From a virus (taxonomy: Duplodnaviria > Caudoviricetes), in IMG/VR virus record IMGVR_UViG_3300032038_000027, positions 32,001 to 96,000 of that record: a stretch of 64,000 bases of DNA; one strand, 5' to 3'. Numbering within the stretch: position 1 is the first letter of the stretch; the number at the start of each line of letters is the position of its first letter. Positions 1 through 64,000 of this stretch are shown one piece after another. The position numbers were made by a program, and so were the translations under genes. Below the pieces are notes generated by a model that was not told the origin of the DNA, did no database searches, and saw only the letters and a program-made list of their open reading frames with translations.

Positions 1-2
1 AA

Positions 3-3000
3 TTAAGAAACATGAATAATACCGGCAATCGTTCGCGCAGTACGCTCAATAGTATTGCGGATGGTTTCAGAAATGTTGATATGCAAGCAGGAGCAGCAGG
101 GCTTAAAACCCAGACATTTATGGATAAGCTGCGCACATCGTTTGGTACTGTATCGAGATATATTAGTGCGTCTACGGTGTTATATGCAGTTTTTCGCTCC
201 ATAAGAAATGGCATTTCGAATGTAGTGGAATTAGATACAGCTTTAGTTGATCTAAAGAAAACTACGGATGCTACAGAAAGTCAGTTAGAGAGTTTTTATT
301 ATTCTTCTAATGATATAGCAAAACAATTAGGCGTAACGACTAAGGAAGTCATAAGCGCCGCCGCCGAATGGTCGCGTTTAGGATTAACAAGAATAGTCCC
401 CCTATATGGTGACATATAGGTAAACTTCCTGCTCAAATCGGTGAAACTCCTGAGAAGGACAATACCGAGGGTAAGATTAAAATACTATCAGAAAATTATA
501 AGTAAAGGTGGTGAATAAATGAAAAGAAAAGATTATACAAACCAAAGATTTGGAAGATTAACAGTAGTTGAAATGTTGTATGGTTATAGAAACAAACAAA
601 CATACGCAAGATGTATATGTGATTGTGGTCAAGAAACGATTGCTTATATAGGCAATATAGTAAAAGGTGCAACGGCATCTTGTGGGTGTTGGGAAGAACA
701 ATCAAGGTATAATAGAAAAAATCACGAAAAAGACATTTGCGGAAAAAGATTTGGTCATTTATTGGTTATAAAGAAAACAGATAAAAGATATTTAAATAAA
801 AGTGTTGGGTGGCTATGCAAATGTGATTGTGGGAATGAAATTATTGTTCGTTCTGGAAGTTTATTAAGAGGAAAAACACGTTCTTGTGGTTGTAATAGAA
901 GAAGTAAATATGAAGAATTTGTTGAAGCATATTTAAAATTGGCTAATATTGATTATGATTGCGAACATAGATTTCCAGATTGCAAAAATCATTTTATGCT
1001 TCCTTTTGACTTTTATTTACCAAATCACAATGGCAAGAATTATTGTATAGAGGTGCAAGGGCAACATCACTACGAGCCAATTAAAGGATGGCGTGGAGAA
1101 GAAGGGTTTAGAGATATACAGCGTAATGATTCAATTAAAAGAGATTATTGCAAAAATAATAATATTATTTTAATTGAATTGCCATATACTCTCAAAGAAT
1201 CCGAAGTTATACATAAATTAGATAGTATTTTAAATCCCGTAACGATCACAGCAGCATAAGTAATTATGTTGCGTATGCAGGACATCTTAAAAAGATGAAG
1301 GTATGATCTGCTCTGCAAATATAATCAATTAAATATGAAATTGCAGAGGTAGGCAGAAATGACCTACCCCTTTTCTTTATGAAAAGAGCAACAAAAGGAT
1401 TCGATCAAAGATGCGGAAACTATGGCTAAAACGTCGTCAATATTCTCGTCTATTTCTCCGGGCTTAGATATTGAACAGGCGACAGACGGGCTTGTTTCGG
1501 CTATGAAGGCAAATCTAAATGCCTTGTTGTATAGAAATATGCAACTTGTTTACATTTAACGGCAGGTAAAACCTAAAGCCTTGCACCACAATAATCGGAA
1601 AACCAGATTATGACGGTACGAAAGTAGAAAAAACGCAAGGATGGCATAAGGTCAAAAGCCTAAGTGTTTATACAATGGTAGTTCATGCCGCCAAGCACCC
1701 TAACGTTATACATAGATCATATGTTATTAGTCGAGGGTGAAGGTTCAACGACTATTCCGATAATGGTCGTAGGCTTTGTTAATAAGGGTGGAAATCCCGA
1801 ATATCTACGACAATAGAAGTACGGCGCAATCGCAAATGGCGTGGGTGAAATTCCCTTAAATGGAAAAGGTGTACTCTCATTTTTTGAGATGAAGAAATAG
1901 TCTATTCTCATGTGAAAGCATGAGTGAATTATTGTGATTATTATAATTCAGCCATATCTTGCGAATATGGTAAATAATAAGATTTGATATTGAAGCAAAT
2001 GATGCTTTGGATGGTATCGCCAGTAAGATAAATTCGATTGGCAACAGCCAAGCCGTCAGTAACGAAGATATTGTAGAATTTTTAACAAGATCATCGTCCG
2101 CTATGAAAGAAGCGAACAATAGTCTTGAAGAAACAATAGCGCTTGGCACGGCGGCGACAGAGATCACAAGGGACGCCGCATCCGTCGGACAAGCCCTGAA
2201 AACAGAACTTTGTTTTTGTGTATAGAAATATGCACATAGCACATATTTAATGGCAGGTAAAACCTAAAGCCTTACACCACAATAATCGAGAAATCAGATT
2301 ATGAAGGCACGAAAGTAGAAACAACGTAAGGATAGCGCAAGGTCAAAAGCCTAAACGCTGTTATAATGGTAGTTCTGCCGCGAAGCACCCTAACGTCAAA
2401 CATAGATCATATGTTATTAGTCGAGGGTGAACGTTCAACGACTATTCCGAATAGGGTTACAGACAAGAGAATAAGGGTGGAAATCCCGAATATCTGTAAC
2501 AAAAGAAGTACGGCGCAAATTTAGGCGTGGGTGAAAACCCCTTAAATGGAAAAGGTATGACTGCTATCTTTTAGATGTGGTTAAGAAATAGTCTACTCTC
2601 ATGCGAAAGTATGAGTATCAAGGAATTTCAATGCGTATTAGAGGTAAAATCATCGTTGCCTCCATATTCAGTAATGAATATGCGGTGTACGCTTAAACAC
2701 TGATGATAACTATATCGGTTAAAAGACGGAAGCGTTTTAGACCGAGGGAAGGTTGCGCGTTTACATCGGAAAGGATGTAAATGAAACATAGAAAATATAC
2801 ATTTGAAAGTATTAGCCAAATTCTTAAAGAATATGGCTTTATTTTATTGGATTTTATCTCAACAACAGAATTAATATCAAAAGATAAAGAAGGATATATG
2901 TATAAACTCAATTTGGTCAATTTAAAAAATGGTAAAAAGCCCAATAAATATATGTTAAATCCTTTTGCTTTGGATAATTTTAAACTTTATTTACAAAATA

Positions 3001-6000
3001 ATTATCCACATTATCATTTGTTAGATGATAAATATATTAATAGTAAAACTAAAATGAAATTTATTTGTGATTTACATATAGAAAAAGGCATACAAGAAAA
3101 CTACGTTAGTAACATTGTGCATAATCATCATGCTTGTTTATATTGCGGTTGTAAAGAATTATGGGATAAGAAAAGAACAACGATAGAGCAAATGCAAAAT
3201 GAATGTAGTAGAGTAGGAGTAGAATTTGTTGAAAGAACTTCAAAGAATAATGAATGTTGGGTTAATTATATTTGCCCAAATCATAGAGAAGTTGGCGTTC
3301 AATCTACTTCATGGACACATTTTAAAGAAATTCGTAATGGATGTCCTTTATGCAATAAAATAAGCAAAGGTGAAGATGAAATTTATTTATATTTATCAGA
3401 AAGAGAAATTGATTTTATAAAAGAATATCGGTTTGATGATTGTAAATATAAACGAAGATTACCTTTTGATTATTATTTGCCGCAATATAATATGGTTATT
3501 GAGTACAATGGCAAACAACATTATGAACCCGTAAAGATTTTTGGCGGTAAAGAAAATTACGAAAAAACAGTGTTAAGAGATAAAATAAAACAAGATTACT
3601 GTAAAGATAACAATATTAAAATGATAATAATTCCATATTGGGAGTATAAGAATATAAAAACCATTTTAGATAATGAAATTGGATGTAAAGCGCAAAACCC
3701 GTAACGACTGCGGGAGGTGTTTGGTAACAAACATCTTGAAGTTATCCCCCATTATTAATGGGTGAATATACAGTCTGGACTCACGCAATAACTTAATTAT
3801 GAAACGTGAGAGTAAGGTTTAACGACCTTGCCGCCATTATTTAATGGTCAGTAGCCTATCGGTTGGTGAAAGTAACAGAATCGTATGATGAAGAAACCGA
3901 ACAATTCACTGGTGATGTGGAAATTCTTTCGGGTAAAATCGCTGATTTAACGAAAACGGCTGATAATCCGGGCGGCGTTTCATTATTCACTGATGATTCA
4001 AAAGAAACGTTTAAATCAACAACGCAATTACTCAGAGATATTTCTGAGATTTATGATGAACTTACAGATAAGCAACAAGCCGAATTATTAGAGAAACTTG
4101 CCTCTAAAAGGCAGGGACAGATAGTTGCGGCAATCCTCAACAATTTTGATGCCGTAGAATCCTCACTTAAAACGATGGAAAATTCAGCGGGTAATGCCGA
4201 AGCTGAAATGTCGGTTATTATGGATTCTATGGAATATAAGATCAATAAATTAAAAGAAACAGGCACAGGTGTATTTCAAAATTTATTTAAAACTGAAGAT
4301 ATGGGAAATATCGTCGAGTTATTAACCGATGTATTGAATGTAGTGGATTTCTTAACTAATAAGGTTGGCTTATTAGGAACTGCTATGATTGCCGTTCCCA
4401 TAGTTTCTTTTATTAAAAATTTTGGAGAATTAAAACTTTTAGGTATACAAGGTTCAACAAGCATAACTGCCGTTTCTGCTGCAATTAAAGGTTTGACCAT
4501 AGATGAAGCGGCGGCGGCATTAGCTACTACTAATTTATCTGAGGCTGAAATAGCCGCTGTTCTTGTAAAGAACGGATTTACAAGTGCTACGGCATTAGAA
4601 ACAGCTGCAAATATAGTTGATGCAAGAACGAAAGAAGCAGCGGCGGCATCAACTATGGGTTTAGCGGGTGCTGAAACTACTGCTACTGCTACTACTTCTG
4701 GTTTGGCGGGTGCAACAGGAGGACTAACAGCTGCATTTAATGGTTTGAAAGCAGCGATTGTAAGTAACCCCATTGGATTCATAGCTACTGTTGCTGTTGC
4801 AGCATTTGTGACTATTAATACTATAATCAATAGTATTGAAAGTGCTTCTGAAAAACTTGAAAATAGTTCTGAAAAAGTTGCTGATGCAAAAAGTGAATTA
4901 GATGGATTAAATTCAGAATTATCTACGACTCAAAAAAGAATTATAGAATTAAATCAATTAGATTCACTTACACTTGTGCAAAAAAATGAACTGCGCGATT
5001 TAAAGAAAACTAATGCAGAGCTAAAACAAAAAATAGCTTTGCAAAAGCAATTACTATTAACTGAGCAAAAGGCGAATGAAGATAATTTTGTAAAAGCAGT
5101 AAATTCAAAAACTAATTCTTCTGAAAATTCAGAAAATTTCAAATGGTATTATCCTTTATTGCAAAATATACCACTGGTTAGTTTGTTTAATGAAGATGTT
5201 CGAAAATGGAAATATTCAGATCATACAAATAATCAACAGAGATTTGATAATTATGTAGAAAATTATTCTAAAGCAGATGATGATAAACTCACAAAAGATG
5301 TTTTTGGCAATACTATTGAAAGTAAAAAAGCCATGAGCGAATTTATGGGTAAATATATTCAAGAATTATCTGACTATGTAGAACAATTAGGCGATTATGA
5401 TTATAAGTCATTATCTGATGAAGCGAAAAAATCAGTAGACCTTTATTATGATAATTTAAATAAATTTAGTGTAATAATGGGCGAATACTCTGATGCTTGG
5501 AATGGTGTTTATAATCAACAGAGATTTGATTCGGCTCGCGAAAAAATAGAAGAAGTATCTAAAGATGGCTTAACAGGCGATGAACTTTCCGATTTATATA
5601 ATAATAATTCCGATGTAAAAGCTATGATAGACAACATGAAGGAAGTCGGTTTAATTAGCGGAAATGTTGAGGATAATTTTGCGGGAATTGCTTTAAATAT
5701 TTCAAAAGCTGATAAAAATATTGATTCTTTTTCTAATAATGAAAAGATTAGTTTTTCTGATTTAATGAAAAATGAATCTTTTACAGATCAGGTAGATGAT
5801 TATAAAGATAAACTCACTGAACTTGACGAAGCATTAGAAAAACTGCGTGACGGTACTTTAAGCGAAGAAGATAAAACTGATTTATTTATGGATTTCCCTG
5901 AATTGGCAGGGCAAGCTGATAATCTTGATGAAGCAATTACTAATTTAATAAGCGATACTGAAAATAATGCTATTGATTATTTCGACAAAAAGGTAGGAAA

Positions 6001-8962
6001 TATGGATACGGAAGAATCCGTAAATGCCTTAAATAATCTCAAAAATAGCATTTTGGGTCTATCAAACGCCACGGGACATAGTTCTGAGGTTGAAGAATAT
6101 CGCGATATTTTAAATCATTTAGAAACTAAGGAATCTTGTGATAATATTGATGAACTTACCGAAAAAATGAAATCATATGCTGACGAGTATAATAGACTTG
6201 TTGGTTATGGTAAAAAAGGTAATGTTGATTATAATAAAAGACCTGTTGTTTCAAAAGATGATGTAAAGGAGAAATATCCTGATTTTGATGGTGATTATGC
6301 TACTACATACGATCAAGGTTATGAAATTACGGATTCGAGCGGCAAGAATTATGCGGTTGTCGTAACACCCATTTTAGAAAATGGTAAAATTTTATCTCAG
6401 GAAGAATTAGATAAATATATTGATGATGTTTTAGAAGGTTCGGACGATGTATTAGAGGCAGATACTAAAAATCTAATAATTCATGCGGAGGCTGAAGGTG
6501 AAGGAGATTATTGGATTAAAAACGATGATGGCAGTCTTGAATTTGATTTTGAAAGTTTTAACGAGCAGTTAATTCCTGCAAAAGAGGGACATTTAGAAGC
6601 CTATCTTGATATTAATACCAATATGGACGATCTTATTCCTTATGCGGATAAATTAGGAATCTCTGTTGAACAGTTGAAATCAATAGGTGATATTCCCGCC
6701 GATCTATTTGCATCTGCTGATGAAGTAACCGATAAAATATCAAAACTCACATCGGAAATAGATGGTTTATCTGACACATATTCTGATATGATATCTATTA
6801 TAGAAGATTATAATGATAATGGTTATCTTACTCTTGATAATTTACAATCTATAATGGATATGGAACCGGAATATATTAATTTACTTATTGATGAAAATGG
6901 GCAAATTAATCTTAATAGTCAAGCATATAAGGACTATGTAGCATCTAAAGCAAAATCATTATTGGTTAATGAACTGCAAGATTTATATAATTCTATTCTT
7001 GGTATGCAAGTGGAAGAGGCACAGGCTTATGCGAACGCACAAGCATATGATGAAGAAACAGAAAGTGTGCAAAGTCTGCTTAATGCTACCACTAAATTAT
7101 ATTATGCCAAAGCTATGGCGAAAGATTCCGCTAATAATACTACTGCTTATACGGATGCTTTATCTCAGTCATTTAATACGGCGGCGAATTATGCTGCTAT
7201 GGTAGATAGTTATATTAGTAGTTTATCTACGCCTTTAAATGAATTTGATGTTGCCACAGAAGAAGCTACCGATTCTACTGACGAAATGACCTCGGCATTA
7301 GAAGCGGAAAAAGATGCTCTCGAATCCCAAAAAGATGCTTTGGAGGATAGTAAAGATTCTTTAGAGGATTATAAAGATTCAATAACTGATGCACAATCTG
7401 ATATTCAAAGTTTAATTGATCTTGTAACCGATTATATTAAGCAAACTAAAGAGGATGAAAAATCTGCTATACAAGACAGCATTGATGCTTTAGAAGATAA
7501 GAAAACTTCGTTGGATGAACAGAAAGATGCTTATTCTGAACTGATTGATAAACGCAAGGAAGAAATTGAGGCTTTATATGAAGAAAAGAAAGCCCAAGAT
7601 GAATTATCAGAAAAGCAAAAATCTGTCGCCAAAGATGCACTTGCATTAGCTGTTGCACAACTTGATGATAGTTCAGCCGGAAGAAAAGCGCAAAAGCAAG
7701 CACAAGATAATTTAAATACCAGTAATAAAGACCTAAAAGATTATCTTGATGAACAAGAAAAAGATAAACGTATTGAGGCTCTCGAAAACGATGAAACTGA
7801 ATACGAAGAAATGATTGAGAAACGTAAAGCTGCTATTGATGAACAAGTTGAATATTACGAATCTAAGATTGATGAAATAGACGCTTATCTTGATAATTCT
7901 CGTCAAATGTATGAAGATGCTTGCGCTATGATTGATAATGATACGGGCGAATTATATAGTAAATTATGGAATGAATATGTATATCCATATACTACACAAA
8001 CTCGCGCGGAATTCGATCATTTGTGGAGTAGCGCACAAGAAGCAATTCAAAAATACATTGGGGACAATGGAACATTAATTGGTACTATGGAATGGCTGCA
8101 AACTGAGATTTATACTACAGAATCGCAGATCGCAGAACTTGATAGCCAAATTGGAATTTTGGATGATTCGATAGATGATATTGATGAATCTATTAATAGC
8201 GTCAGTAGTTCAGTAGATACACAAAAAGATAAAGTAGGCGAACTTGGTAAGTCGTGGTCAAGTGCTACTTCCGATGTATCTAAATATATTGATGAATTAA
8301 ATAAGATACCAGATAGTGTTCCTGCTGTTAACAATACATCAAATCAAAATGATATTGAGATACCTTCGGATGCAAAATGGTATTTTGATTATTATAAAAA
8401 CGGGAAATTACATCGAGCTTGGTCTAAATCGAGAGATTATAATGTTGCCGTACAAGATATTATGAGGGAAATCCAAAAAGAAACTGGACAATACCGATCA
8501 GATGTATATGGTGGCATAAAGAAACGATATGCAGTAGGAACGTATAGCTCTATTGGCGGCGTTGCTGTAACGCAAGAGAATAATCGACTCGAAGAAATTT
8601 TCGGTAAATTACAAAATGGTCAATACACTATGATGTCTGAGGGTTCTCATGTATTAACACCACAGGCGACTACTAATTTACATAAATTCGCAGATAATCC
8701 CCCTGAATTTGTCGCACAGGCATTAAGTTATAGCGGATATTTGGGTAGAATTGAAAATGCGGCAAGAAACGTTGTAAGAAACATTGATAATCGTTCAATG
8801 GGCAATACTGAGATTTCTGCGCCGATTCAAATAAGTATTCAAGGTGATGCTACTCAATCAACCGTTAATGCTTTAAGAGCGGAATCAAAGAATATTGAGG
8901 AATCTATCATTAAAAAATTAGTAAGGATTAGAGAAGGAAAAAGAGGAATTATGATTAAATAA
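3..8962 (+). CDS. Phage tail tape measure protein, 5'-partial, split by four group I introns: join(<3..384,1399..1510,1982..2203,2624..2645,3884..8962)
   Basis: Manual splicing restores a continuous TMP core: EWSRLG-Y-SIKDAETMAK...LVSAMK-A-FDIEANDALDG...GQALK-T-ISMRIRG-YDEETEQF. Exon phases add up. A long Ala-rich/coiled-coil C-terminal exon precedes Dit. Confidence 0.92.
385..1398 (+). ncRNA. Group I intron 1 of tape measure gene (HEG-containing)
   Basis: Exon ends in U384 and intron ends in G1398. P4 tcggt/accga; P7 gatca/tgatc; 13-bp P6 extension 477-489/1221-1233 around the HEG. Confidence 0.88.
519..1259 (+). CDS. Intron-encoded homing endonuclease (Cys-rich DNA-binding repeats plus Vsr/PD-(D/E)XK-like nuclease)
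   Basis: Two RFGxL..CxCDCG..SCGC repeats; C-terminal LPFDFYLP..IEVQGQHHY; lies inside intron 1. Confidence 0.8.
   Translation: MKRKDYTNQRFGRLTVVEMLYGYRNKQTYARCICDCGQETIAYIGNIVKGATASCGCWEEQSRYNRKNHEKDICGKRFGHLLVIKKTDKRYLNKSVGWLCKCDCGNEIIVRSGSLLRGKTRSCGCNRRSKYEEFVEAYLKLANIDYDCEHRFPDCKNHFMLPFDFYLPNHNGKNYCIEVQGQHHYEPIKGWRGEEGFRDIQRNDSIKRDYCKNNNIILIELPYTLKESEVIHKLDSILNPVTITAA
1511..1981 (+). ncRNA. Group I intron 2 of tape measure gene (ORF-less, 471 nt)
   Basis: P1 aaggc/gcctt; P7 elements caacgactatt / aagaaatagtct; ends in G1981; removal restores AMK-A-FDIE. Confidence 0.85.
2204..2623 (+). ncRNA. Group I intron 3 of tape measure gene (ORF-less, 420 nt, paralog of intron 2)
   Basis: P1 aaaac/gtttt; caacgactatt / aagaaatagtct; ends in G2623; removal restores ALK-T-ISMRIRG; long identical blocks shared with intron 2. 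Confidence 0.85.
2646..3883 (+). ncRNA. Group I intron 4 of tape measure gene (HEG-containing)
   Basis: P1 gaggU/Gcctc with U.G pair; P7 gactg/cagtc; ends in G3883; removal gives ISMRIRG-YDEETE. Confidence 0.88.
2781..3704 (+). CDS. Intron-encoded homing endonuclease (CxxH/CxxC repeats plus Vsr/PD-(D/E)XK-like nuclease)
   Basis: SKGEDEI...RLPFDYYLP..VIEYNGKQHY...D..K..YC; lies inside intron 4. Confidence 0.8.
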   Translation: MKHRKYTFESISQILKEYGFILLDFISTTELISKDKEGYMYKLNLVNLKNGKKPNKYMLNPFALDNFKLYLQNNYPHYHLLDDKYINSKTKMKFICDLHIEKGIQENYVSNIVHNHHACLYCGCKELWDKKRTTIEQMQNECSRVGVEFVERTSKNNECWVNYICPNHREVGVQSTSWTHFKEIRNGCPLCNKISKGEDEIYLYLSEREIDFIKEYRFDDCKYKRRLPFDYYLPQYNMVIEYNGKQHYEPVKIFGGKENYEKTVLRDKIKQDYCKDNNIKMIIIPYWEYKNIKTILDNEIGCKAQNP

Positions 8963-8963
8963 T

Positions 8964-8988
8964 ATACCCGCCCATTTAGGGCGGGTAT
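8964..8988 (+). terminator. GC-rich hairpin after the TMP stop (terminator or processing stem)
   Basis: atacccgccc-attta-gggcgggtat perfect 10-bp stem; the U-tract is weak. Confidence 0.55.
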
Positions 8989-9009
8989 TAATATTTTGGA
9001 GGTGATATT

Positions 9010-9909
9010 TTGTTTAGAGATTGTTATTTTGACTATAATGGAATATCGTCAGAAAAATATAATCTAAAAATGTATTATATAGAAAATGATAATATGAAAT
9101 TTAATAGCGGGGGCGAATTTGAATTAAAAACAGATAGTATTCCTTATTCGTATGAGAAACTTTATTATGGAAAAGATTATTCAGCAGCACCATTAGAGTT
9201 TGATATTGAAATAATTAATCCTGACGAGAATATAACAAGACAAAAGATGGCAGAAATAAAAAATTGGTTGTTTGACCAAGATGGTTGGAAAATTTTTAAA
9301 GTATTAGATGACACACAAGATGTATCATTAAAATGTATTTTGACTCCGATTGAAGATATTACAAATTCTCGAGGATATATAGGTCTGAGATGTCATGTGA
9401 ATAATGTGAGTCCTTTTTGGTATTCAAATAGTCGAAAAATTATTTTAACTAAAGAAAGTGGAAAATCTTGTTTTGGAACACTCATTAATATGAGTGGAAT
9501 AATTATTGATAGTTTTAATGTAAATATTCCTAAAAATGATTATGCTAATTTTATAATTAAACCTAAAATGACAGTTGAGTTAGATAAAACTGTAAGCAAT
9601 CAATATCATAATAACAACACCACTTTTAGATTATGGTGTGCAGATAATGTATCTATTCATTCAGAATTAAGTTTTAATTATCCATATTTGTTGGCAAATC
9701 AAAAAGATGTTTTATCAATTAACACAAAATATATCACTATTAAATCTAATGATTTTCCATTACAAGATATAACTCCTTCGATTTCGGGAAACAATTATTC
9801 ATTTTTGAAATTGAAATATGGAAATAATAGCTTCCAATTATATGGCTATGAAAATTGTACAAAGATCACATTTGAATATACTCCTGTTTATAGAATGGGG
9901 GCGTTTTAA
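9010..9909 (+). CDS. Distal tail (Dit)-like protein
   Basis: Directly follows TMP; N-terminal FDYNGISS, I.NWL, and C-terminal LKYGNN pattern typical of Dit. Confidence 0.7.
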   Translation: MFRDCYFDYNGISSEKYNLKMYYIENDNMKFNSGGEFELKTDSIPYSYEKLYYGKDYSAAPLEFDIEIINPDENITRQKMAEIKNWLFDQDGWKIFKVLDDTQDVSLKCILTPIEDITNSRGYIGLRCHVNNVSPFWYSNSRKIILTKESGKSCFGTLINMSGIIIDSFNVNIPKNDYANFIIKPKMTVELDKTVSNQYHNNNTTFRLWCADNVSIHSELSFNYPYLLANQKDVLSINTKYITIKSNDFPLQDITPSISGNNYSFLKLKYGNNSFQLYGYENCTKITFEYTPVYRMGAF

Positions 9910-12702
9910 ATGTATAATATATCAGAAATTCCCACCATGTATGTTTATAATTCTAATAGAGCAATTAATTATGGTGCAATTAGTCAGTGTTCAGACTTTA
10001 CAGAAGATATAAGATTTGGAACTGCTTCTGAAATTAGTTTTAAAATTCCAAAGAAAATATATGATCCAGATTCTTGTGAATGGATTGATAATGTTACATA
10101 TGATAGATTAGAAAAAGATAATTTAATATTTATTGCTGATGATACTGATTATTTCACTTTTCCAAAAAGAACGATATTAGCTGATTCTGCATATAAAATT
10201 AATAATACGGATAATTCTGCCGGTTATGAGGGTGGAATGGATTTAGAATATCTTATAAATTCTGATTTGTCACATTTTAAAGTCCAGAAAGAAACAATGC
10301 TTTATAATATTTGTTCATATAGCGGGTATGATTTTGAAAGATTATCCGAGATAAATTTAACTAATGGTGAATATAAAACATTTTCTAATTGGAGAAATCA
10401 TTTTAATTTTTTGGCGTGTACTGATTTCATACCGATCAATCCATATGATGTTATTGCGGTGAGAAGTAGAAAATGGTATGGCGATTATATACCTGAAAGT
10501 GGAAATCTTACACCAGAAATTACCTTTCGATATATCACTGTATATTTTTATGAAGAGGCAGATGCAGCTACTTTTGTTGATAGATGTACTATGGGATGGA
10601 ATGTTACTAATCCAAAAGGCAGAATTAGTATAAATCAATTAATAAAAGATGGCTCACAAATTTTAAAAGAAAAAATGTCAAATGGTGGTTATATTCGTGT
10701 ATCTGTAGAAAATGGTACGGATAAAAACAATATAGGAAATACTAATTATCCGGCATATTATTATGAGGATGATTCACATGAATATATGGGTTGGACAAAA
10801 GTACCAGATGGATGGATTAAGGTATATAGCGGAGAAAAAAGGTGTATTGAAGTTGATAATGGAGTAGTTGATGGAACATATGATCTAAAAATGAGATGGT
10901 TTGTAATTAAGGACGTAGATGTTGATGACGATGGCGTTGTTCCAATTAAAACGATATCAGCTCAATCATACGAGATTACATTAAGTAATAGGAGTGTTTC
11001 ATTACAAGAGGGTACTTTACCGTTTTTTATTCCCGATGTAATAGTAAATACTGTTAATAGTGATAATTGGATTTTTGATAAACATTACGAAAAAAATAGC
11101 AGCAACGTTAGGAGCTTGGTTACAAAAAAAGGCGCACAATATATGCAAAGGGGATTGTTAAATCAAATATTAGATATTGTACCGGATTGGTCTGTCGGAC
11201 ATATTTCAAAAGAATTAATGACAAGGTATAGACAGATCGATGAAGTAGATAATATTGATATATATACATTTTTAACTGATAATGTCCAAAAAGCTTATGG
11301 GTGTTTCTTTGTATTTGATAATGATAACAAAAAAATATCTGCATACACACAAGAAGATATTATTCAAAATTCATCTGTATTTTTAGATTGGAATAATGCA
11401 ATTAAATACTTAAAAGTGAATAGTTCATCTGTTAATAGGGTAACATCGTTAAGAGTTCATACGGAAAATGATTTGTATGGTCTTGGACTTGTTAATCCAT
11501 TTGGTGGCAACACAATTTATAATTTTTCTGAAGTGCTTGACCAAATGGATTTTGTTGCAGATAACACCGATAATGACCCGTGGCAACGCAATCAAATTTT
11601 ATCATCTAATAATACTTTTGTAAGATATAGAACATTAAAAGAAGCTGTAATTCAAATGATGAATTTTGCGGCTAATCCTCGGCTGACATATACTTATGGT
11701 GGATTTATAAATCCTTTTCAAAATGGTATTCCAATGCAAAGTATAGACGATTATTATAATTGTGCAAAAAATTTTATTGATGCAAACAATCAATTAGTTA
11801 AGGCAAGATCGAGAAAGAGAGAATCATTAACACAATTTAAAATAGTTGTCGATAAGATAAATACTTTATTAGCGGATTATCATCCAAATAATTACGAAAA
11901 TTATTTGTTGTCAGAAATTCCTAATAATAGCCCATTACCTACAACACAATCATCATATTCTAATTATGTTAATAAAAGCCTGTATCAAGAGTATCGAACT
12001 GCGTGTAAAAATTATTGGGATAATGATTCAGAATTAGGTGTAATTGGAATTGATGTCGGTGGTGTGTCTGAAAGATGTTCTTTATATACACAATATTTAT
12101 TATATTATTCTGCATTACGTCAGGTATCGCAAAGGCTAAATTTGAATTATAAGAGGCAAGTTGAGTTAATTAATAAATATCCAGATGGTGATATTGCCTC
12201 ACCAAGGTCGGCTTCTGATTACGCAAATGTTGATATTGTTAGTATATTAACTCCTAAAGAGATATTGGCATTACAACCCTTTATTATTGAAGGAGATTGG
12301 GTAAATGAAAATTTAGTATTTTCAGAAGATTATAGTGGCGAAGATATCATTGATGTATTAGATCAGGCAAAATCACAGGCAAATTATGACTTAAACAATT
12401 TGTATTCAAAATATAATTATGATTTTGAATTGGATATGGCGAATTTCATTAAATTAACAGAAATGGATGAACAATCTAAAAGACTTAGAATTGGACAGAC
12501 ATTACATATTAATGTTGATACTCAAAAATGGATTTCACCTATATTATTAGAAATTCATATTAATTATACTGACCCAAGCGACTTCTCAATGAAATTCACT
12601 ACTGATTATAACAGGAAAATTACATCATTTCGATATGCGGATTTATATGACTCAATTACCAAAATAAGTGTTTCAAATAATCAATTTACTTTTGATGAAT
12701 AA
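9910..12702 (+). CDS. Tail tip / Tal-like baseplate hub protein
   Basis: Follows Dit; SEISFKIP, WSVGHIS, F.FDNDNKKI, and LRIGQT.HI motifs resemble prophage tail spike proteins. Confidence 0.6.
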   Translation: MYNISEIPTMYVYNSNRAINYGAISQCSDFTEDIRFGTASEISFKIPKKIYDPDSCEWIDNVTYDRLEKDNLIFIADDTDYFTFPKRTILADSAYKINNTDNSAGYEGGMDLEYLINSDLSHFKVQKETMLYNICSYSGYDFERLSEINLTNGEYKTFSNWRNHFNFLACTDFIPINPYDVIAVRSRKWYGDYIPESGNLTPEITFRYITVYFYEEADAATFVDRCTMGWNVTNPKGRISINQLIKDGSQILKEKMSNGGYIRVSVENGTDKNNIGNTNYPAYYYEDDSHEYMGWTKVPDGWIKVYSGEKRCIEVDNGVVDGTYDLKMRWFVIKDVDVDDDGVVPIKTISAQSYEITLSNRSVSLQEGTLPFFIPDVIVNTVNSDNWIFDKHYEKNSSNVRSLVTKKGAQYMQRGLLNQILDIVPDWSVGHISKELMTRYRQIDEVDNIDIYTFLTDNVQKAYGCFFVFDNDNKKISAYTQEDIIQNSSVFLDWNNAIKYLKVNSSSVNRVTSLRVHTENDLYGLGLVNPFGGNTIYNFSEVLDQMDFVADNTDNDPWQRNQILSSNNTFVRYRTLKEAVIQMMNFAANPRLTYTYGGFINPFQNGIPMQSIDDYYNCAKNFIDANNQLVKARSRKRESLTQFKIVVDKINTLLADYHPNNYENYLLSEIPNNSPLPTTQSSYSNYVNKSLYQEYRTACKNYWDNDSELGVIGIDVGGVSERCSLYTQYLLYYSALRQVSQRLNLNYKRQVELINKYPDGDIASPRSASDYANVDIVSILTPKEILALQPFIIEGDWVNENLVFSEDYSGEDIIDVLDQAKSQANYDLNNLYSKYNYDFELDMANFIKLTEMDEQSKRLRIGQTLHINVDTQKWISPILLEIHINYTDPSDFSMKFTTDYNRKITSFRYADLYDSITKISVSNNQFTFDE

Positions 12703-12716
12703 GAAAGGAGGTTTTT

Positions 12717-15170
12717 ATGTCAGAATATTTTTCATATGATGAAATATATAATATTTATGCTTGGAGAGATAATCATCTAAAACTTGTTTCTGTACAAGGC
12801 GAGGGAACAAATGCAACCGTAAATGAATTAACAGAAGATGATTTATTAAAAGCTCCACATTTTCAACTTCATGATGAAAGAGGCATTTTAGCTATACCCG
12901 ATAATGGAAACCCAAGAGTTGAGCTTGCTGTTAAGAAGCAAAATGGAACTGAGGATTTATTGGATTGTGTAATTTCCGATGCTGATAACGGAATTATAAT
13001 CTGTCCTATTCGCAAATCATTAACTGATGTTCCCGGATATGTTGAGGGAGAAATTAGATTAATTTCTGCTAATGCTGTTATTAAATTCACTGGAATTAAT
13101 TTTTATATTTATGATGGTGTTTCTGATAATGCCGCTATGCAAAGTTCTCAATTTAGTGATTTGATTTTAGCTTTACAACAGGTTAGTGCAATTATTACTG
13201 GCGGGTCAAGCGGTACTATTTCTTTAGATACCGAAATAAAACATAACGGAACAAAGCCTGTAGCAAGTGGAGTTATATATGATTTTGTTGATGGAAATTA
13301 TTTTAGATATAAGAGTATATCTAACGATGAAGCCGACACAGCAAATGATTCAAGAACTATATATATACATCATGTAAATGGATTTCGCGGCATAATATTT
13401 TTTGCCGGATATAATAATTATAATGGAACAACTACTGTAAAACAATTCCGCTTATGCAAAGATGGAAAATTCGAATATAGAACAGGCACGGTCAAGACAC
13501 CTGTAGATAATCCTAATAAATATGATTGGGATAAAACATATAGCGAGAATTGGAATCCGATTGGTTCGACATTCAATATTCAAGATGCAGCTATTATCGC
13601 TGCTAAAATAGCTAATAATGCTGTTATTACTGAAAAAATACAAGATTCAGCAGTAACTACGAATAAAATTGCAAATTCGGCAGTAGTTGAAGGTAAAATT
13701 GCAGATGGTTCTGTAACTACGGCAAAAATCAATAATGCGGCAGTAACTGAAAATAAAATTGCTGATAGCGCTATTACAACTAATAAAATTGCTACAAAAG
13801 CGGTAACAAGCGCAAAAATTGATGATGGTGCAGTAACAACGGATAAAATTGAAGATTCTGCTGTTACAACTGATAAGATTCGTAATTCGTCTGTTTCAAC
13901 TGCTAAATTAGCCAATGGTTCTGTAGAAACAAGTAAAATTGCAGATAGCGCTGTAACTACTAATAAGATCAATGATTCAGCCGTTTCTAACTCAAAGATA
14001 GCTGATAATGCAGTTTCAAGTGGTAAAATCGCTGATAATGCTGTCATTACAGATAAGATTGCGACAAGAGCTGTCACGCCTAATAAATTAGATCGAACAT
14101 ACAAAGAAAGTCTAAGCATTTCAGCAAACGAAATTGATGATGCGGTACAAGAGAACGTTATTTATCATACCATTGTAGGTGGCGAAGTAGCTTCAGTAAG
14201 ATGTGTTTATAATGGTTCAGCATTACGCGCACAATACGCTGAAACTGTTAGTGGTAAATTAAAATACCGTACACAGGCTAAAGCCGCAGATGAATGGCAA
14301 GCATGGAGTGATTGGCATTTATATGCTTCAACTCAAAATATTGAAAATGGCGCGATAACAGCAGACAAAATTGGTACGAACGCTGTAACTTCTATAAAGA
14401 TAAATAATGGCGCTGTATCAACTGATAAAATCGCTAATTATGCGGTAACGGCTGATAAACTTGCTAATAATTCAGTAACCGAAAGTAAGATACAAGATAG
14501 TGCTATTACTACTGGTAAAATAAATACGGGTGCTGTTACTACTGGTAAAATTGCAAATGGTGCGGTAACCGCTGAAAAATTAGCAGAAACCTATGTTCAA
14601 ACAATTCGTACTATTGCAGGTATTGATTTAAAGGATAATATTACAGATTCAGAACTTGCTCATGCTTTGTCTTATACTTTGGTCAATAATGAGGGTCTTT
14701 TAAATCGTGCGCAAAACATTCATATAGGCAAAAATAATGTTCCTGTTACTGGCGGCAGTTTACAATCTTATTATGTTAATGATATTTATGTAAATTCGCT
14801 AACTGGTGATTTATGGATATGCAAGACGGCTGTTTTAAATTCAGTGTGGCAATATACATGGGATTATCGTGGTTCAGTATATAATTATCCATTATTTCTT
14901 ACTTGTGAAATTGATAGCGATAATTGGGATAACAATGAATATGATCTAACATCTGAATTAAGAAGTGCCGCTAATGGAAGAAATATGGTTGATATTAATT
15001 TGGATGATACGACATATAATCAATTAGTTATAGATGGTTGCTATGGTTTATATGTTGAAACTGATACAAGCCAATCACAACCTACTTTTACATTACACGC
15101 TATGAATAATGCACCAACTGTAGATATAACTATTCAACTCATTTTGAGTCAAGTAGTTATATCACAATAA
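12717..15170 (+). CDS. BppU-like upper baseplate / tail fibre protein with 10-aa repeats
   Basis: N-terminal KKQNG...D..NGII...LTDVPGYVEGEI (BppU-like) and AVTTxKIAD repeats. Confidence 0.65.
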   Translation: MSEYFSYDEIYNIYAWRDNHLKLVSVQGEGTNATVNELTEDDLLKAPHFQLHDERGILAIPDNGNPRVELAVKKQNGTEDLLDCVISDADNGIIICPIRKSLTDVPGYVEGEIRLISANAVIKFTGINFYIYDGVSDNAAMQSSQFSDLILALQQVSAIITGGSSGTISLDTEIKHNGTKPVASGVIYDFVDGNYFRYKSISNDEADTANDSRTIYIHHVNGFRGIIFFAGYNNYNGTTTVKQFRLCKDGKFEYRTGTVKTPVDNPNKYDWDKTYSENWNPIGSTFNIQDAAIIAAKIANNAVITEKIQDSAVTTNKIANSAVVEGKIADGSVTTAKINNAAVTENKIADSAITTNKIATKAVTSAKIDDGAVTTDKIEDSAVTTDKIRNSSVSTAKLANGSVETSKIADSAVTTNKINDSAVSNSKIADNAVSSGKIADNAVITDKIATRAVTPNKLDRTYKESLSISANEIDDAVQENVIYHTIVGGEVASVRCVYNGSALRAQYAETVSGKLKYRTQAKAADEWQAWSDWHLYASTQNIENGAITADKIGTNAVTSIKINNGAVSTDKIANYAVTADKLANNSVTESKIQDSAITTGKINTGAVTTGKIANGAVTAEKLAETYVQTIRTIAGIDLKDNITDSELAHALSYTLVNNEGLLNRAQNIHIGKNNVPVTGGSLQSYYVNDIYVNSLTGDLWICKTAVLNSVWQYTWDYRGSVYNYPLFLTCEIDSDNWDNNEYDLTSELRSAANGRNMVDINLDDTTYNQLVIDGCYGLYVETDTSQSQPTFTLHAMNNAPTVDITIQLILSQVVISQ
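13587..14096 (+). repeat. About 17 x 30-nt degenerate coding repeats (xAVTTxKIAD)
   Basis: Counted in the translation; a second block of about 8 units lies at ~14349-14588. Confidence 0.85.
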
Positions 15171-15198
15171 AAATGTCTTTTGATTTGGAGGTGAATGT

Positions 15199-16359
15199 AT
15201 GAAAAATGTGAAATTATATGACAAATTCGGTAATGAAATTGAATATTTGACACGTTGGGATTTAAATGTTAATGTTCAAATTCATGATTTTGATTATGGA
15301 ATTGCGCCGATTTGTCATTTTGCCACAAGATATGATAATACATCTATGACTGTTACCGCAAATTTAAAAGATAATATTGCTTCTGTTGAAATACCTAACA
15401 TATTATTGACTGAAACAGAAACCATTGATATGTTTGTGTTTTTATATGATGAAGAAACAGATAGCGGACGAACATTATATACAATTCGTATTCCGGTTCG
15501 TGATAAGCCGAAACCTGATGATTATGAATATAGCGATAATTACGATATTGTTCAGATCAGCGTATTGAAAGCTGAGATTGAAGCCTTTCTTGCTGAAACT
15601 AAAGTTTTGGTAAATACCATGCTTGAAGAATTGAAAGATTCTTATGATATGCAAGTATTGGAAATCAAAAATGATATTCATGCGGATGTTGTGCGGCTCA
15701 ATCAAGAGATCAGCGAAAATAACGCGCAATTAACAGAGGATATTACAACTGCTCGCGAAACTTTAGAAAATGATATCACTACTTCTCGTGAAACCCTTGA
15801 AAATGATATTACTACATCAAATAGCGAGCTGACTGAAAAAATTGATAATGCTGTTGATACGTTACTAAATGGTATACAAGATGGAACACCTAAAGGCGTA
15901 TTCTCTGATGTATCTGATCTCGCTAATAAAGAAGAAGGAATTTATTTATTTATAAATAATGAGAGTCCAAATAATGGGTATATTTATTATTGGGATGGTG
16001 AAACATTATCAGATAGGTTATTATATTATGCCGGAATGGTTATCAATAATAATACTATAACTTACGAGATGTTGACAGATGAATTAAAGAAGCAATCCGT
16101 AGGAACTATAAAACCATATATTCTGCTTGCAAATAATTGGGAAAATGGTGTACAAGCTATTAATGTAGCACAATATACGCCGACAATACACACAAAGGCT
16201 GATATTGACATTGATGCAAACACTTTAATACAGCTTGCAAGAATCGGATGTATAGGTATATATGTGATGACTGATAATAATGGGCTTTTTGCCCACGCAA
16301 TAGGAGAAACACCTAATATGGATGTTTCTATACAATTAACATTAAAAGAAATGGTTTGA
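15199..16359 (+). CDS. Minor tail/baseplate protein with 11-aa coiled-coil repeats
   Basis: V.IPNILL...IPVRDKPKPDDY N-domain; LENDITTSRET-like unit x3; GTPKGVF motif. Confidence 0.55.
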   Translation: MKNVKLYDKFGNEIEYLTRWDLNVNVQIHDFDYGIAPICHFATRYDNTSMTVTANLKDNIASVEIPNILLTETETIDMFVFLYDEETDSGRTLYTIRIPVRDKPKPDDYEYSDNYDIVQISVLKAEIEAFLAETKVLVNTMLEELKDSYDMQVLEIKNDIHADVVRLNQEISENNAQLTEDITTARETLENDITTSRETLENDITTSNSELTEKIDNAVDTLLNGIQDGTPKGVFSDVSDLANKEEGIYLFINNESPNNGYIYYWDGETLSDRLLYYAGMVINNNTITYEMLTDELKKQSVGTIKPYILLANNWENGVQAINVAQYTPTIHTKADIDIDANTLIQLARIGCIGIYVMTDNNGLFAHAIGETPNMDVSIQLTLKEMV

Positions 16360-16363
16360 TATG

Positions 16364-16391
16364 AGTCGTGATCTTAATGGTCACGACTTTT
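16364..16391 (+). terminator. Rho-independent terminator
   Basis: agtcgtgatc-ttaat-ggtcacgact followed by ttt. Confidence 0.65.
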
Positions 16392-16426
16392 ATTATATTT
16401 CAAAGAACCGATAGAGGTGGTTTTGT

Positions 16427-16822
16427 ATGAGATACTTGACTAAACGTGGGTTCGAAGAAGAAATGGAAAAAATCAAAAAGAGAAATAAGCAGATCGAGCT
16501 TAAACAAGCCTTGCAAACGGAAAAGGATAAATATAAGAAACCAAAGATGGAAACGAGCAAAAAATTGATGATCTATATGTTTGTTTTATTCAATATTGTT
16601 CTATTCTATGCTTTGATTGCCATGTGGCATTTCCAAAATTTATCTTATCTCGGTGTAATTATTTCAGATATTGCAGGACAAGCGGTAAATTATGGCATTT
16701 ATTGCTTAAAGGCTTTTAATAGCAAAAAATCGTCTGAAGAAATGAAATTTAAGAAAGAGAAATTTGAAATTGAGCAAGGCATTAATGAAAATGAAGAAAA
16801 TATGGAGGAAGAACAATGTTGA
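16427..16822 (+). CDS. Two-TM membrane protein, holin-like
   Basis: Two hydrophobic segments; first gene of the lysis cassette. Confidence 0.5.
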   Translation: MRYLTKRGFEEEMEKIKKRNKQIELKQALQTEKDKYKKPKMETSKKLMIYMFVLFNIVLFYALIAMWHFQNLSYLGVIISDIAGQAVNYGIYCLKAFNSKKSSEEMKFKKEKFEIEQGINENEENMEEEQC

Positions 16823-17268
16823 CAGGTATTCAAAATTTTTTGCAGTATATCACAGATAATTGGACTACTATTACGATAATTATCGCTTTGCTGATTGGGT
16901 TATATGTAAGAATTAAAGCGTTTGTCAAAAAGGTTAAAGTGGAAAAGGACGCAAACGAGAAAAAGCAATTAGAAGAATTGATTGCTTGCGCTAAAAAACA
17001 AGCGGCTGAAATGATTCTAAAATGGGTTACTGATGCTGAAATTGATTATGAATCATGGACAAAAGCGGGCGCAATTAAACGATCTCAGGTAATTGAAAAA
17101 GTATTTGAGAAATTCCCTGTTTTAACCAAAGTTACTAATCAAGACGAAGTAATCGCATGGATTGATGAAACTATTAATACTGCTTTAAAAGATTTGAGAA
17201 AGATTGTTGCAGAAAACAAAGAGGCTGCAAAAGAAGAAATTGTTGAGCAAAACGAATTGAGCGAATAA
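16816..17268 (+). CDS. Putative holin (LL-H-like)
   Basis: Single N-terminal TM, V..AE...G.IK motif; directly upstream of the endolysin. Confidence 0.6.
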   Translation: MLTGIQNFLQYITDNWTTITIIIALLIGLYVRIKAFVKKVKVEKDANEKKQLEELIACAKKQAAEMILKWVTDAEIDYESWTKAGAIKRSQVIEKVFEKFPVLTKVTNQDEVIAWIDETINTALKDLRKIVAENKEAAKEEIVEQNELSE

Positions 17269-17314
17269 ACATATAACTTGCTATAAAGCAAGTACAAAAA
17301 AAGGAGGCTATGTT

Positions 17315-18259
17315 ATGGCTACTGCTAATGATATTATTAGAATTGCGCAATCTCAGGTAGGAACATATGCAACTGCCGTTAAGAAATGTAAGTATAATAC
17401 ATGGTATTATGGCTCTGCTGTATCAGGTAGTGAATATGATTGGTGCGAAGTGTTCGTACAATGGGTATTCGATCAGGCGGGTGCCTCTTCCCTATTGTAT
17501 AACAAAACTGCTAATTGTGGTTATGCCGCTAAAGCATTTCAAGATAGAGGTAGACTTGTTACATCTGGTTATAAAGCAGGTGACGTTGTATTCTTCCATT
17601 GGAGCAGCGAACGCTCTACTTTAGTACCGGGTACATATGTAAGTGACCACGTTGGTATTATTAAATCTGTTAATTCCAATGGTACTTATACTACAATCGA
17701 AGGTAATACTGGCGGCGGCAACGGCGCTGTATTAGAACAAACACGTTATGCTTCACAGATTTCGTGTGCGGGTAGACCTGCTTATTCCGGCTCGTCATCT
17801 GGCGGCGGTACATCAAGCGGCGACTATAATCCCGATATCACATATCGTGTTAGAACAATGAAAAAGGGTTGGCTACCTGCCGTTAAAAATTTAGAAGATT
17901 ACGCAGGTATTGAGAACGATGCTATTACTGCTATTACTATGACAACCGATGTAGGTTCAGTATGGTATCAAGTATATTCTGGCGGTAAATGGTTAAGCAA
18001 AATTTCAGGCTATAGCACGACTGATTCTTCAAAATACGCAGGATATAGTTCAAACGATAAGCCTGTAACTGGTTTAAGAGTATATTATAACTCACCAAAA
18101 GCGCCATATTATGAGGCAAAATATCGTGTGTCTGTAATTGGTTCTACTGGCTATTATGATTATCAATATGATGATGATACGTCAAACGGCATGGATGGTT
18201 ATGCGGGTGATTTAAAGAAATCTATTGATAAAGTTGAAATTTCGTTAGTTAAAGCATAA
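17315..18259 (+). CDS. Endolysin: CHAP domain plus C-terminal cell-wall-binding region
   Basis: WCEVFVQW, DHVGII, TIEGNT; Gly/Ser linker; ITYRVRT..GWLP repeats. Confidence 0.88.
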   Translation: MATANDIIRIAQSQVGTYATAVKKCKYNTWYYGSAVSGSEYDWCEVFVQWVFDQAGASSLLYNKTANCGYAAKAFQDRGRLVTSGYKAGDVVFFHWSSERSTLVPGTYVSDHVGIIKSVNSNGTYTTIEGNTGGGNGAVLEQTRYASQISCAGRPAYSGSSSGGGTSSGDYNPDITYRVRTMKKGWLPAVKNLEDYAGIENDAITAITMTTDVGSVWYQVYSGGKWLSKISGYSTTDSSKYAGYSSNDKPVTGLRVYYNSPKAPYYEAKYRVSVIGSTGYYDYQYDDDTSNGMDGYAGDLKKSIDKVEISLVKA

Positions 18260-18277
18260 TTAGAAGGAGATACGCCA

Positions 18278-18754
18278 ATGGACACGCAATCGGTTTGGGA
18301 AGTATTAGCGCAAATTCCGATTGGTACTATTGTGGCATGGGTTATTGTGATCGTTGCAATCATCACCGCATTGTGTACTGGAATTTTTAAAACATATAAA
18401 GCGTTTTCGAAATACAGAGAGTTAAAAGAAGAAAATGAGCGGTATCAGCATCTTGTCGAACAAAATTCGCAGATGTTGCAAGAAATAAATGAAAAGTTTG
18501 ATAAGATGAATAAAGAATTTGAATCGCAACGAAAGATCAACTATAAACAAGTAAGATTTGAGATTATTCATACCTGTGATGAAGCGTTAAGCTCTGGTCA
18601 TATCTCGGCAAATAAATATAAATCTTTAATTGAAATGTATGATGAATATGTCGAAGTGTTTTCTGATATGAAACCTAATGGGTATGTACATAATCAAATT
18701 GATAGGGTTAAAGACCCACAACAAGTAAAAATTGTTGGAAAAGTAGATGAATAA
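18278..18754 (+). CDS. Membrane-anchored coiled-coil protein (lysis-cassette associated)
   Basis: N-terminal TM then coiled coil; MYDEY...NGY motif. Confidence 0.45.
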   Translation: MDTQSVWEVLAQIPIGTIVAWVIVIVAIITALCTGIFKTYKAFSKYRELKEENERYQHLVEQNSQMLQEINEKFDKMNKEFESQRKINYKQVRFEIIHTCDEALSSGHISANKYKSLIEMYDEYVEVFSDMKPNGYVHNQIDRVKDPQQVKIVGKVDE

Positions 18755-18762
18755 TTTAAGAC

Positions 18763-18797
18763 AGAATAGCGGGCGCAGAAATGCGTCCGTTTATTCT
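18763..18797 (+). terminator. Hairpin terminator after the lysis cassette
   Basis: agaatagcgggcgca-gaaa-tgcgtccgtttattct followed by a T-rich tract. Confidence 0.6.
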
Positions 18798-18828
18798 ATT
18801 TATTAATTTAGAAAGAGGTGGATTTTTA

Positions 18829-21800
18829 ATGATTATAGGTCGTATTGCTTATGCGGCTTCTCCATCGCAAGAGGATTTTAGAGTATTTGATACTGAGAAT
18901 GAACTTTTGACTTATTTAGAAACGCCAAGTGCTAAAGCAGGTCAGAGTTTTAAATTGCTTGATACTACAAGCACACCGAGCAAATATAAAACCTATACCA
19001 TTCAAAATGATGGTCATGGTGGATTAACTTATACGGCTTCTGGTGCAGGAGATTATGTTACCGCCATTGGGCAGGATTTCCCGGAAGTCGGTGATAAAGA
19101 TTTAAACTATTATAAATATAATGGCGAAAAACGAGTTTATGAACATTATCGTTATGATGAAAGTTCTGAGGACTATATTATGGTCGGCGGCGACACATAT
19201 AGTCAAGACGAAATTGATGAAATGTTTGACAATTTGGCTTATGTAGCCGATGTTTCAGATACAGCTACGGGTATTATTTTTACGTTTAAAGATGGTACAA
19301 CTAAAACCATTCCATTAAGCAGAGAAATCGTAGTTTCTGACGTAAACCCGCATCTCGATCAGGATAATATTCAAGATGGTATTTCTATTGAATACACAAA
19401 TGGTGACACTAAATTTATTGAAATTAGAGGCGGTGGCGGCGGTAGTTCGACATCTGGTTCTGCCACTATTACTCGTATTACCGATGCTTCAACTCAATGT
19501 GTATTTAGTGACCATACTTGCCCTATTTCATATTCTTTTACTGCCGTAGATTCATCTGGTGATGTTGTAGGTGATGGTGCAGCTACTTGGTATGTCAACG
19601 GTATTCGTCGTGCTACATCTACCGCAAAGCAGGGCAGCAATACGTTTGATGTAGGTCAATATTTAGTTGCAGGTGTTAATAATATTAAAATTTCTGTTGT
19701 CGTTGATACTGGCGGCGAAAGCCCGATTACTGTCACTAAAACATGGACTGTTAATGCTATCAATATGTATGTTGAATGGAATTATAATGAAGCAACGATT
19801 CATACAGATGACACGTTTAGTATTGAATGGACACCATATGGTGATTTGGTAAAAACTACTCATATCATTATTAATGAAGGAACTCCAAGCGAAATCGTAA
19901 GGACTTCTACTACGGCAAAATCTGGCGATCCTGAGAGTATTGAATTATCTAAACTTTCTCATGGTAGTCATATGGTTAAATTATATGTTACTGCGGTTGT
20001 TAATGATAATGAAATTTCTACTACGCCAATGTACCATGATATGATTTTCGTAGATGATGAATCTACTACTCCGATTATTGCAACTAATTTTAGAGGCACT
20101 ACTATGACGCAGTACAACACTGTGCGTATTCCTATTGTTGCTTATACTCCGAACAGTTTAACATCTGACGTTATTTTCTCGGTTAATGGAGTTGAAGTTG
20201 GTAGATGGATGAATTGTGATAGAACATTACATAATTTCAACTATACGCCAACAGATTATGGTACAAAAACATTCCGCGTTACTAACGGTAGCATTTATCG
20301 TGAGTTTACTATTGTTGTTGAAGAACTTGACATTGATAACGAGGAAATTGCGAACTATAAATTCAAATTAAAAGCAAGTGATTTTGCGGGTAACGATAAC
20401 TTGCGTGCATGGTCACAGGATGGCGTTGATTTAACATTCTCTGATAATTTCGATTGGGATAATGGCGGTATTAAGACCGAAGAAGATTCTGAGGGAAATA
20501 TCAGACAGTATATTTGCGTTAAAGCAGGTACAAGAATGACGATCAATCACAAGCCGTTTAGTACCGATATTCGTACAGCCGGACAGACTTTCAAATTTAT
20601 TTTCAAAACGGTTAATTGCCGCAATTATGATGCCAAAATCGCAACTTGTTTTGCGGATAATGTTGGTATTGAGATGTATGCTTATAAAGCAACATTTAGA
20701 TCGACTGGTACAAAGATTTCAGTTGATTATAGCGATAATGAATATATTGAATTTGAATATGATGTATATCCGTCAAACGCTAAAGGTCGTTATATGATGA
20801 CATGGCTTGACGGTGTGCCTTCATCTGCTCGTGTGTATAACGCTTCTGATAGCTTTACACAGGGTATTAATAATCAAAAGAATATCGTTATCGGTTCTGA
20901 TGATTGTGATGTATATATTTATCTTGCAAAATTATATAATCGTGGTTTATCAAGAGATAATCATATTGAAAACTTTATTGCTGATGCACCAAATGCGCAA
21001 GAAATGTTAAAGCGTTATACTCGTAATGATATTCTTGATAATAAAATTATTAGTTATCAGAAACTATATCAAAACAATCCTGATTGTCGTGTATGGTTAT
21101 ATGATATTCCTTATATGACTACGGGTAAAAAGGACTATGTTGATAATTGTATTTTTAATCAGTTCTGGGTTAATGGCGATCAGTATTATACATTATCAGG
21201 TGTTGGTACAATGTCTGTACAGGGTACTTCATCTGTTGACTATATTCGTGGTGCGGCAAATACGGATATCAACTTCAAGGTCTTAAAAGATGGTTATGAC
21301 AACGATCTATTAGAGAATGGTGTTGTAGAGAAAGATTTATACGGTAATAACTATTATGTTGGTGATAAATCTACTGGTCATGTTACTGTGTTCGATGTAG
21401 ATGAAAACACTAAATTAACCGCAGATTGTATTCCGATTGAGAGAGATTCAAGCGGTAATGTTACAAAGTATATTAAAGCATTAGGCTATAAAGTCAATGA
21501 TGATTCTACTCCTATTTCATATTCTAACACGAAAGTAAATTTTGCTTCTTGTGAGCAAGTTAATAATATGCTTAATGCGGCATGGTATCAGCGTTTTCAG
21601 CCTTATAAGAGTAAGACACCGCGCGATTGTATGGAATTTGCTATGGGTGTTCAGTTTATTAAGGACGAAGGTAATATCCCTGATACAGAATCACACTTTA
21701 TTCTATTTGATAATGATAGATACAACTTCTATTCTATTGCAAACATGGGTACAAGTAAAAAGAATGTTCATGTATTCCATGATATGTCTAATCCGAATGA

Positions 21801-24800
21801 ATGTTGTGTTGAGGTAATGAACAACCTTAATGACCTTTGCCGTATGGTTACGGATGATATGACTAATCTTGACTGGTCTGGTAAAGTCGATGGAAAAGAT
21901 CATTCATTTGAAATGCGTTATCCTGATACTTCAAATCCGTCACAGTCTATTAAGACAGCATGGCAGAGATTCGTTACATGGATGGCAACTAACAATCCGA
22001 ACGCTGCTACAGATCAGCTTCTGTCTACTCCCGAAACTTATGGTGAGTATACGTTTAGAGGTCATGATGGCGATGGAGATCAGGTTCTAAAAGGAACTAA
22101 AGTTACGCAATATGCGGGTACATACACACACGATACATTTAATCGTCGTGTTGCTAAAATGCTATCTGAATGTGAAGATTATCTCATAATGGATTCTGTT
22201 ATCTATCATTTTGTTTATATTGAAAGACATACGATGGTGGATAATGTTTCTAAAAATACTTTCTGGTCTACCCGTGATGGTATTCATTGGGATTTATCTA
22301 AAGCATATGATATGGACACATCCGACGGTAACAATAATGAAGGCAAAATGACGTTTGATTACGGCTATGAAGCTAATGATAAAGTTATTGTTGACGATAG
22401 CGGTTCGACATCTACTAAAGATGTATTTAATGCAAAGGATGCCGTATGGTTTGTATTCTCTAATGCTCTATTAGAGGCTTGCGAAACAATGTTTGTTGAT
22501 CGTGAAAAAGAAGGATGTTGGTCTGCATCCGCATATCATGAATTTTTCTTAGCGGAGCAAAGAAAAGTCCCTGAGAGAATTTGGGTTGAATGTTATTGGT
22601 ACGATTATTTAAGAACCTTAGAAGATGGTATCAACGATAGTTGGATTGAGTTCCTTGACGGTGGTACTAAAGCACATCAAAGATGGCATTATGAGTTCTT
22701 TGAAGAAATTTATGATAGCTCAAAATATCGCGGTAATAATGCGACAGCTAATAATATTAACTTCCGTGGTTATCATCCAGAAAAATGGGATGGTATTTCA
22801 GATGAAACATGGGCACAAATTTCGCCACTACATCAAATTCCCATTAAAATGTTTAATAAATGTTATGTCAATGTATCTGTTGATGGTAACTTGTATAGAC
22901 AAAAAGTGGAAAAGGGACAAACATATGTTGTTGACTTTAGCGCACAGTCTAAACTGAACGATACTGTCATTAATATTTATTCTGCACAGATGATTCAAGA
23001 AATCGGCAACTTATCTCGTCTTTATCCGGGTACGCTGAATCTTTCTAACGCAAAGAGATTACGTTCTTTGACCGTAGGTTCGGCTGTTGAAGGATATAGA
23101 AATATGAACCTTAGTGCATTAACTCTTGGTCAAAACACAATGCTTGAATATCTGTATGTTCAGAATTTAGGCTATGTTGATGGCGGTCTTGATTTGAGTT
23201 CTTGCCCATCATTGATTTATTTGGATGCAAGTGGTTCTACATTTACTGCGTATACTTTCGCAAATGCGGGATTATTACAAACTGCTATTATTGAAAAGCC
23301 AACGGCTTTAGTAATGAGAAACCTGTTATATATTGATGATAATCATCTATCTATCAATGATAACAGTTTATTTGATACAATTATTATCGAGAATTGTCCG
23401 CAACTCGATACCGAGGCGATTACCGATGCGGCAAAATCTTCACTAACAAAAGTTCGTCTGTTAGGTATTGATTGGGATATGCTTGATACAACTTTACTTA
23501 ACGCACTTTTGACAAAACAGGGTGTTGGCGATGATGGTAGCTTTACTCCTGTTTCTGTATTAACTGGTTCTGTGCATTTTGATACATTAACTGAGCGTGA
23601 TCTTAATATGTTCCGTAGGGCATGGAGTCCAGAGGCTTTATCTATTACTGCGGATAACTTAATTGAACAATGTGCTTTAACATTTTTAAATTATGATGAA
23701 TCATCGATTTATGGCAAAGATGGCGATGAATATGTTCAATGGGTTGATAAAGGACAGAGAGCGTATGACCCATTAGAAGCTGACCCTGCGGAAATCAATA
23801 CGCCTGTTAAGCCAAGCTCTGAAATGTACGATTATACATTTTCACATTGGGCGATTTATCAAGATGGTGTAATTAGCGATACACCTTATGATTTCTCAAA
23901 TGTTGTTCTCACTCCTATTACTTTAATTGCCGTATATACTCAATCTCTCCGTACTTTCACTGTTAATTGGTATACCGCGCCTGTTAATAATGGTATGATT
24001 AGAGGAAGTTGGGATTCAGAGAATAATAAAGCAAATCGTACTCTAATTCATTCTGAAACTGGTATTTCATATGGCGAAGAAGCTGTTTTAGATAATTTCA
24101 AAAAGCTGAGTGTTAAAGATATATCATCTGGAAGCACTCAATATGTTGAATGTTACAATTTTGAAAATTGGAACAGATCAACGGGCAATATCACAGAAGA
24201 TATTGATGTATATGCTGTTTGGGATTATGCAAAGGTATTCAAAGATGTTGACGATAATCTAATCTTAAAAGATAGTTTGGGAGCGAATAAGAATTTAAAG
24301 GATATGTCAACAGCCGAAATCGCTATTGTTATGGCAAAAGGCGAAACTCGTAATTTCTTTGAAAACAAAGACTATTTTGATTTTGTTATGGGGCACGATT
24401 ATGACTTTAAGAATGTTGACTCAGATACATTAGTTGATATTGACAACTATTTATATGTAGATGGTCTTGAAGGCATTATTCCTGTCGATAAGAACGGAAA
24501 TCAGATTAAATTATTTGCTGAAGATAGTCCGTCATTTACAATGGCTATTGATATGATGGTTACTAATGACGCACATGATTATTCTCCGCAAAATAAAAAT
24601 ACTCTTTTATCTTGCTTTGAAAACCCTGATAACGGCAATTATGGCGTTGCTTTACGCAGTATGGGTAGTAAAGTTAATGTATTATGGGGCGATAAATCAG
24701 ACGATTTAGGCTATAATACAGCGCGAGATATGATTGTATTAAGACATATTAAAGGTAGTCCAACGTTATATATCTATTCGTTTAATGGTTCTGCTCCTGC

Positions 24801-25899
24801 TGCTGAAAATTATGGTGATACTTTAAAGACAGTTGAATCTGTTCGTACCGCGTTTAATTATACCGATGCTCCTTTAGTATTTGGTAGTATTGCTGAATAC
24901 GATGAAGATTCACAAAGATATATAGCAAGTACAGATGATACTTATTTAGGTGCAGGTATGATTTATTGGTGCAAAATTTGGTATGCTGATTTAGGTGATA
25001 CTGTTGCCAGAAATCTCGCCTCATGGACTCGTGATGAAGATAGACAAGATTATTTTGAGGTTGCACTTGATTCTACTGGTGAATGGTTAGGCAGTCCTTA
25101 TATTATTTCTGGTACTGTCAATAAACGTCCAAACGCTTCATTCTGTTCAAATAACTTAATGAGATATCTACATAGGATGAATAGCGATAATACCAACTCA
25201 GGAGGTTGGGGCGGTAATCAAGCCACTGGTAAATACCAATATTCTATGCACAACTTTATGCAGACACGTTTTTATCCTGCAATTCCCAACAATGTGCGCA
25301 GTTTAATTGTTCAAGTTAAAGTGCCATCAACTATTGGTGGAGCGTCAACTTCTATCGGTAATTATGATAGCTATGTTTATATTCCTTGTTTGCGTGAGGA
25401 AACTGGCGATACCGGAGCGGGATATGCTAATGAGGGTGAACGTATTCCGTGGAATGTTACAAATGCTCGTAGGCTGAAATTCAGAGATATTATCGTATTA
25501 GATACCTCTTTAAACGCTGCGGGTAACGCTGTACATTCAGGCGCTAACGAACCAATCTTCGGGCAAGGTAAAGGCTTCTATGACCCAGATACAAATCCGA
25601 ACGGCGTTCGAGAATTTGATATTTGGCAAAACGGTACTAACACTGGTTATATTTATTTGTCAGCCGAAACATTAAGGAAGAAACAGATCACGCCTACGAC
25701 GAGAATCACACGCGGCGACGAGCTGTTAGGCGGTTGGGTGGCAGCTGTGGTTTGGTGGTTGCGCTCTCCGAATACTGGTAATACCATCAGCTTCTGGAGC
25801 ATCTACACCATTGGCACGACGAACTACAGCGGCGCGAGCTACTTCTACGCGCTTTGCCCCTGTTTCTCTCTTTACGCAGAAATTGACGATTCAGAATAA
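18829..25899 (+). CDS. Giant (~2356 aa) tail/adhesin protein, DGR target with C-terminal CLec-type variable domain
   Basis: RBS gaggtgg before ATG 18829. Ig-like, LamG-like, CotH-like (QGTSS, DN..KN, YDMDT) and LRR-like segments; ends NSGGW...WWLRSP-VR-CPCFSL. Confidence 0.8.
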   Translation: MIIGRIAYAASPSQEDFRVFDTENELLTYLETPSAKAGQSFKLLDTTSTPSKYKTYTIQNDGHGGLTYTASGAGDYVTAIGQDFPEVGDKDLNYYKYNGEKRVYEHYRYDESSEDYIMVGGDTYSQDEIDEMFDNLAYVADVSDTATGIIFTFKDGTTKTIPLSREIVVSDVNPHLDQDNIQDGISIEYTNGDTKFIEIRGGGGGSSTSGSATITRITDASTQCVFSDHTCPISYSFTAVDSSGDVVGDGAATWYVNGIRRATSTAKQGSNTFDVGQYLVAGVNNIKISVVVDTGGESPITVTKTWTVNAINMYVEWNYNEATIHTDDTFSIEWTPYGDLVKTTHIIINEGTPSEIVRTSTTAKSGDPESIELSKLSHGSHMVKLYVTAVVNDNEISTTPMYHDMIFVDDESTTPIIATNFRGTTMTQYNTVRIPIVAYTPNSLTSDVIFSVNGVEVGRWMNCDRTLHNFNYTPTDYGTKTFRVTNGSIYREFTIVVEELDIDNEEIANYKFKLKASDFAGNDNLRAWSQDGVDLTFSDNFDWDNGGIKTEEDSEGNIRQYICVKAGTRMTINHKPFSTDIRTAGQTFKFIFKTVNCRNYDAKIATCFADNVGIEMYAYKATFRSTGTKISVDYSDNEYIEFEYDVYPSNAKGRYMMTWLDGVPSSARVYNASDSFTQGINNQKNIVIGSDDCDVYIYLAKLYNRGLSRDNHIENFIADAPNAQEMLKRYTRNDILDNKIISYQKLYQNNPDCRVWLYDIPYMTTGKKDYVDNCIFNQFWVNGDQYYTLSGVGTMSVQGTSSVDYIRGAANTDINFKVLKDGYDNDLLENGVVEKDLYGNNYYVGDKSTGHVTVFDVDENTKLTADCIPIERDSSGNVTKYIKALGYKVNDDSTPISYSNTKVNFASCEQVNNMLNAAWYQRFQPYKSKTPRDCMEFAMGVQFIKDEGNIPDTESHFILFDNDRYNFYSIANMGTSKKNVHVFHDMSNPNECCVEVMNNLNDLCRMVTDDMTNLDWSGKVDGKDHSFEMRYPDTSNPSQSIKTAWQRFVTWMATNNPNAATDQLLSTPETYGEYTFRGHDGDGDQVLKGTKVTQYAGTYTHDTFNRRVAKMLSECEDYLIMDSVIYHFVYIERHTMVDNVSKNTFWSTRDGIHWDLSKAYDMDTSDGNNNEGKMTFDYGYEANDKVIVDDSGSTSTKDVFNAKDAVWFVFSNALLEACETMFVDREKEGCWSASAYHEFFLAEQRKVPERIWVECYWYDYLRTLEDGINDSWIEFLDGGTKAHQRWHYEFFEEIYDSSKYRGNNATANNINFRGYHPEKWDGISDETWAQISPLHQIPIKMFNKCYVNVSVDGNLYRQKVEKGQTYVVDFSAQSKLNDTVINIYSAQMIQEIGNLSRLYPGTLNLSNAKRLRSLTVGSAVEGYRNMNLSALTLGQNTMLEYLYVQNLGYVDGGLDLSSCPSLIYLDASGSTFTAYTFANAGLLQTAIIEKPTALVMRNLLYIDDNHLSINDNSLFDTIIIENCPQLDTEAITDAAKSSLTKVRLLGIDWDMLDTTLLNALLTKQGVGDDGSFTPVSVLTGSVHFDTLTERDLNMFRRAWSPEALSITADNLIEQCALTFLNYDESSIYGKDGDEYVQWVDKGQRAYDPLEADPAEINTPVKPSSEMYDYTFSHWAIYQDGVISDTPYDFSNVVLTPITLIAVYTQSLRTFTVNWYTAPVNNGMIRGSWDSENNKANRTLIHSETGISYGEEAVLDNFKKLSVKDISSGSTQYVECYNFENWNRSTGNITEDIDVYAVWDYAKVFKDVDDNLILKDSLGANKNLKDMSTAEIAIVMAKGETRNFFENKDYFDFVMGHDYDFKNVDSDTLVDIDNYLYVDGLEGIIPVDKNGNQIKLFAEDSPSFTMAIDMMVTNDAHDYSPQNKNTLLSCFENPDNGNYGVALRSMGSKVNVLWGDKSDDLGYNTARDMIVLRHIKGSPTLYIYSFNGSAPAAENYGDTLKTVESVRTAFNYTDAPLVFGSIAEYDEDSQRYIASTDDTYLGAGMIYWCKIWYADLGDTVARNLASWTRDEDRQDYFEVALDSTGEWLGSPYIISGTVNKRPNASFCSNNLMRYLHRMNSDNTNSGGWGGNQATGKYQYSMHNFMQTRFYPAIPNNVRSLIVQVKVPSTIGGASTSIGNYDSYVYIPCLREETGDTGAGYANEGERIPWNVTNARRLKFRDIIVLDTSLNAAGNAVHSGANEPIFGQGKGFYDPDTNPNGVREFDIWQNGTNTGYIYLSAETLRKKQITPTTRITRGDELLGGWVAAVVWWLRSPNTGNTISFWSIYTIGTTNYSGASYFYALCPCFSLYAEIDDSE
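25745..25868 (+). repeat. DGR variable region (VR)
   Basis: 124-nt ungapped match to 26882-27005; all 12 mismatches are at TR adenines. Confidence 0.97.
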
Positions 25900-25948
25900 A
25901 TATAAATCGTGCGCAAAGCAAAATATATTAGTTATGATTATTTATTTA

Positions 25949-25993
25949 AAGACCTATATCTGGTGGTAACTCGCTTACCACCAAATAGGTCTT
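25949..25993 (+). promoter_or_regulatory. Inverted repeat downstream of VR (DGR target hairpin and/or terminator)
   Basis: aagacctat-atc-tggtggtaa-ctcgc-ttaccacca-a-ataggtctt. Confidence 0.55.
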
Positions 25994-26009
25994 ATTTATT
26001 TAAGGAAAG

Positions 26010-26825
26010 ATGATGATAAAATTGTCCGTATTAAAAGTAAATAGGCATTTATCTCATACTGAATATGAGGAAGCATATTATAGATATTTTCATGATTCAG
26101 AAAGAATATTGAACAAATGTTCTAAAAGACGAGAGAAATATATAGCTCAACCTATTGCGGAATTGAATGTACTTCTGTATGAGGAAATAATGTCTATTAC
26201 AACAAATCTATATGCAAGGTCAAAAGAGAAAAAGAAACAAAAACAAGACAAAATACAAAATTGTTTCAAATATATAAAAGGACTGAATAAAGCTATTATG
26301 GTTTATGCAAATATTAGAGAAATCAGTTTTGATTCACAATGTAGGTGGTGCGAACCTCTCGTTGATATAATGGAATATTTGAATAATAAAGTAGATCATC
26401 CATATCCACATTCTAAGTATAAATTTCGAGTTTTAGATTGGGATAAGATCAAAGATTTCGAGGTATTGAATAATATGTGTGAACTTCATAGGTATTGTCA
26501 TTGTAAAGCCGTAAGAGCTAAAGAAATATTGGACGATAATACAGTTTCTCTATTGATATACTTAATCGACGAATCGTTCTACTTAACGATGATAGCAAAT
26601 TCATATATTCCTCGTACTAAAGCTGAATATGAAGAACGTAAAAAGATGCTCGATGAATCTTTGGCTCTTCTATATCATATTCAAAGACCTATGATTACAC
26701 TTTATAATGTGATGAAATATAGTAATAGGATTCAAACTGAATGGAGCAATCTTTTAACTAAACAAATTAAGTTATTAAATGGTTTGCGAGAATCGGATAA
26801 ATCTCGATTTAGCAAACTATCTTAA
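26010..26825 (+). CDS. avd: DGR accessory variability determinant, double length (probable tandem Avd)
   Basis: Lies between target and TR. SVLK.NR N-terminus and ANSYIP..EYEERK...W..LL..QI.LL.GLRESDK.RF C-terminus typical of Avd; 271 aa. Confidence 0.75.
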   Translation: MMIKLSVLKVNRHLSHTEYEEAYYRYFHDSERILNKCSKRREKYIAQPIAELNVLLYEEIMSITTNLYARSKEKKKQKQDKIQNCFKYIKGLNKAIMVYANIREISFDSQCRWCEPLVDIMEYLNNKVDHPYPHSKYKFRVLDWDKIKDFEVLNNMCELHRYCHCKAVRAKEILDDNTVSLLIYLIDESFYLTMIANSYIPRTKAEYEERKKMLDESLALLYHIQRPMITLYNVMKYSNRIQTEWSNLLTKQIKLLNGLRESDKSRFSKLS

Positions 26826-26834
26826 TATATCATT

Positions 26835-27290
26835 AGGTTAAGGGCTAATTTTATGGTAGGCGCTTTTGCGGGCTGCCTTGTCTGTGGTTTGGTGGTTGCG
26901 CTCTCCGAATACTGGTAATACCAACAACTTCTGGAACATCAACACCAATGGCACGACGAACAACAACAACGCGAACAACTTCTACGCGCTTTGCCCCTGA
27001 TTCTCATTTTATAGTAGCTACGTTATAGGAGTGAAGGAGATATTTTTTAAGATATTATCTAAATTGAGAAGGAGCTTTTAACCTTCTATTTTATTTTTTT
27101 AAAATAGCAAATATACGCACCGATTATGCTTTAATTTTCGGTACGCCATGCTGTATTATGCGGCATGACGGTTCTGTTTCAGGAAAGTTGAAGCTACTTG
27201 CATGGTAGTGGGGATTGCGGCAACCACTATTTCATACTTGCCTGAGAAAGCTGTAACTCGCAATCAAATATTAAGCCCGACAGAAGTATT
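26835..27290 (+). ncRNA. Structured DGR RNA (leader + TR + spacer)
   Basis: 26835-26846 pairs with 27073-27084; nested stems catgctgta/tgcggcatg, tcagg..aagt/actt..cctga, tagtgg/ccacta, ttctgt/acagaa. Confidence 0.6.
26882..27005 (+). repeat. DGR template region (TR)
   Basis: Non-coding copy of VR with 13 AAY codons in the target frame. Confidence 0.97.
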
Positions 27291-27325
27291 TTAAACTAAT
27301 TATATTGAAAAGAGGTGAATAGATT

Positions 27326-28630
27326 ATAAATAATAATGAACGAATACAAAATAGAATAGCTCGTGATAAAATTAGAAGAGCTATTAAAAAAGAATTTAAG
27401 AATAAAGATTTTGATGATTTCTATCAAGTTATTACTATGGAACATTATACTGCGGCTTTATATAAGTGTAAAAAGGGAGTCATGTGGAAAGGTAAACCTC
27501 AAAAATATTGTTTTATGGCTATAACACGGATGGATGAAACGATCAACTCAGTAATTAAAGGTGAGTTGCCATCTCTCAAAAATTATAAAGTAATGATATT
27601 GAGGGAGCGCGGAACTGAAAGAAGTATTGTTGCCATAGTATTTGATGACCGCATCACGCAGAGAACATTAGCGGATTTTGCTTTAGTTCCTGTCGTGTCG
27701 CGGTCTTTAATATATGATAATGGTGCAAGTACAAAAGGCAAAGGAACTGATTTTGCACGCAACAGAATAAATAAGTTTATGCACGATGCTGCCTGTAAAT
27801 ATGGAGATGATTTCTACATATTGAAATTTGATTTCAAAAAATTTTTCGAAAGCATACCACACTCAACTTGTCAAAAGATATATGAGAAATATTTTAATGA
27901 TAAAAGAATAGTGGATTTAATTATGAATATCATAAAATCATATTATAAACCACTAATTATGGAAATCGAGGATGAAAATGAGCGAGAAGAACAGCTACGA
28001 AAATTAGAAAACAATGAATTGTGTGGAATTACATTAGGAAGTCAAATTTCGCAAGTTACTGCTTTAATTGTGCCAAACGCAATAGATCATTATATTAAAG
28101 ATAAATGTGGCATTAAATATTATGTTAGATATATGGATGATGGTATTGTAATTCATCATGACAAAGAGGTTTTAATCAAACTTCTTGATGACTTAAAAAA
28201 GATTGCAGATGAATTAGGATTATCTTTTAATGAGAACAAAACTATGATTGTTAAAGCAAAGAAAGGCTTTGTATTTCTTAAAGTAAAATATAGAGTTGTT
28301 GAAAATAAAGTTGTTAAAACATTATCTCGTTCCGGTATTACTCGCATGAGAAGAAAACTTAAAAAATACGCAATTAAAGTTCAAAATAACGAAATGACAT
28401 TAGATGATGTTTATAATTCAATGCAATCTTGGTTAGATCACGCTAAAATAGCAAATTCTTATCGAACTGTTCAAAATATGTTGAAGCTGTATGATGATCT
28501 ATTTGATGGATATCTAATTACGGATAAATATTTTGAAAAAATAAAACAAAATAAGAAGGAGGGTAATAATCTTGAAATATTACAAAATAATAAGTGGGCA
28601 GCTTTTCGTTGGGATAGCTACGACATCTGA
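27326..28630 (+). CDS. DGR reverse transcriptase (probable ATA/ATT start; first ATG at 27437)
   Basis: DRITQ, KGKG, LKFDFKKFFESI, GITLGSQISQ (the SQ typical of DGR RTs), YVRYMDD. Frame is open from 27323, just after GAGGTG. Confidence 0.93.
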   Translation: MNNNERIQNRIARDKIRRAIKKEFKNKDFDDFYQVITMEHYTAALYKCKKGVMWKGKPQKYCFMAITRMDETINSVIKGELPSLKNYKVMILRERGTERSIVAIVFDDRITQRTLADFALVPVVSRSLIYDNGASTKGKGTDFARNRINKFMHDAACKYGDDFYILKFDFKKFFESIPHSTCQKIYEKYFNDKRIVDLIMNIIKSYYKPLIMEIEDENEREEQLRKLENNELCGITLGSQISQVTALIVPNAIDHYIKDKCGIKYYVRYMDDGIVIHHDKEVLIKLLDDLKKIADELGLSFNENKTMIVKAKKGFVFLKVKYRVVENKVVKTLSRSGITRMRRKLKKYAIKVQNNEMTLDDVYNSMQSWLDHAKIANSYRTVQNMLKLYDDLFDGYLITDKYFEKIKQNKKEGNNLEILQNNKWAAFRWDSYDI

Positions 28631-29330
28631 ATTGCGTAAAATCCAATCAAAACATAATATTCTTGTTGAATGTAAAGAGCGTGAAGCTCAATGTGTTCAA
28701 TGTAATGAATATTACTATCATGCGGGTTGGATGCTGCCAATTCCAGAAAACGTCGGGGCGATTTTCGCGCAAGTAATCGAAATTGACAAGGAAGAATATG
28801 ATTATTTATACGAATTGATTGATGGTGATGAAGATATTCCAGACCCAGAACCGCCAGAGCCAGAACCCGAACCTATTGAACCTGATTCTGATATCACAGT
28901 AGAGTATGCAAGGAAATTAAAAACTGAACAAATGGAAAAATATAAAGATAATATTCTTTATGAAGGAATTGATGTAATTCTGCCGGATGGTACTGCTTCT
29001 CATTTTAGACTTAGAACCGGAGATCAATTATATTTATTTAGATTAGAGTTGATGGCTAATAATGGAGCGGAAAAAATCGCATATCATTCTGATGATGATC
29101 TTTGCAAATATTATACACGAGAGGAAATTCTTTCGATAACAGGGCAGGTATTACCATATATCACATATCATGAAACGTATTTTAATAGTTTGAAATACTA
29201 TATCAATCATTATTTAGATACTGTTGCAGATATTGCAAATGTTTATTATGGCATGGATATTCCCGAAGAAAGTCAATCGGAAGTTTGGAATGATATTATT
29301 AATGGTAAGATTAATGCGGATTCTATTTAA
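28572..29330 (+). CDS. Phage tail-associated protein (DUF4376-like C-terminus)
   Basis: TTG after aaggaggg; PE-rich linker; HFRL..GDQ, YHSDDDLCKYYT...YH.TYFNSLK. Confidence 0.5.
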   Translation: MKYYKIISGQLFVGIATTSELRKIQSKHNILVECKEREAQCVQCNEYYYHAGWMLPIPENVGAIFAQVIEIDKEEYDYLYELIDGDEDIPDPEPPEPEPEPIEPDSDITVEYARKLKTEQMEKYKDNILYEGIDVILPDGTASHFRLRTGDQLYLFRLELMANNGAEKIAYHSDDDLCKYYTREEILSITGQVLPYITYHETYFNSLKYYINHYLDTVADIANVYYGMDIPEESQSEVWNDIINGKINADSI

Positions 29331-29730
29331 ATATATTATATTGTTATCAGTAGGTGGGTTATTATATTGTGGCTGCGAAATATTATGGCGTGGCTATACC
29401 CATTGGACTATGTTTTTTGTAGGTGGCATTTGTTTCATATTTTGTGGTAGTTTAAATGAAATATTTGATAAAAATATGCCATTATGGAAACAGATGGCAA
29501 TTTGTTCCTTTGGGATAACGTTAATAGAGTTCATATCTGGTTTTATTCTTAATATCATCATGCAATTACATATATGGGATTATAGTAATATGCCATTAAA
29601 TGTTTTAGGACAAGTCTGTTTACCATTTATGATATTATGGTTTATTCTATCTTTAGTGGCGATTGTCGTTGATGATTGGATAAGGTATTTATGGTTTGGT
29701 GAAGAAAAACCACATTACAAATTATGGTGA
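29314..29730 (+). CDS. Small membrane protein (putative ABC-permease/DUF1113-like)
   Basis: GG..Y...E.LWRG.THWTMF, EF..G...N...WDYS..P.N..GQVCL; four TMs. Confidence 0.7.
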   Translation: MRILFKYIILLSVGGLLYCGCEILWRGYTHWTMFFVGGICFIFCGSLNEIFDKNMPLWKQMAICSFGITLIEFISGFILNIIMQLHIWDYSNMPLNVLGQVCLPFMILWFILSLVAIVVDDWIRYLWFGEEKPHYKLW

Positions 29731-29750
29731 TCTTAAATTTAGTCAATAAT

Positions 29751-29788
29751 AAAAATAGGGCTACAAGAAATTGTAGCCCTTAATTTTT
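29751..29788. terminator. Bidirectional terminator between the convergent late and integrase transcripts
   Basis: aaaaat-agggctacaa-gaaa-ttgtagccct-taattttt. Confidence 0.8.
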
Positions 29789-29793
29789 GCGCT

Positions 29794-30948
29794 TTATAAA
29801 TTGTTTTTCAATGAATCTACCGCCAAATATCCCTCGGCTTCAGCAAAATGAATGTAAGTATCGAGCGTGATCTGCACGCTTGCATGACCGAGTAGAGTAG
29901 AGATTGTTTTAATATCTGTATGATTTCTAAATAGCATATTGGCAAAAGTGTGCCTCAAAGAATGTGTTGAACCTTTATTTATATTTGTATTTTGAATTAT
30001 TCTGCGGAAGGTTCTATCATATTGTTGCGGCGCAAGAACACCGCCATCTTTCGCACATACTATTCTTTCAGACAGCGGAAATTTATCGCACATTCTTTGT
30101 AATGCTTTTTCAGCCATTTCATTTAGCGGAATTTTTCTATAGCCGGAATATGTTTTGGTAGTTGTAGATATTGTTTCATATCCTATGGCATTTCCATTAT
30201 CATCACGTTTTCTAACTGTCTGCACATTTTCTCTGATAGTCAAAACATGATTTTCTTTATTCCAATCCGATTTTTTGAGAGCTACAATCTCACCTCTTCT
30301 CGCCCCGGTATTAAGCTGCAAGATATAAGCATCACCATATAAATATACTGGCGTTTCTGAATTTGGATATAATCTTCTACATTCTTCAACTATAAGTCTT
30401 GATTCCTTATCGGTAAACCACACCATGTCTTTTTTTGGAAAACTGGATTTTTTCGCAAGAACAACTCCATCCATCGGATTATATTCAATGTGTTTCATTT
30501 TAAAAGCGTGAGAAAGAATCATTTTTGCGCCATCACGAGCTTTTTTCACAGTAGAGTATGACAATCCTTGCTTCTTTAATGTGTTTAGCATGATCTGTAT
30601 ATCTTTTGTTGTAATTTCAGAAATACGAATCATTCCGATATGAGGATAAATTTGATTTTTAAATGTTTTTTCAAGAGTATCATATGTGGATGCTTTAACG
30701 GTGTTTAATTTATATGTTACGAGCCATTCCTTTGCATATGTTTCGAATGATGTGGTTATAGGGTTGATATGAGTTTCGACATTGAATTGATTGATCTGCT
30801 TTTGTACTTCCATTTTTGTCTTGCCTGAAAAATAAGCCATTTCTGGTTTACCATTAGATTTGTATCTGCCCGTTCTTATTCTGCCGTAATATTTATCACC
30901 TCTTTTGTAAATACTTCCTGTTCCTTTTGGTCGTCGTGTTTGAGCCAT
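29794..30948 (-). CDS. int: Tyrosine integrase
   Basis: RRPKGTGSIY arm-binding N-terminus; TGARRGE, KT..GYR, HSLRHT, LLGH, TY.H catalytic residues. Confidence 0.95.
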   Translation of the reverse strand: MAQTRRPKGTGSIYKRGDKYYGRIRTGRYKSNGKPEMAYFSGKTKMEVQKQINQFNVETHINPITTSFETYAKEWLVTYKLNTVKASTYDTLEKTFKNQIYPHIGMIRISEITTKDIQIMLNTLKKQGLSYSTVKKARDGAKMILSHAFKMKHIEYNPMDGVVLAKKSSFPKKDMVWFTDKESRLIVEECRRLYPNSETPVYLYGDAYILQLNTGARRGEIVALKKSDWNKENHVLTIRENVQTVRKRDDNGNAIGYETISTTTKTYSGYRKIPLNEMAEKALQRMCDKFPLSERIVCAKDGGVLAPQQYDRTFRRIIQNTNINKGSTHSLRHTFANMLFRNHTDIKTISTLLGHASVQITLDTYIHFAEAEGYLAVDSLKNNL

Positions 30949-31151
30949 AAAGACATCTCCTTTGCAAGATAAAAATATGTAAAATACATGATATTTTTGG
31001 ATAGTGCTACAAATTAGCCTTTTGTAGCACTATTGTAGCACTATAATTTGGAATTAGGTGATATTAGATAACATTTCTATGCCTATATTATTTTGTCATT
31101 AATTTAAAAAAATGACGAAAAATATTATCAAACATTTGTTTGCAATTATGT

Positions 31152-31180
31152 ATTATAGCACATATTTTCGAGAATGTCAA
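31152..31180 (-). promoter_or_regulatory. Consensus sigma70/SigA promoter facing the integrase
   Basis: TTGACA-17 nt-TATAAT with extended -10 TG. Confidence 0.8.
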
Positions 31181-31238
31181 ACAATATTATAAAACAATAG
31201 TATGCTCAAAAATGGCTTATCCATGCGGTTTTTAATAT

Positions 31239-31272
31239 AAAAAAGCACCCCAACTCCGAAGAATTGAGGTGC
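31239..31272 (-). terminator. Terminator after tRNA-Cys
   Basis: gcacctcaattc-TTCG-gagttggggtgc-tttttt on the - strand. Confidence 0.8.
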
Positions 31273-31279
31273 GAAAATT

Positions 31280-31354
31280 TGGAGGCGACGAACGGATTTG
31301 AACCGATGAATCAGGCTTTTGCAGAGCCGTGCCTTACCACTTGGCTACGTCGCC
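31280..31354 (-). tRNA. tRNA-Cys(GCA)
   Basis: GGCGACG/CGTCGCC acceptor stem, U73, encoded CCA, CTGCAAA anticodon loop, TTCAAAT T-loop. Confidence 0.93.
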
Positions 31355-31498
31355 GTATATCAAATTTTATTCCGCGATAAGGTTTTGCAGACCTTGATTC
31401 CTCAACTCAAAACAATAGATGTAACCTACGCTTTTCAAGCATTGTTTCTGTTTTGTAGCACTATTGTCGCACTATTATTTTTCTTAGAAAGAAAATAA

Positions 31499-31702
31499 TC
31501 AATAATGGTAAACTTTATTTGTTTGTTTATTAAACCATTTTTCAAAATTTTCTTTGCTAACATAAAGCCTATTATTAAGTTTCACAGACGGAAATCCATC
31601 GCTCCGCATAAGTTCATATGCTTTTGTTCTGCCTAAAGATAGAATATTTTGCACATCTGTTACTGTATATATAATAGTATCACATTCAAAATCCTTTGTC
31701 AA
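31499..31702 (-). CDS. xis: Excisionase (HTH_17-like)
   Basis: YTVTDVQNILSLGRTKAYELM...FPSVKL..RLYV; adjacent to attP. Confidence 0.8.
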   Translation of the reverse strand: MTKDFECDTIIYTVTDVQNILSLGRTKAYELMRSDGFPSVKLNNRLYVSKENFEKWFNKQTNKVYHY

Positions 31703-31742
31703 TCATAAACCTCCTATATAAATGGATATAAGGTAGGAGAAT

Positions 31743-32183
31743 TTATCTCCTACCAAATTCCCTTTTGTCACTTCGCCACACCATAATGTTTTGATGGGCT
31801 TCAGCTTCTTCTTTTGTTGTAAATACGCGCATATTAATGCTGTTTTGATTAGATAGCATAAGATCATTTGATACAGATGAACCGATATCTGTTTTCATTG
31901 TGAAACTATAATAGAGTTTCTTTTTAAGGGTAATTTTATACAGTCGCATTTTAACTATTTTATTTGATATATCATCTTTTGGCATAATCACATAATATAA
32001 GTTACCGACTTGTAATTCTTTTGATATGTGATTCATTATAATGCCTAAAGCATCTGAAAGTCCCGCAACATAGTGTTCTTGACAACTATTTTGAATACCT
32101 TTCATTTCAAAATTGATCTTATCTTGTAATTCTTTAATTGCCGGATGCGTGTATTCAATTTGAATCGGTGCTACCAAAGCCAC
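31743..32183 (-). CDS. Hypothetical protein (start uncertain)
   Basis: ORF fills the operon gap. Confidence 0.5.
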   Translation of the reverse strand: MALVAPIQIEYTHPAIKELQDKINFEMKGIQNSCQEHYVAGLSDALGIIMNHISKELQVGNLYYVIMPKDDISNKIVKMRLYKITLKKKLYYSFTMKTDIGSSVSNDLMLSNQNSINMRVFTTKEEAEAHQNIMVWRSDKREFGRR

Positions 32184-32691
32184 CTTCTCTCGTTGATTCT
32201 ACATTATCCTCTTCTGCAATTCCATAAGGTAAAAATACGCCCTGAAACATAGCAGCACCTGCGCAAATTTGAAACTGCTTATTCTTGCCAAGAGTTGAAT
32301 CATTTACGAGCTTAACAAAAATATGTCCTTCATTTTTCGCACCATAATAGTCTGAATCAATAATGCCAACTGTATTTGCTAATCGCAATCCAAACTTAAA
32401 TCCGAGTCCACTTCTTGGATATGCGGTTAATACCCAACCATTATCAATTTTGCAACGAATACCGGTAGGAATGGTGATACTTTCATCATATGGAATTTCA
32501 ATGCTGATCGGACAAAAGAAATCATATCCTGCACTTCCACTTGTCGCACGCTTTGGTAATACAATATTATCATAAATAGTTTTAATGATTTCATCTTGCC
32601 ATTCGACAGGCATATAATCAAATACTTCGAGCCAATCAGATTTAAATTGTTCAAAACTGACTTTTTCGAATTTCGCAATCGTATTGTTCAT
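32155..32691 (-). CDS. dut: Trimeric dUTPase
   Basis: SAGYDF, PRSGLG, GIIDSDY, REGGFGST motifs. Confidence 0.95.
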   Translation of the reverse strand: MNNTIAKFEKVSFEQFKSDWLEVFDYMPVEWQDEIIKTIYDNIVLPKRATSGSAGYDFFCPISIEIPYDESITIPTGIRCKIDNGWVLTAYPRSGLGFKFGLRLANTVGIIDSDYYGAKNEGHIFVKLVNDSTLGKNKQFQICAGAAMFQGVFLPYGIAEEDNVESTREGGFGSTDSN

Positions 32692-33254
32692 TATCCCTCT
32701 CCTTGTTTTCTACAAAAGAATTTATTATCATGTAAATGTTTAAATAAGTTTTGTTTTAGATTCTGCGTATCAATTACTCTTTGATTGTAGCTTCCTGCCC
32801 AAATAATTTTTTCGTTATATGTATCTACTTTATCTTCATCAAAACGTCCTTCGACTACTGTATCAACACAACAAACGGTTTCAAATCTATTATAAGGTGG
32901 GCTATCTTGAATCCATTCGGTTAAAATTTCATCAAAAGTATATCCAGTATATAACCATATTTTTTTATCTGGGAAACGTTCTTTAACTGAACGAATTATA
33001 TGATTAACATAACCGAGATTTTCATCACATAGCGGTTCGCCGCCTAATACGGTAAATCTATCTATATAAGGTTTATTAATACATTTATATAGGAAACTTT
33101 CTGTTTCATAAGTAAATTCTTTGCCTCCATTAAAATCCCACGTTTCTGGGTTAAAGCAATTTTTACAATGAAATTTACAACCTTGAACGAAGAGGGACAC
33201 GCCAATTCCCTCTCCGTTCGTGTATTCGCATTTATCAATAAAGGCGTATCTCAT
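32691..33254 (-). CDS. nrdG: Anaerobic RNR activating protein
   Basis: NGEGIGVSLFVQGCKFHCKNCFN radical-SAM motif; LGGEP; GSYNQ. Confidence 0.95.
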   Translation of the reverse strand: MRYAFIDKCEYTNGEGIGVSLFVQGCKFHCKNCFNPETWDFNGGKEFTYETESFLYKCINKPYIDRFTVLGGEPLCDENLGYVNHIIRSVKERFPDKKIWLYTGYTFDEILTEWIQDSPPYNRFETVCCVDTVVEGRFDEDKVDTYNEKIIWAGSYNQRVIDTQNLKQNLFKHLHDNKFFCRKQGEG

Positions 33255-33258
33255 AGCA

Positions 33259-35834
33259 TTATCCTTTTAAATGTTTTACTCTATCTTCGGTTTCTGCTCT
33301 TTTGCCCGGATTAAATGCTTCAATGTAATCACCAGTTAGATATCCTGTTACTCGGCGCAATCTGCGAATTTCTGTACATCCACATTTGGGGCAAGCATCT
33401 TTAATTTCATCCGTCCAACCGCAGTTTTTGCACATATCATTAGGTACATTTGCCGCCGCATAAGGAATATCCTTATCCATCGCATAGTTAATAATGGTTT
33501 CAACTGCTTTAGGATTATCTTTTACACGAGCATTTAATTCAACATAAGTAATACAACCTGCACTTGAATAACCAGTTAATTGAGATTCAATATCAATTTT
33601 TTCGAAAGGAGTCATTTCTTTCCAAACAGGAACATGAATTGAATTAGTAAAATATTCACGATCAGAAACATTTGGAATAACGCCATATTTTTCTTTAAAC
33701 TTCTTCATGGCTGTATAGCAAAGATTTTCAGCAGGAGTATAATACACACCAAAGTTTAGTTTATATTTAGTTTTAAATTCAGCGCAGCGATCTTTGAATA
33801 ATTGCTCAATTTTTTTCGCAAGTTCCATGCCTCTTTCTTCGGTATGATCGCAACCGATAAGAATTTGAAGAGCTTCTGCAAGACCGAGCTGACCTACTGC
33901 AAGCGTACCATGCTTTAATGCAGATCGAATATCTTTACCATCATAGCCCTCCATTAAACCGTTTTCATACATGAACTTTGCGGCATCTGCGGGCTGAGAA
34001 CAAATATATTCAAATCTTTCAATAAGCATATCTTTCGCTTCGTGGATTTTTGCATCGAGCATATTTAAGAATACAGTAGGAATATCATCGTCATAATTTG
34101 AATCATATGATTCTTTCGCCATCATAGCGATTGTCGGTAAAATAATTGTTACGGGGCAGATATTTCCACGACCATCTTTTAATTGACCGAAGCCGTTAAT
34201 ATCATACCCATTAGCTGTTCTACACGTTTAAACCCTCTGTCACCAGAGGAACTGACTATATCTTCTATCTTTCGATAGCCTTCCGCTTCGGATGCGTGCC
34301 TATCTCGCATCCTACTCCCTTACATTCATCAGGGATAGTCGATACACTTTTAATTTAGCATAGATATTTTAATACTATTCTAAATCACTTAGCACGGTTT
34401 CAACTTATTAACTAAGTCCTGACCGTTAGCCCGTTTTATCGGACACCTTCGGGCGAAGTTCAAAAGGTTTTAGATGAGCTGTAGTTTACGCTTACCCATC
34501 GTTGAGAAATATGTTTTAGGGTCATTTCTGTCATATCCCTTATTACCAGACCAATCTACATTAGCGTAGTTCGGATATAATCTTAATGATGTTGATCTGA
34601 TTGCTAACTGGAATAAATCGTAATTTGGTTCGCCCTCTTTACGATTCACGCCGCGCATTAATTGAAAAATACCGCACGGGAAAATAGAGGTTTTATGTAG
34701 CTTGCCGATACCTTTAATCGAGGTTTCGAGTAGGCAACGAATAATCAGTCTACCTTCGGGAGAAGTGCAAGTACCGTAGTTGATTGAGGTGAATGGCAAC
34801 TGGTTTCCTGACCTGCTTTGAAGTGTATTTAAATTGTGATACATTCCCTCAACAGCTTGTTTGGTTTCAATAATTGTGTCATATAAAGCACTTTGCGCGT
34901 ATTTCTTGTTTAAATCAGTATTACCGAGATGATAATCATCTTCGGTTGTATTAGTTGCGGCGAAAAATTCGTCCTTATGGGAATCTACCCAATCATCAAA
35001 TCTGTTTCTCCAAACAATATTGCCATCAACGATTTCTTTGTAATCATCGAAAACCATATTAATGAGATCAAGTTCGACAAACTCAGGACGATCTTTTAGC
35101 CATGCGGCGATATAATGCTTTAGGAAACTTTTCTTAACATACGGCACCATTGTCCAATCTAAGTGTGTAGCGGAAACGCCGCCAAATTGCTGAAGGCTCT
35201 GTAATTGGAAAATCACAGCTACTAATTGAAAAGCTGTGCCTACAGATTGTGCGGGTCGAACATCTGTTTGTCTTGTGTTAAATCCATTTGCTAATAATTT
35301 ATCAAAAGGAATAGACAAGCAGTTATGATCTCCGACAGAATAATGGTCTAAATCATGAACGTAAATCATATTATTCACATGATTGATATAAGACATTTTA
35401 GACATTCGATTATTTAGTGCATCGTCTTTCATGGTTACACTTAGCGCAGCGCCCATTCTGCCGCCAAATGAATGTTCATCAACATTTGCGTTCTGATTCT
35501 TAACATTCTTCGCAAAGAGTTTTTCTTCCACTTCTTTCGAAAGTTTACTCTTTTGTTGTCTTGCGCGTGTTCTGTCGTTACGATAGATAATGTATGCTTT
35601 TGCGACATCTTTGCGAGAACTCTGCATGAGCTGCTTTTCGATAAGGTCTTGGATTTCTTCTACATTCATTTGTGGCTTATCAAGATTTGTAATGGATTGA
35701 GCAATATTCTCACAAATCTTTTCGGACGTTTCATCAAAATAGCCATCAATTTCGATGAAAGCCTTTTTCATGGCGTTGAGAATTTTCTGAACATTAAACT
35801 CTACAACACGACCATCACGTTTAATTACTTTCAT
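33259..35834 (-). CDS. nrdD: Class III ribonucleotide reductase, intron-split: complement(join(33259..34224,34494..35834))
   Basis: ATP-cone MKVIKRDG; HDLD..NC; splicing restores STMG-CRT; C-terminal CxxC..CxxC and RRVTGYL glycyl motif. Confidence 0.95.
34225..34493 (-). ncRNA. Group I intron in nrdD (269 nt, ORF-less)
   Basis: P1 gatgggU/Gctcatc; R gtatcgacta, S aagatatagtc; terminal G before TGT (Cys). Confidence 0.92.
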
Positions 35835-36417
35835 TAGATACCTCCATATTGTGTGTTTCACCATTTAAGGCGTGATTGTATATTAGACTAACAACTTCTT
35901 CGGGCGAAAGTTTGTATCTATCATTTTCAATAACGTAATTAACTTCACGCTCAAATCCGGCAAACTGCCCTTCATCAGATGTGCAACGGCGATACGCTTC
36001 TTCAATATCGTCGCCACGTTCTAACATTTTAATTAGTCGAGAACGTCGATCTACATTAAGATAAACGATAACCATATCAGTATGGTAATATTTATTGTAT
36101 GTTTTAAACGCCCTAACGCCAGTAGGATTAAGAACTACAACTTGATTTAGCATTGGGTTCATATCAATTTTTGTGCCATATTGCCAATTCTTATATGTAA
36201 CAAATTCAAAGAACTCATTATTATCTTTCATTCGGTTGAATTGCTCGTCCGTTACAAAGTGATAGTCAACACAATCTTGCTCATTTTCTCTTGGCTTTCT
36301 TGTAGTGTATGTGATAACTTGTTTTATATCATTACGATTATCATCGTTAATCATTTTGGCGCAAGTAGATTTACCACTCGCACTTGCACCTGCTAAAATC
36401 AATATCATTCGTTCCAT
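35821..36417 (-). CDS. gmk: Guanylate kinase
   Basis: GASASGKST, TTRKPR.NE...DYHF, YGT. Confidence 0.9.
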   Translation of the reverse strand: MERMILILAGASASGKSTCAKMINDDNRNDIKQVITYTTRKPRENEQDCVDYHFVTDEQFNRMKDNNEFFEFVTYKNWQYGTKIDMNPMLNQVVVLNPTGVRAFKTYNKYYHTDMVIVYLNVDRRSRLIKMLERGDDIEEAYRRCTSDEGQFAGFEREVNYVIENDRYKLSPEEVVSLIYNHALNGETHNMEVSNESN

Positions 36418-36731
36418 TCCTCCGATAAATCAATATCTAATAATTTAGCTTTTTCATGTAATGTTAAATCATTAAATAGCTCTTGATATAATTCATCAGG
36501 CGTGATTTCAAGTAGTTGCGCTTTTTGAGATAATGATGTTTCATTGAATATTTTTTGCAACATTTTTCTCGCACATTCCGCGCAAATATCTGTTTCATTA
36601 TCGAGATTATATTTTGCATAGTCCCCACATATATCGCAGTATCTAACTGGAACATTCATATAAGGGCATGATTTTCCCAAGCATCCCATTTCAGTAGGAC
36701 AGCCAACGCAGTTATCTTCATAACGTAGCAT
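36405..36731 (-). CDS. Cys-rich hypothetical protein
   Basis: CVGC..C..C, CDIC, CAEC. Confidence 0.55.
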   Translation of the reverse strand: MLRYEDNCVGCPTEMGCLGKSCPYMNVPVRYCDICGDYAKYNLDNETDICAECARKMLQKIFNETSLSQKAQLLEITPDELYQELFNDLTLHEKAKLLDIDLSEEWNE

Positions 36732-37248
36732 TATTTATCCTCCTGAACACCTTGAAATCGACCTGTTTCCCGTTATAATAATCTTTTTCTAATTTCGCTG
36801 AAGATTCAGCCCAATCAGGCATTGTATTTAATGCAGGAAAATGAGTATCAGCTTCAAAAGTATCATGTAAATAGGTTACATACGCAAGATCACATAACGG
36901 CAACAGTTGTTTATAAATACTTTCGCCGCCGATAATATATAAATTTTGTTGATGAATATGACTAATTCGTTTTACATTATTGATATATTGTTTCACATGA
37001 TACATATTCGAATATATAACACCGTTATCATCTCTAACTGGATTTGCGTATTCGTGCGTAATAACAATATTTGTACGATGCGGCAAAGGCTTTAAACCAA
37101 GAGATAAGAATGTATTCTTGCCCATGATAACGATATTATCTGTTGTTAATTCTTTAAAGCGTTTCAAATCTTTAGGGATTTTGAATAGGAGCTGATTTTT
37201 GTTACCTATTCCCCAATTTTCATCAACGGCTACAATAGCTATAACCAT
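36718..37248 (-). CDS. folA: Dihydrofolate reductase
   Basis: IVAVDENWGIG, DLKRFKELT, MGKNT, PLPHRTN, IIGG, ADTHFP. Confidence 0.95.
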   Translation of the reverse strand: MVIAIVAVDENWGIGNKNQLLFKIPKDLKRFKELTTDNIVIMGKNTFLSLGLKPLPHRTNIVITHEYANPVRDDNGVIYSNMYHVKQYINNVKRISHIHQQNLYIIGGESIYKQLLPLCDLAYVTYLHDTFEADTHFPALNTMPDWAESSAKLEKDYYNGKQVDFKVFRRINNATL

Positions 37249-37256
37249 TTCGCACC

Positions 37257-38102
37257 TCAGATTCCAATATCTAATGTTAATTGTGGCTTGATCGGGTCAT
37301 AATTAATCATCTCAAAATCATCAATGGTAAAGTCATAAAAATTGTTTTTATCAGGGTTCAGAATAAGTTGCGGCTGATTTTCTGGCTGATCGTCAATATG
37401 TTTATTAAATCTTTTGAAAAGTTCGTCCGCAGCTTCGGTGTGCCTATCATATATTTGCTCATTGGCAACAACATGAGAGAATACGCCCGGTTCATATCCT
37501 GTATGTCTTGCAATCATCATCAGTAGTGCGGCATATTGTACTTCATTTACGCCACCGCCGCCAGATGCCATTAACATATCGCCAGAGCGTTGAATTAGCA
37601 TCATATCAAGGAATTTACCTCTAACGTTCCAAATTGTTAAGAAGGCGCAAGGTGCAAGTCCGGGTGTTTCATTCAAATCCGTATCTTGCCAAAGATTGAC
37701 GATTTTGCGGCGACCATAAGGGTCTGTTTGAATATCTTTGATTAATTTATTAATTAAATCGTAACGCTTTACAGTGCCGCCATATCTTTGCCCGATAGTG
37801 CCATCGCCAATATCCCATTCATTCCACCATTTAACACCCATCTGCTCCATTTCTGAAATTACATTGGTAGGCTTTTGATAAATGGTGAAAATCTCTTTGA
37901 TTGCTGTTCTCCATGCAATTGGTCTTAGGGTGCAGATCGGAAATTCGCCAATGCCTAAATCATACATTCTTCCAACATGATTAACTGAATATGTATGTGC
38001 AGGTGTGCCGTCTTTGTATTTCGGGCGCGGATTTTCATCTTTATAACCAAATTCTTTAATTTTTTGAATACCATAAGCTAAGTAATAATCAGCTTTTGTC
38101 AT
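37257..38102 (-). CDS. thyA: Thymidylate synthase
   Basis: PYGRRK, LAPCAF, QRSGD, N..QY, QIYDRH. Confidence 0.95.
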   Translation of the reverse strand: MTKADYYLAYGIQKIKEFGYKDENPRPKYKDGTPAHTYSVNHVGRMYDLGIGEFPICTLRPIAWRTAIKEIFTIYQKPTNVISEMEQMGVKWWNEWDIGDGTIGQRYGGTVKRYDLINKLIKDIQTDPYGRRKIVNLWQDTDLNETPGLAPCAFLTIWNVRGKFLDMMLIQRSGDMLMASGGGGVNEVQYAALLMMIARHTGYEPGVFSHVVANEQIYDRHTEAADELFKRFNKHIDDQPENQPQLILNPDKNNFYDFTIDDFEMINYDPIKPQLTLDIGI

Positions 38103-38106
38103 TTAT

Positions 38107-38373
38107 TCACTCTCCATACTTTGCGATATACGCATTATTTTTAAATGTGATCTTATATTCGTTAGTAGTTTCTTTTTGCTCGAATTGATCGTAAATTGGT
38201 TCAGTGCGAGAAATAGATATTGAAATAGGAGAATTTGATCTCGCTACTTGCTCCATTAGCCCAGAAAACTCACTCATGATAAGTAATGCAGGAGATGTTA
38301 TTTGTTTCGCGCTCTTTACGCCGTCATTGTTAAGTTCAATTAATACGGTGAAAATTTCAAAAGTTTCAAACAT
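38107..38373 (-). CDS. Hypothetical protein
   Basis: ORF with RBS in the operon. Confidence 0.5.
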   Translation of the reverse strand: MFETFEIFTVLIELNNDGVKSAKQITSPALLIMSEFSGLMEQVARSNSPISISISRTEPIYDQFEQKETTNEYKITFKNNAYIAKYGE

Positions 38374-38387
38374 TTTAGCTCCTTATC

Positions 38388-39614
38388 TTAACTTAATTCT
38401 ACTAAGTATTTGATTGTTGATTGTTCTTCTTTATAAACTATAATTTCATCGTTATAGAGCATTTTCCCTGCATGAGCGTGTAAACAATTTGCGCCCGGAC
38501 AATTCTTTTGCAAGCGATCATAATTAAAATCATAATATTTTGAATCATGCGAATATACATCAAACGGCTTGCCATAGGCAACACTCATGAGCGCCATGAA
38601 ACCTGAGTGTGAATTACCTCTCGCCCAATAGCTACCATTAATACTTGTATATCCTAATGACTTTTTGGCTTTTGGCGCATAATAAATGCCATATCCAAAC
38701 ATTTTGCCTGTGATAACAGCATTTGTAGGTCTAAGGACTAAACCGCCTTGAATAATCGACCACCAATTCTCATTTCTGCTACCATGAAACAGCAAACGAA
38801 CATCATGAATATGATTCTCTGCAACAAAGTTATCAAATCTTTCTTGCGTTTTAATATTCGTAACCTTCCATGCGTTGCGAAATCTGTCTACGCAACTGCC
38901 AAGAGCCACTTTGATTGTTGCAATATCATCTCTATCACATTCTTCAATAATAAGCCCAAGAGATTCAAGAATCGTTTTATCATAAATGGGTGCTGTTTCA
39001 TCATGCACTGTTTCATCAAGCGCTTGTTTTTCAATTACTTGTCCTTTCATAACGTCAAGCAGATTTTGCTCTTTATCAATGATCTTATTAAAATCTTTAT
39101 TGTCTTTTGCGAGATAGCTTCCTACGCTACCCATTTTTCGCGGAATAGTAGTAAACAACTTGATTAAACTATCATTAAAGTCTTGAACGTTAGTGATGGA
39201 AAGTAATCCATTGATAATATCTTGCGCTTCGTCGATCATCGCATGAGTAACTTTATTAGAAGAAACAGTGTAATTTTCGCTAATAACTTTCTTTGCCATA
39301 CGTTGTAAACGATCAACAATATTCGCTATATTAGCATTTTCAATGGGCTTATATTCTGGATTCATTGTCGGCGAAACTTTCTGAATAGTAATTAAATCTT
39401 GTACTAAATCCGTCTGATCTTTATACCCTTTACGAATTTTTTCTTTATATTTTTTATCCCATTCAGATAACGGATAGGAGCGAATTTGTGGATTGCTCCC
39501 TACTCTGCCATATTCAGCAATCCACGAATCGCCATTTGGTTTCATGTCATAATATTTATTGTTGTTCGCTCCTGCCGTAACCATAACTAAGTGTTTAGGA
39601 GTGTAATCCGGCAT
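38388..39614 (-). CDS. PARP1-like ADP-ribosyltransferase (WGR + helical regulatory + PARP catalytic domain)
   Basis: NNNKYY..EYGRVG..K.RKGY (WGR); LFTTIP (HD); LLFHGS, GKMFGYGIYYA, KSLGY, YNDEIIVY..Q...YLVE (H-Y-E triad). Confidence 0.9.
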   Translation of the reverse strand: MPDYTPKHLVMVTAGANNNKYYDMKPNGDSWIAEYGRVGSNPQIRSYPLSEWDKKYKEKIRKGYKDQTDLVQDLITIQKVSPTMNPEYKPIENANIANIVDRLQRMAKKVISENYTVSSNKVTHAMIDEAQDIINGLLSITNVQDFNDSLIKLFTTIPRKMGSVGSYLAKDNKDFNKIIDKEQNLLDVMKGQVIEKQALDETVHDETAPIYDKTILESLGLIIEECDRDDIATIKVALGSCVDRFRNAWKVTNIKTQERFDNFVAENHIHDVRLLFHGSRNENWWSIIQGGLVLRPTNAVITGKMFGYGIYYAPKAKKSLGYTSINGSYWARGNSHSGFMALMSVAYGKPFDVYSHDSKYYDFNYDRLQKNCPGANCLHAHAGKMLYNDEIIVYKEEQSTIKYLVELS

Positions 39615-39624
39615 AAGTCACCTC

Positions 39625-40062
39625 TTAAAGCGTATAAACAACAATTTCAATATCAGTACCACTAAAGACATCTTCGAGAATGTCTTTTACCGTTTCCCAA
39701 TTCAATCGGTCAAGTCCGCAGCCAATTCGCGGAATAGCTAATTTGTCAATGTCAAAAAGGCACATTTGTTCTTTCATATCCACCAATGAATCATAAAGAT
39801 CATCATAAGTTGGTTTATGGAAACAACGGGCTTTAGTGACCAAATTAAATACATTATCTACAAGTAGCGCACGACCTACATTCGCAAATTTTGCACCTTC
39901 AGGAATCGCATAATCTCTGTGTAGCTTAAATTTCATGTTATAAGTTTCATCAAACTTAACCGCAATTCCCGCGCCAAGAGCGTAATCGCCACTGATACAA
40001 TGTGCAAGGTAATATCCTTGCGGGGCTGAGAATAGATCACCCTGTTTTTCAATTAATTGCAT
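39625..40062 (-). CDS. Macrodomain ADP-ribosylhydrolase (TARG1/DarG-like)
   Basis: GDLF, LAHCISGD.ALGAGIA, FNLVTK, KPTY, IPRIGCGLDRLNW. Confidence 0.9.
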   Translation of the reverse strand: MQLIEKQGDLFSAPQGYYLAHCISGDYALGAGIAVKFDETYNMKFKLHRDYAIPEGAKFANVGRALLVDNVFNLVTKARCFHKPTYDDLYDSLVDMKEQMCLFDIDKLAIPRIGCGLDRLNWETVKDILEDVFSGTDIEIVVYTL

Positions 40063-40080
40063 ATAAATAAACCTCCATGT

Positions 40081-43000
40081 TTATAATGAGGATATTTTTT
40101 GATAGCGAGATATCCATAACTCGCTTGTATTGGGTATAGATTCCCATTTACCTAATTCATTTTTGCGCTGTTTAGGCTTTTTTGTAGTGCTGCTGATCGT
40201 AACAATATCGCCCTCTTCTAATACGCATTTTTTGAATAAAGGTTTTGAGATTTTACAGTCAATAGTCGTACCATTTTTTAAAGAGTACATTTTACAGCGC
40301 GGAGAATATTTAGTATCAATTTCTAATACTACCGCCATACCACTGTATCTATCATCACGAATAGTTAAATATCCAAGATACTCTTTTTGCGCTTTGATAT
40401 CGTCTGATAATTTTCGTGGCGAAAATTTCAGCTTATTTGCAACAGAATTAGCAAATTCTCTAAAATTCACATCCGTAAACATTGTTTGTGTTTCTCTTTT
40501 GGCATAAGGCTTAATATCTTCAGTGCCTAAATTAAATGTAGCTAAAGCATCTTTTTTAAATTGTTTCTTGCCGACGAATTTGTTGAAAAATTCAGCTTGT
40601 TTTAGCAATAAGTTAATATCGCCAAATTCAGAAAAGTAATCCAATTCAATCAAACACTTTAATTGTGATTTTGTTGCAGAAGTTTTATACTTTATATCAA
40701 ATAGTAATTCAAAGAATGTCTTATAATTATTGTCGCGAAATTCGTAGATTTCATCAGCTACTTTAGCGTTCATGCCTTTAATACTCTGTATGCCTTTATA
40801 AATACTGTAATCAGTCCTTGATAAAGCATAATCGCCTTTTGAATATCTGAACTTAATCGGGCGCAATTTTATTCCCCAATAATCCAATTCTTTAGTAAGT
40901 CTTAATGTACGCTTTTCGTCATCACCATAAAAGTTTAGAGCTGTTGTATAATATTCCAATGGATAATGTGATTTTAAATACGCGCCGTATAAGCTATCGT
41001 AAGCATAAGAGAGAGAATGTGAAGCGTTAAATGAATAGTGCGCCGCTTGTTCAACAACTGTCCACGTTCCATCAAAATTATCAGGATTTCCAACTTTTTT
41101 ATTCCAACCTTCAAGAAGTTGTTGTTTCAGTGCTTTCAATTCCGGCTCTTTAAATTTTTTCTTTGATATTTTTTTGATAATATCATATGAACCTGTTTCT
41201 TTAACGCCTAACCAGATCAAGTATTTCATGATTAGTTCCTGATAAATCATGCGGTTATTGCCCTCTGCGAGAAGATCATCTAATTCTTTAACACCAGTAG
41301 AGTAATCTTTGCGATCTATGAAATCTTGTAAAAGGCTTGCGCAACCCGGACGAATGATCGCAACAAACGCAGACATCTCAGATACACTTTTAGGTTTATA
41401 ACGTTTGACCAAGCCTGTTGCGAAATCGCTATCAGCCTGATTGATAGTACACGTTAATCCATTTTTATATATGTCAAATGTTTCATCGTCAAGTAATTCG
41501 TTAAATTCGCGGATTGTTGGAATAGGAATATTCGCCATTTTGCACACTTCGCGAATAATTGCCCAAACTGTGACGGTCAAATAATCATTTTTCAAATATT
41601 TATATTTATCACAGTTGTAACCATCAAGTAGACAACATATTTTCGGCGAATCTTTAGAATTTGTTCTAATAAGACCTAATTCTTGTCTTACAGGTTTATA
41701 GTACAATAACATCGAGCATGGTGATTCGGATATGCTTTCTATAACTCCGATGAATCGTTTGCTTTCTTGTATGATATTCTTCCATTTCTTATCATGCTCG
41801 TAAGCTGCTAAATTTTTCGCTACATCATCGTAGTCTTTAATATCTAATCCAATTCCTTTGCAGTAAAGGCGAAACGCTTTTGCGGCTTGTAATGGATTCC
41901 ATGCTACCATCCATGCGCAATTTTCTGCGCCAAGTAAATCTTCTGTTGCTTTAATAAATGGAACTCTGTCTGTTGTATTAAGGTCTATCCTTTATACCCT
42001 CGGTTTCCCGATATTTATTAGGGGAGTAGACTATACCATCATCGTTGATATTATCTTGGATGCCAGTTGGTAGTCGTTGGGGGCTTTAATAATATAAATT
42101 ATTACTATCCCTGCTGATTGCCCATTGTTACATACGCAACATTTTCACACTTTGGTAGTTACGTCTTTAGGGGTTTCCAGCATATTCTGGTTTTCATTAC
42201 ATATCACTATGTAATGCGACAAAATAACTATGTTATAAATATTTCCAATGCAATCCCGCCGCTGTCCTTGTTGGGTGCTTTAACGCAACGGTCAATGAAC
42301 CATCTGATTTAATTTTATATTTTTCTTTTGCATATTTGATACATTCAAATATTTCACCAGTTTCAATGCACATGATTCTTTTAGCATTTGGATTATTTTC
42401 ATTTTTATATATAGGATTGTTTCGTTGCTTTATACTTAATTTTTCTTTTTGGTCGTCTGTCCAATAATGTTTAAAATTAGGATTATTCTCGCCAGACACT
42501 AATTTGGAAATTTTTGCTCTAAATTCAGCGGATTGATATATTCCGCTTTCTTGACGTTCTTTAAGAACTCTGGCTTTATAATCTTCATCTTCCCATTTCT
42601 TCTTATTAATTTGCGATTGCTTTTTTCTAAACTCTTCGGGTGCTTTCCAACCTACAGTACCTTCACCACCTTTCGTAAGATTATACCCATTTGGTGCTTT
42701 AGAGTTATACATTTCAATATATTTCTTTTCTAAAGCGCAAGCACTTTCGAATGTTAAATTATCAGCTATAATTTTATGGCTGAAGTTTTCCCAACCATAT
42801 TTATTAATCGCATTTCTAAAATATCCTTTATATCCTTTACCACCTTTTCTCCATCTTTTTTCCGGTGGTATTTGACTGGTTATTCCTATATATTTTTTAC
42901 CATTGAACAAATTTGTGTGCATATATACGCACCAATTAGAATTAACATTGTTATACATTTATCGGGTAAAGACCTTGCACCCAATATTCTTTCGACAGAC

Positions 43001-44151
43001 ATAAATCTATGTGGAAACAGCGTAATCGGTGAAGCAATACGATCAATATCGGTTAAACCAAGTAATTTAGTAATATAAAAACTGGGAGCTGACCCGCGCC
43101 CCGTATTGGTTAATCTGCCATCATATTTTGCTTGTCCGTTTTTTGCAACAATATAATCAATTAAGAAATAGTTCTCCATATGAGTTTTTTCAACGATATC
43201 TAACTCATACTCAATAGCTTTGGTGTATTCTTCCCAACGCTCTTTTGGAACATTATGTTTCTCGATATCCCATTGATTATTGATAATTTCGCGCAAATCT
43301 TCTGTTGGTGTTTCAGAAACTTGCGGCAATTTTATATCATCATTAATCAATGTAATCGATTCACATTCATCAAACACATTAGTCTTATCGAGCGCAGATT
43401 TTGCCAACGAACTTTTTACAACACCTTGCTTATCATATCTGTCGAGGATTTCATCATATCCGGGATAATCAAGACACATTTCATCTTCATTATCATATTT
43501 AAAACCTTTGGCTTCTAATAGAATATCGCGATATTTTGAATCCTCTGGATAAATATAGTGACTATCATTTGCATGAATTATCGGTATTCCAACTTGCTCA
43601 TGAAGTTTCAGCATTTTTTGATTTACGGTCTTTTGTAGAGCGAAATTATGATTTTGAATTTCTAAAAAGAAATTATCTCCGAACTTTCTATATAAAGCTA
43701 AGATCAATTCACTATCGTCCCAAATTCCCGCAACACACGCTGTTGTAATAATGAAGTTTTTAGGATTTAAAGAGAATAATAATTGCCGATCAATTCTTGG
43801 TTTGCGATAAAAGCCCGTAATATGCGCCTCAGACATGATATCATTAAGCTGCATTACACCTTCATTATTTTTCGCAATAATTATTAAGTGCTTGTTGCTA
43901 TTATCTTTTTCAAATCTATCAGTAACATAATACGCTTCAGTTCCATAACACATTTTGAGATTATATTTTTTAGATTTCTCCATCCACTCAAAAATGTTGC
44001 CTGTAACGCCATGATTCACAGTAAAAACGGTATCATGCCCTAATTCAACAGCACGTTTACAATAATCTTCGGGACTTACTGCAACGTCCATCATCCACGG
44101 ATTACCATAATAATCATGCTTATGATAATTTTTATAAATATCAGTTATCAT
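40081..44151 (-). CDS. dnaE: DNA polymerase III alpha (DnaE-like), intron-split: complement(join(40081..41988,42961..44151))
   Basis: PHP domain (H.H, NHG, ANDSHY), GRGSA, splicing restores LPD-IDLN, KNDYL, IYQE, YSFNASH; about 1032 aa. Confidence 0.93.
41989..42960 (-). ncRNA. Group I intron in dnaE with HEG in the P1 loop
   Basis: Exon ends GAU; IGS gtcg lies after the HEG; caacgactac / ggtatagtct P7 elements; terminal G before ATA GAC. Confidence 0.9.
42233..42958 (-). CDS. GIY-YIG homing endonuclease with NUMOD-type C-terminus
   Basis: CVYMHTN..NGKKYIGIT, RW, E..YI, GYNLT.GG; GENNP and CIETGEIF NUMOD-like motifs. Confidence 0.92.
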   Translation of the reverse strand: MYNNVNSNWCVYMHTNLFNGKKYIGITSQIPPEKRWRKGGKGYKGYFRNAINKYGWENFSHKIIADNLTFESACALEKKYIEMYNSKAPNGYNLTKGGEGTVGWKAPEEFRKKQSQINKKKWEDEDYKARVLKERQESGIYQSAEFRAKISKLVSGENNPNFKHYWTDDQKEKLSIKQRNNPIYKNENNPNAKRIMCIETGEIFECIKYAKEKYKIKSDGSLTVALKHPTRTAAGLHWKYL

Positions 44152-44956
44152 TTTTATTCCACCATTTCTTTCTGCTTTCTTTGTTATATTCGCAGCTATT
44201 ACGGAAATTACAAAGATTATTACAATAGAAATAATCCGTATTAGCGGGAAAATCTGTTTCTTTCTCTATTTTTTTAATGGTGGTTTTGAACCATTCCATA
44301 GTTTCATCATATTCTTTTTTGATGAAAGGAATCGTCGCTAATTTGCCATTTTCTTTAAAATGATGCCATGTCATTTCTTTTGGAAATTCATCGTATAATT
44401 GATGAACAGCATGGGCGTATAAGTACATTTGCTTTTTATAAGAATAGAAGCTGTGCGCAACACTTTTTTTGACTTCTCCATTCTTTTTAAATGGATAAGC
44501 TGAACTTTTATGATCGAGTACAACAATTCTGCCGTCACGTTTGTCGCGCAAGAGTAAATCAATATATCCTATGAAATCATATTTATACAGCTTGAATTTT
44601 GCTTTTAATTCTATTCCTATAACATCGTAATATTTTAACCACGGGAAAGATAAATTACTAAAATAATCAGATAATTTGTTATATGTGTTCTCCATAATTG
44701 AATCTTTAACTTTATAGAAAACATTATTATCATAATTTGTTTCGAAATATTTTAGCGCATTATCTATGGTCAATTCTTTTTTAAATATCAATTCCATAAT
44801 ACTGTGAACGTAACTTCCGATTTCAGCATAGTAGTTACCTTCGGATAAATACAGATCGTTATCATGGATAATATATTGCAAATAATACTCATATGGACAA
44901 TGCTCAAAACAGGTGGTGCGAGAGTAAGACCACCTGATCTGATGTTCTTTGTCTAT
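44141..44956 (-). CDS. PD-(D/E)XK (Cas4/AddB-like Fe-S) exonuclease; probable ATA start
   Basis: Upstream extension WSYSR..CFEHCP; GS.VH; GYIDLL; LDHKS; QMYLYA; C-terminal CNNLC...C. Confidence 0.85.
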   Translation of the reverse strand: MDKEHQIRWSYSRTTCFEHCPYEYYLQYIIHDNDLYLSEGNYYAEIGSYVHSIMELIFKKELTIDNALKYFETNYDNNVFYKVKDSIMENTYNKLSDYFSNLSFPWLKYYDVIGIELKAKFKLYKYDFIGYIDLLLRDKRDGRIVVLDHKSSAYPFKKNGEVKKSVAHSFYSYKKQMYLYAHAVHQLYDEFPKEMTWHHFKENGKLATIPFIKKEYDETMEWFKTTIKKIEKETDFPANTDYFYCNNLCNFRNSCEYNKESRKKWWNKNDN

Positions 44957-44960
44957 ACCT

Positions 44961-45968
44961 TTACACCACCTTTCTTTTATTAGAATACAAATCCTCCCAG
45001 ACTTCTTTACCGCAATCTACGGGGGAATTTTTTGCTTCTTGTCCACCTAAATATCCGTAAGCATCATGAATTTCATATACATTAGTTATACGGCGCAAAA
45101 TATCAATATCGTGTTTTACGTCATTTGCGTTATAACTAACATCGGAATCATAAGCGAACACTATATTCACATTCAGTTTAACTAATAATTGTATTTGTTC
45201 CGGCGTTAATGTATGCTTTTCAGCAGAGGCGCAATTTTTGTAACCCCAACCATATGCTTTCATTACGCTCTTAACAGATTCAAAAATAATAATTTCGTTA
45301 GCTTCTTTAATGTTTTCAAGTGTGATATTTAGCCCTTGAAAATAATCCATTACGCCAACTTTATAATAGTTTATATATTTTGATAAACCCAATTCTTTAT
45401 AATTAAGATATCTGGTGCGCCCTTTTATATTGATTAAATCACCTTGGATATCATAAACAGGATATACAATTCTATTGCTGTAAATATCAATTCTTACACC
45501 AAACAAATCCATTACTTCTTGCGAAATACCTTCTTCGAGCCATTCTGTTGCTTTTAGATCGGCATCGAATTTTTCGAGCGTACTATCGGGCAGGATAGTA
45601 TGCTCAAATGTGTCATTTTCATGGTGCAACACTTTGCGATATTTTTTCAGCATCGTCATAGTAGACGATTTACAAATTTTACTCAGATCAAGACTTGCGA
45701 GTTTTGCAGCTTTTTGAACAGCATCATCAAAACTTAGTTTTTCAAATGCCATTAAATAACCGATAATGCCGCCACCCACACCACACGAGAAACAATAGAA
45801 AGAATTAACAGATGGGGTGAAACACAAAGACGGGGTGAGGTCTGTATGTAGCGGACAATTTGTAAAATAATGATCTTGCCGCTCAACGAAGTCCATTTGA
45901 GTTTGGGCATATTCAAAGAGGTTAGCGTTTTCGTTGATTTCAGCTAAAGTGTCATCATCGTATTTCAC
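44961..45968 (-). CDS. dnaG: DNA primase (CHC2 zinc finger + TOPRIM)
   Basis: CPLH...FYCFSC; IKGR; IIFES; AYDSD. Confidence 0.88.
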   Translation of the reverse strand: MKYDDDTLAEINENANLFEYAQTQMDFVERQDHYFTNCPLHTDLTPSLCFTPSVNSFYCFSCGVGGGIIGYLMAFEKLSFDDAVQKAAKLASLDLSKICKSSTMTMLKKYRKVLHHENDTFEHTILPDSTLEKFDADLKATEWLEEGISQEVMDLFGVRIDIYSNRIVYPVYDIQGDLINIKGRTRYLNYKELGLSKYINYYKVGVMDYFQGLNITLENIKEANEIIIFESVKSVMKAYGWGYKNCASAEKHTLTPEQIQLLVKLNVNIVFAYDSDVSYNANDVKHDIDILRRITNVYEIHDAYGYLGGQEAKNSPVDCGKEVWEDLYSNKRKVV

Positions 45969-45987
45969 ATCTAACCCTCTTTCTTAT

Positions 45988-47343
45988 TTATGTAAAACTA
46001 TTATCTCTTTGATGTTGCTGCGCCTCGATAATTGTAAATGTATCTCCTGAGAAAACGAAATCAATATAATCTTTTTCGTCATCTTCCATCATTTGTTCTC
46101 CTAATCTATTTACATATATCTTGGCATAAGCATTACCACATTCCATTCCATCATCCGCTATCATAGCTTGGGTTTTATATCCCCATTTAATTCCTACGGA
46201 TAGATAACGATTGATCTTATCTGAATCAGCGACTTCATCTTGACGGTTAAGTTGACAAGCGGAAAGAACAGCTAAATCAAGTTCACCCGCAATCATGTTT
46301 TTCAAAAAATCACACTGAGCGCCCAGAATATTGTAATTCTCACTTGTTTTCTTTGCGTTTGATTTCATATAATCAAATACAACGAAAGTTAAGCCCATTT
46401 TATATTTCAGCATTTTACAAATGGAGTATAATTTTTCGTTACTCATGTTTGGGGCGAAAAGATGAACAAAAGGTTGTTTTTTAATCCACGCCTTACAATC
46501 CTCAATTTTCTTTGCTTCTTGTTCGTTGTAATTGCCGGATTTTATCTTTTTTACGCTGATTCCTGTGATATGTGCCATTAGACGCTCAACATATAATCGT
46601 GTTTTCATTTCTGTATCTACGACTAATGTTGGCACGCCGTTTCGCAACTTATGGACAACTTCATTCATTAACAAAATTGATTTGCCTTTTTTATACTTTG
46701 CTTGTACAACAACTAATTCACCTTGTTCAAATGTAAAATAATTATTGAACATAGGATATTTTGATGGGATTCCATATAAGCCATTTTCTGATCGGCGGCT
46801 TACAATTTCATCCCAATAATCATCAATATCTTCTCCTAATAAATGAATTTCATTATTAGTTGTTAAATATTTTTCTGTTAATTCATTGATGTCTGTGTAA
46901 GTTGCGGAATCTAAATCATCTAACGAAATATTAGAGTCGTAACATTTACGTTCTAAGTTTTTAAGCAGTTTAATATAATCTCTTTTGAACGAAAGCGAGA
47001 TCACATTATCAACAAGCATCTTATATTCTTCAAGAGTATTTCGTGTAGTTTCCTTATAAAGTTCTAAAACCTCTTGAATGGATGGAAGATTATATTTTTC
47101 TATTTCTCTTGCAACCGCCGCATTACTTTGTAATTTATTTGAAATATTGTAGGCATCAATATTAGTGATACCATCCCGATATAGTTCTTGAATTGCCCAA
47201 TAGATACAAGCATTTTCTTTCCCTACAAAATAATTTGGTTTCAAGTAATCAGTATGTAGAATAAATTCGGGATGTTGAATCACAGTACCAATGATGCCGC
47301 TTTCAGACTGAATGTCGGAAAGCTCAGATATATTGTGATTCAT
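45988..47343 (-). CDS. dnaB: DnaB-like replicative helicase
   Basis: SESGIIG N-domain; Walker A AKYKKGKS; DTEM; VFDY; QLNR. Confidence 0.88.
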   Translation of the reverse strand: MNHNISELSDIQSESGIIGTVIQHPEFILHTDYLKPNYFVGKENACIYWAIQELYRDGITNIDAYNISNKLQSNAAVAREIEKYNLPSIQEVLELYKETTRNTLEEYKMLVDNVISLSFKRDYIKLLKNLERKCYDSNISLDDLDSATYTDINELTEKYLTTNNEIHLLGEDIDDYWDEIVSRRSENGLYGIPSKYPMFNNYFTFEQGELVVVQAKYKKGKSILLMNEVVHKLRNGVPTLVVDTEMKTRLYVERLMAHITGISVKKIKSGNYNEQEAKKIEDCKAWIKKQPFVHLFAPNMSNEKLYSICKMLKYKMGLTFVVFDYMKSNAKKTSENYNILGAQCDFLKNMIAGELDLAVLSACQLNRQDEVADSDKINRYLSVGIKWGYKTQAMIADDGMECGNAYAKIYVNRLGEQMMEDDEKDYIDFVFSGDTFTIIEAQQHQRDNSFT

Positions 47344-47912
47344 TAACTACCTCCCTTTAAAATACCTCCGAAGCCCTTTTTTGCTGAATGGTTAATAGTA
47401 AATTCGGGAGCGTTTTTACTATCTTCTGCTGTAAAATCAGAAAATGATTTTATACCGCTTTTGCGTAGCTTTTCTTTTCGATATGCGGACTTTATTTCTT
47501 CTTTATCAACGTAGTATCTAAACCCGTTAGGGTAGCGGAGTGGCATTTTGTGGTCTACAATATAATCCATAGTAAAAGTAAGATATTCTGTAGAAATACC
47601 ACGCCCAATTAAATCATTCAATACACGCTTTAATTCGCTAATCACAACAGTATTACTAATGTGCAAAAACCATTGATTCTTGATATATTCAATATCCGCT
47701 TTTGTGTTTTTATTAGCTATTTTCTTAGCATTTTCAGTTTTTTTGACGATTTTTGCTTGCTTTTCAGCTAATTGTTTGGCTTCAAAGCAATCTTTATGGA
47801 AATAAAATGTCTTTTTTATTTTTACATACGGTTCACAAGAGATATCAATTTCTTTGCTATTATGCAAGCAATCAGCATATCTACAGATTTTAATATCTGT
47901 TTTTTTGCTCAT
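47343..47912 (-). CDS. Hypothetical replication-region protein (Cys/His motif)
   Basis: CRYADC...FHKDC; lies upstream of the helicase. Confidence 0.5.
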   Translation of the reverse strand: MSKKTDIKICRYADCLHNSKEIDISCEPYVKIKKTFYFHKDCFEAKQLAEKQAKIVKKTENAKKIANKNTKADIEYIKNQWFLHISNTVVISELKRVLNDLIGRGISTEYLTFTMDYIVDHKMPLRYPNGFRYYVDKEEIKSAYRKEKLRKSGIKSFSDFTAEDSKNAPEFTINHSAKKGFGGILKGGS

Positions 47913-48523
47913 TATTCCTCTTCCTCTAATAAATAGGTTGATTCAAGGTCTGATTCATGGATTGCCAAAATCAATGGATATTTACGAATAGCTGCGCTAA
48001 GTGTATTCCATGACTCCTTCGGTTCAGTAAAGCCCATATGCCAACGAATAGCATATCTCTCGACAGGCTCTAACGTAATATAACTCTCAACTATCATCAC
48101 GGATTTCTCTCCGTGTCCATATGGAATCCTATCGTCTACTACATAACCCGGTACGGATTGCCAATCAAATCGACCTTTTTCATCACGCTTTGTGCCATGT
48201 TCGTCATATATCTTCTTGTTTCTATACTCAACGTTATAGAAATATGTTTTGCAAATATCGTGCAGTAGCGCAGAAATGACGATATTATCGTGAGTAACAT
48301 TTACACAATGCGGTTCTTTGTTGATAAATTTCTTATTCAGTTGTTCGTAAACATTTAAGGTATGTTCAAGCAATCCACCCTCATGACATGAGTGATAGCG
48401 TGTACTCGCCGGAGCGGTATAGAAGTCTGACTTTCTAATGAAAGAAAGCAGATCATCCATACCGTCACGACTAACATCACCTAATAATGTTTCGAACTTT
48501 ACAACATTATCTTGATTCATCAT
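47912..48523 (-). CDS. HD-domain hydrolase
   Basis: APASTRYH..GGLLEH, LLHDICK, GHGEKS, IRWHM, HESD. Confidence 0.88.
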   Translation of the reverse strand: MMNQDNVVKFETLLGDVSRDGMDDLLSFIRKSDFYTAPASTRYHSCHEGGLLEHTLNVYEQLNKKFINKEPHCVNVTHDNIVISALLHDICKTYFYNVEYRNKKIYDEHGTKRDEKGRFDWQSVPGYVVDDRIPYGHGEKSVMIVESYITLEPVERYAIRWHMGFTEPKESWNTLSAAIRKYPLILAIHESDLESTYLLEEEE

Positions 48524-48525
48524 TA

Positions 48526-49008
48526 TTATTCAAAAGGAAGATCGTCGTCATCATCAACGGCAACATCCGGCTTCTTAGTAGACGGCTTTCTTGTCGGCTT
48601 CGCCGCTTCGCCGTTGCCATTGTAAATTTCAAGGGCATAAACGTGGAAATTGGTATAACCAACTTTCTTTTCCGCATCATAAGGTGTCTTAACACCAGTA
48701 GCGAGAAGTCTTACGGTAAGACCATTCTCAGGGATTTCAACGCCCTTGATAGCTTCATGCGCCTGTCCGCTAAGAGTAACGAACTTATTATTCATATCCG
48801 TTTCATAATGAGCCTTGCCGCTTTCATCAACTCTCTTAACAGATGTGCTAAGTTCAACCGTAGAGAACTCGCCTCTATCAGTAACAGCCCAAATACGGGC
48901 GAAACCACCAGAGCGATTTTTTGCGATAAGTGCAGACAGCTCCTTTTCATTCATACCAAGATCGTTTGCTAAACCTTTAACGTAAATATTTGCTGAACAA
49001 AATGCCAT
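48526..49008 (-). CDS. Single-stranded DNA-binding protein (putative)
   Basis: Acidic DDDDDLPF tail; adjacent to Sak. Confidence 0.7.
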   Translation of the reverse strand: MAFCSANIYVKGLANDLGMNEKELSALIAKNRSGGFARIWAVTDRGEFSTVELSTSVKRVDESGKAHYETDMNNKFVTLSGQAHEAIKGVEIPENGLTVRLLATGVKTPYDAEKKVGYTNFHVYALEIYNGNGEAAKPTRKPSTKKPDVAVDDDDDLPFE

Positions 49009-49027
49009 AATTGTTACCTCTTTCTTA

Positions 49028-49702
49028 TTATTTTCTTACTGCAAGCAGATTTTTTTGGAGAGTTTTAAGAATCTCTTCGTCATCAATAGTCTTATAATTG
49101 CCGCGAATCAAATCATCATCAATGTTCGGATTTGCGGTCTTTTCAGCCTTCTTGCAAAGATCAGATACTTGTTTCTTTGCCTTATCCGATAATGCAGTTT
49201 TCTTTGTGACCAGATCGCCGATTTCCTTTTTCAGCTTAATTACCTCGGCAGCAACATCAGGCAAATCTTCACCCATGAATACATATAGACCAATACCGTG
49301 TAAAGCAAGGCACTTAGCGAGGCAACGCTTGAATGACTTATTCGCCACAAATGATGTGATCTTGTCAATGGTAACAGGCTGATTCTTATGATCGAGGATA
49401 GGAAGTGTTTCAACGTGAGATACGCCGCAAATTGTAACTTCTACCTCTACCCAACCGTACTTGCCATCATCATGCCAAAATCTGGTGTTACCATATTCAT
49501 CCATAATCTGCGGAATAATTCTGAAATTAGCGTCCGGGAAACGTGACTTTACTTCAGCCCACGCCGCAGCCCACGGCAAATAAGATAACTGGTTTTTTGT
49601 CTTGACTTTGTTTGAAACATCAACATTATTAAGTGTTTCAAACACTTTTTTCTCAGTGTATTCTGAGTTTAATGTTTCGACATTTGTTTGAATGTTATCC
49701 AT
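49028..49702 (-). CDS. Sak (Rad52-like, DUF1071) single-strand annealing protein
   Basis: LSYLPWAAAW, VEVEVTI, LPILD.KN, RCLAK.LALHGIGLY.F.GEDLP. Confidence 0.88.
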   Translation of the reverse strand: MDNIQTNVETLNSEYTEKKVFETLNNVDVSNKVKTKNQLSYLPWAAAWAEVKSRFPDANFRIIPQIMDEYGNTRFWHDDGKYGWVEVEVTICGVSHVETLPILDHKNQPVTIDKITSFVANKSFKRCLAKCLALHGIGLYVFMGEDLPDVAAEVIKLKKEIGDLVTKKTALSDKAKKQVSDLCKKAEKTANPNIDDDLIRGNYKTIDDEEILKTLQKNLLAVRK

Positions 49703-49754
49703 AACAATCAATCCTTTCATTAAATAATAAATCTATGTAATCACTCTAAGAGTG

Positions 49755-50096
49755 TTATTGTTTTTTGACTGCGCGGCAAATATAACCATGATTGAGGAAA
49801 CTAATAAATGCACGAAATTGCATACTTTCAATCCATCCATAGTGTCTTATTGCATCACGGAAATAAAATAAAGATTCGCCGTTTTCTTTGAGATGAAAGT
49901 ATTCATCAACGCTTTTAATTGGTTCGCCTTGACGATATTGGCGACGACTTTCGAGATATTCATCATATTTCTTGCGCTTTTCACATTCGCGACAAACTTC
50001 ACCAACTATGCCCCAATTTGAGCTGTCGTATCTCGTCTGACCACTTGGCGTTTTATATGAATAGGCGCATTTACATTTATTACAAGGTTTCTGCAT
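49755..50096 (-). CDS. Hypothetical protein (CxxC pairs)
   Basis: ORF in the operon. Confidence 0.45.
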   Translation of the reverse strand: MQKPCNKCKCAYSYKTPSGQTRYDSSNWGIVGEVCRECEKRKKYDEYLESRRQYRQGEPIKSVDEYFHLKENGESLFYFRDAIRHYGWIESMQFRAFISFLNHGYICRAVKKQ

Positions 50097-50107
50097 AATA
50101 CATCACT

Positions 50108-51214
50108 TTAATGCGCCGCCACATCCGCTTCATGGATTAGCATAACGTCATTAAACATATCCTCTCCAATTAGCTTTAAATCACGATTGCGCGATTTTTC
50201 TGATCTATTCCAACTCATGTACGGGTGCATATGGTAATAAATCAAATTACATAAATAACTCAATTTATCGGAATTAAGTTCATCCATAAAGCCGTAGAAT
50301 AGAGCCTCATAAGCGCCGACACATTGATGCTGATAATAGTGACATTCACCGTCGTCAATTCCCTTGAAGTTCACTCTTGTCTTTGTGTGTTCTTTGCCGT
50401 TATCATGTAACACAGTTGCAAATTTAAAGAGAACAAAATCATTTTTAACCTTTGCGGCAATTTCATCTCGATCAACATACTCTAACGCCTTAATAGAATG
50501 ACTGCCCAAAGTGAGTGCATGATGTGAATTTTCTTGGTCAAAATGTGCCGCTCTTGAAAGATAATCCATGAGATAATAAGTGTTTGAATAAGTATTAACT
50601 ATACTTTTATCAAAGATATAATAAATATCATTAAATCCCTCATGCTTATGTGGCGGTGTGTAGTTAAAATACATTCTCTTAACTACTTCCTGCGGTACTT
50701 TCTGGGTGCGAAATTCATTTGTCGGTCTTTCGGCGCACCTTTGCAAACATTTCTCATAAGGTGTCGCCATTACCACACAAATCTTCTCGCAATCAATTTT
50801 CTTAATACGTTGCAGGAAATCAATTCTCAATGACTTTTTGATATTTGTCGCATCATAAATAACGCTTTTACCGTTAGACAAATCATTGATGATATTTTTA
50901 TGTAATTGATTGAAAAGAGTTTGATTATCTCCTTGAATAGCTGCATCACCATATAATTCATGGCGTAATTTATCAGAAGAATGAATAATTGGAGTAATTA
51001 ATAAATGAGCATTAAATGTTGCGTCGAATTTAATCTTGTTGCCGTGTAGACAAGTTGTGGGATATTCTTCGGAAATATGAATTCGATTTTCCGCATAATA
51101 AGATTTGCCAGAACCCGGAAGTCCTATCATCATAATGAAATAAGGCTTCTCTTTTTTATCTAATAAAAGCTGATAATCATTGAATAAAATATTATTTTGC
51201 TGATTATTTTTCAC
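50108..51214 (-). CDS. Polynucleotide kinase (AAA_33-like) fused to an HD phosphohydrolase
   Basis: GLPGSGKS, SSD.LR, DATN; H...L..H, LHDNGK, HYYQH, YHM, HEAD. Confidence 0.85.
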   Translation of the reverse strand: MKNNQQNNILFNDYQLLLDKKEKPYFIMMIGLPGSGKSYYAENRIHISEEYPTTCLHGNKIKFDATFNAHLLITPIIHSSDKLRHELYGDAAIQGDNQTLFNQLHKNIINDLSNGKSVIYDATNIKKSLRIDFLQRIKKIDCEKICVVMATPYEKCLQRCAERPTNEFRTQKVPQEVVKRMYFNYTPPHKHEGFNDIYYIFDKSIVNTYSNTYYLMDYLSRAAHFDQENSHHALTLGSHSIKALEYVDRDEIAAKVKNDFVLFKFATVLHDNGKEHTKTRVNFKGIDDGECHYYQHQCVGAYEALFYGFMDELNSDKLSYLCNLIYYHMHPYMSWNRSEKSRNRDLKLIGEDMFNDVMLIHEADVAAH

Positions 51215-51603
51215 TGTTCATCATCCTCTTCAAGCTCTGGAATCCGATCATTCTCTTGAATATCTTCGTCAATTACTTTCTTATCCTGTTCGGTGATAAG
51301 TCCAAATTCAGCCATTTCGGGGTTGTTATTCGCCACTCGGCAATAAGCCTTGACCTCACTAATGCGCTGAATAAGCGGTTTAGATGTATCGGCGAGCTTA
51401 TCAAGCACAACCTTAGAGCAAATATAAATTCCCTTTTTCAAGCCCTCTACGAATTGTTTCCGTAAGGCATCAGCAATAATCCGATTCATTTCTTCATCGG
51501 CTTTTCTTTTTTCTTCCTCGGTGATTTTCTTAGGTGCGGCAGGTTCAACACCTAAAGGGGTAATCGGTGATTTAGGATTAGTTGTGTCCATATTAACCTC
51601 CAT
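51211..51603 (-). CDS. Hypothetical protein
   Basis: ORF in the operon. Confidence 0.45.
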   Translation of the reverse strand: MEVNMDTTNPKSPITPLGVEPAAPKKITEEEKRKADEEMNRIIADALRKQFVEGLKKGIYICSKVVLDKLADTSKPLIQRISEVKAYCRVANNNPEMAEFGLITEQDKKVIDEDIQENDRIPELEEDDEQ

Positions 51604-51605
51604 AA

Positions 51606-52781
51606 TTAACTGTGATGTTTTAGTAGGTATTCGTTTGATACATTCTTAAAGCTCATATCATTAGTCGGGTCACGCAATACAACACCCTCACGAAGAACAT
51701 TAGGATTGATCGCTGAAGGAGCGGTTGCATATTTCTTAAACGTTTCCATATCATTCGGGATATGGTAATTTGTATCTAAGATAGGCACAAATTTCATGCC
51801 CATGCTTTCGACAATTTCTTTCGCTTCAACTGACGGCAAACGCCCACGATCTGAACGAATAAAGTTAAAGATATATAAATCATCTTCATCAAGTTTCAAC
51901 GGATTGCCTTGAACCTTGCCAACAGCTTCACCTTGAATACATACATAATCAAGCTCCGGAAATGCGTTCAGATAACTTTTTAATACATTTTCAATATCGT
52001 ATTTAAAGGCGTTATTCCAATAAATATTTTCATCGTGATAACACTCCTGATCGGGCGTAAGTTGTCGCACATTTCTTGAAAGAACATAAAACTCAAACTT
52101 CTTCTTACCTTTGCGTTCGAGAATATATGTTGAACTCGTTCCATCTAATTTTTCAGTAACAACGAATTTGTTTGGTAAACCTAATACCCACGGCATATTT
52201 TCGCAGCGCTCTTCGTCGGTCTTATGTACAAACGAGAACTGAGTAGGAAAAGCAAGTGGTTTATCTTTCTTTCTACCAAAGATAAAGAATAGTAACTTTC
52301 TGCCCCACTTTCGTTTCATCAGCTTTCTGATAAATGGCTTTCTAAATAATTCTTTATGTCGTGCAGCCATTGATTTATATTTTGCGTTAGGGTCTGGCTT
52401 TGCGGATTTTCTGACATTATCTTCCGGCACATAGTATTTTACTCCCAACAGATCAGTAACATCAGCACCGATATCAAGATCATTGACTTCCGGGAATACA
52501 TTCGCGGGCATCAATAGACCCTGCGATAATACCTTGCACATCTTTTGCGTTTTGATCTTATAATGCTTTGACTCTAAAAACGCAAAACGCTCGTCTGTTT
52601 CGGGAACTTTACTGTCAATTTCAAAGTAAATTGCCCTATCCCCTACATTAAATTCATCTTTACGAACGACACACCACCAACCGTTTGTTCTTGCATGAAC
52701 AACACGATCATAGTTCGGAATCGGGCGAATTTCATCAATCGTAACAATATAAGCTAACGCTCTTTTGCTATTACTTACCAT
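51606..52781 (-). CDS. RNA ligase (Rnl2/DRB0094-like, N-terminal OB domain)
   Basis: YFEIDS, KTDEER, TEKLDGTS, QGE, FVPIL, REGVV, SFK.VS. Confidence 0.9.
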   Translation of the reverse strand: MVSNSKRALAYIVTIDEIRPIPNYDRVVHARTNGWWCVVRKDEFNVGDRAIYFEIDSKVPETDERFAFLESKHYKIKTQKMCKVLSQGLLMPANVFPEVNDLDIGADVTDLLGVKYYVPEDNVRKSAKPDPNAKYKSMAARHKELFRKPFIRKLMKRKWGRKLLFFIFGRKKDKPLAFPTQFSFVHKTDEERCENMPWVLGLPNKFVVTEKLDGTSSTYILERKGKKKFEFYVLSRNVRQLTPDQECYHDENIYWNNAFKYDIENVLKSYLNAFPELDYVCIQGEAVGKVQGNPLKLDEDDLYIFNFIRSDRGRLPSVEAKEIVESMGMKFVPILDTNYHIPNDMETFKKYATAPSAINPNVLREGVVLRDPTNDMSFKNVSNEYLLKHHS

Positions 52782-52971
52782 TGTTTCGCCTCCGCTTGTT
52801 ATATTTCTTTCTATTAGGTCTGGCGCGTGTCATCTTGCCCTTTTCATCAAATCCAATAGTTTCGCCATCAGCTACATGACCGCAATTTGGACAAGTATAT
52901 TTCGTATATGAATTACTTGGTTCAAAGCAATAGCTGATTGTCATTTCAACATTACATTTTTTGCAAATCAT
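52771..52971 (-). CDS. Small zinc-ribbon protein
   Basis: CKKC...CPNCG; basic tail; RBS ggagg. Confidence 0.55.
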   Translation of the reverse strand: MICKKCNVEMTISYCFEPSNSYTKYTCPNCGHVADGETIGFDEKGKMTRARPNRKKYNKRRRNNGK

Positions 52972-53012
52972 TTTTACCTCCTGTAATCTTTCAGTACAGC
53001 AATTAAGAATAA

Positions 53013-53573
53013 TCAATTAATAATTTCGGCGATTTCATATTTCTCAGCTTCTCCGCTTCTAATGTACCAATTCATTTTCTTGTCTGCAATTTCATGCAGT
53101 TTTTCAAGAGGAATTTTAGTGCGTTCAGCCACAAAGTATTCATACTGAGCATATATTCTCTTTGTTTCATCAATATCTTCAATTAAATCGTTTAATTTAC
53201 CGCTTATTCTTGTACTTGTTTGGTGGTACATGAGTACCGCATTTTTAGACATAAATCTTTTATGTCCGGCAAGAAATATCTTGAATCCTGCGCTCATAGC
53301 ATATCCCATGCAATATGTATAAATAGGTGTCTTAGAATTAAGCATTATACCGATTATGCTCCACGCATCATATGCACTACCTCCGCGTGAATCAATATAA
53401 AAATGAATAGGTTGCCTTGTATATTCTTTCAGTTGAGTTTCTTTATTATCATCGGCAAAAATTAGCGATAATAAATAAGAATTGATCTGTCCACAAATTT
53501 CATTATCAATTATATCATTCACGACAATTACTCTATTATTTTCATCAAAGGATATATTTGCGATCTGAACCAC
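53013..53573 (-). CDS. ClpP-like protease
   Basis: PIHFYIDSRGG, GYAMSAG (catalytic Ser), MYHQ (His), EA.KY. Confidence 0.85.
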   Translation of the reverse strand: MVQIANISFDENNRVIVVNDIIDNEICGQINSYLLSLIFADDNKETQLKEYTRQPIHFYIDSRGGSAYDAWSIIGIMLNSKTPIYTYCMGYAMSAGFKIFLAGHKRFMSKNAVLMYHQTSTRISGKLNDLIEDIDETKRIYAQYEYFVAERTKIPLEKLHEIADKKMNWYIRSGEAEKYEIAEIIN

Positions 53574-54156
53574 TCCTTAAAGTGTTATTATGAATAATTC
53601 TTATAACACCCGCCCATGAATTTGCTATTACCATACTATCGCTATTAATTTTATAATTCCGATTATGCGGTGCGTCAAATAAAATTTTAAATTGTTTTTC
53701 ACTCGTTAAATTATGAACACCATCATCAATTAGAAAGTGTCCGTTAATCAAGTCTTTACGAGAAGTAATAATAACATCATTCCATGAAATAAATGGAAAA
53801 TATTTCTTTACCACATACTCAAATTTCGGCTCAACACACTTATAATATGTAGTAGAGCAAGGCATGATATGATAGCCTTCATCAGACAGTAATTTAAGTG
53901 ATTCCACAGCACCAAATTTAGGTTTAACGGTGCACCAGAATAGTTTGCTGTTAAATGGTTCATATATTTCATCATTCTTTAATGTCGGAAATGCTTTCTG
54001 CATATTCCATTCAGTAATATCATCAACGGACACACTCAATGAGTGCATACGATTCAAACGCTCTACCCATGCAGGTAATAAGTCTATCATTACATCATCT
54101 ATGTCAACCAAAATAATGATTTGATCTGGCGGCAAATTATAATACGGTTTCTTCAT
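53545..54156 (-). CDS. 5'(3')-deoxyribonucleotidase (HAD, NT5C-like)
   Basis: VDIDDV, K..I..HFLIDD..HNL, FDAPHN. Confidence 0.85.
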   Translation of the reverse strand: MKKPYYNLPPDQIIILVDIDDVMIDLLPAWVERLNRMHSLSVSVDDITEWNMQKAFPTLKNDEIYEPFNSKLFWCTVKPKFGAVESLKLLSDEGYHIMPCSTTYYKCVEPKFEYVVKKYFPFISWNDVIITSRKDLINGHFLIDDGVHNLTSEKQFKILFDAPHNRNYKINSDSMVIANSWAGVIRIIHNNTLRSGSDRKYIL

Positions 54157-54159
54157 AAA

Positions 54160-54705
54160 TCAATCCCACAAACAATAGTAATACTTTTTGAACAAATCCA
54201 TAAATTCACACAAACATTCTTCGCGATATTTTTCTAATTCTATATCAGCTTCTAAATGTTTCTTGATGATGTTTTCATATTCCGGCACATCATCTGCGGA
54301 ACTATTCAAATAATCGCATATGTTCCCAATCGTTTCCCGATATTCATCATCGTATGGATTTTTCTTTGTACAAGTAAATTCATCAGATTCGCCGAGCAAG
54401 AAAATCATTCTGTTTAATAATTTGACATATGCTTCATCTTGCTTGTCCACATCACAAGGGTCAACATTTTCATCAATTTGAATTGTTGGTACGCCACAAT
54501 GATTATCTCTAAGAGTTGTTAAAATCTTTATCATTGTAGGTGCGAACCAAGTATCGACTTCCCAATTTGCGGTGATATCATAACCATTCTTAATAAGATA
54601 ATGAAGATCACTGAAATATCTCGGAATTGCTTTAATATTTTTATACCAACGTTTTTTATCCCAACAAAAACAACGTTGCCATATTTTGCGATTGTATAAA
54701 ATCAT
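54160..54705 (-). CDS. Hypothetical protein
   Basis: ORF with RBS. Confidence 0.5.
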   Translation of the reverse strand: MILYNRKIWQRCFCWDKKRWYKNIKAIPRYFSDLHYLIKNGYDITANWEVDTWFAPTMIKILTTLRDNHCGVPTIQIDENVDPCDVDKQDEAYVKLLNRMIFLLGESDEFTCTKKNPYDDEYRETIGNICDYLNSSADDVPEYENIIKKHLEADIELEKYREECLCEFMDLFKKYYYCLWD

Positions 54706-54716
54706 AATGTATCACC

Positions 54717-55205
54717 TTATGAAAATTTTATATTAGACTTACTTGGGATGGTTATCCTATATTGCGTATCACCATACGATAAACACCAAAGATTCCAGAA
54801 GGGATTTGCTTTGCGAGAAGTAATCTCTACATTTGGTGTTTCTGATTTATCAAAGTTCAAATGAACATCCTCTTTTTTGTCTTTATAAACTGTTATTTCA
54901 TCATCTTTATATGCAAAATAATATCGAGAATCCTCAAATTCACCGCTAATTTCAAGATAATAATCAATATTATCGTCAGAAGTTTGAATCAAATCATATG
55001 TTTCGCACGTTGCATATGATGCAGAATCATTTGAATATATAATTGCACCAGTTATGAGATTAATGATTGAACCTAAAAATAAACTACCAATAATGGCAAC
55101 CGCACAAGCCGTTACAATTAAACCGATAAGATGTGATACATCATCTCGAAAATAAATAATAATTATAGCTGCAATAATAGCAAATACCAAAATATATGTA
55201 AGCAT
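54717..55205 (-). CDS. Membrane protein
   Basis: Two N-terminal TM helices. Confidence 0.55.
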   Translation of the reverse strand: MLTYILVFAIIAAIIIIYFRDDVSHLIGLIVTACAVAIIGSLFLGSIINLITGAIIYSNDSASYATCETYDLIQTSDDNIDYYLEISGEFEDSRYYFAYKDDEITVYKDKKEDVHLNFDKSETPNVEITSRKANPFWNLWCLSYGDTQYRITIPSKSNIKFS

Positions 55206-55214
55206 ATTAACTCC

Positions 55215-55778
55215 TTATCTATTCAAAATATTAATCTGGCAACTTTCCATAACATCGAGAGCTTCATTATGTTTTTCTGGTGTAGTTCCGGCACAACACG
55301 AGGCATCAACATAAATTTCAGCAAATGGAAACTCTGTCTTTAAATATAATGCGTTGCTAATAACACAAATATCAGTGCAAAGACCGATCAAATGAAATTC
55401 AAGAGATTTGCCATTTGTAAGTTTACCTGCCAACATTTCGCCCACCATTAAAGGAAGAACAGTTGAAGCGAAAATACCTTTTGCTGCAATTCTTTCCTTA
55501 GAAATTTTCTTTTCGCAAATATATGTTTTCAATTCATCGGGGAAATCCCAACCATTAGTTTTATAAATACAATGCGGTACAGGAAGATGTTGTCCTTCAA
55601 CTGTTTTTAAATAACTATCATCATAGTGTGTATCTTTTGTAAAGAAAATCTCGTCATCCCAATTTTTGATCTTATCCATAACATTAGAATAGATAGCTTG
55701 CGCCTCTTTCGTGCCTAATGTGCCATTGATAAAATCATTTTGGAAATCAATACAAAATAAAACCTTAATTTTATCCAT
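55215..55778 (-). CDS. Isochorismatase-family cysteine hydrolase (nicotinamidase PncA-like)
   Basis: IDFQNDFI.G.LG, DTH, LP..HC...T.GW, K, GLCTDICV. Confidence 0.85.
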   Translation of the reverse strand: MDKIKVLFCIDFQNDFINGTLGTKEAQAIYSNVMDKIKNWDDEIFFTKDTHYDDSYLKTVEGQHLPVPHCIYKTNGWDFPDELKTYICEKKISKERIAAKGIFASTVLPLMVGEMLAGKLTNGKSLEFHLIGLCTDICVISNALYLKTEFPFAEIYVDASCCAGTTPEKHNEALDVMESCQINILNR

Positions 55779-56202
55779 TTGAAACCTCGTCATCCATGTG
55801 TTCATATTGATACTGTGCTATAAGATCACAACCAATTTTCTTTGCATATTCCTCGGTTTTTGCGTAAACCCAAACTTCATAACGCTCTTGATTATAAATA
55901 CTTGCTGCACGACAATATTTAACATTATTGATTTCAATACTTTCATCATAATGATCTCGTTCAAAAGTAGTAATTTCATTATCATTTAAATATTTGCTAA
56001 CTTTATATAAATGATATCCTCGCGCCGCAAAATCTACGGCTTGTTCATATTGGTCACTGTCATATATTTCAATATTAGCATTACTATCCCAAACTGAGTT
56101 GCTATAATAATTCCTTAATTTTTCAGCCATCTCTGGTGTAGTAGCAACACCACAAACATGATAATCTGAATAGCTACCCGCAGTAATTACATAAATTTTC
56201 AT
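55771..56202 (-). CDS. Hypothetical protein
   Basis: MKIYVITAGSYSDY phage-type ORF. Confidence 0.5.
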   Translation of the reverse strand: MKIYVITAGSYSDYHVCGVATTPEMAEKLRNYYSNSVWDSNANIEIYDSDQYEQAVDFAARGYHLYKVSKYLNDNEITTFERDHYDESIEINNVKYCRAASIYNQERYEVWVYAKTEEYAKKIGCDLIAQYQYEHMDDEVSNG

Positions 56203-56227
56203 ATATTATCCTTTCACACCAATGATT

Positions 56228-56632
56228 TTATTCTTTTGTGATCTTATATCCTAATTTTTGAATCAATTTTAATGTTTCCATAGCCGTATTCAGATCATAT
56301 GCCTGTTCACATTCCGGCAACTCGTCATAAGGAACAAGACAAGGATTTGTCTTTGCGACATCATCACGGGTTTCGCCATATGTCCAACCATCACGAATCC
56401 TACCTTCAGCCCAAACATCATGAACATTAGCGGCGATTTTTTCGCTCAACTCCATAATATTATCACTTAATTCAACATCGGTTGTATCAATAGGCTTTGG
56501 CTTATATGCCTCTGGTTCTCCTGTTTCTTCTTCACCGAATATTGAATTTAAAAATAGCGCAAATGCAGCTATACAAGCGATAATACACATAAGTTGTACA
56601 ATATTACAAAATAACATAACCATAATTAACAC
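56228..56632 (-). CDS. Membrane-anchored RyR-domain protein
   Basis: YKPKPIDT..V.L....E.IA.NVHDVWA..R..DGW.YG..RDD....PCLVPY.ELP..E..YD. Confidence 0.85.
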   Translation of the reverse strand: MLIMVMLFCNIVQLMCIIACIAAFALFLNSIFGEEETGEPEAYKPKPIDTTDVELSDNIMELSEKIAANVHDVWAEGRIRDGWTYGETRDDVAKTNPCLVPYDELPECEQAYDLNTAMETLKLIQKLGYKITKE

Positions 56633-56681
56633 TCCGATACGGTACTATCAAGATAAATAATATATTCATATTTGATTTCGC

Positions 56682-57245
56682 TCATTTGTACCTCCGCTTA
56701 ATGGTCGCACGATTTCTATTATTAAATTTTTCAGAACAGTAATTATTTATATAATAAATTGCAAGAATAATTGATTCAATCATACGCTCATCTTCTTTAT
56801 CCATATGACAAATTGGCATTTCGGAATAATGATGACATAGATCAATCATAAATTGCCACAAATTATTTTGTTGCTTAATCTTTGATTCTAAAACATGAAT
56901 GGGAACAAATTCTTTAACTGAAAAAGTAAAAGGATATTTCGTACTCCTTTCTAAAAGAGTATTTATAAAACCGAATAAACCTTTTTCAATCAAAATATCA
57001 CAATGAAATTTTGTAGATTCGTATAAATGCTGCGGAATATTTTCAATCTCAGTTAATAATGCAAGCATAATTGTATCAGCATAATCCGCATCTTTTAAGC
57101 AATATCCCGATTCGCGCGAATTATAATAATAGCTATCAACAATATGCCAACCTTTATTTTCACCGTCAGAATATCTCCATAAAGTCCATGCCATAGGGTT
57201 TACTGTTCCATAATTAACCGATAAGATAAAATGATTATTATCCAT
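56682..57245 (-). CDS. Degenerate stand-alone terminase large-subunit C-terminal (RNase H-like) domain
   Basis: SVNYGTVNP..W.LW...W....YYYNSRE...D.DYAD resembles the TerL motif S.DYGT.NP...EYYY.GR...D.EY.DD (recalled consensus). Confidence 0.55.
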   Translation of the reverse strand: MDNNHFILSVNYGTVNPMAWTLWRYSDGENKGWHIVDSYYYNSRESGYCLKDADYADTIMLALLTEIENIPQHLYESTKFHCDILIEKGLFGFINTLLERSTKYPFTFSVKEFVPIHVLESKIKQQNNLWQFMIDLCHHYSEMPICHMDKEDERMIESIILAIYYINNYCSEKFNNRNRATIKRRYK

Positions 57246-57639
57246 TGTCAAACTCCTTACCCGGATAGAAAATGTATGTTTTGATTCTTTTACTCTTTGC
57301 GATGCCTACCATGTGCGAAGTTCCGCGACTTTTGCCATCCCAAAAAGCTATTAAAACACCCTTATGACCATCTTCTTTTGCCCATTGTGCCATTTGAGTA
57401 TTTCTAATAAATCCGGCTGATTTGCCATAGTTTGTCCATTGAGCGTGATAGATCGTCAATTTAATATTGTTTTCACGAGCGTATCTATTACCGAGAAGAT
57501 CAGCACCTTTTGCGCCGCCAGTAATTATTTCAATATAGTCACAATCATATTTTGAAATAACTTCATCAATCTTTTCTTTAACATAATCATAATCATTAAA
57601 CGAGCGGCAACCCGCAACAATTATTCTTAAATTCACCAT
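57238..57639 (-). CDS. SLOG-family protein (DUF2493/YspA-related)
   Basis: IIVAGCR.F.DY, GGAKGAD, YGKSAG.IRN..MA, AFWDGKSRGT..M. Confidence 0.88.
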   Translation of the reverse strand: MVNLRIIVAGCRSFNDYDYVKEKIDEVISKYDCDYIEIITGGAKGADLLGNRYARENNIKLTIYHAQWTNYGKSAGFIRNTQMAQWAKEDGHKGVLIAFWDGKSRGTSHMVGIAKSKRIKTYIFYPGKEFDNG

Positions 57640-57647
57640 ATTATCAC

Positions 57648-58869
57648 CTATATAAGATTTTTTAAATATGCAATTACTGCTTTCAAATCATAATAATCCA
57701 TTATATCATTTAAAGATAATTCATCGGGTGAAACTTCAGTATAATAATGTTTCAATCTGCCTTTTTTAAAATTTTTATGTGATGCTGTCTTATTATAACC
57801 GTATAGTAGAATATTGCCCTTTTGTGTTGTTCGTGCGCTGACATATGTATGTTCTTTAATTACAGCTTCAGCAAAACTTTGCCAATCATCATATGTTTCA
57901 TCCGAATCAGGCTTTCTTTCGCCAATGTACACTTGTGATCTGCTATCGAATAACTTGCCGTTAATCCGCACTTCAAGGCGTTCATTATAATATGCGATGT
58001 CATTTGATTTTTTATAATAATGTTCAAGTGCCTGTTTAACACGAAATACAGGAATTAATTTTGCACCATTAGTATAGATTTCTTGCTTATCTTTAAATGA
58101 ATGATCTTCAAGAAATTCTTCTATTGTATCAGGGAATGACATAATGTCCGGCATTTAATCGCTCTCACTTTCTTTAAATTTATCTCCTATATTCATTCAC
58201 AATTTTGTGATTGGCTTCCCGGAGCTTTTCAATTTCTCTTAGATTTTGCCGATAATTTGCAATAGAAATGCGCAAATTTGGCGGGAAATCTACTGTTTCT
58301 TTACGCGAAAAATTAGTTATTCGATATGATATTATTTCATCACGATATATACAATACACATATCTATAGTCTTTCGGATTGATATAAAACTTAACTGCAC
58401 TTTTAACGGTTTCGCCATTTATAAAATGTAAATTATAATATGATTTGTACAGCCTCAAAATATGCCCATCATAATCGGAATGTGCGGAAATTAAATCGCC
58501 GAATTTCTTATCATCAAATATTTTGATGTCTGCATAAAACTCATTATTCACATCAATGCCTCATATGGTAGATCATGATTTGTTGCGCATAAAGTTAATC
58601 ATCTTATTAACACCATCAATTACACCAACATAGTATTCTACGTCAAGTTGAGCTGATGATAATTGCTTACTTAATGCTTTATTATTTGATGATAATTCTT
58701 GATTCTTATTCTTTAAATCATTATTTTTGTCGTTTAATTCTGATAATTCTGTCTTTAACTTATCAATATAAGAATTTAATTCCGCAATTCTCGCTTTGTA
58801 TTCAGCGATGATTCCAGAGCCATCGTTATGTGTTTCGTTTGTTTCGTACATTTGTTCTAATCCTCCCAC
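57648..58869 (-). CDS. Three hypothetical ORFs (57648-58154, 58180-58551, 58573-58869 coiled coil)
   Basis: Tightly packed co-directional ORFs with no recognised motif. Confidence 0.45.
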
Positions 58870-58894
58870 TTATATTAATATTTGTCATAATATG

Positions 58895-59680
58895 CTAATC
58901 CTTTTTTAATGGTTTAACAAAGCTAAATTCATATACATCTGTTGGTTCAACTAAAATGTGATGACAAGTTTCGCCATCATATATGCTGCCTTTGTGGTGA
59001 TTACAAAGCGGTGATCTTACGTCCTCGCCGCAGATAGAACAAATGGTACGATTTACGCTACAACCAATAGATACTTCATTTAATTCACCGGATTCAATTT
59101 GTTGGATTATTTCAGCGTTTTCGTTTGAGCGTATCATAAATATTCTTGCAGTTAAATTGAAAAGCTGCTCTCCGGTCTTAGTAGCTTTGCCATCAGGTGC
59201 TTCAACATCGCAAGAAATAATTCGCATTATCTGAGTTGGCATGACATCGGTATCAACATATCCAGTTTTGCCAACGAATAATTTCTTAAAGCCATATAAT
59301 GTATCTACGGAAAATTGTTCATTATCTTTGTCGATATCATTATTACAAAGAATAACAGTAAACAAATAAACTTCTTCAGGATTCAAATAGCGGCGAGAAT
59401 AGCTATTGACGAGTTCCATTTCTTCTGCGCTCCACTTTGATGCCGCAAGAGAACCTACACGACAGTTCCAAAACTCCGCAGCTTTACCGTAACCATCTTC
59501 GAGAACAACGAAATCGCCTTCAACATATTGCGAACGATGTTCAAACTCTCTTGTTTGAATTTTGCAATCGCAACATTCTATATTGAATTTTTCGGTATAA
59601 ATTCCACCACTTGCGATAGTGCGATGAAGAACATGAAATCTTGATTTGCCGCCACATATCGGGCAATTTTTTAAAATCAT
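58895..59680 (-). CDS. Lar-like zinc finger fused to a degenerate prohead-protease-like domain
   Basis: LKNCPICGG...CCDC...WN (Lar-like); EEVY.F.V.LC.N..D.D.E.F, LFVGKTG, EVSIGC, CSICG..C.H.KG, D.YEFSFV. Confidence 0.55.
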   Translation of the reverse strand: MILKNCPICGGKSRFHVLHRTIASGGIYTEKFNIECCDCKIQTREFEHRSQYVEGDFVVLEDGYGKAAEFWNCRVGSLAASKWSAEEMELVNSYSRRYLNPEEVYLFTVILCNNDIDKDNEQFSVDTLYGFKKLFVGKTGYVDTDVMPTQIMRIISCDVEAPDGKATKTGEQLFNLTARIFMIRSNENAEIIQQIESGELNEVSIGCSVNRTICSICGEDVRSPLCNHHKGSIYDGETCHHILVEPTDVYEFSFVKPLKKD

Positions 59681-59689
59681 TTTAACCAC

Positions 59690-60073
59690 CTACAATAAAT
59701 TTGATAAATATTCGCGCAATTCTTTTACGATCACAGGATTTTTTCTTAATAGGTTCTTTGTGTATTTGAGATCATCATTTGCGACAGGTGCAATATTTTG
59801 TTGATCTTCGCCCGGAATAGGAGGCAACTCCATCCAATACCGCACATTAGTCCATTCGTAATATCCTACTTCAGAATCATAAGCATACCAACCGCTTTCG
59901 CCACGTTTATGATTGAAATCATCATTATCGACTGCATATAAATTTCTCGCAAAATAACAAATATTATGCCTGAGATATTTTTTGCCGCCAGATATTGATT
60001 CTGTTAAAACATAATAGCGTTTACGATCTTTTTGCGGTAACTCTTTGCTTGCATCATGCCAAAACATTTCCAT
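59690..60073 (-). CDS. DUF551-like phage protein
   Basis: W.DAS.ELP ... V.YWMELP. Confidence 0.6.
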   Translation of the reverse strand: MEMFWHDASKELPQKDRKRYYVLTESISGGKKYLRHNICYFARNLYAVDNDDFNHKRGESGWYAYDSEVGYYEWTNVRYWMELPPIPGEDQQNIAPVANDDLKYTKNLLRKNPVIVKELREYLSNLL

Positions 60074-60078
60074 TTATG

Positions 60079-62214
60079 TCATCTTTCCTTCGTGATTTCA
60101 TATTGTGTTGCACACATTCCTATACATTGTGGCGTTTCATATTTTTTATTACCGAATCTTTTGGAACATACATAATGAGTATCATGCCAATTAATTCTAT
60201 CGTCAGGAAATGATCTTTCGTCAATCACCAAATCATTAATATCAAATAAGTTTTGCGAATGATACTTTATGATATATTCAAACATTTCTTCTTTTGTATT
60301 AAACTCTTTTGCTTCTGCCATAGCATCAGCTAAAAGGTAACGGCGCGGTCTAAATATATACATTACACATTACCCCTCTATGAAATCGCTTTATATTCGT
60401 GAATTATTGCACGCTTGAAATTATCATCGCGATTTATGCACATTCTCCATATTTCAGTAAGAGGAATTTCAATAACGATAAAGCTCACATTTGGCAGAAG
60501 AGCCATAATTTTTAATTGCACATTCAAATAACCAGTTTCTACACCTGCACCGATCTCGTCTAATCCGTTATATTCTATCGAACTATCTTTTATAATCTCG
60601 GCATCTAATTTGATTATTTCAGCTTTTTCATATGAACCATGTTCACATATTTCTTTATCTTTCGATAAATAATATGCTAATACTGTTTCTGCTTCTTCAT
60701 TGAAGTCAAATCTATGAGAAAGTTCTTTAACTGCTTGCACCTGTTCATATTCTCTCAGAGTGAATATATCTTTATAATTATTTGGCAATTTAACTGTCAT
60801 TGTTGTCCCTCTTAATCATCAATTTTAACGCATTTCTTTCGGTCGAATTGATATTTACCTTTTTCGCCACCAATTTCTTTGTCGCTAACAATTCTTTCCA
60901 TACCGTTACTACGCAACTTAATATCACATGAATAATCTTCGTGTTGAGTGACCGAAATTACTTTATATGTATCTAATGACCAATCTAAGCAATACTCATA
61001 TGCAAATAGAATATCTCCAACTTGGCATGGTGGTGCTTTTCGTAAAGATTTTAAACCATCAAGAGTAAATGCTTCATGAACGCTAACATAATATTTATTG
61101 GGTTTATAATCAGCGTATGTTACTTCACGAACTTGCTCATAAATCTTAATGTCGCTATGATCGCCAATGGTTAGCCAATGATATTTAACACGATCACGAA
61201 ATTGCTTATTATAGATTCGATATTCTTGTCCGGGCGCAATAGATAATCTTTTTACAATATCTTCTTTTGAAAATTCTATAAAAGCACCGTAATCTCCAAT
61301 TACAATACGATCATATTTTTTACATATGATAGTGCCTTCGATGGTATATAATTCTTTATTATCACCATTTACATCTAAATAAGCAGGTATATTCTCAGCC
61401 CAAAATGTTCTATATTTTTCAGATAGATCATCTGGTAATTTTTTGTATTTATACTTTTCTGCTAATTTTGCTTCAATTCGTAATGTATTCATTATATTTC
61501 AACCTCTTGCTCCCACCTTATACAAGCAGCATTGTTAATCAGTTCATTAGTAAAATAAGGTTTTAAGAATTGAATTTGAGGCTCAGTTAGGAACTTATTC
61601 CATTCAATATAAAATTTGCGATAAGGTGCAAGAGAACAAGTAATATGTACCCACGAATGACTTAAAAGAATATCATCGACAGATTTATAACCTTCATATC
61701 CGAACTTTTTACAAATCTCTTTTGCCATTTCTATATGATCGTAAAGATCACATTCATACATATCACCATCAGGCGCAAGCCAACCTACTTGTAGTCCATT
61801 ATATTTCATAATCCACCTTAACTTTTACATCAGATAATCATAATTTGCCCTTGCTACCCACTCAGCATTTTGAAAAATTATGACTGCCTTGCCATTATCA
61901 TCTCTTATAAAAATGCAAGGAGTTTTTACATCGGGATTTTGTGGAGAAACATATAATACTTTATCTCCAAATCTAAATTCATAGCTTTTATTAGCAGATT
62001 CTTGCTTTTTATCATCAAGTATAATGTATTGTTTCTCGCCATCTACCATTTTCCAAAATGTATAAGCAGTTCGCGGAACTGCAATATCAAAGTATTCAAA
62101 TTCTTCTTTCGTGTTTGATTGAATGATCTGACAATCTGGTGGAGTTGTGAAAATCGGGTGAAAATCAACACCGTCTGCTTCTAATTCATTCATTGTTTTT
62201 AAAAATGGATTCAT
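60079..62214 (-). CDS. Five hypothetical phage ORFs (60079-60363, 60378-60800, 60812-61492, 61492-61809, 61825-62214)
   Basis: Closely spaced co-directional ORFs with RBSs; no confident function. Confidence 0.45.
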
Positions 62215-62284
62215 TTTTTGTTCCTTATCTAATTATATTTTAGAAATGATCTCATTAAAAACTGCATCTCGTTCAGATTCAGTT

Positions 62285-63139
62285 TTAGCGCACCAAATGT
62301 AACCTATCTTTGGCAACTTGAAACCACTTTTCCTCAATTTCAATACCGATAAAATGACGATCTAAAGCGATTGCAGCCGCGCCGGATGTTCCGCTACCCA
62401 TAAAAATGTCTAAAACAATATCGCCCGGTTCACTCCATGTCTTGATCTGGTCGCTTGCAAGCTGCTCCGGGAATGGAGCAGGATGACCTTTGGTCGCTTT
62501 ATCCTTATTTGTTAAATAAGTAAAGATGTTACCGTGTTGCTTATATTGATTAACTACATGAGAACCACAATTAACTAATCCGCTGTCATTACTCTTATGG
62601 TATGTTGCTCCACCCCAAGTTTTTGTTCCGGCATATTTGCATGGTATCATAATTGGGTGGAAAGATTTTGGACGACCTTTAGAGAACACAAACATATACT
62701 CAAATTCCTGCTCATACCTACGGTGAGTAAGCGGTACATAATTTTGTTTTCTGTATATCATTGTGTCATATATGTTAAAGCCACAATCTTTAAACATTAA
62801 TGCCTGTCGAAAACTTGTGCCTGTTTCTGAACCGTTGAACGTAGCGTCGGCAACTATCCATATAACGACACCGCCATTTTTTACTACGCGATATAGTTCT
62901 TTTACAATCTTTACAAAGTGTTCCCAACTCAACCGATCATTATTAGTTCCATATTTTCTGAGATTGTCATATGGTGGAGAAGTAATCACCATGTCAACAC
63001 TATTTGCCTCCATTGAAGATAAAGTTGTTAAGCAATCGTCACAGTACAGACTACAACACTCGCTAATATACTCATTAATGATTATATTACCCCCATTCTC
63101 TAATATCGTTTTAAAATATCGAATTATAAAATATACCAA
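62285..63139 (-). CDS. Beta-class N4-cytosine/N6-adenine DNA methyltransferase (orphan; start uncertain)
   Basis: TSPPY (motif IV) precedes HPAPFP and DIFMGSGT (motif I). Confidence 0.92.
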   Translation of the reverse strand: MVYFIIRYFKTILENGGNIIINEYISECCSLYCDDCLTTLSSMEANSVDMVITSPPYDNLRKYGTNNDRLSWEHFVKIVKELYRVVKNGGVVIWIVADATFNGSETGTSFRQALMFKDCGFNIYDTMIYRKQNYVPLTHRRYEQEFEYMFVFSKGRPKSFHPIMIPCKYAGTKTWGGATYHKSNDSGLVNCGSHVVNQYKQHGNIFTYLTNKDKATKGHPAPFPEQLASDQIKTWSEPGDIVLDIFMGSGTSGAAAIALDRHFIGIEIEEKWFQVAKDRLHLVR

Positions 63140-63311
63140 GAAACATAGAAACGATAAACCCTATAATACTAATTCCACCACAAAATTTAGCTGTCCCAAA
63201 AATGTCTGATTTTTCTTTAAATAAAGAAATTCCACATATTAAGAAAATGAAAGCGAGCATAAAAATGCCAACTTGACTTCCAAGAAATGATTTAATGCTA
63301 ACTATATTCAT
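63111..63311 (-). CDS. Small two-TM membrane protein
   Basis: Hydrophobic 66-aa ORF. Confidence 0.5.
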   Translation of the reverse strand: MNIVSIKSFLGSQVGIFMLAFIFLICGISLFKEKSDIFGTAKFCGGISIIGFIVSMFLGIFYNSIF

Positions 63312-63321
63312 ACATTAACAC

Positions 63322-63861
63322 TTATTGTTCTATTCCTTTCACGCGACAGTAAACATCTGCTACGATCTCTTTGTAGCCGCCTATATAGCCCTCAATGTTT
63401 TTATATTCAACATTATAATTATCAAGTAATTGTTTGATTTCATCACCTATCTTATCTGATTCTTCTTCTGTCTGAAATCGCCCGTTAGGATTGTATTCTT
63501 TCACTCTTGTAAGATAATAATTCATATTATCATAAGAGTTAAATACGTCTAATACATAATTATTAAAACTTTCTTTAAGATTAGATGTTTGATTATATTG
63601 AATAGAAAGTAATAGCGGAGAATCAGTAACGATTACATTTACTTTATTGGTGCATCTTGATATTTTGAATGACTGTTTTCCAAAGATATATGCTTGGTTT
63701 TCAAATACAGCTTTATTGCCTTCCCACAATTTATCTTTTGCAAATTCCGTTACAAGCTCCGCATCTATTCCTTGCATTTTAAGTAGCGCAAAAACATATG
63801 CTGCACCCGTACTTTTACCTGCGCCGGGTGCGCCAAATAAATTAACAATAATTGTTTTCAA
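63322..63861 (-). CDS. NadR/Ttd14-like P-loop kinase (AAA_28-like)
   Basis: NLFGAPGAGKST, EFAK, TDSPLL, GRFQT.EES. Confidence 0.75.
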   Translation of the reverse strand: MKTIIVNLFGAPGAGKSTGAAYVFALLKMQGIDAELVTEFAKDKLWEGNKAVFENQAYIFGKQSFKISRCTNKVNVIVTDSPLLLSIQYNQTSNLKESFNNYVLDVFNSYDNMNYYLTRVKEYNPNGRFQTEEESDKIGDEIKQLLDNYNVEYKNIEGYIGGYKEIVADVYCRVKGIEQ

Positions 63862-63871
63862 ACAATCACTC

Positions 63872-64000
63872 CTATTGGATTTTTACATTTATGTAATCAA
63901 GCACATTTTTCATTCCTAAACCACCGTCATTCCAATCTCTCATACAATACTCCCATAACTTCGGATGCGTTTCATGTAATCTTTGAAATCTATTAGGTTC
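63872..64000 (-). CDS. C-terminal fragment of a PAPS-reductase-family phage protein (runs off the window)
   Basis: Manual translation EPNRFQRLHETHPKLWEYCM...GGLGMKNVLDYINV matches the recalled C-terminus of this family. Confidence 0.55.
   Translation of the reverse strand, partial: EPNRFQRLHETHPKLWEYCMRDWNDGGLGMKNVLDYINVKIQ

Follow-up and report, generated by a model that had tools for sequence, protein, structure and literature searches.

The 64,000-nt window analysed in this study (positions 32,001–96,000 of IMG/VR record IMGVR_UViG_3300032038_000027) opens within a tape-measure gene on the plus strand, from which removal of 385–1398, 1511–1981, 2204–2623 and 2646–3883 yields five exons and one tape-measure protein of 2257 aa. 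The window segments 3–384, 1399–1510, 1982–2203, 2624–2645 and 3884–8962 join in frame without a stop. Exon 1 (1–384) has its true start upstream of the window, at an ATG at genome position 31046 (window −954) that is preceded by AAAGGAGG; its open frame matches intron-less proteins up to WSRLG. Exon 2 (1399–1510, 112 nt) encodes YSIKDAETMAKTSSIFSSISPGLDIEQATDGLVSAMKA, and exon 3 (1982–2203, 222 nt) matches PF10145 (PhageMin_Tail; E 5.7e-7, profile positions 68–139); both are colinear with relatives. Exon 4 (2624–2645), recognised from its junction letters, is a 22-nt microexon that finishes the Thr codon of exon 3 and then encodes ISMRIRG. Exon 5 (3884–8962, 5079 nt including the stop) is in phase with exon 4 and colinear with relatives from YDEETEQF onwards. 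The host phage derives from the bovine gut and has a genome of roughly 116 kb (115.7 kb), represented by an uncultivated, 74%-complete IMG/VR contig.

This exon structure is shown by in-frame joining and by intron-less homologues. In tblastn searches, the joined product aligned without gaps over each of the four junctions to the uninterrupted tape-measure proteins of Brevibacillus phage Sundance (E 3e-70) and of MT837120.1 (E 9e-67); it carries the tape-measure core, and the Sundance match is annotated as tail length tape measure protein. Nine closer IMG/VR relatives (59–73% amino acid identity) are intron-less across the four-intron region, and the peptides WSRLGYSIKD, SAMKAFDIEA and ALKTISMRIRGYDEETE are identical in these nine and in the spliced window. 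The agreement of boundaries, in-frame joining and homologues cannot be chance. The unspliced reading frame ends at a stop at 417–419, and a full-length protein requires all four removals. Since the domain is split, exon 3 alone scores 30 bits against PF10145 and stays under the cut-off (33.2). An intein or a separately translated split gene was rejected, since none of the insertions is in frame and the exons between them measure only 22–222 nt. Megablast of window 1–4200 against GenBank phages gave no match. The sequence-only reading had placed four group I introns at these coordinates, with internal exons of 112, 222 and 22 nt and the last of them a microexon, and had called for alignment to intron-less tape-measure homologues; its boundaries proved exact to the base, and the predicted junction peptides are present in those homologues.

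Introns 1 (385–1398) and 4 (2646–3883), both on the plus strand, are assigned as IA-type group I introns with an ORF in the P6 loop, from script-verified helices together with an ORF-less homologue for intron 1 and same-site homologues in relatives L139–145 for intron 4. In intron 1, a 6-bp P1 (381–386/394–399) contains U384·G396, the core comprises P2, P3 (428–432/1277–1281), P4 (438–442/464–468), P5, P6, P7 (1244–1248/1304–1308), P8 and P9–P9.2, and the last base is G1398. The ORF is closed by a 13-bp P6a (477–489/1221–1233). The ORF-less homologue, L108, aligns to the ORF-deleted intron 1 and, at 60.6 bits with Rfam model RF00028, exceeds that model's gathering score (50 bits), and DNA contigs hold the same intron with a hairpin of 8–10 nt in place of 479–1231. 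Intron 4 has a 5-bp P1 (2641–2645/2658–2662) with U2645·G2658, followed by P2, P2.1, P3 (2705–2710/3741–3746), P4 (2715–2719/2741–2745), P6 (2746–2748/3698–3700), P7 (3706–3710/3771–3775), P7.1 with a GUAA loop, P8 and P9–P9.2, and ends in G3883. Both introns thus place the canonical U·G cleavage-site wobble within P1. They are members of one large phage IA-type family, with more than 54 members in IMG/VR, and have this pair, a short P4–P5, a P7.1 between P7 and P3′ and the terminal G. P7 covaries across more than 40 loci of this family (GACTG/CAGTC in 23, GACTA/TAGTC in 11, GAGTA/TACTC in three and GATCA/TGATC in two), as do P5 and P6.

As the sequence-only reading had recognised, two of the four introns carry homing endonuclease genes, which is supported by PHROG matches and a Vsr-like fold. 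Endonuclease gene 1 (519–1259, plus strand, 246 aa; PHROG 559/9084/7140, E 8e-41 to 5e-21) overlaps P6a, J6/7 and P7 of intron 1 with its 3′ end, and a 246-aa homologue lies in the site-1 intron of L143. Its product is 35% identical to that of endonuclease gene 2 (2781–3704, plus strand, 307 aa; PHROG 559, E 3.7e-49), in which a Vsr-like (EDxHD-type) domain follows Cys-rich repeats. DNA-level matches of gene 2 are annotated "homing endonuclease EDxHD" or "group I intron-associated VSR homing endonuclease", and homologues bear PF14311 and PF05265. Pfam and NCBIfam searches of both ORFs found no match, and neither phmmer nor a four-sequence profile found a relevant match among PDB sequences, 3R3P included. 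An AlphaFold model of endonuclease 2 built from a 47-sequence alignment reached a pLDDT of 91, whereas the single-sequence model was unusable (pLDDT 37.5). Foldseek matched the former to 1cw0_A, 1vsr (Vsr) and 3r3p_A/B with a probability of 1.00 each, at E-values of only 0.016–0.07; superposition on 3r3p_A, the catalytic domain of I-Bth0305I, gave a TM-score by target of 0.74 and an rmsd of 2.9 over 107 columns. The model shows a predicted Vsr endonuclease fold, and 47 homologues share E198, D230, E241, H247 and D267 without exception.

Introns 2 (1511–1981) and 3 (2204–2623), also on the plus strand, are ORF-less group I paralogues that are 82.7% identical to each other and match RF00028 at 38.0 bits (E 2.9e-7) and 34.4 bits (E 3.3e-6), respectively. 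P1 is present in both (1506–1511/1520–1525 and 2199–2204/2211–2216), and intron 2 also has a P10 (1982–1985/1517–1520), but the U·G wobble is absent and the cleavage-site pairs are C1510-G1521 and C2203-G2212. The introns end in G1981 and G2623; the final intron base is G in all four window introns and in every relative examined. All eight members of the intron 2/3 family, at four sites, have C/A...G/A borders (slashes marking the splice sites) with a covarying guide, and 56 of the 95 pairs in their alignment show compensatory double changes. Published accounts call the U·G cleavage pair of group I introns critical and nearly universal (PMC2504315; PMC4227781), and on natural C-G cleavage-site pairs the literature yielded only such statements of near-universality, so that a published exception may exist. 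None of the splice registers that put U before introns 2 and 3 restores the conserved peptide, and in the +1 register, the sole equivalent one, exon end and intron end both become A. The site-3 intron of L005 and L006 is 84% identical to intron 3 and contains, behind its core, an endonuclease ORF of 315 aa. Because such relatives carry an endonuclease gene at this position, introns 2 and 3 most likely derive from endonuclease-bearing ancestors by loss of the endonuclease and persist through splicing.

A search of the whole window at the Rfam gathering threshold returned tRNA only. Group I models had been suggested as a check, and this was borne out for introns 2 and 3, whose matches fall below 50 bits, and failed for introns 1 and 4, where E-value scans with RF00028 confined to these introns gave no group I match; there the model is interrupted by ORFs of 0.75–0.93 kb. 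RF00028 also detected none of the introns of L143, L139 and L142 at E ≤ 0.01, and the sub-threshold scores in the window therefore reflect a sensitivity limit of this model. The group I identity of all four introns is shown by homology and by predicted, covarying RNA folds that include the P3–P8 core and the P3/P7 pseudoknot.

A 234-nt metatranscriptome contig from run X19 joins 259–384 to 1399–1506 exactly at 384/1399 with no mismatch. It could be DNA carry-over from an intron-less variant; DNA runs do hold intron-less alleles, but with 8–9 mismatches. The RNA run gives only thin coverage, with no contig over junctions 2, 3 or 4 or the intron bodies, and the gaps are therefore uninformative. 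Taking these data together with the exon and intron structures, we consider it very probable that the conserved tape-measure core holds four group I introns, two bearing endonuclease genes and two ORF-less ones of a second family, all of which are spliced to make the 2257-aa protein.

Intron presence and absence were compared in 26 relatives, whose tape-measure genes range from intron-less to bearing at least six introns, with at least nine insertion sites in the core across the clade. In L143–145 the gene is interrupted six or seven times and includes a microexon of 14 nt. Intron 4 occupies exactly the same position in four other tape-measure lineages, homologues being present there in L139–145, and its nucleotide identity to homologues exceeds that of the flanking exons (83% versus 69%; 72% versus 57%). 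The sequence-only reading had suggested that the four introns could move as one unit, the two ORF-less middle introns spreading by co-conversion driven by the two flanking endonuclease genes. In such a model, the endonucleases would cut intron-less alleles, and repair of the cuts would copy the middle introns along. Co-conversion tracts in phage intron homing, known from work on T4 td and sunY, are typically far longer than 22–222 bp, and such a process would be mechanistically possible because the spacings here are only 112, 222 and 22 bp, far below typical tracts; moreover, introns 3 and 4 co-occur 22 nt apart in L143–145, and L143 retains the 22-nt microexon between them. The distribution argues otherwise, since intron 4 is found alone, without intron 3, in L139–142, the intron-3 type lacks intron 4 as a companion in L003 and is the only intron, with its own endonuclease gene, in L005 and L006, and L143–145 possess introns 1, 3 and 4 without intron 2. 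The site-2 intron was found in none of the 26 relatives. Sliding-window exon identity around shared introns also lacks a local co-conversion peak, in a comparison of relatives that are too diverged. Presence and absence in these genomes thus show the predicted introns assorting independently and the cluster not kept together, and movement as a single unit appears quite improbable. The intron 2/3 family lies at four different sites with the guide retargeted at each, which points to transposition between sites rather than hitch-hiking only.

The missing U·G pair of introns 2 and 3 could mean poor or assisted splicing. They might be ribozymes crippled by the C-G cleavage-site pair and the loss of the endonuclease, inefficient or dependent on a protein helper, so that output is throttled or exons are skipped as in orf142 of Staphylococcus phage Twort, for which Landthaler and Shub in 1999 reportedly described several self-splicing introns under a title that names exon skipping. 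The importance ascribed to U·G, RF00028 scores under the gathering score and RNA contigs covering junction 1 only, in a sparse run, would agree with this. However, all eight family members, which occupy four independent sites, share the C(−1)-G pair without exception, the guide changes in step with the site, P10 is in register, the last intron base is always G, and the carrier phages need an intact tape-measure protein. A rule conserved across sites argues for function rather than decay of this family, and we regard crippled introns as unlikely. It is scarcely credible that mobile insertions have turned the gene into a pseudogene, or that the arrangement is a metagenome assembly chimera, with no splicing at all: although the incomplete, uncultivated record might invite such a reading, removal of each insertion restores frame and residue identity, independent DNA contigs bridge 2530–2861 (intron 3, exon 4 and intron 4) with one mismatch, homologous introns occupy the same sites in other assemblies, and blastn of intron pieces against the 115.7-kb genome gave no further copy of the elements.

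Group I introns were already described in tape-measure genes of Bacillus cereus-group prophages, where TMP-IVS1, IVS2 and IVS3 occupy three sites (Tourasse and Kolsto 2008, PMC2504315); the present case is therefore a dense addition to a known phenomenon. As in that system, the introns are IA-type, lie in conserved parts of the gene, and include paralogues (about 80% identical there) at different sites with retargeted P1/P10, some without a complete endonuclease gene (PMC2504315). The TMP-IVS introns number at most two per gene at three sites, whereas here four lie within 356 nt of exon in a clade with at least nine sites; furthermore, one family here has C-G for U·G, and the endonucleases are Vsr-like. 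This density is unusual, yet it is not the record, which is higher in L143–145. Introns of phage T4 td, nrdB and nrdD (sunY) are likewise IA-type, with an endonuclease ORF looped from a peripheral helix and its end overlapping the core. Each of these T4 genes holds a single intron, and the T4 endonuclease family differs from that of the present phage. This phage also carries an nrdD intron. Bastillevirinae polymerase and terminase genes contain multiple group I introns, with three per gene as the reported maximum (PMC11878797). Several group I introns in a single phage gene are thus shared with these phages and with Twort orf142, whereas the host genes differ; in the portion of the text available, microexons as short as 22 nt are not mentioned for Twort or Bastillevirinae introns (PMC11878797). 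I-Bth0305I, an EDxHD homing endonuclease from the recA intron of Bacillus phage 0305phi8-36 (PMC3239194; PDB 3R3P), resembles endonuclease 2 in being intron-encoded and in its Vsr-like catalytic domain (as modelled here), whereas its NUMOD motifs contrast with an N-terminal DNA-binding part of Cys-rich repeats here. Acidic and His residues are invariant in the present family, and D196, H213 and D222 of I-Bth0305I would be their putative counterparts. Many group I introns are reportedly also packed into one conserved gene in mitochondrial cox1 of Agaricus bisporus (PMC2987802), but that gene is organellar, with LAGLIDADG and GIY-YIG endonucleases, and the present one belongs to a virus with a short infection cycle.

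On the favoured reading of four spliced introns, the gene would be transcribed with all of them in its most conserved core, and each would excise itself before the 2257-aa protein is translated. The Vsr-like enzymes of introns 1 and 4 may cleave alleles that lack the intron, close to where it inserts, and thereby promote homing. The intron 2/3 family would have colonised at least four sites of the gene by altering its guide sequence, with introns 2 and 3 themselves having lost the endonuclease and persisting through splicing. We lean, by a little over even chances, towards regarding this lineage as a natural replacement of U·G by C-G (...C/A...G/A...) that spreads by guide rewriting and, together with the intron 1/4 family, turns the core into a hot-spot, in which at least nine sites are open to insertion, one gene can bear as many as six or seven introns, and microexons measure 14–22 nt.

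Standard gene callers and Rfam thresholds fragment tape-measure genes of this kind, which is a lesson for annotation. If the introns splice as proposed, every virion tail would require four reactions catalysed by ribozymes, and a stretch of 250 nt of message would accommodate three of these. The gene would offer a compact natural system for studying how neighbouring group I introns fold without mutual interference, whether a 22-nt exon gets skipped, and how endonucleases whose targets overlap adjacent insertion sites compete or cooperate. With zero to at least six introns and the same families at different sites, the clade provides a presence/absence matrix in which the gain, loss and retargeting of introns can be followed. 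Should the C-G family prove to splice efficiently, it would put to the test the role generally assigned to the U·G pair in 5′ splice-site selection.

The IMG/VR record, of which the window spans bases 32001–96000, is 115,743 bp long, with an estimated completeness of 74% and a G+C content of 34%, and its nearest public reads come from gut metagenomes of bovine and other animals. The ORF list gives a 1699-aa frame from 3863 for the tape-measure gene, with only fragments upstream of that position. When exons 3–384, 1399–1510, 1982–2203, 2624–2645 and 3884–8962 were joined, an open frame with one stop, at its end, was obtained. This frame starts with an ATG at genome position 31046, preceded by AAAGGAGG, so that exon 1 is 1339 nt long and the spliced product has 2257 aa. 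The joined product aligned without gaps across all four joints to intron-less tape-measure genes (tblastn; that of Brevibacillus phage Sundance, annotated as tail length tape measure protein, and that of MT837120.1). Sixteen IMG/VR relatives were retrieved for comparison, nine of which contain the tape-measure core without interruption, and the junction peptides WSRLGYSIKD, SAMKAFDIEA and ALKTISMRIRGYDEETE of the spliced window are identical to those of these nine letter for letter. The sequence-only reading had placed four group I introns in the tape-measure core, at 385–1398, 1511–1981, 2204–2623 and 2646–3883 (introns 1–4, inserted at sites 1–4). Its main interpretation is supported, and its coordinates are exact as judged by the frame, tblastn and the junction peptides.

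A 234-nt contig from a metatranscriptome run (X19) corresponds to 259–384 joined to 1399–1506 with 0 mismatches; it covers joint 1 only, where exons 1 and 2 are ligated at exactly the base that was predicted. Relatives with an intron-less allele at this joint occur in DNA runs, but differ by 8–9 mismatches. The contig is consistent with a spliced message, although the possible presence of DNA in RNA libraries keeps it short of proof.

Group I models, proposed in the sequence-only reading as a check, recognized only part of the cluster. RF00028 aligned end to end with intron 2 (1501–1924, 38 bits, E 2.9e-7) and intron 3 (2212–2615, 34 bits, E 3.3e-6), in each case with a score short of the 50 bits required for gathering, whereas the Rfam scan gave no group I match for introns 1 and 4. 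Introns 1 and 4 share the blocks AUCGGUnAAA...ACCGAGG (P4-P5-P4') and CCGUAACGAnnn (J6/7-P7). The first block was identified at more than 118 IMG/VR loci, and at least 54 of these also contain the second, located 15–60 nt downstream (ORF-less) or 1–1.8 kb downstream (ORF in P6). Across loci of this family P7 occurs in four covarying versions, each preceded by a conserved J8/7, with GAUCA/UGAUC in intron 1 and GACUG/CAGUC in intron 4. Full helix sets from P1 to P9.2 were found in both introns by a script check, including a P1 with U.G and a final base G. The endonuclease ORF of intron 1 is closed by a 13-bp P6a (477–489/1221–1233), and its final codons also form P6a, J6/7 and P7. An ORF-less homologue of intron 1 (L108) matches RF00028 with 60.6 bits, above the gathering score, and aligns with ORF-deleted intron 1. 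Gut metagenome DNA contigs carry intron 1 with an 8–10 nt hairpin replacing 479–1231, which locates the endonuclease gene within the loop of P6.

The ORF-less introns 2 and 3 are 82.7% identical over 404 nt, and their family occupies four different sites among the window and its relatives: site 2 (window only), site 3 (L005, L006 and L003), about residue 314–316 (L016 and L003) and about residue 325 (L018–L020). An eight-sequence alignment supports a group I core fold of 95 pairs, 56 of them with compensatory double changes. In the site-3 intron of L005, a 315-aa endonuclease ORF and then a terminal hairpin come after the 420-nt core; this type of hairpin is retained in intron 2 and lost from intron 3. 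We infer that introns 2 and 3 are endonuclease-deleted derivatives.

In every member of this family the intron runs from an A to a G, with a C immediately before it in the 5' exon and an A immediately after it in the 3' exon. The exon C pairs with a guide G, the guide differing by site (UGCCUU, UGUUUU, UGUCUUU, UGCCUG, UGUCC), and the U beside the guide G pairs with the intron A (P1) or the exon A (P10), with a P10 of 4 bp in intron 2 and 6 bp in L016. None of the alternative registers that place U before introns 2 and 3 gives back the conserved peptide, indicating that C-G stands in place of the near-universal U.G cleavage-site pair (PMC2504315; PMC4227781) in this lineage. This C-G pair, as predicted from sequence and from comparison among relatives, is the most unusual feature observed here.

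The endonuclease ORFs of introns 1 (519–1259) and 4 (2781–3704) share 35% identity, and both match PHROG families of homing or intron-encoded nucleases. DNA-level matches of the latter include genes annotated as "homing endonuclease EDxHD", "group I intron-associated VSR homing endonuclease" and Twort "intron-encoded protein B". Its structure model (pLDDT 91, built from 47 homologues) resembles Vsr (1cw0, 1vsr) and the catalytic domain of I-Bth0305I (3r3p; TM by target 0.74), with weak Foldseek E-values, and E198, D230, E241, H247 and D267 are invariant in its alignment. Different from I-Bth0305I, for which NUMOD motifs have been described (PMC3239194), the N-terminal halves of the window endonucleases consist of Cys-rich repeats. 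A hairpin (UUACAUC-GGAAAG-GAUGUAA, 2761–2783) lies directly 5' of the AUG of the intron 4 endonuclease and encloses its likely ribosome-binding site; such a hairpin could tie translation of the endonuclease to intron folding.

Close homologues of this endonuclease led to seven more tape-measure loci (L139–L145). L139–L141 and L142 contain intron 4 only, at the identical site, and the intron is more alike than its flanking exons (83% vs 69% for L139–L141; 72% vs 57% for L142), which in these sequence comparisons is the pattern that horizontal homing would predict. L143, L144 and L145 contain at 1990–8110 six group I-type introns and one further insertion. In order, site 1 holds a homologue of intron 1, an ORF-less intron lies between IG and NSQ, one of the type found in relative L010 lies between SVG and N, and sites 3, 4 and 5 hold an intron of the intron-3 type, a homologue of intron 4 and a member of the intron 2/3 type, respectively; the insertion, of ~840 nt, comes last, after KNFG. 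The third intron is followed by a 14-nt microexon (AACGCTTTAAAGAC) and the fourth by the same 22-nt microexon as in the window, so that one intron (site 3) separates the two.

Insertions of 0.8–1.2 kb after the KNFG codons were observed in L139 (about 6650–7640), L142 (about 6710–7910) and L143 (7238 to about 8110), and their minus-strand ORF (107–164 aa) gave no PHROG match. L010 carries at 5660–6967 an intron 1/4 family member, inserted where the codons for SVG and NALKT meet, five codons ahead of site 3; a frameshift disrupts the Vsr-like endonuclease gene of this intron (ORFs 5774–6517 and 6499–6786).

Short-range co-conversion of neighbouring introns is mechanistically likely, and the sequence-only reading had suggested that the cluster could move by this process as one mobile unit. 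This suggestion is unsupported: the occurrence of intron 4 alone in L139–L142 and the lack of a site-2 intron in L143–L145 argue against one unit, and the distribution across the relatives indicates that the four introns assort independently and that the window is not the extreme case. No site-2 intron was found among the relatives compared, and no co-conversion footprint was seen in exon identity profiles.

Further group I candidates were identified outside the tape-measure gene. Like that of phage T4, the nrdD gene (anaerobic ribonucleotide reductase) is split, here into ORF 34470–35864 (PF13597 2–265) and ORF 33259–34125 (PF13597 299–562); the gap at 34126–34469 (-) contains a candidate ORF-less group I intron, with an RF00028 match at 34233–34572 (-) (34.1 bits, E 2.5e-8). 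Another RF00028 match at genome 4981–5252 (+) (window -27019 to -26748; L147; 36.2 bits, E 5.8e-9) adds to the nrdD candidate and the tape-measure introns, which brings the number of candidate group I introns in this phage to at least six. In another IMG/VR phage contig (L028, 1549–7878), nine RF00028 matches within 8.6 kb, including four that exceed the gathering score, are interspersed with HNH-type endonuclease ORFs. The window also contains a tRNA gene at 31283–31354 (-) (61 bits), whose anticodon loop CUGCAAA suggests tRNA-Cys.

Going by the title of a paper on Twort orf142, that phage gene reportedly contains three introns. Tape-measure group I introns occur at three sites in Bacillus cereus-group prophages, with at most two per gene, and include paralogues that are 80% identical with a retargeted P1 (PMC2504315). 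Three introns per gene are known in the polymerase and terminase genes of Bastillevirinae (PMC11878797). More than three introns per phage gene were not found in the openly readable literature, and the four introns within 356 nt of exon in the window and the six or seven in L143 exceed the maximum of three found there. The window and L143 are thus denser examples of a known element and represent no new kind of element.

Follow-up and report, generated by a model that had tools for sequence, protein, structure and literature searches.

Group I introns carry, almost without exception, a U·G pair at their 5′ splice site (PMC2504315, PMC1891724); virtually all of them follow a U that pairs with a G of the intron, and the occurrence of C at a candidate site has been taken to explain why no intron is present there (PMC2504315). 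Two neighboring introns in a phage genome raise the question of whether this rule is binding, and of where such introns are cut. Both lie in a 64,000-nucleotide stretch (hereafter, the window) spanning positions 32,001 to 96,000 of the IMG/VR record IMGVR_UViG_3300032038_000027, a member of the Caudoviricetes, where they interrupt the tape-measure gene of a large Clostridia phage from the rumen or gut. The reading that best explains the available sequence evidence, to which we assign a probability of roughly 0.8, is that they are sister group I introns that would splice after a C paired to G, and that this is a family-wide trait.

The exons surrounding the two introns, all on the plus strand, were delimited by translation and comparison with homologues. 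Exon 2 (1399..1510) ends in ...GCT ATG AAG GC, its last base (C1510) being the second position of an Ala codon, and exon 3 (1982..2203), which encodes (A)FDIEANDAL...SVGQALK(T), ends in C2203, the second position of a Thr codon. A 22-nt micro-exon 4 (2624..2645), encoding (T)ISMRIRG, separates introns 3 and 4, and the spliced tape-measure frame stays open for 1939 codons. Introns 2 and 3 contain no ORF of their own, and are flanked by introns 1 and 4, which do; searches of these intron ORFs (519-1259 and 2781-3704) against Pfam returned no match. The alignment of sequencing data to positions 1-4200 of the window drew on one metatranscriptome (X19) and three DNA runs. Intron 1, for which an RNA-library contig and a conserved LGY motif define the junction U384/G1398, is bridged both by that contig and by DNA contigs; the RNA contigs fall short of the junctions of introns 2 and 3. 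A U at position −1 had been attributed to four other introns of the window in a preliminary description of this DNA, and the attribution stands for three of them: intron 1 (U384), intron 4 (U2645) and an intron on the minus strand (34233-34572).

Intron 2 (1511..1981, plus strand; 471 nt) and intron 3 (2204..2623, plus strand; 420 nt) are ORF-less introns of group I, subgroup IA. Both match the full RF00028 model, intron 2 with 38.0 bits (E = 2.7e-7) and intron 3 with 34.4 bits (E = 3.1e-6), in each case below the Rfam gathering score of 50, and the assignment of intron 2 draws further on family covariation and an intron-less allele. The two are 83% identical to each other and appear as sisters in the family tree (SH-aLRT 91). 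As the preliminary description had noted, each has, across its 5′ junction, a P1 helix with a Watson-Crick C-G pair at the cut site. In intron 2 (P1 hairpin, 1506..1525) the exon bases AAGGC (1506-1510) pair with the guide GCCTT (1521-1525) over 5 bp, placing C1510-G1521 at the cut site and A1511-U1520 just past it; in intron 3 (P1 hairpin, 2199..2216) the 5 bp are formed by AAAAC (2199-2203) and GTTTT (2212-2216), with C2203-G2212 at the cut site followed by A2204-U2211. P10 comprises 5 bp in intron 2, between guide bases TAAAT (1516-1520) and the ATTTG that opens exon 3 (1982-1986), and 2 + 3 bp in intron 3. The P7 helix is intact in both introns, again in agreement with the earlier reading, and pairs GACTA with TAGTC at 1750..1754 and 1898..1902 in intron 2 and at 2440..2444 and 2589..2593 in intron 3, with G1750-C1902 and G2440-C2593 as the respective G-binding pairs. 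At its 3′ end intron 2 reads ...AATAAG|ATTT, with G1981 as omega-G, and intron 3 reads CAAGG|AATT, with omega-G at 2623 (...TATCAAGG|AATTTC). The last 30 bases of intron 2 (1952..1981) form a terminal hairpin, CCATAT-CTTGCGA-ATATGG, and an 11-nt tail leading to omega-G; similar hairpins, with loop GTTGCGA or GTTGTGA, directly precede the 3′ splice site in relatives L012, L014, L016 and L021.

An alignment of 31 family members supports a common fold of 63 pairs in 13 helices, comprising P1-P9 with the P3/P7 pseudoknot and the P4-P6 domain, in which 97.1% of cells are paired. Compensatory changes occur in 51 of the 63 pairs; none of 500 shuffles matched the observed values, and slid controls pair in only 32-45% of cells. 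RNAalifold independently recovers P1-P6 and P8, with a P1 identical to that of intron 2. The G-binding pair of P7 is G-C in 31/31 members, and adjacent P7 pairs covary (CG/UA, UA/CG). Some 110 nt separate P7 (1750-1754) from P3′ (around 1867-1873) in intron 2 and hold two covarying helices (alignment columns 393-426 and 427-441), which probably correspond to P7.1/P7.2, the mark of subgroup IA. Introns 2 and 3 present the P3-P9 core, the P7 G-C pair, omega-G, P1/P10 and the IA extra helices expected of group I; what they lack is the U·G pair at the 5′ splice site and a score at the Rfam gathering level. The U·G pair is a near-universal trait of group I introns, not a strict definition of them. 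P1 itself appears to be maintained by selection, as indicated by covariation in all five of its pairs among the 31 homologues and by joint changes of exon and guide at the intron 3 site: where other phages carry AAGAC, AGGAC or CGCAC in the exon at the same protein position, their guides have the matching GTCTT, GTCC or GTGCG, and the C-G pair is retained throughout.

The preliminary description had proposed to search for homologs and to list the −1 base of each with its P1 partner. Relatives were collected with patterns derived from introns 2 and 3; a 15-mer scan yielded mostly chance matches, which were filtered with nhmmer, and the automatic P1 register was corrected by eye for L010, L017, L021, L022b, L060a, L138 and L154b. 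The resulting 70 distinct P1 contexts in IMG/VR phage contigs come from tape-measure genes interrupted at about a dozen different sites and carry C-G in 41 cases, U·G in 21 and U-A in seven, with one unclear (L046), proportions that, given how the relatives were gathered, hold for this family only. A scan of bacterial genome contigs located the family in just two Clostridia MAG contigs. In about 33 of the 41 C-G contexts the C is the middle base of an Ala or Thr codon, and a U in its place would alter the residue. In about five, it is a synonymous third base (GAC or GGC), as verified in L146 and L207, and a U there would restore the wobble. At what appears to be a single Gly site, different phages have GGU·G, GGU-A or GGC-G. 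The three states are intermixed in the tree, requiring at least six changes, and L009 (C-G) and L021 (U·G) are sisters. Taken together, the retention of synonymous C, the mixture at the Gly site and the intermixed tree suggest that the wobble is under no visible selection in this family. A core signature was sought in J4/5, J5/4, J6/7 and J8/7, and C-G and U·G members showed no difference. The earlier proposal of a ribozyme lineage adapted to C-G splice sites is thus upheld as regards a lineage trait, which extends well beyond the two twins, but its adaptive component is not: with no core change linked to C-G and with C-G and U·G introns as sister taxa, the family is better described as tolerant of a Watson-Crick pair than as specialized for C-G.

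How such tolerance might arise is suggested by the layout of the P1-P2 arm. A conserved GNRA loop on P2 lies 13 nt (in a few members 14) downstream of the guide G, and in 57 of the 70 contexts an A-U pair sits just past the cut site; this spacing, together with the weak pairs beyond the cut, suggests that the geometry of the arm, acting as a ruler, may be what mainly chooses the cut site, with the wobble of little importance. Introns 2 and 3 would otherwise follow the ordinary group I route, in which an external guanosine cleaves the chain behind the final exon base held in P1 and the freed exon end attacks after omega-G, with P10 holding the 3′ exon. Since the guide G can pair with either C or U, an intron spreading to a new site could land after a C, which at most C sites (second positions of Ala or Thr codons) would then be fixed by the protein. 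We tentatively propose, at somewhat less than even odds, that the family no longer needs the G·U wobble, that the P1-P2 position anchored by the L2 GNRA loop sets the cut, that C-G, U-A and U·G serve about equally well, and that sites without U can hence be colonized.

These interpretations presuppose that the introns are cut after C, and two other placements of the cut have to be weighed. The claim that frame restoration forces the junctions had to be revised: in-frame U residues lie 6 nt to either side of each C (U1504 and U1516 for intron 2, U2197 and U2209 for intron 3), and, given a fixed omega-G, cleavage at any of them keeps the frame while making the protein two residues shorter or longer per site. 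U2197, moreover, forms with G2218 the outermost pair of an extended intron 3 P1 helix. The junctions themselves hold on other grounds. Homologues without interruptions, a DNA allele that lacks intron 2 and related introns inserted at the same sites together fix the mRNA junctions at AAGGC|A and AAAAC|A. Tape-measure proteins from genes without these interruptions have x-(A/G)-F and L-(K/R)-(T/S/A)-(I/V/L)-S at the two sites (for example, LVSTIKGFGV and ALKTVSMRLRG), all with exactly the length that the C junctions give; an intron-less contig from DNA run X1 joins position 1510, a G and position 1983 (AAGGC-G-TTTGAT), which contradicts U splice sites; and the intron 3 junction CAAGG|AATTTCAATGCGTAT recurs at the same site in L016 and L008. 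No G other than G1981 and G2623 yields homologue-supported junctions, exon ends at U1504, U1516 or U2209 find no pairing guide sequence, and P10 of intron 2 abuts the C-G pair. Splicing at the in-frame U residues is accordingly regarded as highly improbable. The second placement, identified at the outset as the sole other register yielding the same mRNA, moves the cut one base on, after A1511 or A2204 (each paired with U), with a terminal omega-A (A1982 or A2624). The first base of the intron and that of the 3′ exon are both A in nearly all members (where the A...U pair is present in 57/70), and with this shared A the C and A registers read alike in DNA or cDNA. What argues for cleavage after C is the alignment of the canonical members: L021 and L022 have U·G at the same position (CAACU|A...U GGUUG), with the first intron base, omega-G and P10 layout of the C-G members, so that their U falls exactly where others have C. 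Cleavage after A would render every member non-canonical, even those whose U·G lies exactly in place (L021, L031, L060b), and would offer no reason for the constant G before the shared A at the 3′ junction. In about 25 relatives with a 3′ exon identified by protein continuity, a G directly precedes the first exon base and a P10 of 2-8 pairs abuts P1, a constancy that is informative only together with the continuity test, given that the splice-site search demanded a G. This 3′ junction was verified in C-G members (L012, L014, L016, L019, L028, L090, L100, L072, L094, L110, L141, L157, L165, L176, L180, L144, L146, L203 and L207), U·G members (L021, L031 and L060b) and U-A members (L151 and L170). 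The G-binding G-C pair of P7 in group I introns selects G, and its invariance in 31/31 members speaks against omega-A, in line with the earlier view that an intact P7 favors C followed by omega-G. Cleavage after A seems to us quite unlikely; most likely, introns 2 and 3 are cut after a C that is Watson-Crick paired with the first guide G, with omega-G and P10 directly following.

Granted cleavage after C, the pair might still be a handicap and not a tolerated state. The introns would then have been carried along with the homing endonucleases of their neighbors, the C would be held in place by the need for Ala or Thr, and splicing would be poor or dependent on a helper. The position of the ORF-less introns 2 and 3 between ORF-bearing introns fits this account, as does the predominance of Ala and Thr codons among the C-G contexts, and the title of a study by Hur and Waring (Nucleic Acids Res 1995; 23:4466) raises the idea of protein selection for two fungal introns. 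In the Tetrahymena ribozyme, furthermore, a C(-1)-G22 pair weakens docking, P1 undocking about 80 times faster (PMC1891724), which implies that efficient splicing with C-G would need some compensation, and none is seen in J4/5, J5/4, J6/7 or J8/7. Yet C is also retained at synonymous third positions (GAC, GGC), U-A is present where the guide could simply be G, C-G and U·G introns occur as near-identical sisters, and C-G predominates over many phage contigs in a gene that the virion requires. We therefore consider a handicap unlikely and retain tolerance of the pair as the working interpretation.

Among known systems, subgroup IA2 phage ribozymes appear to resemble the twins in architecture. 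With introns of three cultured phages, and presumably with these ribozymes, the twins share P1-P2, P3-P9, the helices between P7 and P3′, and the segments J6/7-P7 GTTCAACGACTA and J8/7-P7 AAGAAATAGTC. We take the T4 td and Twort orf142-I2 introns to be subgroup IA2 members with the same architecture as introns 2 and 3. BLAST located core stretches 72-85% identical in introns of the Staphylococcus phage BE02 endolysin gene, Bacillus phage AR9 g205 and Enterocloster phage CB457P1, all of which, unlike introns 2 and 3, show a canonical U·G pair at their cut site, as read from their sequence. A parallel in layout is found in Bacillus cereus-group prophages, where TMP-IVS1 and TMP-IVS2 are IA2 introns about 80% identical to each other that occupy different sites of one tape-measure gene, with conserved cores, P1 and guide re-fitted to each site and, in some cases, no complete endonuclease gene (Tourasse and Kolsto 2008, PMC2504315). 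The rule stated in that same study, that virtually all group I introns follow U, would be contravened by our twins and by most of their family.

There is precedent for C·G at a group I 5′ splice site. The title of Hur and Waring, as cited in PMC6468297, reports it for two fungal mitochondrial group I introns and raises protein selection as a reason, which fits the second-position C of Ala and Thr codons at most sites here. As far as that title conveys, the fungal introns are two exceptions among all those known, whereas in the phage family C-G is the majority state, occurs at synonymous sites too and is accompanied by U-A. The phage and fungal cases would represent the same phenomenon, with no relatedness expected between them. 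The Tetrahymena C(-1)·G22 pair is the same substitution at the cleavage site, but it was engineered into a subgroup IC1 ribozyme, while here it is natural, widespread and apparently tolerated. A literature search of incomplete coverage turned up no phage intron family described as lacking the wobble, and a family with C-G as the majority state appears to be new.

Few features of group I introns are as constant as the U·G wobble, which stands at the center of P1 docking models and serves to predict insertion sites. Annotation pipelines and intron finders that require a U at −1 will misplace the junctions in these phage genes, and engineered ribozymes for trans-splicing or circularization might no longer be tied to target sites with a U. 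For the family itself, the occurrence of three states (C-G, U·G and U-A) on nearly one core provides natural matched sets, such as L009 and L021 or the trio at the Gly site, which lend themselves to studying the contribution of the wobble and the means by which a ribozyme can dispense with it.

A tape-measure protein is encoded at positions 3-8962 of the window, which lies within a 115.7-kb IMG/VR virus contig and shares near-identical words mainly with bovine and goat gut metagenomes. The gene comprises 1939 codons after removal of four intervening sequences: intron 1 (385-1398, containing an ORF at 519-1259), the ORF-less introns 2 (1511-1981) and 3 (2204-2623), and intron 4 (2646-3883, ORF at 2781-3704), with an exon of 22 nt (2624-2645) between the last two. 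The last exon base (-1) is U384 and U2645 for introns 1 and 4, and C1510 and C2203 for introns 2 and 3. Introns 1 and 4 are absent from DNA contigs of other samples, which carry intron-less alleles at both sites. The intron 1 junction, U384^...G1398^A (376-395 / 1390-1410; carets mark splice sites), yields a conserved RLGY motif, and intron-less DNA contigs from two runs encode F (TTT) instead of Y (TAT) at this codon. The ORFs of introns 1 and 4 (246 and 307 aa) have in common Cys-rich repeats and a C-terminal ...LPFD(F/Y)YLP...HY... block; neither matches a Pfam family, and neither intron provides a convincing match to the Rfam group I model. Elsewhere in the window, a group I intron-like element (34233-34572, minus strand; RF00028, 34.1 bits, E = 1.5e-6) shows a canonical U·G in the P1 of the Rfam alignment, positions 27172-27285 (plus strand) match part of the Rfam RT-2 RNA model weakly (32.1 bits; gathering score 40; E = 0.001), and a phage-borne tRNA-Cys (GCA) gene is located at 31280-31354 (minus strand).

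Introns 2 and 3 are 83% identical and match the Rfam group I model end to end with 38 and 34 bits, scores below the curated cut-off of 50 (E ~1e-6 to 1e-7). The helices named in the preliminary description were found where it had placed them: AAGGC/GCCTT and P7 GACTA/TAGTC in intron 2, and AAAAC/GTTTT and P7 GACTA/TAGTC in intron 3. That description also held that restoring the frame dictates the junctions, which overstates the case: with an unchanged terminal G, U residues 6 nt to either side of each C are equally in frame. The junctions themselves are upheld by homologues and by an intron-less allele. Uninterrupted tape-measure proteins (Brevibacillus phage Sundance, Bacillus phage Kirov, Enterocloster phage PMBT24 and a faecal phage contig) read LVSTIKGFGV, INSQMKAFNF and ALKTVSMRLRG at the two sites; the C junctions reproduce the homologue length exactly, whereas the U choices, rejected on this basis, give two residues more or fewer. 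One DNA contig lacks intron 2, joining 1510 to G and 1983 (AAGGC-G-TTTGAT), which confirms the intron 2 junction. The 3' exon of intron 2 (ATTTG) pairs with five guide bases adjoining the G opposite C1510, forming a P10 in the classical P1/P10 layout. The observed C-G pairing at both sites is confirmed, with good support for the mRNA junctions. Just 5' of the intron 2 3' splice site there is a hairpin (1952-1970) with a CTTGCGA loop; in relatives, comparable hairpins have a GTTGCGA or GTTGTGA loop, and an endonuclease ORF separates them from P9. Intron 3 is devoid of a terminal hairpin and ends 8 nt past P9.

Relatives were collected through three pattern scans of IMG/VR and an nhmmer filter, resulting in 145 matches and, after removal of duplicates, 70 distinct P1 contexts. 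Host genes are tape-measure-like wherever exons are readable, and two related introns reside on contigs binned as uncultured Clostridia. All members have in common a 5' arm composed of the exon end/guide helix, one or two weak pairs and a P2 hairpin with a GNRA loop, and the guide base facing the last exon base lies 13 nt before this loop (14 in a few members). Using an automatic register, corrected by eye for contigs L021 and L154b and resolved for L209 and L177, 41 of the 70 contexts have C-G at this position, 21 have U·G, seven have U-A, and one is unclear. The preliminary description had inferred a lineage trait and suggested tabulating the -1 base and its P1 partner among homologues; the tally bears out the trait and widens it to U-A, which appears to constitute a second non-wobble Watson-Crick pair type at the family cut site. 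The C-G members are spread over about a dozen sites in the protein, among them MKA^F, (K/R)T^(I/V)S, xQA^, VVD^, IRA^M, TRA^, RQA^N, REA^D and a Gly GGC site. In all ~25 members with a 3' exon identified by protein continuity with uninterrupted homologues, G directly precedes the first base of the exon, and P10, 2 to 8 pairs long, lies directly against P1. The joined product of the U-A intron in L151, ...GG^KRNANAVSAILNNF, equals an uninterrupted protein over these residues. The seven U-A members (L151, L170, L160, L196, L174, L162 and the second intron of L022) present exon ...GGU and guide ACC..., and for L151 and L170 the pair was confirmed by omega-G, P10 and continuity of the protein. Tape-measure genes with two or three family introns occur in many related phages [L008 (MT835469.1), L165, L180, L092, L040, L110 and L011], with C-G and U·G mixed inside one gene in L165, L180 and L110.

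One guide U pairs with the first base of the intron and also with that of the 3' exon, so each of these bases is A. Cleavage after C with a terminal omega-G and cleavage after A with a terminal omega-A therefore yield identical mRNA, and DNA sequence cannot separate these registers. Cleavage after C is favoured by comparison across the family: canonical members place U exactly at the position held by C elsewhere, the shared A is always preceded by G at the 3' junction, and the P7 G-binding pair is G-C in 31 of 31 aligned members. On these same grounds, an intron cut after A and ending in omega-A is very improbable.

The family structure (63 pairs spanning P1-P9, P7 being treated as a pseudoknot) was tested on 31 members. 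Standard pairs fill 97.1% of cells, versus a shuffled mean of 78.7% and 32-45% with slid partners, and compensatory change is observed in 51 of the 63 pairs, versus a shuffled mean of 33.6; none of 500 shuffles matched the observed pairing and covariation values. P1 covaries with the exon at the (K/R)T site, where exons AAAAC, AAGAC, AGGAC and CGCAC are associated with guides GTTTT, GTCTT, GTCC and GTGCG, and C-G is retained in every combination. This covariation, along with a frame that stays open for 1939 codons in an essential virion gene, argues for splicing of the introns.

Bacillus cereus prophages carry twin IA2 introns within one tape-measure gene, each at its own site and with P1 re-fitted to it (PMC2504315), an arrangement like the one reported here; according to the same paper, a U precedes virtually every group I intron, whereas these twins follow a C. 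In Tetrahymena, undocking is ~80-fold faster with a C(-1)-G22 pair (PMC1891724). A natural C·G pair at the 5' splice site has been reported for two group I introns (Hur and Waring 1995), compared to C-G in 41/70 P1 contexts of this phage family. Distant relatives in cultured phages (Staphylococcus BE02, Bacillus AR9 and Enterocloster CB457P1) are canonical U·G by sequence reading, and the open-access literature searched yielded no report of a family with the wobble as minority state.

The preliminary description had also proposed adaptation to C-G sites, and here a C-G-specific core finds no support. The joining regions J4/5, J5/4 and J8/7 contact P1 in solved group I structures; a core signature sought in them and in J6/7 revealed no difference between C-G and U·G members. 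In a family tree built without P1 columns the three pair states are intermixed, with at least six changes, two of them forced by well-supported branches, and sister pairs include L009 (C-G) with L021 (U·G) and introns 2 and 3 of the window. Most C sites occupy codon position 2 in Ala or Thr codons, and there the protein keeps the C in place. Others fall on the last base of GAC or GGC codons, where changing C to U would be silent and bring back the wobble, and at an apparently single Gly site different phages present GGU·G, GGU-A and GGC-G. The simplest reading is that the family core may depend little on the U·G wobble. The guide G lies at a fixed distance from the L2 loop, J1/2 is very short, and the pairs just inside the cut site are weak; these features suggest a positional choice of cut, which would be set by location within the P1-P2 arm. 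Pairing equally readily with C or U, the guide G could allow the intron to settle at new sites following C. These findings are of interest to ribozyme specialists and useful in annotating phage genes.

Follow-up and report, generated by a model that had tools for sequence, protein, structure and literature searches.

The window, i.e., the whole stretch of 64,000 nucleotides that was analysed (positions 32,001 to 96,000 of the IMG/VR record IMGVR_UViG_3300032038_000027), comes from a large temperate phage whose hosts are Clostridia of the rumen or gut, and carries a macrodomain gene and a gene for a PARP homologue among its genes for DNA replication (Table 1). As the original prediction had it, the two open reading frames lie 10 nt apart on the minus strand, with the macrodomain gene first and the PARP gene second. 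Both are preceded by strong Shine-Dalgarno sequences, GGAGG at 40076-40072 for the macrodomain gene and AGAGGTGA at 39625-39618 for the PARP gene. Translational coupling from the eraser to the writer is likely, because the Shine-Dalgarno sequence of the PARP gene overlaps the stop codon of the macrodomain gene. Genes for DnaB, DnaG, a PD-(D/E)XK nuclease, the Sak single-strand-annealing protein, ThyA, DHFR and NrdD/G are found on the same strand of the window with tiny gaps, and the pair is placed inside this tightly packed replication and nucleotide-metabolism operon, which confirms the proposed site. The more precise placement between dnaE and thyA was correct for dnaE, which lies immediately upstream; thyA is not the immediate neighbour of the PARP gene, as an 88-aa ORF intervenes. 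This ORF gave no Pfam, PHROG or PADLOC match, and homologues of it lie directly 3' of the PARP gene in 11 non-redundant loci. A promoter and terminator scan of 35.5-45.5 kb resulted in counts not above those of shuffled sequence, so that no separate transcription unit can be defined for the pair. The Rfam search at gathering threshold (30.5-45 kb) yielded a tRNA at 31283-31354 as the sole match, and the gaps of dnaE and nrdD matched no intron model.

Table 1. Coordinates of the gene pair, of the domains of the PARP homologue and of neighbouring features in the window.
Feature	Position	Strand	Basis or remark
Macrodomain gene, TARG1-type, predicted ADP-ribosyl hydrolase ("eraser"), 145 aa	39625..40062	(-)	ORF and homology
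Spacer between macrodomain and PARP genes, 10 nt	39615..39624	(-)	Sequence read directly
PARP homologue gene, predicted DNA-dependent ADP-ribosyltransferase ("writer"), 408 aa plus stop	38388..39614	(-)	ORF and homology
WGR domain, about residues 1-78; motifs NNNKYY, YGRVG, KIRKGY	39381..39614	(-)	Pfam and invariant residues
Helical (HD/PARP_reg-like) domain, about residues 86-245	38880..39359	(-)	phmmer and model
ART catalytic domain, about residues 246-408; H277, Y311, K318, E390	38391..38879	(-)	Pfam PARP and invariant triad
DnaE (Pol III alpha), C-terminal part	40081..41910	(-)	Pfam DNA_pol3_finger 6.8e-19 and HHH_6; 18 nt upstream of macrodomain gene
88-aa ORF, possibly an accessory gene	38107..38373	(-)	14 nt downstream of PARP gene
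thyA	37257-38102		Downstream of 88-aa ORF
Integrase	29794-30948		Sign of a temperate phage

The PARP homologue contains a Pfam PARP catalytic domain at residues 250-407 (3.6e-22, 79.3 bits at a cut-off of 26.7) and a WGR domain at residues 8-68 (3.3e-06, 27.5 bits at a cut-off of 22), in which N17, N19, K20, Y22, G36, R37, G39, K59, K62, G63 and Y64 are invariant across 43 relatives. Residues 123-225 align to the helical domain of PARP1 in phmmer and the AF2 model places helices at residues 94-114, 124-137, 143-156, 172-192 and 228-244; Pfam PARP_reg was unreported at E <= 0.01. The predicted motifs are all present, and FHGS (H277), GIYYA (Y311), KSLGY (K318) and NDE (E390) align with H862, Y896, K903 and E988 of PARP1, the residues H, Y and E being invariant in 81 of 81 intact relatives. 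The protein was furthermore matched to PARP1 in a phmmer search of the PDB (1.3e-12) and to PHROG 23333 (1.7e-61). The AF2 model has a pLDDT of 79.7, its weak parts being the linkers at residues 75-85 and 194-207. Comparison of the model with PARP1 and PARP2, proposed as a check, returned as best Foldseek matches the WGR-HD-ART chains of these two enzymes on DNA breaks. In the VIA superposition the full-length model (1-408) was laid over residues 549-1006 of break-bound PARP1 (4dqy_C) with a Z of 25.2 and 356 aligned residues, and its HD and ART domains align to catalytic fragments of PARP1/2/3/4 from residue ~85 onwards. Pfam, phmmer and the superposition thus agree with the predicted architecture, and the writer contains the whole WGR-helical-ART core known from PARPs that are activated by DNA breaks, including the H-Y-E triad of the NAD+ site. 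The assumption that H-Y-E marks a polymerising PARP did not stand: the triad is necessary but insufficient for polymer synthesis, and since PARP3 is described as a mono-transferase (PMC6582358), poly- and mono-ADP-ribosylation cannot be told apart from the sequence. A search for macro-PARP fusions among the longer homologues returned only Microscilla-type PARPs of ~765 aa, whose N-terminal extension is unrelated, and no PADLOC defence model matches the protein.

The macrodomain is closely related to human TARG1/OARD1 (phmmer 6e-30, 42-45% identity). K77 (LVTKAR) aligns with K84 of TARG1 (LITKKR) and D118 (GCGLDRL) with D125 (GCGLDRL), in agreement with the lysine and the GCGLD motif noted earlier. 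The AF2 model (pLDDT 95.1) is closest to the TARG1 structures 4j5s/4j5q in Foldseek, with a TM of 0.88, an rmsd of ~1.9 Å and 42% identity, followed by the macrodomains of DarG; phrog_335 matches as well (3.6e-21). Of the label "TARG1/DarG-like", the TARG1 part was borne out, whereas the DarG architecture was not: the protein of 145 aa reaches 45.8 bits with NCBIfam DarG at a cut-off of 250, in the macro part only, and the PADLOC DarG match covers only positions 26-143 of 329. The macrodomain is predicted to be a TARG1-type ADP-ribosyl hydrolase with an intact Lys/Asp dyad, and these domain matches and catalytic residues support the proposed writer/eraser logic. Of 74 macrodomain relatives, 72 retain the catalytic Lys and 44 the Asp. 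About a third of the paired relatives (27 of 76) have Asn or Gly instead of the Asp, suggesting that the chemistry of the eraser may differ from TARG1 there.

Co-occurrence of the two genes in relatives, named at the outset as a check, was confirmed. The macrodomain gene lies directly upstream of the PARP gene in 72 of 80 IMG/VR loci (tblastn), and reading of ORFs together with Pfam added four paired loci, three with a divergent upstream macrodomain (L050, L052, L083) and one with a MacroD-type domain downstream (L054). Of the 17 closest loci from bacterial genomes, 14 likewise have the macrodomain gene directly upstream. In a tree of 106 non-redundant PARPs, in which eraser types were assigned by motif, an eraser gene adjoins the PARP gene in 76 of the 84 rows of the Bacillota-phage crown clade, the number of gains or losses being only five, and 25 deeper-branching PARPs are without adjacent macrodomain. 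The tight eraser-writer operon is a mark of this crown clade. Of 72 related loci, 65 have a gap of -16 to +13 nt between the genes, and larger gaps house genes for GIY-YIG homing endonucleases. As the adjacency recurs in dozens of independent contigs, it is far beyond chance. Moreover, the dN/dS values (PARP ~0.09, macrodomain 0.22) show both genes to be under purifying selection, and the pairwise identities of one protein correlate with those of the other (rho 0.67). Non-orthologous replacement is seen as well, since in L063 and L075 the slot of the eraser is filled by a Pfam Macro protein of the MacroD type, which in L054 is found downstream.

Across 110 non-redundant loci the neighbours include DnaE (48, upstream), ERCC4 (31), NAD-dependent LigA (25) and ATP-dependent ligase (13), DNA ligases being encoded near the pair in 38 of the 110. 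A link of PARP and ligase is also found for the very distant PARPs of Cellulophaga phage phi4:1, Paenibacillus and L113. These statistics are not independent evidence of a role in repair, because a position in the replication module alone brings ligase and DnaE near. In the phage record itself (115.7 kb, ~74% complete) neither LigA nor ATP-dependent ligase was matched. PARG of the bacterial type (PF10021) gave no match in the same 115.7 kb of this ~74% complete record and none in three other PARP phages, and the searches of the phage genome for further Macro domains and NAMPT were negative, the record being incomplete. DarT (PF14487) was not matched in the 115.7-kb record, and the control genomes gave no match either.

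Compared with known systems, the writer resembles human PARP2 and PARP3 and the core of PARP1 in the order WGR-helical-ART, the H-Y-E triad, the equivalents of K903 and Y907 and the superposition over the full length. Its layout is minimal and PARP2/3-like, as zinc fingers and a BRCT domain are absent. It differs from the human enzymes in being only ~20-24% identical, in its length of only 408 aa with the WGR domain starting at residue ~8, in a PARP_reg domain below the Pfam threshold and in a DNA dependence and polymer formation that are putative; moreover, its host is a bacterium, without chromatin, and no HPF1 was seen. The eraser shares with human TARG1/OARD1 (C6orf130) 42-45% identity over the whole protein, the TM of 0.88, an equal length, the Lys/Asp dyad and the GCGLD loop. 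Unlike TARG1 it is operon-coupled to a PARP, and about a third of its paired relatives have Asn or Gly in place of the Asp. Among prokaryotic enzymes, HaPARP of Herpetosiphon aurantiacus and CdPARP of Clostridioides difficile are likewise WGR-helical-ART PARPs with H-Y-E (PMC8120803, PMC5966428). They have as eraser a PARG encoded elsewhere in the genome, whereas in the phage, for which the PARG search was negative, the eraser is the TARG1-type macrodomain of the operon itself. Both characterised enzymes fall into a bacterial PARP clade other than the "Clostridiales" WGR-PARPs (PMC5966428). The "Clostridiales" Clade 1.2 WGR-PARP_cat proteins (PMC5966428) are probably the same family as the phage clade, to which they were likened by layout and host group.

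The PARPs catalogued earlier from Cellulophaga phage phi4:1, Aeromonas phage Aeh1 and jumbo phages are of the same family as that of the window. That of phi4:1, which carries the annotation poly(ADP-ribose) polymerase, shows 31% identity over 98% of the length. In phi4:1, LR756500 and RAS14 no macrodomain lies within 5-6 kb of the PARP gene, and each has one unlinked elsewhere; as Macro domains occur in 40-56% of phages of such size (PMC9503650), these unlinked copies in three distant PARP phages were not counted as evidence. The T4 enzymes Alt, ModA and ModB are of the R-S-E class, in contrast to the H-Y-E active site of the phage PARP. DarT-DarG and the sirtuin (SirTM)-macrodomain pairs are likewise two-gene operons of an ADP-ribosyl writer and a macrodomain eraser, and among bacterial structures the macrodomain of DarG comes closest to that of the phage. 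However, the writer of the phage is a WGR-PARP with regulatory domains and not DarT or a sirtuin, and the cassette lies in a replication operon instead of a stand-alone toxin-antitoxin locus. DarG (~330 aa) furthermore consists of a macrodomain and a C-terminal DarT-binding domain, which is missing from the phage protein of 145 aa, and the genes of the pair are flanked by dnaE and the PARP-family ART without an adjacent DarT.

Part of this had been described before, which narrows the earlier claim of an undescribed system. A list from 2014 already includes the phage PARPs of Aeh1 and Cellulophaga phi4:1 together with viral TARG1-like macrodomains (PMC4245714); a description of "Clostridiales" WGR-PARPs followed in 2018 (PMC5966428), and phage PARPs/PARTs were discussed in 2021 and 2022 (PMC7824862, PMC9503650). 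Both kinds of genes had thus been catalogued between 2014 and 2022, and PHROG 23333 exists. No published description was found of the conserved eraser-writer operon or of any function for it. Similarly, no biological role for any prokaryotic or viral PARP was found in the literature, though they have been catalogued for more than 10 years.

Judged from sequence features, it is somewhat probable that the pair constitutes a cognate writer/eraser cassette for reversible ADP-ribosylation, which would be expressed together with the replication and nucleotide-metabolism genes. We infer that its most likely function is a break-activated, reversible ADP-ribosylation serving replication and repair of the phage DNA. 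The WGR domain would bind to phage DNA at nicks or ends that arise during replication, recombination or damage, and this binding would relieve the autoinhibition by the helical domain. The PARP would then consume NAD+ and ADP-ribosylate itself and nearby proteins on Asp/Glu, and the terminal phosphates of DNA may be further targets; no HPF1-like factor was seen that could redirect the PARP to serine. The macrodomain would strip ester- or phosphate-linked marks, thereby resetting the signal and limiting damage by over-modification, and with the gene of the eraser first, the writer would never be made without it. The net role might be to coordinate the sensing of breaks with ligation and recombination of phage DNA. 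Asp/Glu-linked and phosphate-linked ADP-ribose are the common substrates of TARG1 and MacroD enzymes (PMC6582358). [quoted passage not shown]

DNA itself might be the main substrate, with the PARP capping 5'/3' phosphates at nicks or ends of the phage DNA, either shielding them from host exonucleases or holding them until repair, and the macrodomain uncapping them for ligase. We consider this rather unlikely. PARP1-3 modify phosphates at breaks and TARG1, MACROD1/2, PARG and ARH3 remove the mark (PMC6582358); removal of the phosphate mark is common to the TARG1 type and the MacroD type, both of which are found beside phage PARPs, and the recurrent ligase genes near the pair as well as the minimal PARP2/3-like layout without zinc fingers or BRCT domain would fit. 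However, ADP-ribosylation of DNA ends by PARPs is known mainly in vitro (PARP2, PARP3), the available sequence of the phage itself has no ligase, and the sequence cannot tell DNA from protein targets. With a similarly low probability, the PARP might act as a guardian of DNA ends that caps the terminal phosphates of nicks and ends left by host nucleases (restriction enzymes, CRISPR, AddAB) or by replication, and/or modifies the attacking nuclease, the co-translated TARG1-like enzyme uncapping the ends for a phage or host ligase. If this were true, break signalling would exist in bacterial viruses with nucleic-acid ADP-ribosylation as a working mark, and phage and bacterial lineages would be pointed to as the source of animal TARG1.

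It is just as doubtful that the PARP serves host takeover or counter-defence by modifying host proteins as T4 Alt/Mod do, for example RNA polymerase, nucleases of recombination or repair, or proteins of restriction and other defences, with the macrodomain protecting phage proteins or recycling the mark. Phage ARTs classically target host proteins, and phage PARPs were proposed to do likewise, but with chains (PMC7824862); PART/PARP is among the commoner ART families of viruses (PMC9503650). Nevertheless, the gene lies in the replication operon and not among early or virion-packaged genes, the invariant WGR and helical regulatory domains suggest DNA-dependent control instead of constitutive host modification, and an obligatory, tightly coupled eraser would be left unexplained.

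A prophage module for toxin-antitoxin function, abortive infection or superinfection exclusion is distinctly less probable. In such a module, comparable to DarTG or the sirtuin-macrodomain pairs, incoming or damaged DNA would trigger the PARP as a toxin that acts by over-modification or by consumption of NAD+, and the macrodomain would be its enzymatic antitoxin. The antidote-first order and the tight coupling, the temperate lifestyle (integrase; relatives integrated in chromosomes), the DarG macrodomains as nearest bacterial relatives and the occurrence of toxin-antitoxin-like Sirtuin-Macro pairs in phages (PMC9503650) are consistent with it. On the other hand, the pair is embedded in a lytic replication operon, where promoter and terminator signals do not exceed those of shuffled controls, the PARP has no PADLOC match, and the macrodomain is devoid of the DarT-binding domain of DarG. 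Moreover, many phage backbones retain the pair at one and the same position, surrounded by core genes that homing endonucleases have invaded, which is unlike typical mobile defence islands. The drain of NAD+ with the macrodomain as antidote, one of the options of the original prediction, is mechanistically weak, because a hydrolase that removes ADP-ribose cannot give NAD+ back. MacroD enzymes are not known to reverse thymine-linked ADP-ribose, and the MacroD type sometimes replaces the TARG1 type in the same slot, both of which argue against a macrodomain that merely adjoins the PARP and functions independently in anti-defence. Such independence, in which the macrodomain would reverse DNA ADP-ribosylation by host DarT or degrade ADP-ribose-derived immune signals, is the least probable reading, for while TARG1 reverses DarT damage (PMC8501950), 40-56% of medium and jumbo phages possess Macro domains (PMC9503650) and nearly all of the 164 GenBank phage records with a TARG1-like macrodomain are without PARP, the adjacency and coupling are retained in ~90% of a diverse clade and the two genes are co-inherited.

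If the module senses or marks breaks, it would show that PARP-type break signalling works without chromatin, and it could uncover a new layer of the conflict in which host nucleases confront phage DNA. The identity of 42-45% to human TARG1 moreover bears on the origin of the animal enzyme. The module is a widespread and defined test case of a minimal PARP of the DNA-break type tied to its own eraser in a phage replisome operon. Megablast with 5 kb around the pair gave no match among GenBank phages, and the best PARP match there, 41% identical, is from an uncultured jumbo phage, with no close cultured phage. The module has over 4,000 clusters of homologues at 90% identity and is found in metagenomes of ruminants and other guts. 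The sequencing runs listed as matching the locus are DNA runs from ruminant and other gut metagenomes (shares 0.10-0.28), with no RNA run among them, and a ruminant or other gut habitat is suggested. Relatives are integrated in bacterial chromosomes, e.g., in Lachnospiraceae TWA4, and as some lie in cultured strains, namely Ruminococcus sp. YE282, Lacrimispora amygdalina and Lachnospiraceae bacterium TWA4, the question is open to genetics.

The macrodomain and PARP genes lie in a long, tightly packed minus-strand array encoding, in this order, a Sak annealing protein, DnaB, DnaG, a PD-(D/E)XK nuclease, DnaE, the gene of which is interrupted by a GIY-YIG homing-endonuclease gene, the macrodomain, the PARP, an 88-aa ORF, ThyA, DHFR, a guanylate-kinase-like protein, NrdD (two ORFs), NrdG and dUTPase. 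The original prediction described the gene pair, its motifs and its 10-nt spacing correctly, as confirmed by ORF coordinates, Pfam, phmmer and structural models. Both genes carry strong Shine-Dalgarno sites, that of the PARP gene overlapping the macrodomain stop codon, and promoter-like or terminator-like sites in the region 35.5-45.5 kb do not exceed their frequency in shuffled sequence. The simplest reading is that the whole array forms one long operon. Rfam at gathering threshold yielded neither an intron model in the dnaE region (40081-44151) nor a match in the NrdD gap; the break in NrdD may reflect either an intron or a gene split in two. Homologues of the 88-aa ORF occupy the equivalent position in 11 related loci. 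The phage is temperate as judged by its integrase, which lies beside a tRNA gene suggesting a tRNA-linked attachment site, and relatives are integrated into bacterial chromosomes, e.g., in Lachnospiraceae TWA4. NrdD and NrdG fit an anaerobic host.

Features in and around the macrodomain-PARP array (window positions)
Feature	Position	Strand	Remarks
Tyrosine integrase	29794-30948		temperate marker
tRNA gene	31283-31354	-	adjoins integrase
NrdD (anaerobic ribonucleotide reductase), two ORFs	34470-35864 + 33259-34125	-	344-nt gap
88-aa ORF	38107-38373	-	directly 3' of PARP; no family match
PARP	38388-39614	-	408 aa; starts 10 nt past macrodomain stop
Macrodomain	39625-40062	-	145 aa; starts 18 nt past dnaE stop
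dnaE C-terminal ORF	40081-41910	-	finger/HhH part
Homing endonuclease inside dnaE	42233-42958	-	241 aa; GIY-YIG + NUMOD3
dnaE N-terminal ORF	42886-44151	-	PHP/N-terminal part
AAA_33/polynucleotide-kinase-like protein	50108-51214	-	candidate RNA-repair pair with the following
Rnl-type RNA ligase	51606-52781	-	PHA02142 OB domain

The writer has a PARP1/2/3-type core including all catalytic and WGR signature residues. Pfam assigns a PARP catalytic domain (3.6e-22) and a WGR domain (3.3e-06, 27.5 bits at a cut-off of 22), and phmmer against the PDB ranks PARP1 first (1.3e-12) followed by PARP2 and PARP3. The alignment with PARP1 begins at the helical domain, spans LLFHGSR/LLWHGSR, GYGIYYA/GKGIYFA and KSLGY/KSANY and places the glutamate of the phage NDE motif on PARP1 E988. 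An AlphaFold2 model built from 43 relatives (pLDDT 79.7) retrieved with Foldseek as best matches the WGR-HD-ART chains of PARP1 and PARP2 on DNA breaks (about 1e-20), and VIA-align superposed it on 4dqy_C with Z 25.2 over 356 residues (model 1-408, PARP1 549-1006). Zinc fingers and a BRCT domain are absent from the protein, and its layout is therefore minimal and PARP2/3-like. Across the 43 aligned relatives there is no variation in the WGR signature motifs, in several residues of the helical domain, or in H277, Y311, K318, Y322 and E390, and the H-Y-E triad is complete in all 81 intact ones.

The eraser is a TARG1-type hydrolase, predicted to be active, that retains the dyad of this family. 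It matches human TARG1/OARD1 over its whole length (6e-30), K77 and D118 align with the catalytic K84 and with D125, and the GCGLDRL loop is identical. Its model (pLDDT 95.1) superposes on TARG1 with a TM of 0.88 and 42% identity; DarG macrodomains come next, at about 21%. Of the predicted TARG1/DarG-like character only the TARG1 half stands: the protein lacks the C-terminal DarT-binding domain, scores 45.8 bits against the 250-bit DarG cut-off, is matched by PADLOC in the macro part only, and is flanked by dnaE and PARP, not DarT. The 42-45% identity between phage macrodomain and human TARG1 is unusually high, which hints that the gene may have moved horizontally, in the fairly recent past, between animal lineages and those of phages or bacteria.

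The pairing is real, and its eraser-first coupling is conserved within replication modules. A scan of IMG/VR gave 100 PARP relatives, of which 80 loci (53-76% identity) were retained, and tblastn located a macrodomain homologue directly upstream of PARP in 72 of them. Inspection of the loci left over revealed divergent TARG1-type macrodomains upstream in L050, L052 and L083 and a Pfam Macro (MacroD-type) gene just downstream of PARP in L054. In L063 and L075 a MacroD-type macrodomain fills the upstream slot instead of a TARG1-type one. L060 offers only about 750 nt upstream, containing a 100-aa ORF, and L082 has an uncharacterised 195-aa ORF there. L061, a 290-kb IMG/VR contig, encodes two tandem divergent PARP paralogues (3192-7218), each with a 183-185-aa ORF without Pfam match in the macrodomain's place, a candidate for an alternative partner protein. 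In 65 of the 72 loci, -16 to +13 nt separate the macrodomain stop from the PARP start. In the other seven the gap measures ~700-870 nt; five of those read hold a free-standing GIY-YIG homing endonuclease gene, L079 an unclassified 265-aa ORF, and the L084 gap has no plus-strand ORF. Free-standing homing endonuclease genes typically target conserved core regions.

The Bacillota-phage crown clade accounts for 84 rows of a maximum-likelihood tree built from 106 non-redundant PARPs. Of these rows 76 have an adjacent eraser, so that the predicted co-occurrence in relatives holds. On the whole tree 46 erasers are TARG1-type with Lys and Asp, 27 TARG1-type with Lys and Asn or Gly for Asp, and three MacroD-type, requiring about five presence/absence and four eraser-type changes. 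An adjacent macrodomain is absent from the deeper-branching PARPs of Cellulophaga, Stenotrophomonas and an uncultured jumbo phage and of Bacteroidota, Planctomycetota and Treponema. Purifying selection acts on both genes, with dN/dS values of about 0.09 (PARP) and 0.22 (macrodomain) that are rough because dS is saturated, and the pairwise identities of the two are correlated (rho 0.67).

When all ORFs on the PARP strand up to 6 kb away were clustered for 110 non-redundant loci, the recurrent neighbours were the macrodomain (77 loci, upstream save four copies), DnaE (48), ERCC4 nuclease (31), NAD-dependent LigA (25, usually immediately upstream of the macrodomain) and ATP-dependent DNA ligase (13), moreover DNA methylases, ThyX, NrdD and a PAPS-reductase-like protein. 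Within this distance 38 of the 110 loci have a DNA ligase; for the 85 loci with full flanks the count is 33. The order PARP, small ORF (100-154 aa), ATP-dependent ligase recurs in very distant lineages lacking an adjacent macrodomain (L001 from Cellulophaga phage phi4:1_13, Paenibacillus, L060, L100, L102, L113). In the Bacteroidota-linked loci L001 and L109 a CCA-adding/poly(A) polymerase-like gene precedes PARP. Links to NAD+ supply turn up occasionally. In L103 (Clostridium tagluense A121, 1452-7218), LigA (NAD-dependent), an NMN-adenylyltransferase-like gene adjoining PARP (best NCBIfam matches, below cut-offs) and PARP share one strand, and a macrodomain is absent from the surrounding 1.2 kb. 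In L006 (4989-5990), L007 and L085 some 190 aa precede the macrodomain within its ORF and match AAA_28 (5.2e-07; the NadR ribosylnicotinamide-kinase fold family), and this fusion may tie the eraser to NAD+ salvage.

We lean towards a break-activated, reversible ADP-ribosylation with a role in signalling or repair. Following established PARP and TARG1 biochemistry (PMC6582358, PMC8501950, PMC8120803), the WGR domain would bind nicks or ends, the helical domain would then free the active site, and ADP-ribose would be placed on Asp/Glu of the PARP itself and its neighbours, possibly also on DNA-end phosphates. Asp/Glu is proposed rather than Ser because no HPF1 was seen that could redirect the reaction. 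The macrodomain would remove Asp/Glu- and phosphate-linked ADP-ribose; since TARG1-type and MacroD-type enzymes both remove exactly these linkages, either could occupy the slot. The sequence available for the source phage, a 115.7-kb IMG/VR viral contig of about 74% estimated completeness of which the window is part, yielded no ligase, PARG, second Macro domain, DarT or NAMPT. With PARG not found, the mark is perhaps limited to mono-ADP-ribose or short chains; alternatively, the TARG1-type enzyme may free whole chains. The version of break-activated modification in which DNA ends are capped is unlikely.

Takeover of the host by the PARP is likewise a doubtful explanation; Iyer et al. (2021, 2022) noted that the PARPs/PARTs of phages belong to the more frequent families of viral ARTs and proposed host modification (PMC7824862, PMC9503650). 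A toxin-antitoxin or defence role, originally raised as one option in a NAD-draining form with the macrodomain as antidote, is improbable: de-ADP-ribosylation does not regenerate NAD+, cycling between writer and eraser would if anything consume more of it, the cassette sits without own regulatory signals amid lytic replication genes, and the PARP matches no known defence family. MacroD enzymes are not known to reverse thymine-linked ADP-ribose, and a purely anti-DarT macrodomain is disfavoured because the MacroD-type also fills the slot. Functional independence of the two conserved neighbours is likewise improbable.

Both proteins are ordinary members of known families. Perina et al. (2014) listed Aeromonas phage Aeh1 and Cellulophaga phage phi4:1 as carriers of PARP genes and noted TARG1-like homologues across many viruses (PMC4245714). 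García-Saura et al. (2018) described WGR-PARP_cat proteins that form a 'Clostridiales' clade and for which a helical domain was modelled, and showed PAR synthesis by CdPARP alongside HaPARP, the activity of which was known earlier; both belong to another clade (PMC5966428). The PARP family is already labelled in PHROGs and GenBank. Within the full texts retrieved by the literature search, neither an account of a conserved macrodomain-PARP operon in phage replication modules nor a functional study was found. What is new in the predicted undescribed system is the conserved phage operon in which a TARG1-type eraser is coupled to the writer, together with its association with replisome and ligase genes, and not the proteins themselves. 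It is interesting and testable, and less surprising than originally held; its interpretation stands for the PARP1/2/3 core and the TARG1-type eraser, not for NAD-draining defence.

PARP homologues form 4,119 clusters at 90% identity. Among bacterial genomes, the nearest copies belong to Clostridia and further Bacillota, including the isolates Ruminococcus sp. YE282, Lacrimispora amygdalina and Lachnospiraceae bacterium TWA4 (within a 3.1-Mb scaffold), and Paenibacillus copies are more distant. Sequencing runs matching small shares of the stretch are DNA; most come from bovine and goat gut metagenomes, and 14 studies are represented.
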